Virus record (IMG/VR): IMGVR_UViG_2778261416_000006
Location: 1-36,558 of that record
Direction: 5' to 3' (one strand)
Origin: a virus
Taxonomy: Duplodnaviria; Heunggongvirae; Uroviricota; Caudoviricetes
Length of the DNA: 36,558 nt
Shown here piece by piece: positions 1 through 36,558 of the stretch. A program made the position numbers and the translations under genes. The notes under the pieces were generated by a model that was given only the letters and a program-made list of their open reading frames with translations, did no database searches and had not been told where the DNA came from. Numbering within the stretch: position 1 is the stretch's first letter; each line of letters begins with the position of its first letter.

Positions 1-273
1 TCATAAGAGATGTATCAATCTTGCGAGACTCTCACGGATTTTATCGCCGTCATAAATAGCAATCTCTTCAATATTGTTACCAATGAAAGTTTCAGCTGCC
101 TGGATGGCTATCAGTTCAGACATACCAACGTTATCAGCCAGCTGGCGTGCTGCAATGACCTTGCTTTCAAGAGTTAGGATGACCGGCCTGTAGCCTGCGC
201 GTTTGATTTTGATACAGTGTGAAATCAATTTCTCCATAGGTGCGGTGGTCACTTGGAATGCAGTCGTACCCAC
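1..273 (-). CDS. hypothetical small protein (90 aa), function unknown
   Basis: Complete ORF in track with stop codon at 1-3 (tca on + strand). No recognisable motif. Upstream region 274-1100 has no ORF of 60 aa or more, so this may be the surviving end of a decayed gene. Confidence 0.3.
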   Translation of the reverse strand: MGTTAFQVTTAPMEKLISHCIKIKRAGYRPVILTLESKVIAARQLADNVGMSELIAIQAAETFIGNNIEEIAIYDGDKIRESLARLIHLL

Positions 274-1112
274 CTGAAAGGCCCCTTCACGGTCAATGTG
301 TGGATCATTAGCATTGGCCCTGCGACTACTGATTTTAACATCTAGGGAAACGTAGCTGATGTTTGGCTTCGATAAGATTCTGTAGCACCGCCTCAGTGGG
401 GTTGTCAGAACATTCCGCTGCCGCCTTAAGAATATCGCTTACTAGAGATGAAACTGGTTGATTGTAATCCCGGTCGACCGTTACTCTATGTTTATCCGGA
501 TAATTTTGGCGTACACATTAAGTGAAGAAAACTTCAAAGTGATTTGAAACAGATGTTGTATTCACTGGCTCATTTACATTAACTTGAGTGTTGTTCAGCA
601 CATGTTGAAACGCAGCTGTAAGGAAGATGATACAGCCAAGATGTATCCTTCATTATGGGGATTGGCGCGATGACCACCACGGCTTAGCCCGATTGATTAT
701 TTGGAAATTGATTAGAATGCATAATCTGGGCTGAGCTCACTTAAAGTCTCTAATGTTTGACTTGGAGATTTGGGGGGCAGTGGCTTTCAGTTTTGTTAAC
801 TCTAACATCTGGTTTACGTTCCTTTTGGAACAAGAAGCAGAGGTCTGCTAAGTAATGGTTGTACTGCTTGTGATAGGTATGACTGCATGTTCAGCGAGCA
901 AGAATGGCTTAAAAGTTCTGTTACTGAGCACCCCATGAAGTTAGAACGATGTCATAACGTGCACGTAACCGTTGAACTGTTCTCTTACAGATAATCTCTA
1001 CATAGCTATTATTGCTTAGGCGGTAGCTATGTAGATGGTTTTTGTAATATTATATTAAAAGTTCATACAGCGACTATAGCATCATTGCGAAAAATATCAG
1101 GAGGTGAGTTTA

Positions 1113-2567
1113 ATGTTACGAAAAAGCAAACTTACAGAGATATATAAAAGGTTTGGTTTTACTGAAGAAAATACAGGTAACGAAAGTATTGCTGTATATT
1201 CTATTAAAACAGGGCACTACCATAACGCGGACATACTTCCACTAAATAATGAGGTTAATGTAAATCAAACCTTTGAAGAATATAGGCAGTTAGGTTATGC
1301 ATGTCAAATTAAAAAATATCAGTCTTATGAAGAAGCACATAAGGAATTATTTAATGGCTTCTTTAGCGTCGATTCAACTAAAGAAAGGTTGATTAAAGAT
1401 TATAATACTTTCACAGATTCAATTGTAAAAATTCACTCACCTACTGCAACTTATTCCTACATAAATTCAAAATATTACTTAAATGGTGTTATTGGCGAAG
1501 CTAATGTTGTTACGGAAATATTAGAGAGAATACAACATAGGCGTCCAATTCTGTTTTTGATTGAGGCTGCAGCCGGTTTTGGAAAGACTTGCACGGCGTA
1601 TGAATTATTGAGGGAGATTATAGTTAACAATATAGGGAAAATACCATTATTTTCAGAACTATCAAGGAATAGGCAAGCAAAAATATTCAGGTATGTACTA
1701 TTAGATGAAATTGATAGAAGTTTTCCTTTGTTAAGCTCAGCCTTAGTAAGGAATGAAATAAGAGCAGGAAATGTACCAGTTATACTTGACGGGTTTGATG
1801 AACTATTGCATGAAAGTACAAACGGAATTGAAAATAATTATGAAAAAACAGAGCCAATGCTGGAAATAATAAGTGAGCTTCTAACTGATAGTGCAAAAGT
1901 GGTTTTGACAACTCGAAGAACAGCTATATTTGACGGAGATGAATTCCATCAGTGGATAGCATCACATCAAGAAGATTTTGATGTGATAAGAATAAGAATT
2001 CATGAACCACAAATTGAAGACTGGCTTCCAGGTCAACGTTTAGATGAAATTTCATCGACAGGATTTCCTCTTAACAAATTATCAAACCCTGTACTGCTAT
2101 CATTTCTAAGATGCATCGACGACACCGACTTTAATAAAGTTATAAGCGACCCAACAACTATAGTGAGGAAGTATTTTGATTCAATGCTTGAGCGAGAAAG
2201 AAAAAGACAAGATTTATTAATGTCTATTGAAGATCAATATACTATACTAAAAATAATAGCTGACGACATGGTCGAGGGTAACTACACATCTGAGTCTAGA
2301 GAGTATATATCGTTAGTCATAACTGAAAAGAATCAACAACTCTTGGAGGCTACAAGAAAGCTTTATACTGTAGATGAAAGACCAACTACTGACGAATTAG
2401 TTAATAAATTAGCATCGCATGCTCTATTAGATCGGTCAGGCTCAGAAAACCAAGGTATTGGATTTGTTAATGAATTTGTTCTTGGTAATTTTGTTTCTGA
2501 AAATATTATTAATGATAAGTCAAATGAATGGATTGGTGATAAACGTTTTATAGAACCAGCAGTGTAA
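1113..2567 (+). CDS. NACHT-type STAND P-loop NTPase
   Basis: Walker A-like AAAGFGKT, Walker B VPVILDGFDELL (hhhhDGxDE) about 70 aa later, then VVLTTRR matching the NACHT hhhT[ST]R motif. AGGAGG at 1098-1103 precedes ATG 1113; track start 1104 is a GTG. AT-rich codon usage. Confidence 0.65.
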   Translation: MLRKSKLTEIYKRFGFTEENTGNESIAVYSIKTGHYHNADILPLNNEVNVNQTFEEYRQLGYACQIKKYQSYEEAHKELFNGFFSVDSTKERLIKDYNTFTDSIVKIHSPTATYSYINSKYYLNGVIGEANVVTEILERIQHRRPILFLIEAAAGFGKTCTAYELLREIIVNNIGKIPLFSELSRNRQAKIFRYVLLDEIDRSFPLLSSALVRNEIRAGNVPVILDGFDELLHESTNGIENNYEKTEPMLEIISELLTDSAKVVLTTRRTAIFDGDEFHQWIASHQEDFDVIRIRIHEPQIEDWLPGQRLDEISSTGFPLNKLSNPVLLSFLRCIDDTDFNKVISDPTTIVRKYFDSMLERERKRQDLLMSIEDQYTILKIIADDMVEGNYTSESREYISLVITEKNQQLLEATRKLYTVDERPTTDELVNKLASHALLDRSGSENQGIGFVNEFVLGNFVSENIINDKSNEWIGDKRFIEPAV

Positions 2568-2573
2568 TCTTAT

Positions 2574-3218
2574 ATGCCGAGGATCGATGATGAAAAAGAA
2601 TTACTTTGGCATAGCTTAGAGTTTGCTTTATATTTTATGTCAGGTAATGATAAAATCCTTTATAGTCATTTGCTTATAGGAAAAGTTCCATTAGATTTAA
2701 AAAATGATAGTGTTGAGCAATTGTCTATATCAAAACTTTCTTTAGGCGATATAAATATAATACATGATACTATCTTTGTTGATTGTTCGTTTTTTAGCAG
2801 CATATTTACCTGTGGTAATTATAAAAACGTTACATTCGTGAACTGTTCTTTTATAGATTGTAGTTTTAACGAATTAAGTGGTAGGGAAGATATTTATTTT
2901 TTGGGATGTGAATGTGACAATGATGCTATTAATAAAAAATCTGTCGAGATAAACAGTGAAAATGATCACGATATTACAGATTGTGATATTTACATCTTAG
3001 AGAAGTTCTGTCCCAGAGGGAGTGTTAGCTATCATAAGCATCGGCCTATAAAAGGCTTATGTTCTAACAACAATCAATTTCAGTTAAGTGAAATACTCCA
3101 TTCTTTAGATAAATTGAGGAAAGACGGTCTTTTACTTACGCCAGACAAGCGTTCGTTCCTTGAACTTAACATGGCAAGAATATCAGAGATTAAAGCAATT
3201 CTTGGGAGGAATTTCTGA
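2574..3218 (+). CDS. pentapeptide-repeat-like protein
   Basis: Seven consecutive 5-residue units with an aromatic at the same position (FVDCS FFSSI FTCGN YKNVT FVNCS FIDCS FNELS). Starts 7 nt after upstream stop; its stop overlaps the next start (TGATG at 3216-3220). Confidence 0.55.
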   Translation: MPRIDDEKELLWHSLEFALYFMSGNDKILYSHLLIGKVPLDLKNDSVEQLSISKLSLGDINIIHDTIFVDCSFFSSIFTCGNYKNVTFVNCSFIDCSFNELSGREDIYFLGCECDNDAINKKSVEINSENDHDITDCDIYILEKFCPRGSVSYHKHRPIKGLCSNNNQFQLSEILHSLDKLRKDGLLLTPDKRSFLELNMARISEIKAILGRNF

Positions 3219-4123
3219 TGTATAACGGGAATGAATTGCGAATTATTCAAAGTTTGCAAAAAGATATAGAAGATGAACTTAATCGTATTGGATTACTTTA
3301 TCGTTTTTTTTCGAGGACAAAATCAGAAAGCTCAATAATTAAGAAATATGAAAAAGAGCCTAATAAATACTCAGAGGATGGTAAAAAAATTCAAGACTTA
3401 TTTGGGGTTAGGATAATATTATATTTTCCTGATGATTTATTTATTGCTCAAAAAACACTGGAGAAATTATTCGAAATTGAATCTAAAACCGTAGACGAAA
3501 CCACGGCTAATCTCTTTGCGGCAACTCGATGCAATTACGTCTTTAAGTTACCAGAAGTATTATCAAATGATAGTGTCTTATTAAAGAAATATTCTTATAT
3601 TGATACTACTTTTGAAGTCCAATTTAGAACTATTTTATCTGAAGGATGGCATGAAGTTGAGCATGATCTACGCTATAAGTGCAAAGAGGATTGGGTTGAG
3701 CATAATGACCTTAGTCGCGCGCTGAATGGAATTTACGCCTCTTTGGAAACATCTGATTGGGGAATAATGAAGTTATTTGAGGATTTAGCATATAGAAATT
3801 ATAAGTCAAGCGCATGGTCCGCTATGCTAAGAAATAAATTAAGATTGAGAATGGACGATAAGCTTGATGAAAAGATAATTTCAATAATTAATGAGAAAGA
3901 GCTTGGTAAAAAGTTTTATAGAATTGACAGAGATCGTTTGTTATCGTTAATGTTAGATTATAATATTGATATACCAATTAATCTTAATAATATAATTTAC
4001 CTTTGTAATTATTTTTTCATAAAATCTACGGAGCTTCAGGATATAGCCCCTGCTTTAATAATGAAAAAGCTTACAGATGCTGATGAAAAATTCAATAAAA
4101 ATACTATTTTAGCATCTAAATAA
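3218..4123 (+). CDS. RelA/SpoT-like nucleotidyltransferase (synthetase fold), possible toxSAS-type effector
   Basis: N-terminal motifs typical of RelA/SpoT synthetase domain: SRTKSESSIIKKYEK (RxKxxxSxxxK), DLFGVRIILYFPDD (DxxGxRii), EVQFRTILSEGWHEVEHDLRYK (ExQxRT...W...H...YK). C-terminal 130 aa unassigned. Translationally coupled to upstream gene. Confidence 0.65.
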   Translation: MYNGNELRIIQSLQKDIEDELNRIGLLYRFFSRTKSESSIIKKYEKEPNKYSEDGKKIQDLFGVRIILYFPDDLFIAQKTLEKLFEIESKTVDETTANLFAATRCNYVFKLPEVLSNDSVLLKKYSYIDTTFEVQFRTILSEGWHEVEHDLRYKCKEDWVEHNDLSRALNGIYASLETSDWGIMKLFEDLAYRNYKSSAWSAMLRNKLRLRMDDKLDEKIISIINEKELGKKFYRIDRDRLLSLMLDYNIDIPINLNNIIYLCNYFFIKSTELQDIAPALIMKKLTDADEKFNKNTILASK

Positions 4124-4140
4124 TAACTATCTCCGGCTAT

Positions 4141-4170
4141 TAAGTAGGCCTTGTATTTTAGGCCTACTTA
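4141..4170. terminator. perfect 10-bp inverted repeat (taagtaggcc / ggcctactta) with 10-nt loop, putative operon terminator
   Basis: Read directly; lies 18 nt after the stop of the RelA/SpoT-like gene. No clean T-tract follows, so it could be a protein-binding palindrome instead. Confidence 0.35.
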
Positions 4171-5175
4171 AAAAGTTTCATTATGTGAAGTGATGATGAT
4201 AGCAAATCTGATATCTTTATGGTTGGATGCGAGAAAATATTTTTATCCCGACACAACAACTGGTAATGATAGAAAATTTAAACCCAAAAATGCTACAGTA
4301 GCCTCAGCTCACAAACGGAGTATAAAGTGGCGGTTACTCTTTAGTGGGAATACTGTAGATAGTTGATAAACTGGGCTGGATTTTCTTTTCTAACCGAAGG
4401 GAAGAAAAGCAAGGGGAACCCAAAGAAACAAGCGCAGCGGCTTCGTAGGGTTAGCCCTTGCTTCTTTTATAATTGGCATTATTCATTCAAGAACAATAGG
4501 ATCTTCGCTTGTACAAGCGAAGCTATAATAAAAAATCAATTAATTATTTTAAAAGTATTAAGCAAGAGCCTATTGACATTCGTAAAATAAAAGTTATTTT
4601 TAATGTATGCCATAAATAAAAAGTTTTATGTCATATGTATCCTGCACTATGTGCAGTTAATGTGCCACTTGTCCCATATATGGGAATATTGGAAAGGTTA
4701 CTTTGTTTTGAAGTAGCCTTTCGTCCTTCAATATTCACGATTACTTATTGCTATTACCAAGTCCAGTCGAATCGAAGAACATCTTTTATCTGAAACGACT
4801 CCTAATACCAGGTTGAAGCCACAATATCTCTCGCATAAGTAGACCAAAGAAAAATTATGATATTAACTATGTGATTTTTTTTAGTGTTAAGTTGAATAAT
4901 TATATACTGGAGAGTTTTCTGTACACTACCAATTGCTGGTTCATCTGTTCTGCCGCTGATGTTTCTGACTAATCTCCCGGTGACACAGAACTGTCCCTCT
5001 CTACCAGCCTTTATTCGACTCAATGTCCGGCTGCTGATACGCAGTTATCCCTTCGTATCAATGACTGACTCTTAAACGCAATGCTTTGGTTGCTGGCGTA
5101 TCTGACAGCTTCTTCGGCGTGAAGGTCGTTGTGTAAGTATACTTCTTGGTTTATTTAGGCTATATAAAACCATGA

Positions 5176-6072
5176 CTATGACTGGCTGTTTTCAGTAAGA
5201 GTCTTATCATCCAAAGAATTTATTCTAGAAATTCTTTTTAACTCATTAAGATAATCAACCTCGTTTTCTAAGAACCAATGAAGAACTTTAGAGTTGCCAA
5301 GTAATTTATTAATATATGACTGGATTATAACGAATTTCAACATATCTGAACCATACTCGGTTTGAAGTTTTTTCGTTTCTTCCGAAGTTGTTGCCATTTC
5401 TTGTTCCAGACGAAGTATGGTTTTTTTTATGTCCTTTTTATAGGGAGTGTTTTTCCCTTTATTTACTATCATCGATGACGGTGTTGCATCCAAGATGCTC
5501 ATTGCAAATTTTTTACTATAATTATCAAAATTAATCATTGTACCGACTGCTTCAATTTGACGAATTGGCTTCATTTTCCTCAAAACGTCAAATGTAGCCT
5601 TAGGTATAGGTTTATCAGAAAGTTTCGCAATTACACTTGGATCTATGCCGTTCATCACATTAGCTTTATCTTTTATGGCATCAACAGATATGCCCAAAGC
5701 AGCACTAAGTTTTTCAATTGATACTTTTGCCAGAGACTTAATTATCATTCTATGTTCTTCAACTACATTTATATGATTCACTTGTTTGTTAGGAGTGAAA
5801 GCATCATCTATGCTCGAAAGTATACATGGAGCTTTTTCTATATCTAAGTCTTTTAAAGCCTCAACCCTTAAATGGCCATCAAGTATCTTAGTGACATCTT
5901 TATCTTTGTCATAGAATACTATTATTGGTTCAATAATACCCAAGCTTTCGATAGAGGTAACTATTTGATGATATTTATGGCTTCGCTTTACGTTTTCTAA
6001 TAATTCCTTAGATGGAATTAACTTATTAGTTTCCAGGTAAATAAAATTTTTGCCAAAACGTATCTGAATCAT
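5176..6072 (-). CDS. ParB/sulfiredoxin-fold protein
   Basis: N-terminal ParB-like region with ILDGHLRVEAL (GxxRxxA-type box). ATG at 6072-6070; 4-nt overlap with upstream gene. AT-rich. Confidence 0.55.
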   Translation of the reverse strand: MIQIRFGKNFIYLETNKLIPSKELLENVKRSHKYHQIVTSIESLGIIEPIIVFYDKDKDVTKILDGHLRVEALKDLDIEKAPCILSSIDDAFTPNKQVNHINVVEEHRMIIKSLAKVSIEKLSAALGISVDAIKDKANVMNGIDPSVIAKLSDKPIPKATFDVLRKMKPIRQIEAVGTMINFDNYSKKFAMSILDATPSSMIVNKGKNTPYKKDIKKTILRLEQEMATTSEETKKLQTEYGSDMLKFVIIQSYINKLLGNSKVLHWFLENEVDYLNELKRISRINSLDDKTLTENSQS

Positions 6073-6965
6073 TTTGATACCTCTTTGTTTACTGGGTTTA
6101 ATATCTGAGATGGTAGTTCTGAAAGATTCTCTTGTTCAAGTATATTTTGAAAGCTTTTATTCATCATTATGATGTTAAAAATCTCATTTATTATTAGTAG
6201 ATTGGTTTTTATAAATTTCGAGTTGTTATAAACAGATTTATGTTCAGCGATACTATTTTCATAAAGCTCAATCAACTCCTCTGCAGTCATCCTTTTTGAT
6301 GGTTTGTGATAATAAAATCCGGCTGCTTTTGCACCTTTATTCCCAACTGTTCTTTGATTTAGAATGTATTTTATCTTTATAATGTCCCGACTTTTTATTA
6401 ATTTTTTATCATATGCTTCGGTAAGAATATCTTGTGCTTCCTCAGTTTCACATCTTGCAAATTGCACTGCGAGATACAGAGGCAAATTACCCCGTTCGAC
6501 TGCTGAGAGAAGTTTATGCTCTCCCTTATCAAGAAGCATATTAATACTGCTCACCCAGTTCGATGAATATCCAGTAATCTCACTTATTTCGGAGTCTGAA
6601 AGTCCTCTGATTTTCATGTCTTTAATCACCTGTAATAACTCATTAGAACGTGGTCTTCTCCTTGCAATGTTTTCAACTAAACTCATAACGTAAGCATCTT
6701 CTTCTGATACATCTCTTATAATTGCTGGAATAATAGTTTCACCTAATGCAACAAGAGCCTCTATTCTCCCTTGACCACAAATTAAAGCATATTTGAAATC
6801 GTCTTCATCAATAGCTCTTACGCTTATAGGCTTGCTTAATCCTCTTTTTTTTATGCTTTCCTTTATTTCTTCATGCACTACCTTATTTCTTGTTCGTGGG
6901 TTAAGAAATTTTATTTTTGCAATCTCAATTTGAATTATTGGGAATTCATTTTTTTCAGGCAGCAT
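6069..6965 (-). CDS. ParB-like protein with HTH
   Basis: ParB box-like CGQGRIEAL and LVENIARRRPR, followed by helix-turn-helix-like GLSDSEISEITGYSSNWVSSI. ATG at 6965-6963; overlaps recombinase gene end. Confidence 0.6.
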   Translation of the reverse strand: MLPEKNEFPIIQIEIAKIKFLNPRTRNKVVHEEIKESIKKRGLSKPISVRAIDEDDFKYALICGQGRIEALVALGETIIPAIIRDVSEEDAYVMSLVENIARRRPRSNELLQVIKDMKIRGLSDSEISEITGYSSNWVSSINMLLDKGEHKLLSAVERGNLPLYLAVQFARCETEEAQDILTEAYDKKLIKSRDIIKIKYILNQRTVGNKGAKAAGFYYHKPSKRMTAEELIELYENSIAEHKSVYNNSKFIKTNLLIINEIFNIIMMNKSFQNILEQENLSELPSQILNPVNKEVSK

Positions 6966-8511
6966 ATAGTTCCCTCACTTTCATGCGAGTAATAATTTGT
7001 AGAAATTTATCAAGATTATCAAATCTATAGAGATCTAACCGAATGTTGTTTGTTTCCATCATACACATTTTACTATATTCGTTTTCAATCTTTGGTATGA
7101 TATAAAAATCAAGAGGTGAAATATTTTGTGAATTCATTCGTATAACAATTGTTATGTCTGCTTTCTGTGAGTTATCAAACCGGACTTTCCATCTAAGTTT
7201 ACCTGATTTCATATGTATGCATTTAGTAACAAGGACGGAAATTAAAAACTCATCATTGATGTAAAGCATTGGGTAATATTTATACTCGTCTATATGACAG
7301 TTACTTTTTAATATTTCGCCCTTAAAATCCTCAATTATCTCTGAGTAAAATGATCTTAGTGCTTCATTTATTTGGAGATAGCTGTAATCATGTTCTGGCT
7401 TATAACCAATCAAAGTATATGCTCTTAAAAGACCACCAAATCGGGTTCTATAAACAGAAGATGAAGGGCCTGTATCATCTTCATCAATGATAAAGCCTGA
7501 TAGTTTTCCATTAGATTCTAATTTTTCTTTTAGCTTTTCTAATAGATCTTCATTAGTCAAATGAATGGATCGGAGCTGAATTATTTCTTGAGCTTTATTA
7601 TATTTTTTCTTTGAAATAATTGGTTTATATGCCTTGTCACATCTAATCCATTCATGTTTGGGGTTTTTTACAAGCTTACTTTTTAGTTTAGATGAGGTTT
7701 TGTTATATATGTTGTTTCCAATATATTTTTCATTTGTCAAAATTTGATGTATTTTTGCACGAGTCCATGATGTTCCATTTTCTGCAGGTATGCTCTGTTC
7801 ATTTAATCTCTCAGCAATAATGAATTCTGGGACGTTACTATCTATAAAGAGATCATAGATTCTATTTACAATTTTTATTTCATTTTTTGGTCCCGGAATT
7901 AATATTACCCTATCTGTTTGAATACTCTTTCTTTTGCGGAAATTCAATATTTCTTTAGCTATGCCATTTTCGTCTACTAAAAGACGTCTCAGCCCATAAC
8001 CAGCCATACCGCCTTGATGATAACCAAGCTTTATTAAATTTACTTGCCCTATAAATACCTTTTCAGATAGATTCCTGCTGTGATATGCAGCACTTGATCT
8101 TTTTATATTCAGTATAACAGAGGACTCTAAAGGGAAATCTTTAGTGGGTATAGGTTCGGAACAATATATAAGATCTACACCATTTCTTTCAAATAGAAAG
8201 GAATAATATGCAGCTTCATCACTATTTTGAAAACGACCAAAACGGCTCACATCATAAAATAATACAGCCTGTATATCTATTTTCTTTTGTTCTACATCGC
8301 TAAGTAACTGCTGCAAAGAATGCCTGCCTACGATACTGACTCCGCTCTTACCTGCATCATCGTAGGTATAAGCGATTTCCATATTGTTCTTTTCAGCATA
8401 ATCTTTGATATATTCAGACTGATTATGTAAAGAATATTGCTGATGGTCGGTAGACATCCTCAAGTACTGTGCGACCCTAACTCTATGATTTTTTTCATTT
8501 CCGCTAGCCAT
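6955..8511 (-). CDS. large serine recombinase
   Basis: N-terminal resolvase/invertase catalytic motifs: VAQYLRMSTDHQ (catalytic Ser), YDDAGKSG, LFYDVSRFGR. Length 518 aa fits the large serine recombinase class. Track start 8517 is TTG; ATG at 8511 is preceded by GAGG. Confidence 0.75.
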   Translation of the reverse strand: MASGNEKNHRVRVAQYLRMSTDHQQYSLHNQSEYIKDYAEKNNMEIAYTYDDAGKSGVSIVGRHSLQQLLSDVEQKKIDIQAVLFYDVSRFGRFQNSDEAAYYSFLFERNGVDLIYCSEPIPTKDFPLESSVILNIKRSSAAYHSRNLSEKVFIGQVNLIKLGYHQGGMAGYGLRRLLVDENGIAKEILNFRKRKSIQTDRVILIPGPKNEIKIVNRIYDLFIDSNVPEFIIAERLNEQSIPAENGTSWTRAKIHQILTNEKYIGNNIYNKTSSKLKSKLVKNPKHEWIRCDKAYKPIISKKKYNKAQEIIQLRSIHLTNEDLLEKLKEKLESNGKLSGFIIDEDDTGPSSSVYRTRFGGLLRAYTLIGYKPEHDYSYLQINEALRSFYSEIIEDFKGEILKSNCHIDEYKYYPMLYINDEFLISVLVTKCIHMKSGKLRWKVRFDNSQKADITIVIRMNSQNISPLDFYIIPKIENEYSKMCMMETNNIRLDLYRFDNLDKFLQIITRMKVRELYAA

Positions 8512-8793
8512 GCACAAAACCTCATGGATGATTCAATACAATGTAGAGGATAAAATTGATCAAATTTTAACCGAATTCAACTGTTTTATCATTGATTAGA
8601 GCGAATTTGGTAGTTCTTCGAGGTGTATGATAATCGAGAAGAGATGTGAATTATTTAGCTGATATGACCGACAGCTTTCGTTATGTGGCCTCAAGGTACC
8701 CATTTGTAAATGGCTATGCTTAGTCCACATAGGTTAATGGTGTGATCATTAATTCTTCAAATAAATCAAGATAGTTAACCCATCATGGAAGAG

Positions 8794-10023
8794 TTATGCG
8801 GCAATAACTTTGTATTTTTGAGACGAAACATAGTCACTCCACCATTGCATGAGAACCACACGTTCTGTGAGATACTCTGCACGATTGTAGGCTGCAATTA
8901 TTTCATCTTTTTTCGAGTGGGCAAGGGCGGCTTCTAAGACATCAGTTCTAAACTTGCCACACTCCTCAGCCGCCGTTCTAGCGATTGATCGCATACCATG
9001 AGCTACAAGCTCACCTCCGAAGCCCATACGGATTATAGCCGCATTAGCTGTTTGTTCATGCATGTGATTGAGTGGAGCTTTGATACTGGGAAAAACCCAC
9101 TCTCTATGCCCGCTGATGGCTTTCATTGAATCCAAGACTCGCAAAGATTCTTTGCTCAGTGGAACTTTGTGAGGCTTCTTCATTTTCATAAACTCCGCCG
9201 GGATGTTCCACATGCTGGTTTCTATATCAATATCTGACCATCTTGTGCGAACAGCTTCACCAGGGCGAACCCATGTGAGAAGTTGCCACTCAATCAGTAG
9301 CCTTGTTTCTAAACGGATAGAAGCATTGTTTAGAGCAACCAGGAAGCGGGGGAGTTCGGAAGGGGGTAATGCTGGCATATTCTGTTTTTTTGGCTTGCTG
9401 AACCGTTGCCCCAGGTTGTCAGCCGGATTGAATTCTATGAGTTCTTCTGTTGCTGCATAGCGGAAAATTTCATTCAGGCGGGATATGACGCGGCGAAGTG
9501 TTTCAAGGACACCTCGTTTTTCTATGGGGTCTAAATGCTGTTTAAGCATTTTAGGGCGAATCTCCTTAATGGGGGTATCACCCAACGTTGGAAAGATATT
9601 TCTCTCTAGGCTTCGCCAGATGTCGTTAGCATGATCCTGGGAGATGCCTGACGTTTTGACTTTCTCATCAAGCCACTTCTTGGCTACTGCTTGAAATGTA
9701 TGTTCCGTTGCATCCTTAAGGGCATTGGCTTTGTGGGTGTTATGAACTTGTGGGTCTATACCATTTGCAAGCAACGACAAGTACTCATCACGTAAAGCTC
9801 GTGCCTTCGCAAGTGTAAGGTGAGGATAGGTTCCTAAGCTCACCTTAGTTCGCTTTTTGGTCACAGGCACTGCATATCTGAAATACCAATTTTTCTTTCC
9901 TCCCTTCGCTAAGGGGGCGATTCGCAGGAGCAAACCATCGCCGTCAAAAAGGTTAACCTCTTTCTCGGCAGGTTTGGTGCTTTTGATTTCAGTGTCAGTG
10001 AGCTTCTTAGCGATTTTTGCCAT
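8794..10023 (-). CDS. P4-type tyrosine integrase (IntA/CP4-57-like)
   Basis: N-terminus MAKIAKKLTDTEIK and overall pattern resemble E. coli IntA as I recall it. C-terminal HGMRSIARTAA (HxxR) and AYNRAEYLTERVVLMQWW. Start placed at ATG 10023 rather than track start 10167. Confidence 0.8.
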   Translation of the reverse strand: MAKIAKKLTDTEIKSTKPAEKEVNLFDGDGLLLRIAPLAKGGKKNWYFRYAVPVTKKRTKVSLGTYPHLTLAKARALRDEYLSLLANGIDPQVHNTHKANALKDATEHTFQAVAKKWLDEKVKTSGISQDHANDIWRSLERNIFPTLGDTPIKEIRPKMLKQHLDPIEKRGVLETLRRVISRLNEIFRYAATEELIEFNPADNLGQRFSKPKKQNMPALPPSELPRFLVALNNASIRLETRLLIEWQLLTWVRPGEAVRTRWSDIDIETSMWNIPAEFMKMKKPHKVPLSKESLRVLDSMKAISGHREWVFPSIKAPLNHMHEQTANAAIIRMGFGGELVAHGMRSIARTAAEECGKFRTDVLEAALAHSKKDEIIAAYNRAEYLTERVVLMQWWSDYVSSQKYKVIAA

Positions 10024-10189
10024 GTTTGGGACCCTCATGTTTTGGACCCTTTGTGTTGGGTCCCAAAAAGGGTGCCATAACGAGTAGATTCTAGCAATTC
10101 TCGGTAGACTACTATAGACGTAAAAAAGCCCGCAAGGCTGGTTCCATGCGGGCTTGATAGACTTCACTGAACTTCAATATATCAAAAAT

Positions 10190-10218
10190 TGGTGGAGCTG
10201 GCGGGAGTTGAACCCGCG
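10190..10218 (-). repeat. ssrA: 29-nt copy of the 3' end of the tmRNA gene ssrA (attachment-site core)
   Basis: Minus strand reads CGCGGGTTCAACTCCCGCCAGCTCCACCA, matching the T-arm, 3' acceptor strand and CCA end of E. coli ssrA as recalled. Sequence beyond (10219 onward) is not ssrA. Lies about 165 bp from the integrase start. Confidence 0.7.
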
Positions 10219-10289
10219 TTCTTTTTACTTTATCTTTATGTTTTATAAGAGTTTTACAGGGCGCTGATACGATGCGTAGCTTTAACGGA

Positions 10290-11060
10290 TCTTTATTGCA
10301 GGATATATCCTAAAATGACTAGGCTGTGTCCCTTAATTACGTAACCGTTGATAAAAGAATCGGATGCAGCCAGTTTTAGCATCGCCAGATAATTTCTCGC
10401 CGTTTTGTCGTAACGCATAGCAATGCGGCGGTATTCTTTCAGGCGACCAAAACACCGTTCAACGACGTTGTGATTGCGATACGCATCACGATCAATCCGT
10501 GCACGTCCATCTGATGCCATTTTTTTCATTTGAGTTTCGGGGGATGATTGCCTTTATGCCTTTATTTTTCAGCTCGTTACGCGAACTAGCTTTCATGAGA
10601 CTGCCCGGGGCTTAGTACGATATTTAACGGGAGGCCGCTTCCGTCTGTTGCCAGATGGATTTTGGTGCCCAAACCGCCTCGAGAGCGACCCTGCCCATTA
10701 TCTCCGTCGATATTGGGATGTTTTTTTGAGCCCCGTCGGCGCATTTAAACGCCCGGATATTACTACCATTCAGCGCTGTGGCAGACCAGTCAACAAAGCT
10801 GTTCGCATCAAGTAGTGAAAGCAATCTGTTGAAAATGATGTTAATTACGCCTGACTTTGACCAACTGTTAAAGCGGTTATAAACGGTTTACCATGGCCCA
10901 TATCGTTCGGGTAAATCGCGCCATGGTGTGCCGGAACACAACACCAGAACATGCCATTGATGATTTTACGATGCTCTGCCCATGAGATACCTGCCCGTCG
11001 TGTGACAGGTTCTGGGGCAACAAGGGGGTGATGATGGTCTATACTTCATCGGGGAGGTCG
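10290..11060 (-). mobile_element. degraded IS5-family (IS427-like) transposase remnant
   Basis: Minus-strand translations give GRSRGGLGTKIHLATDGSGLPLNIVLSPGQSHES and DRDAYRNHNVVERCFGRLKEYRRIAMRYDKTARNYLAMLKLAA, typical of IS5-family DDE transposases, but split over several frames with in-frame stops. Boundaries approximate. Confidence 0.6.
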
Positions 11061-11324
11061 TAGCGAGCCATGATTCAATATGTTGTGGAAACAGGCCGTT
11101 ACTATAGATCAAGCTATTACGGGACACAGCCTTAAGTTATTTTATCGATTGACGATATATTTTAAAGAGAATGGTGATTTTATTATCAATAAAAACAATA
11201 AATTAAACGTTACTGCTTTTTTAACGGTTAAGCAACATCTCTTGAAAAATAAGTTTATAGTCATTATTATACGCCAACTTAGCTGGCCCTTGGATGGGTT
11301 ATTCTGCAAAATTAGAAGAATAAG

Positions 11325-11894
11325 ATGAACCAGTGCACACAGTGGTTGGGGTATCATGGCACCAGTGTTTTATGTGCTAATTCAATCATTAATACAAATT
11401 TTAATGTCAGTAGACAAGAAAATGATTGGCTTGGTACCGGAGCCTATTTTTTCATTGAGTCGCCGGGATTGTTGGCCCCAGAAGAAAAAGCGGCTCAATG
11501 GGCTAACATTAGGGCTAGTAATGCGAGACCTAACTATACTAATCTAGCAGTGTTAGAAGCTACCATTGAAGTTGAGCAGTATCTTGACTTAGACAATGAT
11601 GAGCACATAGCCGCTCTCAACAAAGTGAGAGAGGTTTACATGGAAATCATGAAGTCTGAGGGTAAGAAACCAACTGGTAACAGATTGTTTGACAAATGCT
11701 GTTTTTGTAACTATGTAATGCATGAGCATGGTATTGACGCCCTGATACGTAAAGAGTATATCAAAACTACAAGAGAGGAGCTTGATTATGGTTTTGAAGG
11801 GGGAGTTCCTAACTGCAGAGTCTTATGCGTTAAAGACCCTAAAGCGAGTGTTAAGTCCATACGATTCGCGGTCGAGAGAAGGAGAGTACGATGA
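11325..11894 (+). CDS. putative ADP-ribosyltransferase-fold (H-Y-E class, PARP/DarT-like) toxin candidate
   Basis: YHGTSVLCANSIINTNF followed by WLGTGAYFF resembles the HG[ST]...GxGxYF signature of H-Y-E ADP-ribosyltransferases; assignment by eye only. AT-rich; stop overlaps next start (ATGA). Confidence 0.45.
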   Translation: MNQCTQWLGYHGTSVLCANSIINTNFNVSRQENDWLGTGAYFFIESPGLLAPEEKAAQWANIRASNARPNYTNLAVLEATIEVEQYLDLDNDEHIAALNKVREVYMEIMKSEGKKPTGNRLFDKCCFCNYVMHEHGIDALIRKEYIKTTREELDYGFEGGVPNCRVLCVKDPKASVKSIRFAVERRRVR

Positions 11895-12256
11895 ACATCA
11901 ATTTATGGCTCGAAAAGACCTTGGACTCTATAAGGTCAACTGATCCGAAAGCTCTCATGGTGAGGATGGAGCGGTATGGATTGATTGAAGATGATGTTAA
12001 TAAAAATAAGGAAATGTCTCATTCTGGTTATGAATATACAGTTTGTGAGGATCTTCCTAGAGAGGTTCCTTTTGCGTCCTATTTTTTCATTGATAACGCT
12101 TCGTATCATGAAGAATCTATAAATGCTTTATCCGTGCAGTTGACTTTCACAACAGCGCCGCGTGAAGCGGCGTTTTCATTGGCTTCACGTCCAGTGTTTT
12201 ATACATCAGAGATTGCTTGTGGAAATTCTCTGGATCATATTGCCCAGGCTGCTTAA
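11891..12256 (+). CDS. hypothetical protein, candidate antitoxin or adaptor
   Basis: ATG 11891 preceded by AAGGAG; coupled to flanking genes. No motif recognised. Confidence 0.45.
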   Translation: MNINLWLEKTLDSIRSTDPKALMVRMERYGLIEDDVNKNKEMSHSGYEYTVCEDLPREVPFASYFFIDNASYHEESINALSVQLTFTTAPREAAFSLASRPVFYTSEIACGNSLDHIAQAA

Positions 12257-12257
12257 T

Positions 12258-12644
12258 ATGAAATTTCAATTAAATAAGAATCAAATAGAAAAGTTAAGTA
12301 TTGAACATTTTATAAATGAATCATCTATTAAAAACAGTTTTTCATTTTCACATACATGCAAGTATGATGAAGAAAAGAATAATGAGTTTATCATTTCTTT
12401 TAAATTTGAACTTACATCTGACAATGGTTTTAAACTTATTTTTACGCATAATTTCTTTTTTGAATGCGATGAACCAATTACAGAAGAGTTTTTACAGTCA
12501 CATTACACATCAGTGAACGCTCCTGCTATTGCCTATCCTTATGTAAGAGCATTTGTGGCAACATTACTTTTAAACGCAGGCTTAGAGTCTGTTTTATTGC
12601 CTGCTGTTAATTTTGTTGAGCATGCTAAATCGCAAGATAAATGA
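12258..12644 (+). CDS. SecB-like chaperone
   Basis: C-terminal AIAYPYVRAFVATLLLNAGLESVLLPAVNF parallels SecB [30 protein letters not shown]. ATG sits 1 nt after upstream stop; the track ORF 12162-12644 is treated as an N-terminal over-extension. Confidence 0.6.
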   Translation: MKFQLNKNQIEKLSIEHFINESSIKNSFSFSHTCKYDEEKNNEFIISFKFELTSDNGFKLIFTHNFFFECDEPITEEFLQSHYTSVNAPAIAYPYVRAFVATLLLNAGLESVLLPAVNFVEHAKSQDK

Positions 12645-12649
12645 TTAAA

Positions 12650-12674
12650 ATGAGAGCAAATAAATTGCTCTCAT
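12650..12674. terminator. bidirectional hairpin terminator between convergent genes
   Basis: 9-bp stem atgagagca / tgctctcat with 7-nt loop, flanked by A-run upstream and T-rich downstream; overlaps integrase stop codon. Confidence 0.5.
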
Positions 12675-13840
12675 TTATACATGATATCATTTATGGTATT
12701 TTCGTTATCGTACTCTTTTAAATATCTTCCATAATGCCTAAATAGCATTTCTGGTCCTTTATGTCCCATTTGTCCAGCAAGCCAAAATAGGTTCGCCCCT
12801 TGACTGATATGGCGAGTAGCGAATGTGTGTCTCGTTTGATATGGATTACGGTATCTGATTCCTGCTTTTCTCAATATTGGCACCCATGCTTTTTTCCTAA
12901 TTGCATCAGCACTTGCCCAGGGTTTATTGGTCTTTGGATCTTCAAAGACAGTAGCATTCTTTATGAATGTAAATGGCTTCTGGTTTATCAACGCCAACAT
13001 TGCTTCTTCAGTCAGTTCAACTTTACGGGTACCGGCTTTTGTCTTTGTTCCTTTGATAACTCCGACAACACTTGCGCTCTGAACATGGGCTGTTTTTCCA
13101 ACAAAGTCGATATCATGCCATCGTAGGGCACATAATTCAGAACTACGCAGGCCTGTATGTATGGCGAACCGGAACAGATTTTCCCATTGTTTGTTTCCGG
13201 CTGCTGCTAGTAATGCATCAACTTCTGCTGGTGATAGCGGATCAACTAAGTAGCTGCTTTCTGCTTCTGACTTATCACTTTGGTAGCGCGAAGCTGTTAC
13301 TAACGATACGGGGTTAATTTGAAGTACCCCATCGGTCACGGCTTCATCAAGTGCTGACCGCAGGAAAGATAACTGGTTGCGAATGGTTTTTAAGGTCGTT
13401 TTCTGGCTTTGAATCCACGCTTTCAGGGTTGCTGGTGTTAATTCACTTGCAGGGCAAATGTGAAGTGAGGCTAACGCACTACGGCATTTTTTATAACCAC
13501 CGATCGTGGATGGTGAAAGTTTCCTCGTTTCGCAGATTTCAAGATATTCGTCTAGGTACATTTTTACCGTTTTGCCAGCGGCAGCATTACCAAAAATTTT
13601 CAAACGAGCAGAACGGGGAAAATATTCTGCATAAATGAATGTTCCCCTTTCGATCTTATTATGGATTTCGCCGAGTGTACGCTCGGCGTATTTAATGTTC
13701 TTTGGTGTTACTTCCAGATTGGAAAGCGGCTCACGACATCTAACTCCTTTGTAGGTGAAAGTTATATTGATCGTTTCTCCTTGGCGGTGTTTCCTGATTG
13801 TTACGCCGCGCGGTAGTTTGAGCAGTTTTGTCTGGCCCAT
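12671..13840 (-). CDS. lambda-type tyrosine integrase
   Basis: C-terminal catalytic region RHTFATRHISQG (HxxR) and MLFRHYGRYL (Tyr); N-terminal arm-binding-like region. ATG at 13840. Confidence 0.85.
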   Translation of the reverse strand: MGQTKLLKLPRGVTIRKHRQGETINITFTYKGVRCREPLSNLEVTPKNIKYAERTLGEIHNKIERGTFIYAEYFPRSARLKIFGNAAAGKTVKMYLDEYLEICETRKLSPSTIGGYKKCRSALASLHICPASELTPATLKAWIQSQKTTLKTIRNQLSFLRSALDEAVTDGVLQINPVSLVTASRYQSDKSEAESSYLVDPLSPAEVDALLAAAGNKQWENLFRFAIHTGLRSSELCALRWHDIDFVGKTAHVQSASVVGVIKGTKTKAGTRKVELTEEAMLALINQKPFTFIKNATVFEDPKTNKPWASADAIRKKAWVPILRKAGIRYRNPYQTRHTFATRHISQGANLFWLAGQMGHKGPEMLFRHYGRYLKEYDNENTINDIMYK

Positions 13841-14007
13841 TTTGCAACCTCACTAAGATCAATCCACCTCTCCTTAACGCCTTCAACCTTTAAAACCTGA
13901 ACACCTTCACGCCAAACACCGCGCTGTACACGTTTGTTTATTGCTTCAGGAGTTTCGCCAGTTTCTTTGCAATAAGTTGAGATAGGAACACAATCGAGGT
14001 TCAGCAT
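13801..14007 (-). CDS. putative excisionase
   Basis: Small basic protein directly upstream of int, overlapping it by 40 nt. GGAG precedes ATG 14007; track start 14019 is a GTG. Confidence 0.55.
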   Translation of the reverse strand: MLNLDCVPISTYCKETGETPEAINKRVQRGVWREGVQVLKVEGVKERWIDLSEVAKWARQNCSNYRAA

Positions 14008-14066
14008 ATGTTTCTCCACTTAGCCCGCTGCACACGGGCAGTAATATCAAATTTCAGTCCTGATAA

Positions 14067-14282
14067 TTAATTTTGTTCTCTGGTTGCTACCTGTTTAATT
14101 GGCCTGATGCTGTCCAGGAGCAGTCGGCGGCGCGTATTTTCTGCAAAGTGGCGGCGTCCGGTTTCTTTGTGGTAAAACTCGTTTTTTCCGACGACCCACA
14201 TCCGCTTTGTCTGGTGCAGTTTTTTTACCTGCGGACCGTTTCGGGTAATAACAATTCCTGTATGAGTTTTTATCACGCTCAT
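14067..14282 (-). CDS. phage early protein, function unknown
   Basis: ATG-initiated ORF coupled to the upstream gene; position corresponds to yfdT in the CPS-53 yfdP-Q-R-S-T order. Confidence 0.45.
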   Translation of the reverse strand: MSVIKTHTGIVITRNGPQVKKLHQTKRMWVVGKNEFYHKETGRRHFAENTRRRLLLDSIRPIKQVATREQN

Positions 14283-14641
14283 TTCTTATTCTCCGGTGCT
14301 TTCGGCATTACTGCCCAGTGAGTGATATTGACGTTTTCAAGGTCCCCGACCTGAAATGTCCACTGCCATTCTCCGGTTTCTTTTTGTCCCCAGGTGTACC
14401 AGAGAGAACGCCAGCCAATTAGCCAGCCTTCTCCGTTAGCATCAAATAACAGAACACTTTCATTTGCAGGTGGCAGTTCAGCTGACACTGGTATTATTTT
14501 GTTTTCCAGTGCCGCACATTTAGCTTCAAGCGCGTCGAATTTACGTACCAGGTACTCAGCATTTGTTTCGTTCACTTTCAGATCTCGCGGTACACATTTC
14601 CCGCGAAGAAACCCTTCCATTTCGAAAACATTCATGCGCAT
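14279..14641 (-). CDS. phage early protein (YfdS-like), function unknown
   Basis: 120 aa, same size and position as yfdS in CPS-53 as recalled; coupled to flanking genes. Confidence 0.5.
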   Translation of the reverse strand: MRMNVFEMEGFLRGKCVPRDLKVNETNAEYLVRKFDALEAKCAALENKIIPVSAELPPANESVLLFDANGEGWLIGWRSLWYTWGQKETGEWQWTFQVGDLENVNITHWAVMPKAPENKK

Positions 14642-15168
14642 TTGCGTAACTCCGATAACTCGTTAAAACGTTCCATAAACATCCCATAGGCATGGCCCGG
14701 TGCCAGTGGAATAACTTTGAACATATCTGTTGCCGGGATACCTTCCAGTACAGGCCAGAAAGAGCCATCATCAAGCCCGAGATCGCGGCGTTCAGTTGCC
14801 AGCATGATGAGATCGGCATATTTCACGGGCGTGCTCATAACCGGGGGTAACCCGTATTTCTCACGGATTACGGCGTCTATTTTTTCTTCCATCCGTTTAT
14901 AGTCAGGAAGAAGGCGTTTCAGTGGAGCGGGAATATCCTGGCAATACGCTTCTGTTGCATCATGCATTAACGCTTCAAAAGCAAATTCCTGCGGTACCAG
15001 TTGGCTGCAAAGCACCGCATGTTGGGCGACGCTGTAGAAGTGTGAAAGATGTCCTGCAAAGCGACAGATATTTGAAAGGGAAACCGCGATATCGTTAATA
15101 ACGATGTCGTCTTTATTTATCTTGTCATAATAAAAATGCTTCCCGGAAAAAGTTTTAATAAATGACAT
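14632..15168 (-). CDS. HD-domain phosphohydrolase (YfdR-like 5'-deoxynucleotidase)
   Basis: HD signature LSNICRFAGH ... EALMHDATEAY. ATG 15168 preceded by GGAG gives 178 aa; track start 15195 is a GTG. Confidence 0.7.
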   Translation of the reverse strand: MSFIKTFSGKHFYYDKINKDDIVINDIAVSLSNICRFAGHLSHFYSVAQHAVLCSQLVPQEFAFEALMHDATEAYCQDIPAPLKRLLPDYKRMEEKIDAVIREKYGLPPVMSTPVKYADLIMLATERRDLGLDDGSFWPVLEGIPATDMFKVIPLAPGHAYGMFMERFNELSELRKCA

Positions 15169-15295
15169 TTTGTTCTCCACGTATATGCGCTGCACCGCGC
15201 TGAATTCTGGTAAAAGGAAGCCCTCACCATCCGGCGATTATTGAGTAAATTATGTTTCCATAAATGCCCCCGCAGGGGCATTTGCAGTAATGAAA

Positions 15296-16120
15296 TCAGG
15301 CGGTGAAAGTACCAATAAAGGTTTCTACTTTGCTGTCTTTAAATTTCTCAACAAGCAGATCACGAAATTCGTTAGCCATTTCTTCCTGCACCGCTTCCAG
15401 CTGAATAATGCGCAGAACCAGTACAGGACGATCGCCAGTGATAATGCTGAGGCGTAATTTAAACGGACGTTCTTTCAGGCCTTCAAACGGAACGCATTTA
15501 AATTCAAATGCCACTGGCATAATGTCTTTGGTCTTCGCTTCGACAGACTCCATCAGGGAGCGTTTGCCGCTGAAGTCATTGTCTTCAAAATCAGCGGTCT
15601 GGTTCGCTTCAATTGTGATTTTACGGATCGCCGCAGCCGCTTTGGTTGCCTGAATGGCGTCACCATTAGCATCAAAGCCCACAAGGTAGTCGGCCCAGTC
15701 TTCAATCCATTCTGCCAGTGACTTTTGGGAGTTACGCTCGCCATTAACAGACAACAGAGCAGAGAACGGTGCTGTCTTTTTCAGTTTGAGAGTGGCGGTG
15801 TTATCTGCGTGACCTGGTTCATCAATAGTACCCAGGTTAAGCACACTGACGGCACGCATATTATCGGCATCGATAAAGCAGCGGGTGCCTTCATCTGCAA
15901 GATCTTTAGAATAACGGGTAAAGTCATCGATGCTGGCAGTGGAAAGCGCACCACGGAAACGGAAGCGATTTAAATTAAATTTTTCCAGATCATGAATGCG
16001 GAAATTCTCAGGCAATGCCACAGCATCGGCACCAATCTTACTGATAATTTCATTAACACCCTGAGCAGAAATAAGGGCATGGATTTGATTAATTGCGGTT
16101 GCGTCTAAGTTCTGAGACAT
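15296..16120 (-). CDS. YfdQ-like prophage protein, function unknown
   Basis: 274 aa, ATG with GAGGA upstream; size and neighbours match yfdQ of CPS-53 as recalled. Confidence 0.55.
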
Positions 16121-16185
16121 AATAAGTCCTCACTATATAAAGATATTCAGTGATGAGATAAATAATCAGTTAATTAAGAACGATA

Positions 16186-16548
16186 TTAATGACCTGCTGC
16201 GCGTAGTTTTCCGTCAGGTTCACCGGCAAGAGTCAGTAATTGTCCCTGGTCTTCCTGCAGAATAGTCAGGCGACCACCGCGATTGACATACATCGGTGTT
16301 TCGGTGGTGTCTTCTTCGGAAATTTTCCCGCGGTTAGTCGGGCGAACATATGAGAGTTTGTGTTTGATTTTCACACGGTTCTCATCAAATGGTTCGATTT
16401 CCAGGTTGAGCGAGACCTTACCTTTGGTTTTCGTGTTCATCACACCGGAAGCGACTTCACTGAGAACTGCGCCGATTTTGGTTTCAAATACGCCGCCGTC
16501 CAGCTCCCCGATAAATGCCTGCACATCAGTACTGCGTTCGCTAGCCAT
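16186..16548 (-). CDS. YfdP-like prophage protein (120 aa)
   Basis: Start placed at ATG 16548 (MASERSTDVQ...) preceded by GAGGAG; the track N-terminal extension to 16734 is Cys/Arg-rich and unlikely to be coding. Confidence 0.5.
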   Translation of the reverse strand: MASERSTDVQAFIGELDGGVFETKIGAVLSEVASGVMNTKTKGKVSLNLEIEPFDENRVKIKHKLSYVRPTNRGKISEEDTTETPMYVNRGGRLTILQEDQGQLLTLAGEPDGKLRAAGH

Positions 16549-17201
16549 TTTGCTGCTCCTCATCATATCGACCCTGCAAGGTCGGTTAGTTTCTCCACAA
16601 AACAGAGAAGAACACCTGCGGTGGCAGCCGCCCGGATGGATTGGGTTATGAGCCCGTCGTCCGGTGATGCTCTTCTCTGTTTTGTAAAAAGAGCGGTACC
16701 AGCCGGAAGCAAGTGTACAAACTGGTACCGCCAAAGCAGTGGCTGTTGTGGTGACCGGTGCTGATCTCCGGCTTGCGGTTATTTCAGACTCTCACGGGCG
16801 TTTAATTGCCCCGCCGAACAGCTCTTTTCCGCAATAGCTGCAATGTCTTTCGCGCATCAGCCTGCGCATTCACCACAACGCTGAGAGCACTTAGCCAGTT
16901 ACGGCACCACACTTTGTCGCGGTTCCATAAATGCCCTCATCGTTGCACCCTGGTCTCTTCCCAGGCGTCAAACCGAATCGCCACGCTGGTTAGGCGTCTT
17001 ATCAGCATCATCATTGACTTGCACATTCCGGCTACCTGGTTTGTTTGCCCGAGCAAGGAGTGGATTGTCCCCTTTAACGTCACCAGACCGCTAACGACGC
17101 ATGTGCCATACGCCGTGTTACAACCAAATTTTGTTTTAATCTTGCCTGTAACATGTTTCTTTTAGATACATTATGTATCTCAAGGGTACATTGTCAAGTA
17201 T

Positions 17202-17223
17202 AAAAAAACCTGCCGAAGCAGGT
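17202..17223 (-). terminator. rho-independent terminator after the repressor gene
   Basis: Hairpin cctgc cgaa gcagg followed on the minus strand by a 7-nt T-run, 13 nt after the CI-like stop. Confidence 0.5.
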
Positions 17224-17235
17224 TATAAATATTGA

Positions 17236-17910
17236 TTAGGCCTTTATTTTGTATCTTCTTGGTTTTCCTGAGAAAATTACTGTACCAATTATAGAGCAAT
17301 TACCGTTGATCTTAATGTAAGGTTCAGGCCAGTTTGGGTTTAATGCTTTGAGGTAACGCTGTGTTCCATCTTCTATCAACCGCTTAAAGGTGGTTTCGCC
17401 TGTATCGTGCATCAATGCAATAACGTCGTCACCGTGGCAGGCAGGGACTTCAGGATCTACAAAAATCATGTCTCCCGGGCGGTACTCATCAATCATTGAA
17501 TCACCAATCACCCGCAAGATATAAGTCATTTCGCCACAGGGTACAGGGCAGGGATAAGTTTCTGCTGTGCTCAAATCAACCTCAGAATAGCCAACTTCTT
17601 TCCATGCTCCGGCCTGTACCCATGATATGACAGGGACTAACGTTATTTGTTTGTTAGTGATTGAAACATCAGGTTTTTTTGTGATGTTCGTGGTCTGGTG
17701 TTCTTGATCAAGCCATCCGACAGGCAGGTCGAAACATTTTTCAATGTGCCTTGCCATGCTGTCACCGATATTTTTAGTAGCACCATCTCCCATAAACCTG
17801 CTGGTCTGGGTTGGCTCGCGATCAATCATGGTGGCAAAGGAAGAATTCCCGCCAACACCATCTCTCAGTTTTCTGGCGTTAGACCGCCGGATGTCATGGA
17901 CTGTTTTCAT
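17236..17910 (-). CDS. CI-like phage repressor (HTH plus S24 LexA-type peptidase domain)
   Basis: C-terminal VIGDSM (catalytic Ser) and TFKRL (Lys) motifs; N-terminal DNA-binding region; divergent from the Cro-like gene. Confidence 0.8.
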   Translation of the reverse strand: MKTVHDIRRSNARKLRDGVGGNSSFATMIDREPTQTSRFMGDGATKNIGDSMARHIEKCFDLPVGWLDQEHQTTNITKKPDVSITNKQITLVPVISWVQAGAWKEVGYSEVDLSTAETYPCPVPCGEMTYILRVIGDSMIDEYRPGDMIFVDPEVPACHGDDVIALMHDTGETTFKRLIEDGTQRYLKALNPNWPEPYIKINGNCSIIGTVIFSGKPRRYKIKA

Positions 17911-18000
17911 AAAGAAATTAAAACCTTTGTACCGATAAGGTACAAGTATCTTGAAGGTTCATCTTAATCATGTAATATGTATATCGGAGGTACATATTGT
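17911..18000. promoter_or_regulatory. immunity switch region with operator-like palindromes
   Basis: 19-bp palindrome TTGTACCgataaGGTACAA at 17927-17945 and TACAtatTGTA at 17990-18000 between the divergent CI and Cro genes. A similar palindrome AGATACAttATGTATCT lies at 17164-17180. Confidence 0.4.
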
Positions 18001-18201
18001 ATGAAAGCGTATTGGGACTCTTTAACCAAAGAACAGCAGGGCGAGTTGGCCGGAAAAGTTGGCTCAACACCAGGCTACTTACGGCTGGTTTTCAATGGTT
18101 ATAAAAAAGCCAGTTTTGTGCTGGCTAAAAAACTTGAGCAATGCACGTCAGGTGCAATTACGAAATCTGACTTAAGACCGGATATCTATCCGAAAGATTA
18201 A
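18001..18201 (+). CDS. Cro-like HTH regulator
   Basis: 66 aa from ATG 18001 with GGAGG about 10 nt upstream; divergent from the repressor. Confidence 0.6.
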   Translation: MKAYWDSLTKEQQGELAGKVGSTPGYLRLVFNGYKKASFVLAKKLEQCTSGAITKSDLRPDIYPKD

Positions 18202-18232
18202 CAGAACACCTTCAATTTTTAACCACAGAACG

Positions 18233-18796
18233 ATGAGGCTAACCGTGGGTAAGCATCACTGGAAAGTAGAAAAACAGCCTGAGTGGTACCTGAAAGCTGT
18301 CAGAAAAACTATCGCGGCGTTGCCGGGGGGTTACGCTGAAGCTGCTGAGTGGCTGGATGTAACAGAGAACGCTTTATTCAACCGCCTTCGTGCAGATGGC
18401 GATCAGATTTTCCCGCTGGGATGGGCAATGATTTTACAGCGCGCGGCTGGCACTCACTACATTGCGGATGCTGTCGCACAGTCTGCTGGTGGGGTGTTTG
18501 TATCGCTTCCTGAAATTGAGGAAGTAGAGAACGCCGATATAAACCAGCGCCTGCTGGAAGTCATCGAACAGATCGGGAGTTACTCAAAGCAGATTCGTTC
18601 GGCAATCGAAGATGGGGTAGTGGAGCCACACGAGCAGACAGCAATTAATGATGAGTTGTATCTGTCAATTTCGAAGCTCCAGGAGCATGCAGCACTGGTC
18701 TACAAAATCTTTTGCGCTCCAGAAAAGAGTGACGCCCGCGAGTGTGCAGCTCCGGGCGTCGTGGCGTTTTGTGTCTGTGGAGAAACTAACGCATGA
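18233..18796 (+). CDS. CII-like phage regulatory protein (YmfL-like)
   Basis: Position right of Cro and size similar to e14 ymfL; assignment by synteny and weak recall. Start may be GTG 18245. Confidence 0.4.
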   Translation: MRLTVGKHHWKVEKQPEWYLKAVRKTIAALPGGYAEAAEWLDVTENALFNRLRADGDQIFPLGWAMILQRAAGTHYIADAVAQSAGGVFVSLPEIEEVENADINQRLLEVIEQIGSYSKQIRSAIEDGVVEPHEQTAINDELYLSISKLQEHAALVYKIFCAPEKSDARECAAPGVVAFCVCGETNA

Positions 18797-19629
18797 ACAG
18801 TTTAACGGCAAATAACCGTTTGTCGCAACAGCTGGTGGTCAGCGTCGCTGAACACCTGTTGTTACGGCATGAATGCAGATTACCAAATCACCTGGCTGTA
18901 AGTAACCACAGAGAACTTTATCTGACTGTGGGGGGCGAGTTGTGCAGGAACTTAACCGCTGGTTTCGTGACGGAAGAGGGCTTTATGTCCATGTTATTCG
19001 TTGGGAGCCAGAAACACAGCGCGTTATCTATCTTCGCAAAGACTACCCGCATGAGTGCTTTAGTCCTTTGTGGAAATTCAGGCGTGATTTTGTTGAGTGT
19101 GAAGGACCACCAGCACATTGATTCTGCCATTCCGGGACGTTACACTGTTCAGGCACCTTATAAAGCGGGTGCCGGGATTGGCGTCCTGGAATTGCATACG
19201 GCGACAATTGGCGCGTTAGCGTCTTTTTTGTTGCTACAACTCAGCTATACCCAAATTATGGTGGGCTGGGTGGGGGCACCGAAAGGTGCGCCGGTTTCCG
19301 TATGCGCCGGTTACGCCAACCCTGCTCAGTTCACCACCAGCGAAATTGGCGTTTCCGGTGGTGGAAGTTATCCATTGCATACGGAGGCTGCCATCATGGC
19401 TACTGTCCCAGCCCTCTCTCGTCTGAATGATGACGACTTACATAAACTCAGTTATGTAACAACTGCACTACGTGCTCTGCGCAAGGTAACTCTTTCGGAT
19501 CCGCAGGCGCATCAGGTTCTGGTAGAAACCCTTCTTAACTTGCAGGCTGAACGTATTCGTCTGGCGGATAAGGCTAATTTTCATATTCACCGTCTCCTGA
19601 ATATCAGCGGAGGGCATCGTCATGCTTAA
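18793..19629 (+). CDS. hypothetical phage protein
   Basis: 278-aa ORF with ATG overlapping upstream stop (ATGA) and GGAG upstream; composition is unusual (Leu/Ser/Ala/His-rich), so coding status is uncertain. Confidence 0.35.
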   Translation: MNSLTANNRLSQQLVVSVAEHLLLRHECRLPNHLAVSNHRELYLTVGGELCRNLTAGFVTEEGFMSMLFVGSQKHSALSIFAKTTRMSALVLCGNSGVILLSVKDHQHIDSAIPGRYTVQAPYKAGAGIGVLELHTATIGALASFLLLQLSYTQIMVGWVGAPKGAPVSVCAGYANPAQFTTSEIGVSGGGSYPLHTEAAIMATVPALSRLNDDDLHKLSYVTTALRALRKVTLSDPQAHQVLVETLLNLQAERIRLADKANFHIHRLLNISGGHRHA

Positions 19630-19858
19630 TCCGGTGATTCTCAATATTTGCCGTTTGATTCAGCGTAAAAAAACATCAATTCCTACAGTTGGGCAGTGGT
19701 ACACCACGCCTGCAGGGCATGTTCTACGTGTTAGCCTGGTTGACCGTGAATGTCAGAAGGTGATTTGTGAACCGCTGGGCCGTAATTACCGCGTCAGTAT
19801 GCCGCTTATAGCCTTTCGCTCCGGAAAAAACATGAAGCATCTCGGAGGTGCAGCATGA
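19622..19858 (+). CDS. small hypothetical phage protein
   Basis: ATG with GGAGGG 9 nt upstream; coupled to neighbours. Confidence 0.4.
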   Translation: MLNPVILNICRLIQRKKTSIPTVGQWYTTPAGHVLRVSLVDRECQKVICEPLGRNYRVSMPLIAFRSGKNMKHLGGAA

Positions 19859-20673
19859 GTATGGAGCTGATGGTTAAAGCGATGAAAATTCGAGTGGGTA
19901 ATCCATTGCGAAAACTGGTTCTGATCAAGCTGGCTGATAATGCCAGCGATCAGGGTGAGTGCTGGCCCAGCTACCAACATATTGCTGACCAGTGCGAGAT
20001 TAGCAAACGTTCTGTGATGAATCATATTGCGGCCCTTTGTGAGTCCGGGCTGGTAAAAAAAGTCACCCGGAAAGGTGAAAAAGGTAACTCAAGTAATATC
20101 TATCTCCTTCATCTTGATGGTGCAGGAGATTCACTAGGGGGTAGTGCAAATAATTCACTATCTGGTGCAGCAAATTCACCAGGTAGTGCAGGAGTTGCAC
20201 CAGGGGGTAGTGCAGGAGATTCACCCAGAACCAGTCACTCTTTTGAACCAGTCAAAGAACCAGTCAATGAACCAATAGCTGTTGGTGCATCTGCTGATGA
20301 GTCTGTGCGAGTTCGTTCAAACCGACCGGAATACTCTCCGGAGTTTGAGCAGGCATGGCTGGCCTATCCCAAACGTGCTGGTGGCAATTCAAAATCTGCA
20401 GCCTTCAAAGCCTGGAAAGCCCGTTTGAATGAGGGGGTAAACCCCGAAACCATGCTGGAAGGTGTGAAACGCTACGCGGGCTGGGTATCTGCGATGGGTA
20501 ACAGCGGCACACAATTTGTGAAACAGGCTGTCACGTTCTTTGGTCCGGATCGTCATTTCGAAGAATCCTGGGAAGTTCCAGCAGTATCTGCAGCCAGACG
20601 CGAGGACCCGTACTTCAAAGCCAGTTACGACAACGTGGACTACAGCCAGATCCCGGCAGGATTCAGGGGGTGA
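19855..20673 (+). CDS. replication initiator / replisome organiser (O-like, winged-HTH N-terminus)
   Basis: N-terminal LVLIKLADNASDQGECWPSYQHIADQCEISKRSVMNHIAALCESGLV resembles the HTH of phage replication proteins; contains internal iterons. GGAGG 6 nt upstream of ATG. Confidence 0.6.
   Translation: MSMELMVKAMKIRVGNPLRKLVLIKLADNASDQGECWPSYQHIADQCEISKRSVMNHIAALCESGLVKKVTRKGEKGNSSNIYLLHLDGAGDSLGGSANNSLSGAANSPGSAGVAPGGSAGDSPRTSHSFEPVKEPVNEPIAVGASADESVRVRSNRPEYSPEFEQAWLAYPKRAGGNSKSAAFKAWKARLNEGVNPETMLEGVKRYAGWVSAMGNSGTQFVKQAVTFFGPDRHFEESWEVPAVSAARREDPYFKASYDNVDYSQIPAGFRG
20116..20226. repeat. five tandem 21-24 bp iterons, putative origin of replication
   Basis: Direct repeats with consensus near GGTAGTGCAGGAGATTCACYA, encoding a GGSA/GSAG-rich linker inside the replication gene, as in lambda O. 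Confidence 0.55.
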
Positions 20674-20688
20674 TTATGAGTCTTTTGA

Positions 20689-21063
20689 ATGAAGTTCAGA
20701 AATTCATTGAAGCCCATGCGTTACATCATGAAGCATGCCAGTGCCATGCGTGATAAAGGCGGGCGCTATGTTTTCCTGATCAAAGCTGCCACCAGCGAAG
20801 TGTGGTGGCCGGAAGATGCAGATCATATTGCTTTTATTCGCGGGCGTATTGGTTTTGAACTGCCTGCCTGGTTTATCCCGAAGGATGAGAAGCAGGTGCC
20901 GACAGGCGCTTTCTTCGCTGGTGCTATTGCTGTTTTCGACAAGACCTGGAAGGGACCGGCAATCAGCTACATCGGGCGCGATGAACTTGAGGCATGTGGT
21001 GAGGCGTTTCTGGCGCAGGTTCGCCAGCAGGCGGAAAAACTGGTCAGGGAGATGGCGGCATGA
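20689..21063 (+). CDS. hypothetical phage protein
   Basis: ATG-initiated ORF in the early-right operon; no motif recognised. Confidence 0.4.
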   Translation: MKFRNSLKPMRYIMKHASAMRDKGGRYVFLIKAATSEVWWPEDADHIAFIRGRIGFELPAWFIPKDEKQVPTGAFFAGAIAVFDKTWKGPAISYIGRDELEACGEAFLAQVRQQAEKLVREMAA

Positions 21064-21386
21064 CGACATTAACTCAATGCCAGCAGCAGGTGCTGGATAT
21101 GCTGATTTCTTATCAGAAAGAACGTGGCTTCCCGCCAACTAATCAGGAGGTGGCAACCATGCTGGGATACCGTTCGGTGAATGCAGCGGTGGAGCATCTT
21201 CGCGCACTGGAGAAAAAAGGCGTCATCACGATAAAGCGTGGCGTGGCCCGGGGGATAACGCTTCATACCGCGGTGAAGGACGACGACAGCGAGGCTGTCG
21301 GGATTATCCGCTCACTGCTTGCCGATGAGGAAAACGCAAGGCTGCGTGCAACCCACTGGTTACATGAGAGAGGCCTGAAAGCATGA
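21060..21386 (+). CDS. LexA DNA-binding-domain-like protein lacking the peptidase domain
   Basis: LTQCQQQVLDMLISYQKERGFPPTNQEVATMLGYRSVNAAVEHLRALEKKGVITIKRGVARGI parallels the LexA N-terminal winged HTH; protein ends at 108 aa with no S24 domain. Confidence 0.6.
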   Translation: MTTLTQCQQQVLDMLISYQKERGFPPTNQEVATMLGYRSVNAAVEHLRALEKKGVITIKRGVARGITLHTAVKDDDSEAVGIIRSLLADEENARLRATHWLHERGLKA

Positions 21387-21772
21387 AGCTGATCCTGCCT
21401 TTTCCGCCCAGCGTGAACACGTACTGGCGACACCCCAACAAAGGGGCGTTTGCTGGTAAGAGCCTGATAAGCGCGGCGGGGCGAAAATTCCAGAGCGCGG
21501 CGTGTGCAGCAATAGTTGAGCAGTTACGTCGTCTGCCAAAACCAACGTCGGCACCTGCTTCAGTGGAGATCGTGTTGTTTCCTCCGGATAACCGGATCCG
21601 CGATCTGGACAACTATAACAAGGCGCTGTTTGACGCCCTGACCCACGCGGGTGTGTGGGAAGACGACAGTCAGGTGAAAAGAATGCTGGTGGAGTGGGGA
21701 CCGGTTATCCCGGAAGGGAAGGTCGAGATCACTATCAGTAAGTACGAGAAAACGGCGGGTGCAGCCGCCTGA
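21383..21772 (+). CDS. rusA: RusA-type Holliday junction resolvase
   Basis: LPFPPSVNTYWRH and RIRDLDNYNKALFDALTHAGVWEDDSQV match RusA; 129 aa. Confidence 0.8.
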   Translation: MKLILPFPPSVNTYWRHPNKGAFAGKSLISAAGRKFQSAACAAIVEQLRRLPKPTSAPASVEIVLFPPDNRIRDLDNYNKALFDALTHAGVWEDDSQVKRMLVEWGPVIPEGKVEITISKYEKTAGAAA

Positions 21773-21791
21773 TTAAGAGGAGAAACGAAGT

Positions 21792-22634
21792 ATGAATAAT
21801 CTGATGGTCATTGATGGTATTGAAGTTCGTCGTGATGCTTATGGACGTTACAGCCTGAACGATCTGCATCGCGCAGCAGTAGCATCTGGTGCAAATGCCA
21901 GAACCAAGGAGCCGGGAAAGTTTCTTTCCAGCCAACAGATTACTGAGCTGGTTCAGGAATTGATCGATACCCAAAATCTGGGTATCGGTTCATTCAATGA
22001 AACTACCCAAAATTTGGGTAGTAAACCTGTCAGTAAAATAGAAGGGCGGAATGGCGGAACATATGTCTGTAAGGAACTGGTGTATGCCTATGCAATGTGG
22101 ATCAGCCCGTCATTCCATCTGAAGGTGATCCGCACTTTCGACATGGTAACCAGCGCACCGGAAAAATTATCCGGGCAGGCTGCTGACAAGATGCAGGCTG
22201 GCGTGATTCTGCTGGACTTTATGCGCCGGGAGTTAAATCTGTCTAACTCATCAGTGCTTGGTGCCTGTCAGAAACTTCAGGAGGCTGTTGGCTTACCGAA
22301 TCTGGCACCGCGCTATGCCATTGATGCTCCTGCTGATGCACACGATGGCTCAAGTCGCCCGACACTGTCACTGAGTGCACTGCTGAAACAGTATGGTATA
22401 CGCCTGACGGCTAATCAGGCATATCACCAGATGGTGAAACTGGGGATCGTCGAGCAGCGCGAACGATACAGTCGTACCGCGATTAACAACATCAAAAAAT
22501 TCTGGTCGCTGACAGCGAAAGGTTGCATGTTCGGCAAGAACATCACCAGTCCCGCAAATCCGCGCGAGACGCAGCCGCATTTCTTCGAATCCCGATTCCC
22601 TGAGCTGTTAAAGCTGCTCGATACCGTTCATTGA
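21792..22634 (+). CDS. KilA-N domain protein (possible antirepressor)
   Basis: N-terminal MVIDGIEVRRDAYGRYSLNDLHRAA is KilA-N-like; AGGAG upstream. Confidence 0.5.
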   Translation: MNNLMVIDGIEVRRDAYGRYSLNDLHRAAVASGANARTKEPGKFLSSQQITELVQELIDTQNLGIGSFNETTQNLGSKPVSKIEGRNGGTYVCKELVYAYAMWISPSFHLKVIRTFDMVTSAPEKLSGQAADKMQAGVILLDFMRRELNLSNSSVLGACQKLQEAVGLPNLAPRYAIDAPADAHDGSSRPTLSLSALLKQYGIRLTANQAYHQMVKLGIVEQRERYSRTAINNIKKFWSLTAKGCMFGKNITSPANPRETQPHFFESRFPELLKLLDTVH

Positions 22635-22641
22635 GGTGACC

Positions 22642-23631
22642 GTGAGAGCACTACTGACCCCTGAAATAGCCCCGCGTATGGGGATCGTATTGTTCAGGCC
22701 AGGTTCAGAGCTGATGCCCCTGTTTATGCAGGGGCGTGTCCTGCTGGAGCCTGAGCCGGAGCGTTATTCATCTTTCGCCAGTGGTGCCGTTCCGGCGGCA
22801 TCACAACCGCTGGCGGATGATCCTGCCGTTCGGGCCGTGTTCCGCAATGAGGCAGTGATCCGTCGTGCTGGTGGCGTGGAATGTCTTGAAAGCTGGTTAC
22901 TTCGTGAAAAAGGCTGCCAGTGGCCTCATTCCGACTGGCACAGCGAGAACATGACCACAATGCGACACGCTCCGGGTGCAATCCGTCTGTGCTGGCACTG
23001 CGATAACCAGCTGCGCGATCAGTTCACGGAACGGCTGGAATCAATGGCAACGGATAACTGTGCCCGCTGGGTGTTGTCTGTTGTGCGTCGGGATCTCGGT
23101 TTTGATGACAGTCACGTTGTGACAATGCCGGAACTGTGCTGGTGGCTGATTCGTAATGACCTGGCGGATGCCTTACCGGAAAGTGCAGCCCGTAAGGCAC
23201 TGAGATTACCGAAGCCTGTTGTGCCGTCTGCTACCCGGGAAAGTGACCTTGTGCCTTCGGTTCCTGCCACCAGCATCATCCAGGATAAGGCGAAAAAGGT
23301 GCTGGCGCTGAAAGTGGATCCGGAGTCGCCGGAGTCTTTTATGTTACGCCCAAAACGTCGCCGCTGGGTTAATGAAAAGTACACGCGCTGGGTTAAGACA
23401 CAGCCGTGTGCATGTTGTGGAAAGCCCTCTGATGATCCCCACCACCTGATAGGTCACGGTCAGGGTGGAATGGGAACAAAAGCGCATGACCTTTTTGTGT
23501 TGCCTTTGTGCAGAAAGCATCACGACGAGCTGCATGCGGATACCGTGGCATTTGAAGAGAAGTATGGCTCTCAGCTGGAGCTGATATTTCGTTTTATCGA
23601 TCGTGCGCTGGCAACTGGCGTACTGGGCTGA
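22642..23631 (+). CDS. DUF968/HNH-like phage protein (YdfU-like)
   Basis: C-terminal CACCGKPSDDPHHLIGHG ... LPLCRKHHDELHAD is Cys/His-rich and HNH-like. Start is uncertain: GTG 22642 with GAGG upstream, or track GTG 22636. Confidence 0.5.
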   Translation: MRALLTPEIAPRMGIVLFRPGSELMPLFMQGRVLLEPEPERYSSFASGAVPAASQPLADDPAVRAVFRNEAVIRRAGGVECLESWLLREKGCQWPHSDWHSENMTTMRHAPGAIRLCWHCDNQLRDQFTERLESMATDNCARWVLSVVRRDLGFDDSHVVTMPELCWWLIRNDLADALPESAARKALRLPKPVVPSATRESDLVPSVPATSIIQDKAKKVLALKVDPESPESFMLRPKRRRWVNEKYTRWVKTQPCACCGKPSDDPHHLIGHGQGGMGTKAHDLFVLPLCRKHHDELHADTVAFEEKYGSQLELIFRFIDRALATGVLG

Positions 23632-23648
23632 TGTTGTGGAGAAAGTTG

Positions 23649-23990
23649 ATGCGTGACATGTATGAAGTTTTGGACCGCTGGGGAGCATGGGCTGCAGCAG
23701 ATAACAGTAGTGTGGACTGGCAGCCGATAGCAGCAGGCTTCAAGGGGCTTTTACCTCATGGTAAAAAAACACGTCTCCAGTGTGATGATGATGAAGGGAT
23801 CATGATAGACGGTTGTGTCGCACGGTTACGTAAATATAAACAAGAAGAATATGAGCTAATAATTGCCCACTTTGTTATTGGTATTTCATTACGCGCCATT
23901 GCGAAGAAGCGTAAGTGTTCTGATGGGACAATTAGAAAAGATATGCAAACAGCATTAGGTTTTGTTAGTGGTGTGCTATCAATGCTATGA
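23649..23990 (+). CDS. late-gene antiterminator Q (QuuD-like)
   Basis: MRDMYEVLDRWGAWAA ... WQPIAAGFKGLL ... QCDDDEGIMIDGCVARL resembles DLP12 QuuD as recalled. Start at ATG 23649 with GGAG upstream. Confidence 0.75.
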   Translation: MRDMYEVLDRWGAWAAADNSSVDWQPIAAGFKGLLPHGKKTRLQCDDDEGIMIDGCVARLRKYKQEEYELIIAHFVIGISLRAIAKKRKCSDGTIRKDMQTALGFVSGVLSML

Positions 23991-23994
23991 TTAT

Positions 23995-24014
23995 AAGAGG
24001 CCTTAGGGCCTCTT
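23995..24014. terminator. hairpin between convergent Q and cargo genes
   Basis: 8-bp stem aagaggcc / ggcctctt with 4-nt loop; no clean T-tract. Confidence 0.4.
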
Positions 24015-24016
24015 TA

Positions 24017-24760
24017 CTAAATTACTTGGATGATGAAAGAAACAATCAATGTTGCTAAACCACCAATAGCAGATACTTTAAATTCCGAACCACGAAATAC
24101 CATCTTCCCATTGACCTTTATATTATTTGCAATGAATGGTGATATTCCAACGGCCGCACTCATGAAATATAAAGAAGAAATCATTTTCTTTTGAAACTCA
24201 TTCAAGTCTGGCATTAACAGTGTAATTGATAAAAAAATACAAAAACTTAAAAATCCAATAATAGCAGTGACAATTAATTTCCAATTCATTGGGGTACCTA
24301 TAGTAAATCCATCGATTGGCAATTTTCGAGACTCAAATTCCGCAATAATAGCGGTGTAAATATCTTTTGATGAGTACTTTTTAATGATTCTTTGGATGTT
24401 TGATAGACCATCTTTGCTATACAATACAATATTGTCTGGATCAATTTTTAGGTGTTTAATGTTTGCCACCATCATGTCGTAGTATTCTAAATAAGTTTCC
24501 AGAACTGCTCGACAGTCTCCAGCTAACGAAATGGCGAATGTCTTATTGTCATCCAGTTTACATAAATCTACTTTTTGAACTAACTTAACAGCGGTATTAA
24601 AATATTTTGAAGCATGCTGCTGAACTTCATGTAGGTCAGCAAGGTTTGATATACCGCCATTACGCACGTATGGCTGAATACCACGTAAAAATCTTTCCTT
24701 TGCAGAAGTCAGCTCCGACGTTACTTCGTCGGGGCTGATCTGAAACACATCATTATTCAT
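24017..24760 (-). CDS. membrane protein with two C-terminal transmembrane segments (cargo gene)
   Basis: Hydrophobic stretches WKLIVTAIIGFLSFCIFLSITLLMP and VSAIGGLATLIVSFIIQVI; AT-rich; opposite strand to phage late genes; start overlaps upstream gene stop. Confidence 0.5.
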   Translation of the reverse strand: MNNDVFQISPDEVTSELTSAKERFLRGIQPYVRNGGISNLADLHEVQQHASKYFNTAVKLVQKVDLCKLDDNKTFAISLAGDCRAVLETYLEYYDMMVANIKHLKIDPDNIVLYSKDGLSNIQRIIKKYSSKDIYTAIIAEFESRKLPIDGFTIGTPMNWKLIVTAIIGFLSFCIFLSITLLMPDLNEFQKKMISSLYFMSAAVGISPFIANNIKVNGKMVFRGSEFKVSAIGGLATLIVSFIIQVI

Positions 24761-25020
24761 TTTTGTTTTGGTGCCAGCATTCTTAATGCAGTGTTAAGAT
24801 CAGAGTTGTCCACACTTTCAGTGATTAAGAATTGGGTATTGGGAACATGACGGCTGATAATGCCTTGGAGCATGCTACGACTTATAACTTTACCACTTTG
24901 AAGCGCGGAGTTAATGTCATTTTGTATCAAAGTGATTTCACGCTCGGTACAGGGGAAACCCCACCGAGTAACATTTGCATATTCACCAATTTTTTTCTTA
25001 AATTCTAGGTAGTTACTCAT
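24757..25020 (-). CDS. small soluble protein (87 aa), first gene of the cargo cassette
   Basis: ATG-initiated, AT-rich, coupled to the membrane-protein gene. Confidence 0.45.
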   Translation of the reverse strand: MSNYLEFKKKIGEYANVTRWGFPCTEREITLIQNDINSALQSGKVISRSMLQGIISRHVPNTQFLITESVDNSDLNTALRMLAPKQK

Positions 25021-25138
25021 TGCAGTTCTCCTTGTTTGTAACCACGTTAATCATATCAAAAAGCAAAATAATAAAAAACTAACGCGTACGCAAAAAGTAT
25101 TGTATCGTGTTAAGAGTGGTTACTTCGCCACGCAGCTT
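25021..25138. promoter_or_regulatory. putative late promoter (pR'-like) region, also the divergent promoter region of the cargo cassette
   Basis: Inference from position between Q and the lysis genes; TTGTAA/TTGTAT -35-like hexamers present but no promoter could be defined precisely. Confidence 0.3.
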
Positions 25139-25162
25139 AAACCCGTCGATGAGCGGGTTTTG
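25139..25162 (+). terminator. tR'-like hairpin terminator
   Basis: aaacccg tcgatgag cgggttt followed by tg and T-rich sequence, upstream of the holin gene. Confidence 0.4.
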
Positions 25163-25311
25163 TCGTCTCTGGCCCGGCTGTTAGTTGGGCTTGGCCTATC
25201 CCGCAGTTATCCATTTGCTCGGCTTCTTTGACGTTTCCGCTTCTGATTTGCGGTTCCTGATATTCCCTCAATTTGCACCTGCTGTATCAGCAAGGTGAGA
25301 GATAACTATAA

Positions 25312-25638
25312 ATGCCTCATAACCCAAATACCTGGCTGGAGTTGCTCCAGAGCTGGTGGCGTGGAGACACACCGCTGGGCGCAGTGATTATGTCGATCGT
25401 TATGGCTGGTTTGCGCATCGCCTATTTTGGCGGTGGTGGTGGCTGGAAGCGAAAAACGCTCGAGATTTTGCTATGTGGCGCTCTGACGCTGACCTTTGCA
25501 TCCGCTCTTGAGTATGTCGGATGGCCTAAATCGCTTTCTGTTGCCATTGGTGGTGGCGTGGGGCTGATCGGTGTCGATGCTATTCGTGGGGCTGCAATGC
25601 GAGTAATCGGTAACAAATTTGGTAGCTCGAAGGAGTAA
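25312..25638 (+). CDS. holin (lambda S-like)
   Basis: 108 aa with hydrophobic segments and Gly-rich stretch, directly upstream of the endolysin; resembles lambda S. Confidence 0.65.
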   Translation: MPHNPNTWLELLQSWWRGDTPLGAVIMSIVMAGLRIAYFGGGGGWKRKTLEILLCGALTLTFASALEYVGWPKSLSVAIGGGVGLIGVDAIRGAAMRVIGNKFGSSKE

Positions 25639-25641
25639 TTT

Positions 25642-26118
25642 ATGCAGGCACTAAATTCCCAGCGTAAAGCTTTCCTGGATATGGTGGCATGGTCAGAAGG
25701 AACGGATAACGGGCGACAGCCGACACGTAACCACGGTTATGATGTTATTGTTGGTGGCGAACTGTTCACTGATTACTCCGATCACCCTCGCAAACTTGTC
25801 ACGCTAAACCCCAAACTCAAATCAACAGCTGCCGGACGTTACCAGCTTCTTTCACGCTGGTGGGATGCTTACCGTAAACAGCTTGGCCTGAAAGATTTTT
25901 CTCCAGAAAGCCAGGACGCTGTAGCTCTGCAGCAGATTAAAGAGCGTGGTGCTTTACCGATGATTGACCGCGGCAGTATTCGTCAGGCAATCGACCGTTG
26001 CAGCAATATCTGGGCGTCGTTACCTGGTGCAGGTTACGGTCAGTATGAACATAAAATCGGTGACCTGATTGCCCGATTTAAAAAAGCTGGTGGGGTAGTA
26101 AATGAAGCTGAGATATAA
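25642..26118 (+). CDS. R: endolysin, lambda R-type lytic transglycosylase
   Basis: Near-identity over long stretches with lambda R as recalled (NSQRKAFLDM..AWSEGTDNGRQ.TRNHGYDVIVGGELFTDYSDHPRKLVTLNPKLKST.AGRYQLLSRWWDAYRKQLGLKDFSP); AGGAG 6 nt upstream. Confidence 0.9.
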   Translation: MQALNSQRKAFLDMVAWSEGTDNGRQPTRNHGYDVIVGGELFTDYSDHPRKLVTLNPKLKSTAAGRYQLLSRWWDAYRKQLGLKDFSPESQDAVALQQIKERGALPMIDRGSIRQAIDRCSNIWASLPGAGYGQYEHKIGDLIARFKKAGGVVNEAEI

Positions 26119-26620
26119 GCTGGTTATTGTTGCCTTCGTTGTTAGCGTCATTGGTTCCTTCATCTGGTCTGCTGGGCATTACTACAGCAAATATCAGCAC
26201 GAAAAGGAGCGTGCTGATGAGGCTGTACGAAATGCTGAATCAGCAACTGCCATTACCCGTAACGTTCTGCAATCACTGCAAATCATCAATACAGTTATAG
26301 AGGCTAACCAGCATGCAAAACAGCAGATCGCACTGGAGTCACAGAGAACCCAGGAAGATATCAAAGTGGCTGTTGCGGATGATGATTGTGCTTCACGTCA
26401 TGTGCCTGCTGCCGCTGCTGACCGGTTGCGGAAGTACGCGAACAGTTTACGTACCGATTCCGGCGGTAATCAAGTAGGGTTATTGAGTGGTAAAGTTTGT
26501 GCTGAATGTAGGAGAGAATATGAAGAAAATGTTTATATTGTTGTTGGCTGCAGGACTGCCATTAAACTCCTTTGCGAAGCCAGTAACGGAAAAGCAGCTT
26601 GCTACATACTTTATAGATAA
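26102..26620 (+). CDS. Rz-like i-spanin with foreign C-terminus, probably disrupted
   Basis: N-terminal transmembrane segment and Rz-like body up to about codon 122; from about 26468 the frame runs into AT-rich DNA encoding unrelated Cys-rich sequence. Confidence 0.45.
   Translation: MKLRYKLVIVAFVVSVIGSFIWSAGHYYSKYQHEKERADEAVRNAESATAITRNVLQSLQIINTVIEANQHAKQQIALESQRTQEDIKVAVADDDCASRHVPAAAADRLRKYANSLRTDSGGNQVGLLSGKVCAECRREYEENVYIVVGCRTAIKLLCEASNGKAACYILYR
26382..26477 (+). pseudogene. Rz1-like o-spanin remnant (lipoprotein signal then premature stop)
   Basis: Embedded +1-frame ORF MIVLHVMCLLPLLTGCGSTRTVYVPIPAVIK with lipobox LTGC but only 16 residues after the Cys, ending at the AT-rich junction. 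Confidence 0.4.
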
Positions 26621-27008
26621 CGTTAAAACTTCAGCAGATAAGAATATAGATCTAGATGTAGGGGGAATAAATAGACTGTCTGTAATATGCCCAGCAAAGT
26701 CGGCAAGTGGAACTCTTTTAATAAAAAAAGCATCCTACGAGTTTAATAAAGGCATTGGTGTTTTTGATTTTGAAAATAACTCACAATCTGCACCATTGGC
26801 TTTTATTGTACCAATTAGTGAGGATGAAAATAACTTTGACTCGGAAATTATTGGTTTCTCTTTTGCATTTAAAATGCCAAGAGGGCAATTCTTTGTTGAT
26901 GTTACGAAATCAGGGAAGGTAAAGGCTGGCGTAAATATTAGTGGTGAAAGCGGAATTACTTATTCATCATGTAGAATAGATACTCATAATGTTGATTATG
27001 ATCTTTAA
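26520..27008 (+). CDS. secreted protein with Sec signal peptide (cargo gene)
   Basis: MKKMFILLLAAGLPLNSFA signal-like N-terminus; AGGAGAG upstream of ATG 26520; AT-rich; own terminator downstream. Confidence 0.55.
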   Translation: MKKMFILLLAAGLPLNSFAKPVTEKQLATYFIDNVKTSADKNIDLDVGGINRLSVICPAKSASGTLLIKKASYEFNKGIGVFDFENNSQSAPLAFIVPISEDENNFDSEIIGFSFAFKMPRGQFFVDVTKSGKVKAGVNISGESGITYSSCRIDTHNVDYDL

Positions 27009-27023
27009 TTTTATTACCTAATA

Positions 27024-27053
27024 AAAAACCGCGTTTACACGCGGTTTTTATTT
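27024..27053 (+). terminator. rho-independent terminator
   Basis: aaaaccgcg tttaca cgcggtttt followed by tatttg. Confidence 0.6.
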
Positions 27054-27064
27054 GAGGTGACGCC

Positions 27065-28438
27065 ATGGATTTTTCTCATATTTCTTCGTACCTATCCTCT
27101 GATTCTCGAAGTGGCTGGCGTGAAAAGCTACTTGAAGCATCATTTCGAGGTGTGCCGTTTAAGGTTGAAGAAGAAAGTGCGGGAACCGGTCGCCGTGTGG
27201 AAACACATGAATACCCGAACCGCGACAAGCCATATACCGAAGATCTGGGAAAAGTCACTTTCCGCCCGTCCATCACAGCTTATGTGGTGGGCGATGACTG
27301 CTTTGACCAGCGCGATCGCCTGATTGACGCGCTGAATAAACCTGGTCCCGGCACGCTTGTCCATCCGACATACGGTGAGATGAAAGTCTGTGTTGACGGG
27401 GAAGTTCGGGTCAGCACATCGAAAAGTGAAGGGCGTATTGTCCGCTTTGACCTGAAGTTTGTCGAAGCAGGAGAACTCTCTTACCCCACATCAGGTGCGG
27501 CGACGGCGCAGACGCTGATGTCATCCTGTTCTGCACTGGATGACTGCATCAGTGACAGCTTCAGCGGTTTCAGTATCGATGGTGTGGCGGATTTCGTGCA
27601 GAACGACGTTATCGGTAATGCCAGCATAATGCTGGGGTATGTTTCTGATGCGATGAAAGTGGTGGATTCTGCCGTATCGGATGCCGCCAGGCTGTTGCAG
27701 GGGGATATCTCGGTACTTCTGCCGCCGCCATCGTCAGGCAAAAATTTCGTTGAGCAGGTGCAGAAAATGTGGCGTACCGGGAAACGCCTTTATGGTAACG
27801 CCAGCGACCTGGTCATCATGATCAAAACGCTTTCCGGTGTCAGCCTCGGCAGCGATCTGCAACCGCGCGGCGTCTGGAAAACGGACAGTAAAACCACCGC
27901 CACGGCGACGCAGCAGCGTAACGTGGTTGCCAGCACACTTCGTACGACCGCAATCAGCGAAGCGGCGTATGCCGTCACCCGATTGCCTGCGCCAACAACT
28001 TCCGCGGTGATGCAGAATTCCGCAGTGGGGCAGGCAACAACACCCGCGCAGAGCACTGGCTGGCCTTCCGTCACGCATCCGGCACTGAACAATGCACCGG
28101 CGGTGAAAAACACGGTTGACCTGCCGACGTGGGAAGAACTGACTGACATTCGCGACACACTGAATACGGCAATTGATAAGGAGTTGTCCCGTACAACCAG
28201 CGATGCGCTGTTTCTGGCGCTGCGCCGGGTGAAAGAAGATCTGAATGCGGATATCAACACGCGCCTTGAACAGTCTGCACGGATCATTCAGCGCACACCG
28301 GATGAGGTTTTACCCGCGCTGGTGCTGGCGGCGACCTGGTTTGATAACGCGGCGCGTGACGCGGACATTATCCGGCGTAATGCCATTACGCATCCCGGCT
28401 TTGTGCCGGTGATCCCTCTGAAGGTGCCAGTGCAATGA
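27065..28438 (+). CDS. Mu N-like DNA circulation / tail protein
   Basis: Size, position ahead of baseplate genes and sequence character resemble Mu gpN-family proteins in e14/Mu-like tails; GAGGTGA upstream. Confidence 0.6.
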   Translation: MDFSHISSYLSSDSRSGWREKLLEASFRGVPFKVEEESAGTGRRVETHEYPNRDKPYTEDLGKVTFRPSITAYVVGDDCFDQRDRLIDALNKPGPGTLVHPTYGEMKVCVDGEVRVSTSKSEGRIVRFDLKFVEAGELSYPTSGAATAQTLMSSCSALDDCISDSFSGFSIDGVADFVQNDVIGNASIMLGYVSDAMKVVDSAVSDAARLLQGDISVLLPPPSSGKNFVEQVQKMWRTGKRLYGNASDLVIMIKTLSGVSLGSDLQPRGVWKTDSKTTATATQQRNVVASTLRTTAISEAAYAVTRLPAPTTSAVMQNSAVGQATTPAQSTGWPSVTHPALNNAPAVKNTVDLPTWEELTDIRDTLNTAIDKELSRTTSDALFLALRRVKEDLNADINTRLEQSARIIQRTPDEVLPALVLAATWFDNAARDADIIRRNAITHPGFVPVIPLKVPVQ

Positions 28439-29514
28439 ACGACAATGTCACGCTACGGGTAAATGGCCGGGAGTGGAATGGCTGGACATCGGTGCGCATC
28501 GGTGCCGGTATTGAACGGCTGGCGCGGGATTTCAGTGTGGAGATCACCCGCCAGTGGCCGGGAGATGAGGGTATTACCACGCTTCAGCCGCGCATTAAAA
28601 ACGGTTCAAAAGTGGAGGTGCTGATTGGTGATGAGCTGGTGATCACCGGCTGGGTGGAGGCGACGCCCGTTCGTTACGATTCCCGTTCGGTCAGCACCGG
28701 TATTGCCGGACGCAGTCTGACCGCTGACCTGATTGACTGTGCAGCCGAACCGACACAGTTTAACGGACGATCGCTGGTACAGATTGCGCAGGCGCTTGCT
28801 GCGCCTTTCAGCATTGAGGTGGTGAACAACGGTGCGCCGTCGGGTGTTATTCCTGATGTTCAGCCTGATCACGGTGAAACGGTGATTGAGGTAATCAACA
28901 AAATACTCGGTCAGCAGCAGGCACTGGCTTACGACGACCCGCACGGCAGGCTGGTGATTGGCGGTATTGGCTCAACGCGGGCACATACTGCGCTGGTACT
29001 CGGGGAAAACATCCTTTCCTGCGATACGGAGAAGAGTATCCGGGAGCGGTTTTCTGTTTACCAGGTGGCGGGGCAGCGTGCCGGAAACGACGATGATTTC
29101 GGTGAGGCCACCACCACCGCGCTGCGGGCCCGCACAGAGGACGCATTTATTGCCCGTTACCGTCCGATGTATATCAGGCAGACAGGGCAGGCTACGGGGG
29201 CAGGCTGTATTGCCCGTGCGGACTTTGAAGCCCGACAACGGGCGGCGCGGACGGATGAAACCACCTATGTGGTGCAGGGCTGGCGACAGGGTAACGGTAC
29301 GCTGTGGCAGCCCAACCAGCGGGTGATTGTCTTTGATCCGGTCTGTGGTTTCGACAATACCGAACTGCTTGTTTCGGAAGTCACGTTTACTCAGGACCAG
29401 AACGGCACCCTGACGGAAATCCGTGTCGGCCCGCCTGATGCTTATCTGCCTGAACCCGAAGCCCCCGGCGCGCGGAAAAAGAAAAAAGCCAGAGTACAGG
29501 AGGACCCGTTCTGA
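28435..29514 (+). CDS. Mu P-like baseplate hub protein
   Basis: Synteny (N, P, V, W, J) and recalled similarity; start overlaps upstream stop. Confidence 0.6.
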   Translation: MNDNVTLRVNGREWNGWTSVRIGAGIERLARDFSVEITRQWPGDEGITTLQPRIKNGSKVEVLIGDELVITGWVEATPVRYDSRSVSTGIAGRSLTADLIDCAAEPTQFNGRSLVQIAQALAAPFSIEVVNNGAPSGVIPDVQPDHGETVIEVINKILGQQQALAYDDPHGRLVIGGIGSTRAHTALVLGENILSCDTEKSIRERFSVYQVAGQRAGNDDDFGEATTTALRARTEDAFIARYRPMYIRQTGQATGAGCIARADFEARQRAARTDETTYVVQGWRQGNGTLWQPNQRVIVFDPVCGFDNTELLVSEVTFTQDQNGTLTEIRVGPPDAYLPEPEAPGARKKKKARVQEDPF

Positions 29515-30062
29515 TGAGGACGATTGAAGCCATGCAGCGACAACTCCTCGGCCTGATTGGGCGGGCCGTGGTGAAAAGCATCAGTGCCGCCACGAAATGT
29601 CAGACCGTGGATGTGTCCCTGATTGCCGGTGAACCCAAAGCCGGGGTTGAACATCTTGAACCCTACGGTTTTACCGCAAGGGCAAACAGCGGTGCGGAAG
29701 CGGTGGTGTTGTTTCCGGATGGCGACCGTTCTCATGCGGTGGTTGTTACGGTGTCGGACCGGCGCTACCGCCTGAAAGGGCTGCAGACGGGTGAGGTGGC
29801 GGTCTATGACGATCAGGGGCAGTCCGTGACGCTGACCCGGGAGGGGATCGTGGTGGACGGTGCAGGTAAAACGATCACGTTTCGTAATTCACCTAAAGCA
29901 CGTTTTGAAATGGACCTGGAAGTGACAGGACAGGTGAAAGACCTGTGCGACTCCGGCGGCACCACCATGTCAGCGATGCGGCTTGCCTATAACGGGCATC
30001 GTCACAGAGAGAACGGTCAGGGCAGTAACACCGACAAACCTGATAAAGCGATGGAGGCATGA
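29514..30062 (+). CDS. baseplate spike/assembly protein V-like (Mu gp45-like)
   Basis: Synteny; TGATG-coupled start. Confidence 0.55.
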   Translation: MRTIEAMQRQLLGLIGRAVVKSISAATKCQTVDVSLIAGEPKAGVEHLEPYGFTARANSGAEAVVLFPDGDRSHAVVVTVSDRRYRLKGLQTGEVAVYDDQGQSVTLTREGIVVDGAGKTITFRNSPKARFEMDLEVTGQVKDLCDSGGTTMSAMRLAYNGHRHRENGQGSNTDKPDKAMEA

Positions 30063-30487
30063 TGGAACTGTGGCTGACGGTGAACGGTAAACGCACCTGC
30101 GCCAGCGCACCGATGGATCCGCTGACCCGTGCCGTGGTGATTTCCCTGTTCACCTGGCGGCGGGCTGAACCTGATGACAATGCCGACGTCCCGATGGGAT
30201 GGTGGGGGGATACCTGGCCTGCGGTACAGAATGACCGTTACGGCTCCCGACTGTGGCTGCTTCAGCGCAGCAAACTGACCAATCAGCTGGTGCAGACGGT
30301 AAGGGGATATATCCGCGAATGCCTGCAATGGATGATTGATGACGGCGTGGTGTCCCGTATTGATCTGGATATCCGCCGCACCGGGATTAATGAGCTGGGG
30401 AACAGTATCACCCTCTGGCGTCGTGACGGACCGGTAATGATTTCTTTTGATGATCTGTGGAGTGCGATAACGCATGGCGGACAGTGA
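30059..30487 (+). CDS. Mu gp46-like baseplate protein
   Basis: Synteny and size (142 aa). Confidence 0.55.
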   Translation: MMELWLTVNGKRTCASAPMDPLTRAVVISLFTWRRAEPDDNADVPMGWWGDTWPAVQNDRYGSRLWLLQRSKLTNQLVQTVRGYIRECLQWMIDDGVVSRIDLDIRRTGINELGNSITLWRRDGPVMISFDDLWSAITHGGQ

Positions 30488-31532
30488 ATTTCAGCGCCCG
30501 ACGCTGGCAGAAAATATCAGTATGCTCCGTAACGATTTATTCGCCAGGCTGGACGTCAGCGACACGCTCCGGCGCATGGATGAAGACGTGCGGGCAAAGG
30601 TGTATGCGGCGGCGCTGCATACGGTTTACGGGTACATCGATTATCTGGCAATGAACATGCTGCCTGACCTGTGCGATGAGTTCTGGCTGGCGCGACATGC
30701 TGCGATGAAACGGTGTCCGCGCAAGGGGGCCACGGCTGCCAGCGGGTATATGCGCTGGGAAGGTGTCAGCGATGGCCTGAAGGTGACTGCCGGGAGCGTG
30801 ATTCAGCGCGATGACCTGGTTCAGTACACGGCAACTGCCGATGCAACCAGCTCCGGTGGTGTCCTGCGCGTGCCGATCGCCTGCTCAAGTGCAGGCGCGG
30901 TCGGTAACGCTGACGACGGTACGTCATTAATCCTGGTCACGCCGGTGAATGGTCTGCCGTCTTCCGGTGTGGCTGACACCCTGACAGGCGGATTTGATAC
31001 TGAAGAGCTGGAAACGTGGCGCGCCCGCGTCATTGAGCGGTATTACTGGACGCCGCAGGGCGGGGCTGACGGGGACTATGTCGTCTGGGCTAAAGAAGTG
31101 CCCGGCATTACCCGCGCATGGACATACCGACACTGGATGGGAACGGGGACTGTCGGTGTGATGATTGCCAGCAGTGACCTGATTAATCCCATTCCGGAAG
31201 AGTCAACGGAAACGGCGGCAAGACAACATATCGGGCCACTGGCCCCGGTGGCAGGCTCTGATTTGTATGTATTCAGGCCGGTGGCGCATAAAGTGGATTT
31301 TCATATCCGCGTGACGCCGGACACACCGGAAATACGGGCTGCCATCACCGCCGAGTTGCGTTCGTTCCTGCTGCGTGATGGTTATCCGCAGGGAGAACTG
31401 AAGGTGTCACGTATCAGTGAAGCGATTTCCGGTGCGAACGGGGAATACAGCCATCAGTTGCTTGCCCCGGCGGACAATATCTCCATTGCAAAAAATGAGC
31501 TGGCAGTTCTGGGGACGATTTCATGGACGTGA
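30474..31532 (+). CDS. baseplate J-like protein (JayE-like)
   Basis: Synteny with e14 jayE and size (352 aa). Confidence 0.65.
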
Positions 31533-32107
31533 CAAACGATGATTATATCCGTCTGTTGTCGGCACTGTTGCCGCCCGGTCCGGCGTGGTCAGTCAGCGAT
31601 CCGGCGATTGCCGGTGCGGCACCGTCATTAACCCGCGTTCATCAGCGTGCGGATGCCCTGATGCGGGAGCTGGATCCGCGCACCACCACTGAACTGATAA
31701 ACCGCTGGGAGCGTCTGTGCGGTCTGCCGGATGAATGTATTCCGGCAGGGACACAGACCCTTCGCCAGCGTCAGCAACGGCTGGATGCGAAGGTTAATCT
31801 GGCGGGCGGCATCAATGAGGATTTTTACCTTGCACAGCTTGCTGCCCTGGGCAGACCAGACGCCACTATCACGCGATACGATAAAAGCACGTTCACCAGC
31901 TCATCGGCCTGTACTGACGCGGTGAATGCGCCGGAATGGCGGTATTACTGGCAGGTCAACATGCCAGCCGCCACCAACACCACCTGGATGACATGTGGCG
32001 ATCCCTGTGATTCCGCACTTCGTATCTGGGGCGACACCGTTGTCGAGTGCGTGCTTAACAAACTCTGCCCTTCGCATACCTACGTAATTTTTAAATATCC
32101 GGAGTAA
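31523..32107 (+). CDS. Mu gp48-like tail protein (YmfQ-like)
   Basis: Position immediately before the tail-fibre gene, as ymfQ in e14. Confidence 0.55.
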
Positions 32108-32110
32108 TCC

Positions 32111-32695
32111 ATGCATCGTATAGACACGAAAACCGCGCAGAAGGATAAGTTCGGCGCGGGTAAGAACGGTTTTACCCGTGGTAACCCCCAGACCGGCACA
32201 CCTGCCACCGATCTGGATGATGACTACTTTGACATGTTGCAGGAAGAACTTTGCAGCGTGGTGGAGGCCTCCGGTGCCAGCCTGGAGAAAGGGCAGCATG
32301 ATCAGCTGCTTACCGCACTTCGTGCGCTGCTGTTAAGCCGCAAGAATCCGTTTGGCGATATCAAATCGGATGGCACGGTGAAAACGGCTCTCGAAAACCT
32401 TGGTTTGGGAGAAGGTGCTAACTGGGTTATGTTACCTGGAGGAATGATAATTCAGCGTGTTTATCTTGGATTTCCTGTCGGCACCAATGTAAGACACATA
32501 ACTTTCCCCCGGTCGTTTACAACAACGAACTATTCCATCTCAATTAACTGGAATGATATCGGTACTGTAACAACTGAAACACAATCGCCAGCAAATGTGG
32601 CGGTTGTTCATCAAACAAAATCATTAACAGGGGCCAGCATCTGGCAGGCAGGTCCCGGGGGATTTAATGTGGACATTATAGCGGTGGGGTATTGA
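32111..32695 (+). CDS. side tail fibre protein, constant N-terminus plus invertible C-terminal segment
   Basis: N-terminus [60 protein letters not shown] matches e14-type tail fibres as recalled; crossover site inside the gene. Confidence 0.75.
32388..32413. repeat. left crossover site of the invertible tail-fibre segment
   Basis: 26-mer ctctcgaaaaccttggtttgggagaa is the inverted repeat (20 of 26 identical, 14-bp perfect core) of the site at 34224-34249. Confidence 0.5.
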
Positions 32696-32696
32696 T

Positions 32697-33125
32697 ATGT
32701 ACGTATGGAGCGCTAAAGCAAATGGCTTTTTCCCCATATCGGAGAAAGAAAAATTTGAGGCATCAGGTCTGTGGCCTGATGATGGTGTAATAGTCAGTGA
32801 GGAAGAACATAAAAAGTTATTTACGGATATTCCACCAGGAAAACAGATTGGAACACTGAATGGAAAACCAGCACTGATAGATATTCCTCAGCCGACCAAA
32901 AAGGAATTAATAGCTATTGCTGAAGTTAAAAAATCCCAATTACGGGAAAAAGCTGACAGTGAAATATCCTGGCGTCAGGATGCTGTTGATGCTGATATCG
33001 CAACTGATGAAGAAACTTCAACTCTCACCGAATGGAAGAAATACCGTGTGCTGCTGATGCGTGTTGATACTTCAACAGCACCCGATATTGAATGGCCTAC
33101 GCCTCCGGCAGTTCAGGCCAGATGA
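32697..33125 (+). CDS. tail fibre assembly protein
   Basis: C-terminal [25 protein letters not shown] is typical of tail fibre assembly proteins. Confidence 0.65.
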
Positions 33126-33702
33126 CATCCGGCGTGGTGCTGGTATCTGTTACCGTCACCGCGTCAATGTAATCCAGCACGGCGTTAAGTCGGGTTGTTT
33201 CTGCCTGCGTCAGCTTCCGCCCGGCCTGTAATTTCAGTTGAATCAGACTGATGGAAGCCATTGCAGCATCAATCAGCGACTGGCGCTGTGCTTCTGCCGC
33301 GTCTACTGCGGCACTATGCTGTGCCTCAGTATCTGTCACCCATTTCTCACCATCCCATTTATCGTATGGCGTTAACGGGACGATAGTGGTTGTATTTTCA
33401 GGGTAATCACCCGGAGCTGTGATTTCTTTTGATTCTCCCGTTTCGGTGTTATAGACAACTTCACCGCGATGGTCTGGCACATATTCCCATGAGTTAAAAT
33501 CTGCAGAACGGCAGATTGCATAACCAGCCTTATGTGTGCCAGGAGTATCTAAACAGGAATATGCAGGGATACCGACACCCACAGCAAGATATTCAGTTGA
33601 TGCAGAAATATACTCCCGTGTCTCACTGTCATAGTTATAAACGGTAATCTCTCCTGCCTTTGTGGCAATAAATTTATTATTTAAGATGGCGTTATACATC
33701 AT
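33097..33702 (-). CDS. alternative tail fibre assembly protein (inverted orientation)
   Basis: C-terminal [28 protein letters not shown] has the same signature; convergent with the + strand copy. Confidence 0.6.
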
Positions 33703-34277
33703 GCAGCCCTCACAATGTAATTAAATGAAATATTACGTGGGCGTGTCTCTGCTGCACCGACAATACTGGTACTCAACCCCGTTGCCGTTCGTTTGTTATT
33801 TTTATTTCCTTCAATCAGACAGTTGTAATCATCATTACCAATTAACGAATTGGTGGCATCAATACTGTCCGGGGACAAGGCATTAGTTGTGGAACTTAAA
33901 GTCAGCATCTCGTCTGAACTTGGAAGATTTTTTAATGGTGTTTCATTGCGTGAAATACCCGCGTAAAAAAAGGACTCATGCCTGTGAGCTTCAAAAGAGT
34001 CATTCTGAAGACTTAGCAAGGCTCGCCCCGCATCCACTCCACGTCCATCATCCCAGCCACGAATAAATTCACCGCGTAAATCAGGCAATTTATTGGTCGG
34101 GTAAGCCTTTGCCAGTTCCGGGTATTCTTCAGCAGAAAAAGCCGCACCATTGCATTTCAGCCAGCCTGTTGGCGGAGTGGCTGAAGGCCACGGAACAGGC
34201 ACCCCAACCGGTAATGCAGAGCCTTCTCCCAAACCAACGTTTATGAAAATGTAGAAATAACGAGCAAATGGCATCAT
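33699..34277 (-). CDS. alternative tail fibre C-terminal segment (expressed only after inversion)
   Basis: Begins at the GLGEG crossover junction, contains a tail-collar-like region (LPDLRGEFIRGWDDGRGVDAGR ... NISFNYIVRA), and has no promoter-proximal constant part of its own. Confidence 0.55.
   Translation of the reverse strand: MMPFARYFYIFINVGLGEGSALPVGVPVPWPSATPPTGWLKCNGAAFSAEEYPELAKAYPTNKLPDLRGEFIRGWDDGRGVDAGRALLSLQNDSFEAHRHESFFYAGISRNETPLKNLPSSDEMLTLSSTTNALSPDSIDATNSLIGNDDYNCLIEGNKNNKRTATGLSTSIVGAAETRPRNISFNYIVRAA
34224..34249. repeat. right crossover site of the invertible segment, adjacent to pin
   Basis: ttctcccaaaccaacgtttatgaaaa; resembles hix/gix/cix sites (TTCTTGAAAACCAAGGTTTTTGATAA) at 20 of 26 positions. 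Confidence 0.5.
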
Positions 34278-34303
34278 TCCTGCTTTTGTCAGGGAGATCT
34301 ACC

Positions 34304-34666
34304 ATGCTTATTGGCTATGTACGTGTGTCAACAAATGACCAGAACACAGATCTACAACGTAATGCGCTGAACTGTGCAGGATGCGAGCTGATTTTTGAAG
34401 ACAAGATAAGCGGTACAAAGTCCGAAAGGCCGGGACTGAAAAAACTGCTCAGGACATTATCGGCAGGTGATACGCTGGTGGTCTGGAAACTGGATCGACT
34501 GAGGCGCAGTATGCGGCATCTTGTCGTGCTGGTGGAGGAACTGCGCGAAAGAGGCATCAACTTTTGCAATCTGACGGATTCAATTGATACACAGTATCTT
34601 GTTAACACCAACACATGGCTGCAGGAGGGATATTATCGGTACCCGATTTCAGGATACAGCGCCTGA
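34304..34666 (+). pseudogene. pin: truncated DNA invertase (Pin/Hin/Gin family)
   Basis: MLIGYVRVSTNDQNTDLQRNALN ... VVWKLDRLRRSMRHLVVLVEELRERGINF matches the catalytic domain of Pin; similarity ends near residue 96 (about 34592) and the C-terminal HTH is absent. GGGAGA upstream of ATG. Confidence 0.7.
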
Positions 34667-34725
34667 TTAGACTAAAGAGGGGCTATATTGTAGAGTTTGC
34701 TAAAGTTTTTTATAGGGTTAAGCAA

Positions 34726-35796
34726 ATGACAGTCAGGAACTACACTAATTTAAATTTAGATCGGACAACTATTGAGGCTACGTCTAGGGCATTTATTGAA
34801 AATAAAAACTATTCCGTCCATTCAATTGGACCAATGCCTGGTGCAAGAGCAGGACTTCGGGTTGTGTTTGCTAAACCAGGAGAAGCTTTGGCAACTGTTA
34901 ACATTTTCTATAATAACGGAGGGACGTCTACAGTCCAGTATCAAACAGGAGCTAATCATAATCTTGGAAAAGAGTTGGCTGATGATCTCTATGAAACCAT
35001 CAATCCTGCAGAATTTGAACAGGTAAATATGGTGTTACAAGGGTTCGTTGAAGCGAACGTTTTATCTGTACTTCAGCTCTCAGCAGAGCAGCCACATATA
35101 CAATTTTACGAATACTTACGGAACACTCATACAACGGTGTGGAAAATTCATTCGCCAGAATTTCAGGATGAGTTGACAGTTAGTCTGCATCACAGAAATG
35201 GAACACTACAAATACAAGGGCGTCCATTGTCATGTTATAGAGTGTTTATATTCAACTTGTCAGAGCTACTCGATTTACAAGGACTGGAAAAAGTTCTCAT
35301 TCGTCAGGATGATGGCAAAGCGTATATAGTTCAGAAAGAAGTTGCTCGCTCACATCTAGAGTGTGAAATGGGGGATGCGTACCCACTATTGCATAAGAAT
35401 GTTGAAAAATTGCTCGTTTCTGGGCTGTGTGTTAAACTCGCCGCCCCCGATTTACCCGATTACTGTATGTTGTTGTATCCTGAATTACGTTCAATTGAGG
35501 GAGTACTTAAATCAACAATGTACCGATATGGCATGCCAATCACGCAGGATGGTTTCGGGCCTTATTTTGATAAAATTGGGAGTGAATTTATTCTGAAACA
35601 ACAATTTGGATGCAATTTATCGTCAGCTAAGGTTAAGACCATTAATGATGCCTATACTTTCTTTAACAGAGAACGTCATGGCCTGTTTCATATGGAGATA
35701 GTTGTCGACACAAGCCGTATGGTTTCTGACATGGCACGACTGATGACTAAGGCCAGACAGGCATGGGGAATTATTAAGGATTTGTATATTGTTTGA
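34726..35796 (+). CDS. rnlA: RnlA-like toxin (endoribonuclease of the RnlA-RnlB system)
   Basis: 357 aa from ATG 34726; N-terminus MTVRNYTNLNLD and internal segments such as EKLLVSGLCVKLAAPDLPDYCMLLYPELR and WGIIKDLYIV match E. coli RnlA as recalled. AT-rich. Confidence 0.65.
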   Translation: MTVRNYTNLNLDRTTIEATSRAFIENKNYSVHSIGPMPGARAGLRVVFAKPGEALATVNIFYNNGGTSTVQYQTGANHNLGKELADDLYETINPAEFEQVNMVLQGFVEANVLSVLQLSAEQPHIQFYEYLRNTHTTVWKIHSPEFQDELTVSLHHRNGTLQIQGRPLSCYRVFIFNLSELLDLQGLEKVLIRQDDGKAYIVQKEVARSHLECEMGDAYPLLHKNVEKLLVSGLCVKLAAPDLPDYCMLLYPELRSIEGVLKSTMYRYGMPITQDGFGPYFDKIGSEFILKQQFGCNLSSAKVKTINDAYTFFNRERHGLFHMEIVVDTSRMVSDMARLMTKARQAWGIIKDLYIV

Positions 35797-36151
35797 AATA
35801 ACAGGTGTTAACGTCTCAGGGGCTCTCATTGCCGTCGTTATGGCGACTGGCTACGAGAACCCCTTGACTTCAGTTCACGAAATCGAGAAGAGGCTTTCTG
35901 TTATACTGGGCAATTCACAGGCTACAGGTGAGGTTTTGTTTGACCTTTTGTGTTCTAATGGTCCAGAGTGGAATCGCTTTGTTTCGCTGGAAATAAGGTG
36001 TGGCAGTATTTTGCTGGATACTGCCAAAATTGTGGATGAGCAAGAAATTCCAGCGCAGATCTTGAGACATCAGAGAGATGTATTACGTAACCACCCTGAG
36101 TACGTAGAAGACTCTGTGTTAACACCAGATGATGTTCTTTGTATTCTCTAG
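35789..36151 (+). CDS. rnlB: RnlB-like antitoxin
   Basis: FEITGVNVSGAL ... LFDLLCSNGPEWNRF ... LRNHPEY resembles RnlB as recalled; start appears to be TTG overlapping the rnlA stop. Confidence 0.6.
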   Translation: MFEITGVNVSGALIAVVMATGYENPLTSVHEIEKRLSVILGNSQATGEVLFDLLCSNGPEWNRFVSLEIRCGSILLDTAKIVDEQEIPAQILRHQRDVLRNHPEYVEDSVLTPDDVLCIL

Positions 36152-36288
36152 CTAAGAAATTTTGCACGAGAGGATTTTAACCTCCTCCCCGACAGACATG
36201 ACAGTGCCCAAATGTCTTAAGAACGTATGTACTTGAAATGGACATTGCTAATACCACTGGGTATTGATTAATTTGGGGCTGGTAAGCA

Positions 36289-36558
36289 TTACAAACCAAT
36301 AATCTGGAATAGCGCGGTTGCTGCTGCAGACAATGCTGCAAATGAATTGTACTTAGATTGAAGCCGCGCAGTGGCGAAGAAATCATGGAGATTCACGTTA
36401 AGTTCGGGATCTTCATACGTAACCATGACAATTTTTTTGCCTAACTCAACTTTTGCTGTAGCAGATTTAATCCATAAAATTGCAGATAAGACGCCAAAAG
36501 TTAATGACATCACATGATGATCTTTAATCCAACACATCACAAAAAGTAGATTTTCCAT
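36289..36558 (-). CDS. hypothetical protein, possibly N-terminally truncated by the window edge
   Basis: ORF runs to the last base of the window (cat at 36556-36558); no motif recognised. Confidence 0.25.
   Translation of the reverse strand: MENLLFVMCWIKDHHVMSLTFGVLSAILWIKSATAKVELGKKIVMVTYEDPELNVNLHDFFATARLQSKYNSFAALSAAATALFQIIGL

Follow-up and report, generated by a model that had tools for sequence, protein, structure and literature searches.

The window analysed here covers positions 1 to 36,558 of the virus record IMGVR_UViG_2778261416_000006 (Caudoviricetes), a stretch of 36,558 nucleotides whose right-hand end carries, behind a truncated DNA invertase gene, a toxin-antitoxin pair of the RnlA-RnlB family and a small gene on the opposite strand. 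In the six-frame list of open reading frames (ORFs), this end appears as three consecutive plus-strand ORFs (34268-34666, 34615-35796 and 35789-36151). Its features, together with two others of the elements integrated to its left, are the following:

10188-10219, plus strand: 32-nt copy of the 3' terminus of the tmRNA gene ssrA (attachment core), a 100% match to the ssrA 3' end in L004, another carrier of the cassette
32395-34242, no strand assigned: invertible tail-fibre segment of 1,848 bp between 21-nt inverted repeats (32395-32415 and 34222-34242)
34304-34596, plus strand: pin' pseudogene, which retains codons 1-96 out of 184 and thereby the N-terminal catalytic domain of a serine invertase from the Pin/Gin family
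34472-34495, no strand assigned: interval of the homologous crossover, with the prophage's own pin allele on its left and the imported cassette on its right
34597-34669, plus strand: spacer of about 75 bp that separates the pin break from the K-12-like sequence
34670-34725, plus strand: region upstream of rnlA, conserved with K-12, with a candidate ribosome-binding site
34726-35796, plus strand: rnlA, a toxin of 356 aa and HEPN endoribonuclease of the RNase LS family, the activity being assigned by homology
35789-36151, plus strand: rnlB, a 120-aa antitoxin with a TTG start (PF15933, 3.5e-24)
36152-36239, no strand assigned: intergenic stretch of 88 bp between the convergent rnlB and 89-aa genes
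36240-36558, minus strand: small gene module, comprising an 89-aa coding sequence (36289-36558, phrog_14357) and its conserved downstream flank

Four Pfam domains were found on the toxin ORF, 34615-35796, namely PF19417 RnlA_toxin_N (1.2e-22), PF15935 RnlA_toxin (7.1e-19), PF19034 RnlA-toxin_DBD (1.5e-33) and PF18869 HEPN_RnaseLS (4.9e-12), and all of them, as well as the RnlB domain of the following gene, exceeded the gathering scores (the curated cut-offs of Pfam). They occur in the correct order for the three-domain plan of RnlA (N-terminal, N-repeated and C-terminal HEPN/Dmd-binding domains), and sequences of solved structures align with the protein over its whole length (4I8O, E=3.5e-167; 6Y2P, also about 1e-167). 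By pairwise BLASTP, using the K-12 gene from NC_000913.3, the protein and K-12 RnlA share 72% identity over the whole length, the 28% of residues that differ being scattered across all three domains. The catalytic residues R255 and E258, as well as R317 (R318 in K-12) and H322 (H323 in K-12) of the Rx4H motif, have been kept, and each of the four K-12 residues is needed for RNase activity (PMC8266594); V206 and D245, which have been assigned to the dimer interface (PMC8266594), are also conserved. The exact protein is deposited as WP_097508976.1, under the RefSeq name RnlA family toxin, on ten contigs, none of which is among the 5,426 complete E. coli genomes used below. An extended form of 393 aa (34615-35796), employed in some RefSeq records, was considered and discarded: the alignment with K-12 RnlA sets in at the internal methionine at 34726, so the gene is taken as 34726-35796 and the 37-codon N-terminal extension as lying outside the protein.

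The antitoxin gene lies directly 3' of the toxin gene and overlaps it by 8 nt, from its TTG start (35789) to the rnlA stop (35796), an arrangement that is identical in K-12 with respect to both the overlap and the toxin-first order. The product is 69% identical to K-12 RnlB over the full length (pairwise BLASTP) and matches the RnlB chain of a solved structure (PDB 6Y2P chain C, 4.4e-51), the K-12 protein being 3 residues longer. Exactly the same protein is found on at least 1000 contigs, where it is named RnlB family antitoxin. Both genes are full-length, without frameshifts or stops. The initial annotation, which had taken the pair for an RnlA-RnlB homologue, is thus borne out by the alignments with the K-12 proteins (72% and 69%) and by the presence of all the RnlA and RnlB Pfam domains. 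Both proteins are already in RefSeq under the correct family names, and the pair is ordinary defence cargo that represents neither a new type of system nor a new mechanism.

With regard to expression, the nucleotide similarity to the K-12 rnlAB locus (about 73-80%) is restricted to the interval from about 34670 to about 36150, and starts upstream of rnlA at the block TATTGTAGAGTTT, about 56 bp before the start codon. This region (34670-34725) may contain promoter elements, which remain putative, as a consensus promoter scan of it returned no site; rnlA may also be expressed by read-through from pin or depend on the spacer. The K-12 rnlB gene has an internal promoter within rnlA, about 280 nt upstream of rnlB (PMC5535158), and promoter-like sites were found inside rnlA of the window at 35301-35330 and 35567-35594, in a number no higher than in shuffled sequence. 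Scans of the window for tRNA, tmRNA and Rfam families gave nothing in the rnlAB region and only C4 and isrK at 19.2 kb.

Upstream of the pair, pin' is the remnant of an invertase gene. It is identical to the intact 184-aa PinE at 93 of its 96 residues (97%), the substitutions including G67R, within the conserved DRLGR motif, and RS to CN, and the alignment stops there; at the DNA level, similarity to the intact invertase genes of phages and E. coli genomes ends at 34594-34596. The Pfam Resolvase profile (PF00239) matches the ORF with 3.7e-31, likewise above its curated cut-off, over profile positions 2-106 of 145. The frame runs on into foreign sequence up to a stop at 34666, and the C-terminal DNA-binding domain is absent; the ORF at 34304 does not have the architecture of the Pin/Gin/Hin/Cin invertases (a catalytic domain plus a C-terminal helix-turn-helix, about 184-190 aa), and in other genomes RefSeq treats the corresponding stretch as a pseudogene of an incomplete recombinase, which in some of them is also frameshifted and without its N-terminus. 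The segment 34597-34725 is non-coding, and its spacer part (34597-34669) aligned to neither intact pinE nor K-12. The GC content is 0.478 in pin' and 0.44 in rnlB, and drops between them to 0.40-0.41 across the spacer and rnlA. The proposal of an AT-rich module that begins where the Pin similarity ends was accurate in both respects, the start originally placed at 34592 being within 5 bp of the true break.

When the window was compared with a relative that has an intact pinE (L026), 5 mismatches were counted in 33700-34470 and 24 in 34471-34590. The pattern is reversed with the genomes that carry the same cassette: there are 21 differences from L001 up to 34495 and 1 from there to 34800, and 17 differences from L004 up to 34474 followed by 1 up to 34800, while from 34496 to the end of the window only 4-5 mismatches in 2,063 nt separate the window from the carriers. 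This reciprocal distribution of mismatches places a homologous crossover within pin, in the interval of about 34472-34495. The cassette was imported ready-made, together with the final 100-125 bp of pin' upstream of the break. The replacement of the 3' end of pin is not an event of this prophage lineage but a single older one, inherited as a block. The travelling unit comprises the pin fragment, the spacer of about 75 bp, rnlA, rnlB and the 89-aa gene, and runs past the end of the window toward ssrA. The right-hand crossover lies beyond the window end.

The frequency of the junction was determined in 5,426 complete E. coli genomes with a probe of 201 bp, which runs from pin' over the spacer into the start of rnlA. 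It was present in 72 of these, always on the chromosome, once per genome and with the spacer included, at an identity of at least 99%. The rnlAB genes themselves occur in 436 of the 5,426 genomes (438 places, all of them chromosomal, with two copies in only two genomes), and fall into two allele classes without intermediates: the allele of the window, in 73 genomes (at least 99% identical), and the K-12 type, in 363 (73% nucleotide identity). Among the matches listed, the latter class consists mostly of laboratory K-12 derivatives. Outside the laboratory derivatives of K-12, the rnlAB of E. coli is largely of the second allele class (73 of the 436 complete genomes that carry rnlAB), which has become fixed within a small portable block at prophage ends. 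The settings of the junction are diverse, and include the tail-fibre end of lambdoid prophages (gpJ-lom-stf-tfa) beside ssrA, a lambdoid prophage at the icd site, and other sites where more islands follow; one of the ssrA-located cassettes has an IS3 element upstream of the pin fragment. RnlA peptide patterns, run on one genome for each GTDB species, hit only two K-12-type loci of E. coli and no donor species, tBLASTn of RnlA against 50,697 deposited phage genomes gave no homologue, and neither RnlA nor RnlB was matched by the PADLOC (2023) models.

The movement of the module between prophages, which the initial annotation had suggested, is therefore substantiated both by the same junction at the ends of unrelated prophages and by the crossover inside pin of the window. 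Other parts of that description need amendment. The module was said to replace the 3' end of pin, and Pin is indeed lost after codon 96, but the event is older than this prophage lineage; it was placed in a prophage different from CP4-57, and the prophage does differ, although the chromosomal hotspot, ssrA, is the same. Finally, the limits of 34592-36151 are too narrow, since the imported block starts at about 34472-34495 and includes the 89-aa gene at 36289-36558.

The prophage that carries the block extends from an integrase gene (12671-13840) through to the cassette and has Mu-like baseplate genes (DNA_circ_N, Baseplate_J and Gp48), as in e14. It is defective, its head and tail genes having been deleted and pin truncated. 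Its position in the chromosome could be read from a contig of GCA_002521955.1 (L035), which is 100% identical to the window over 25000-36558 and continues beyond it: ssrA starts 301 bp past the window end and is followed by smpB, so that the rnlB stop is about 0.7 kb from the ssrA 3' end and rnlAB and ssrA are read in opposite directions. The far end of the same prophage is marked by the ssrA copy at 10188-10219, and a second ssrA island lies to its left. The presence of this copy and of an adjoining P4-type integrase gene (8794-10167) indicates that two elements are stacked at ssrA, the cassette being the ssrA-proximal end of the inner one.

Immediately to the left of pin' lies the tail-fibre segment, whose 21-nt inverted repeats are 95% complementary. 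In three contigs (L034, L036 and L037) the flanks are 100% identical and the segment is inverted exactly at the repeats; it is the switch formerly served by pin. No other Pin-type invertase that would explain the flipped segment was found in the window, the only other serine recombinase being a large one of 520 aa (6955-8517).

The slot behind pin is occupied by different genes in the relatives of this prophage: three hypothetical genes in one (L003), a GIY-YIG protein in another (L024), and a hypothetical gene followed by a TrlF-family ATPase in the relative with intact pinE (L026); in one sequenced phage, McrA lies beside the invertase. The post-pin cargo genes of the relatives had no match in the PADLOC models or Pfam. 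In e14 of K-12, an intact pin is followed by the restriction enzyme McrA as cargo. The right end of e14 is alike in its Mu-like baseplate genes, ymfQ, invertible tail-fibre segment and pin, as well as in having defence cargo in the post-pin slot; it differs from the window, where pin breaks off at codon 96, rnlAB and the 89-aa gene form the cargo and the site is ssrA rather than icd. Defence hotspots in which unrelated defence genes replace one another at a fixed position have been described in P2/P4-type prophages and satellites (PMC9519451). Unlike these, the slot of the window adjoins a tail-fibre invertase and an attachment site, in lambdoid and e14-like prophages, and the homologous crossover behind the exchange can be located within the remnant of a pseudogene. 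The mosaic boundary in this remnant is a clean example, at the level of sequence, of defence cargo moving between unrelated prophages, with a leftover piece of a conserved phage gene as the homology arm.

A second reference point is the K-12 pair itself, which shares with that of the window the three-domain toxin, the HEPN Rx4H site, the antitoxin family, the gene order and the 8-nt TTG overlap, and which is also found in a defective element integrated at ssrA. In contrast, the window allele belongs to a separate class (72% and 69% amino-acid and 73% nucleotide identity), and the surroundings are different: in K-12, rnlAB is set some 10 kb into CP4-57, at about that distance from ssrA, with yfjM and yfjP on either side, while the flanks in the window are the truncated pin and the 89-aa gene. 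In K-12, RnlA is active against T4 dmd- and is inhibited by RnlB and, directly, by Dmd (PMC8266594), and the system is modulated by RNase HI (PMC5535158).

Taken together, the locus is most probably (with a probability of about 0.85) a functional RnlA-RnlB type II toxin-antitoxin/abortive-infection module, its function being assigned by homology, that forms part of a pre-assembled cargo block transferred by recombination. By analogy with K-12, RnlB, translated from the TTG start that overlaps the rnlA stop, would bind directly to RnlA, a growth-inhibitory three-domain HEPN endoribonuclease, and keep it inactive in the uninfected cell. Infection by a T4-like phage would shut off host gene expression, with the result that RnlB would no longer be replenished, and the freed RnlA would degrade mRNA and abort the infection, unless the phage supplied a Dmd-like inhibitor. 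As for the block, it occupies the variable slot that separates the tail-fibre invertase gene from the attachment site of the prophage end. Its fusion to a broken pin arose once, after which homologous recombination has carried it between prophages that are unrelated; the left crossover, at about 34472-34495, is the one that brought it into the defective, e14-like prophage with a Mu-like tail at ssrA.

The reading that competes best with this one, although an unlikely one, is that rnlAB serves mainly for addiction, that is, that post-segregational killing stabilises the defective prophage and the stacked ssrA islands, and that phage defence is not its primary role. Mobile elements can, in general, gain stability from type II toxin-antitoxin pairs, and the situation of the cassette, right at the terminus of an integrated element and in a hotspot where elements stand in tandem (attachment core at 10188-10219), would suit such a role, as would the fact that it is still intact in a decaying prophage. 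However, large deletions beside the cassette happened anyway, so the neighbouring DNA is not obviously protected, and an anti-phage phenotype has been demonstrated for the orthologue of K-12 (PMC8266594). The addiction and phage-defence roles are not mutually exclusive.

A rather speculative extension of the defence reading is that the allele class diverged under phage pressure, perhaps escaping Dmd-type antitoxins of T4 or the RnlB of K-12, with the 89-aa gene perhaps as a functional partner. If it were true that Dmd no longer inhibits the RnlA of the window, natural E. coli would be protected against wild-type T-even phages.

It is quite improbable that rnlAB is a decaying, non-functional remnant like the adjoining pin fragment. 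The defective state of the prophage, the neighbouring pseudogene and the weak promoter evidence could be read in this way, but the integrity of both ORFs and of the catalytic residues is against it, as is the near-invariance of the allele in 73 genomes, in some of which pin' has been frameshifted or truncated. Highly improbable, too, is a de novo insertion of rnlAB into the pin gene of this prophage, with the break at 34596 as a local insertion or deletion. Within the window alone, the abrupt stop of the Pin similarity at 34596 and the drop in GC at that point would suggest it; such an event does not agree with the finding of an identical junction and spacer of about 75 bp in 72 genomes, where they belong to prophages of other types and occupy other sites, nor with the last 100-125 bp of pin' being of the cassette haplotype and not of the prophage's own pin allele. 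Moreover, the module is bordered by neither target duplications nor element ends: the search around rnlAB for inverted and direct repeats, target duplications and transposon-like ends returned short matches only. The best of them is an 11-nt direct repeat (TGTTAACACCA, at 34600 and 36117); about 0.4 repeats of that size are expected by chance in 1.8 kb, and it was therefore taken as a chance match.

Last among the alternatives, assignment of the pair to the LsoA-LsoB type of plasmid pOSAK1 (E. coli O157:H7) has already been refuted by the alignments and is virtually impossible, for LsoA, although of the same toxin superfamily and domain plan and detectably related over part of the protein (PDB 5HY3, E=7.8e-14), is only a distant relative, while RnlA matches with E=3.5e-167 and 72% full-length identity and the antitoxin matches RnlB with 4.4e-51. 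LsoA-LsoB is an anti-T4 system countered by Dmd (PMC8266594), and it is borne on a plasmid, in contrast to the 438 chromosomal places out of 438 recorded for rnlAB.

The remaining member of the block, the 89-aa gene, has its upstream flank past the window end. In E. coli it invariably travels with this rnlAB allele, as it does in each of the ten contexts that were inspected, and it is present in 74 of the 5,426 complete genomes, with an identity of at least 99% in every case. Its protein gave no match by tBLASTn against the 50,697 phage records. The stretch that separates it from rnlB (36152-36239) matches neither K-12 nor the Pantoea and Serratia copies of the module, and as a terminator or structured RNA it folds no better than shuffled sequence (z = -0.85). 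In Pantoea and Serratia, the gene is found together with 50-90 bp on each side, at 88% identity, and adjoins other defence-like cargo; the distribution of substitutions by codon position (8/4/17) indicates that the ORF is a real coding gene.

Truncation of pin is also found outside the window, in a related prophage integrated at prfC (locus L023, NZ_CP062211.1, 597762-598106), where the gene is cut at approximately codon 115 and is followed by other genes, encoding an S24 peptidase fragment, an SDH-family serine protease and a DinI-like protein. The 3' end of the gene has thus been displaced by incoming cargo on more than one occasion.

As regards the junction itself, an exact 11-nt direct repeat, TGTTAACACCA, is present at 34600-34610 and 36117-36127, the first copy lying 3 nt past the pin break and the second 25 nt ahead of the rnlB stop. 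About 0.4 such 11-nt direct repeats are expected by chance in the same stretch, and the repeat is therefore probably a coincidence.

The tail-fibre switch adjoining pin comprises the following element:

32395-34242: invertible tail-fibre segment of 1,848 bp, with inverted repeats at 32395-32415 and 34222-34242

Three contigs (L034, L036 and L037) match the window at 100% identity on either side of this segment but carry the segment itself in the opposite orientation; the switch has thus flipped very recently, despite the truncation of pin. No second Pin-type gene was found within the window, and the flip was likely driven in trans by an invertase from another prophage. Moreover, the window prophage is devoid of the terminase-to-tape-measure genes, and contigs L034, L036 and L038, otherwise 100% identical to the window, keep a tape-measure gene directly upstream of position ~26467; the deletion which left this prophage defective is thus recent.

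Beyond rnlB, the window ends in a small gene:

36289-36558, (-) strand: 89-aa ORFan gene (phrog_14357, about 20 clusters)

The protein, for which no Pfam match was obtained, is at least 87% identical across E. coli, Pantoea and Serratia (loci L018-L022 and L027-L033), and its 90% cluster also includes Erwinia, Lonsdalea, Citrobacter and one Pseudomonas plasmid. The gene behaves as a self-contained unit of about 400 bp, adjoining variable cargo (for example a reverse transcriptase, SIR2-HerA, an AAA_15 ATPase or a kinase-phosphatase pair); in prophages it may instead lie between the lysis and terminase genes.

At the opposite prophage end, the following genes may represent cargo of the toxin-antitoxin-chaperone type:

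11325-12644, (+) strand: three small genes, flanked by the att core and the prophage integrase

The last of these (12162-12644, (+) strand) gives a weak match to a SecB-like domain (6.4e-06). In addition, Rfam matches to isrK (61 bits) and C4 antisense RNA (81 bits) are adjacent at 19153-19341, in the early region of the prophage, a pairing that is the P1/P7-type immunity RNA arrangement.

Finally, the window also contains a second ssrA island:

1-10219: second ssrA island, its right end being an ssrA att-core copy (10188-10219)
1104-2567: NACHT-associated inactive restriction-endonuclease domain protein
3218-4123: RelA/SpoT-domain protein
6955-8517: 520-aa large serine recombinase
8794-10167: P4-type integrase

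This island, which also holds two ParB/RepB genes, looks like a defence island, and many E. coli genomes carry islands 100% identical to it.
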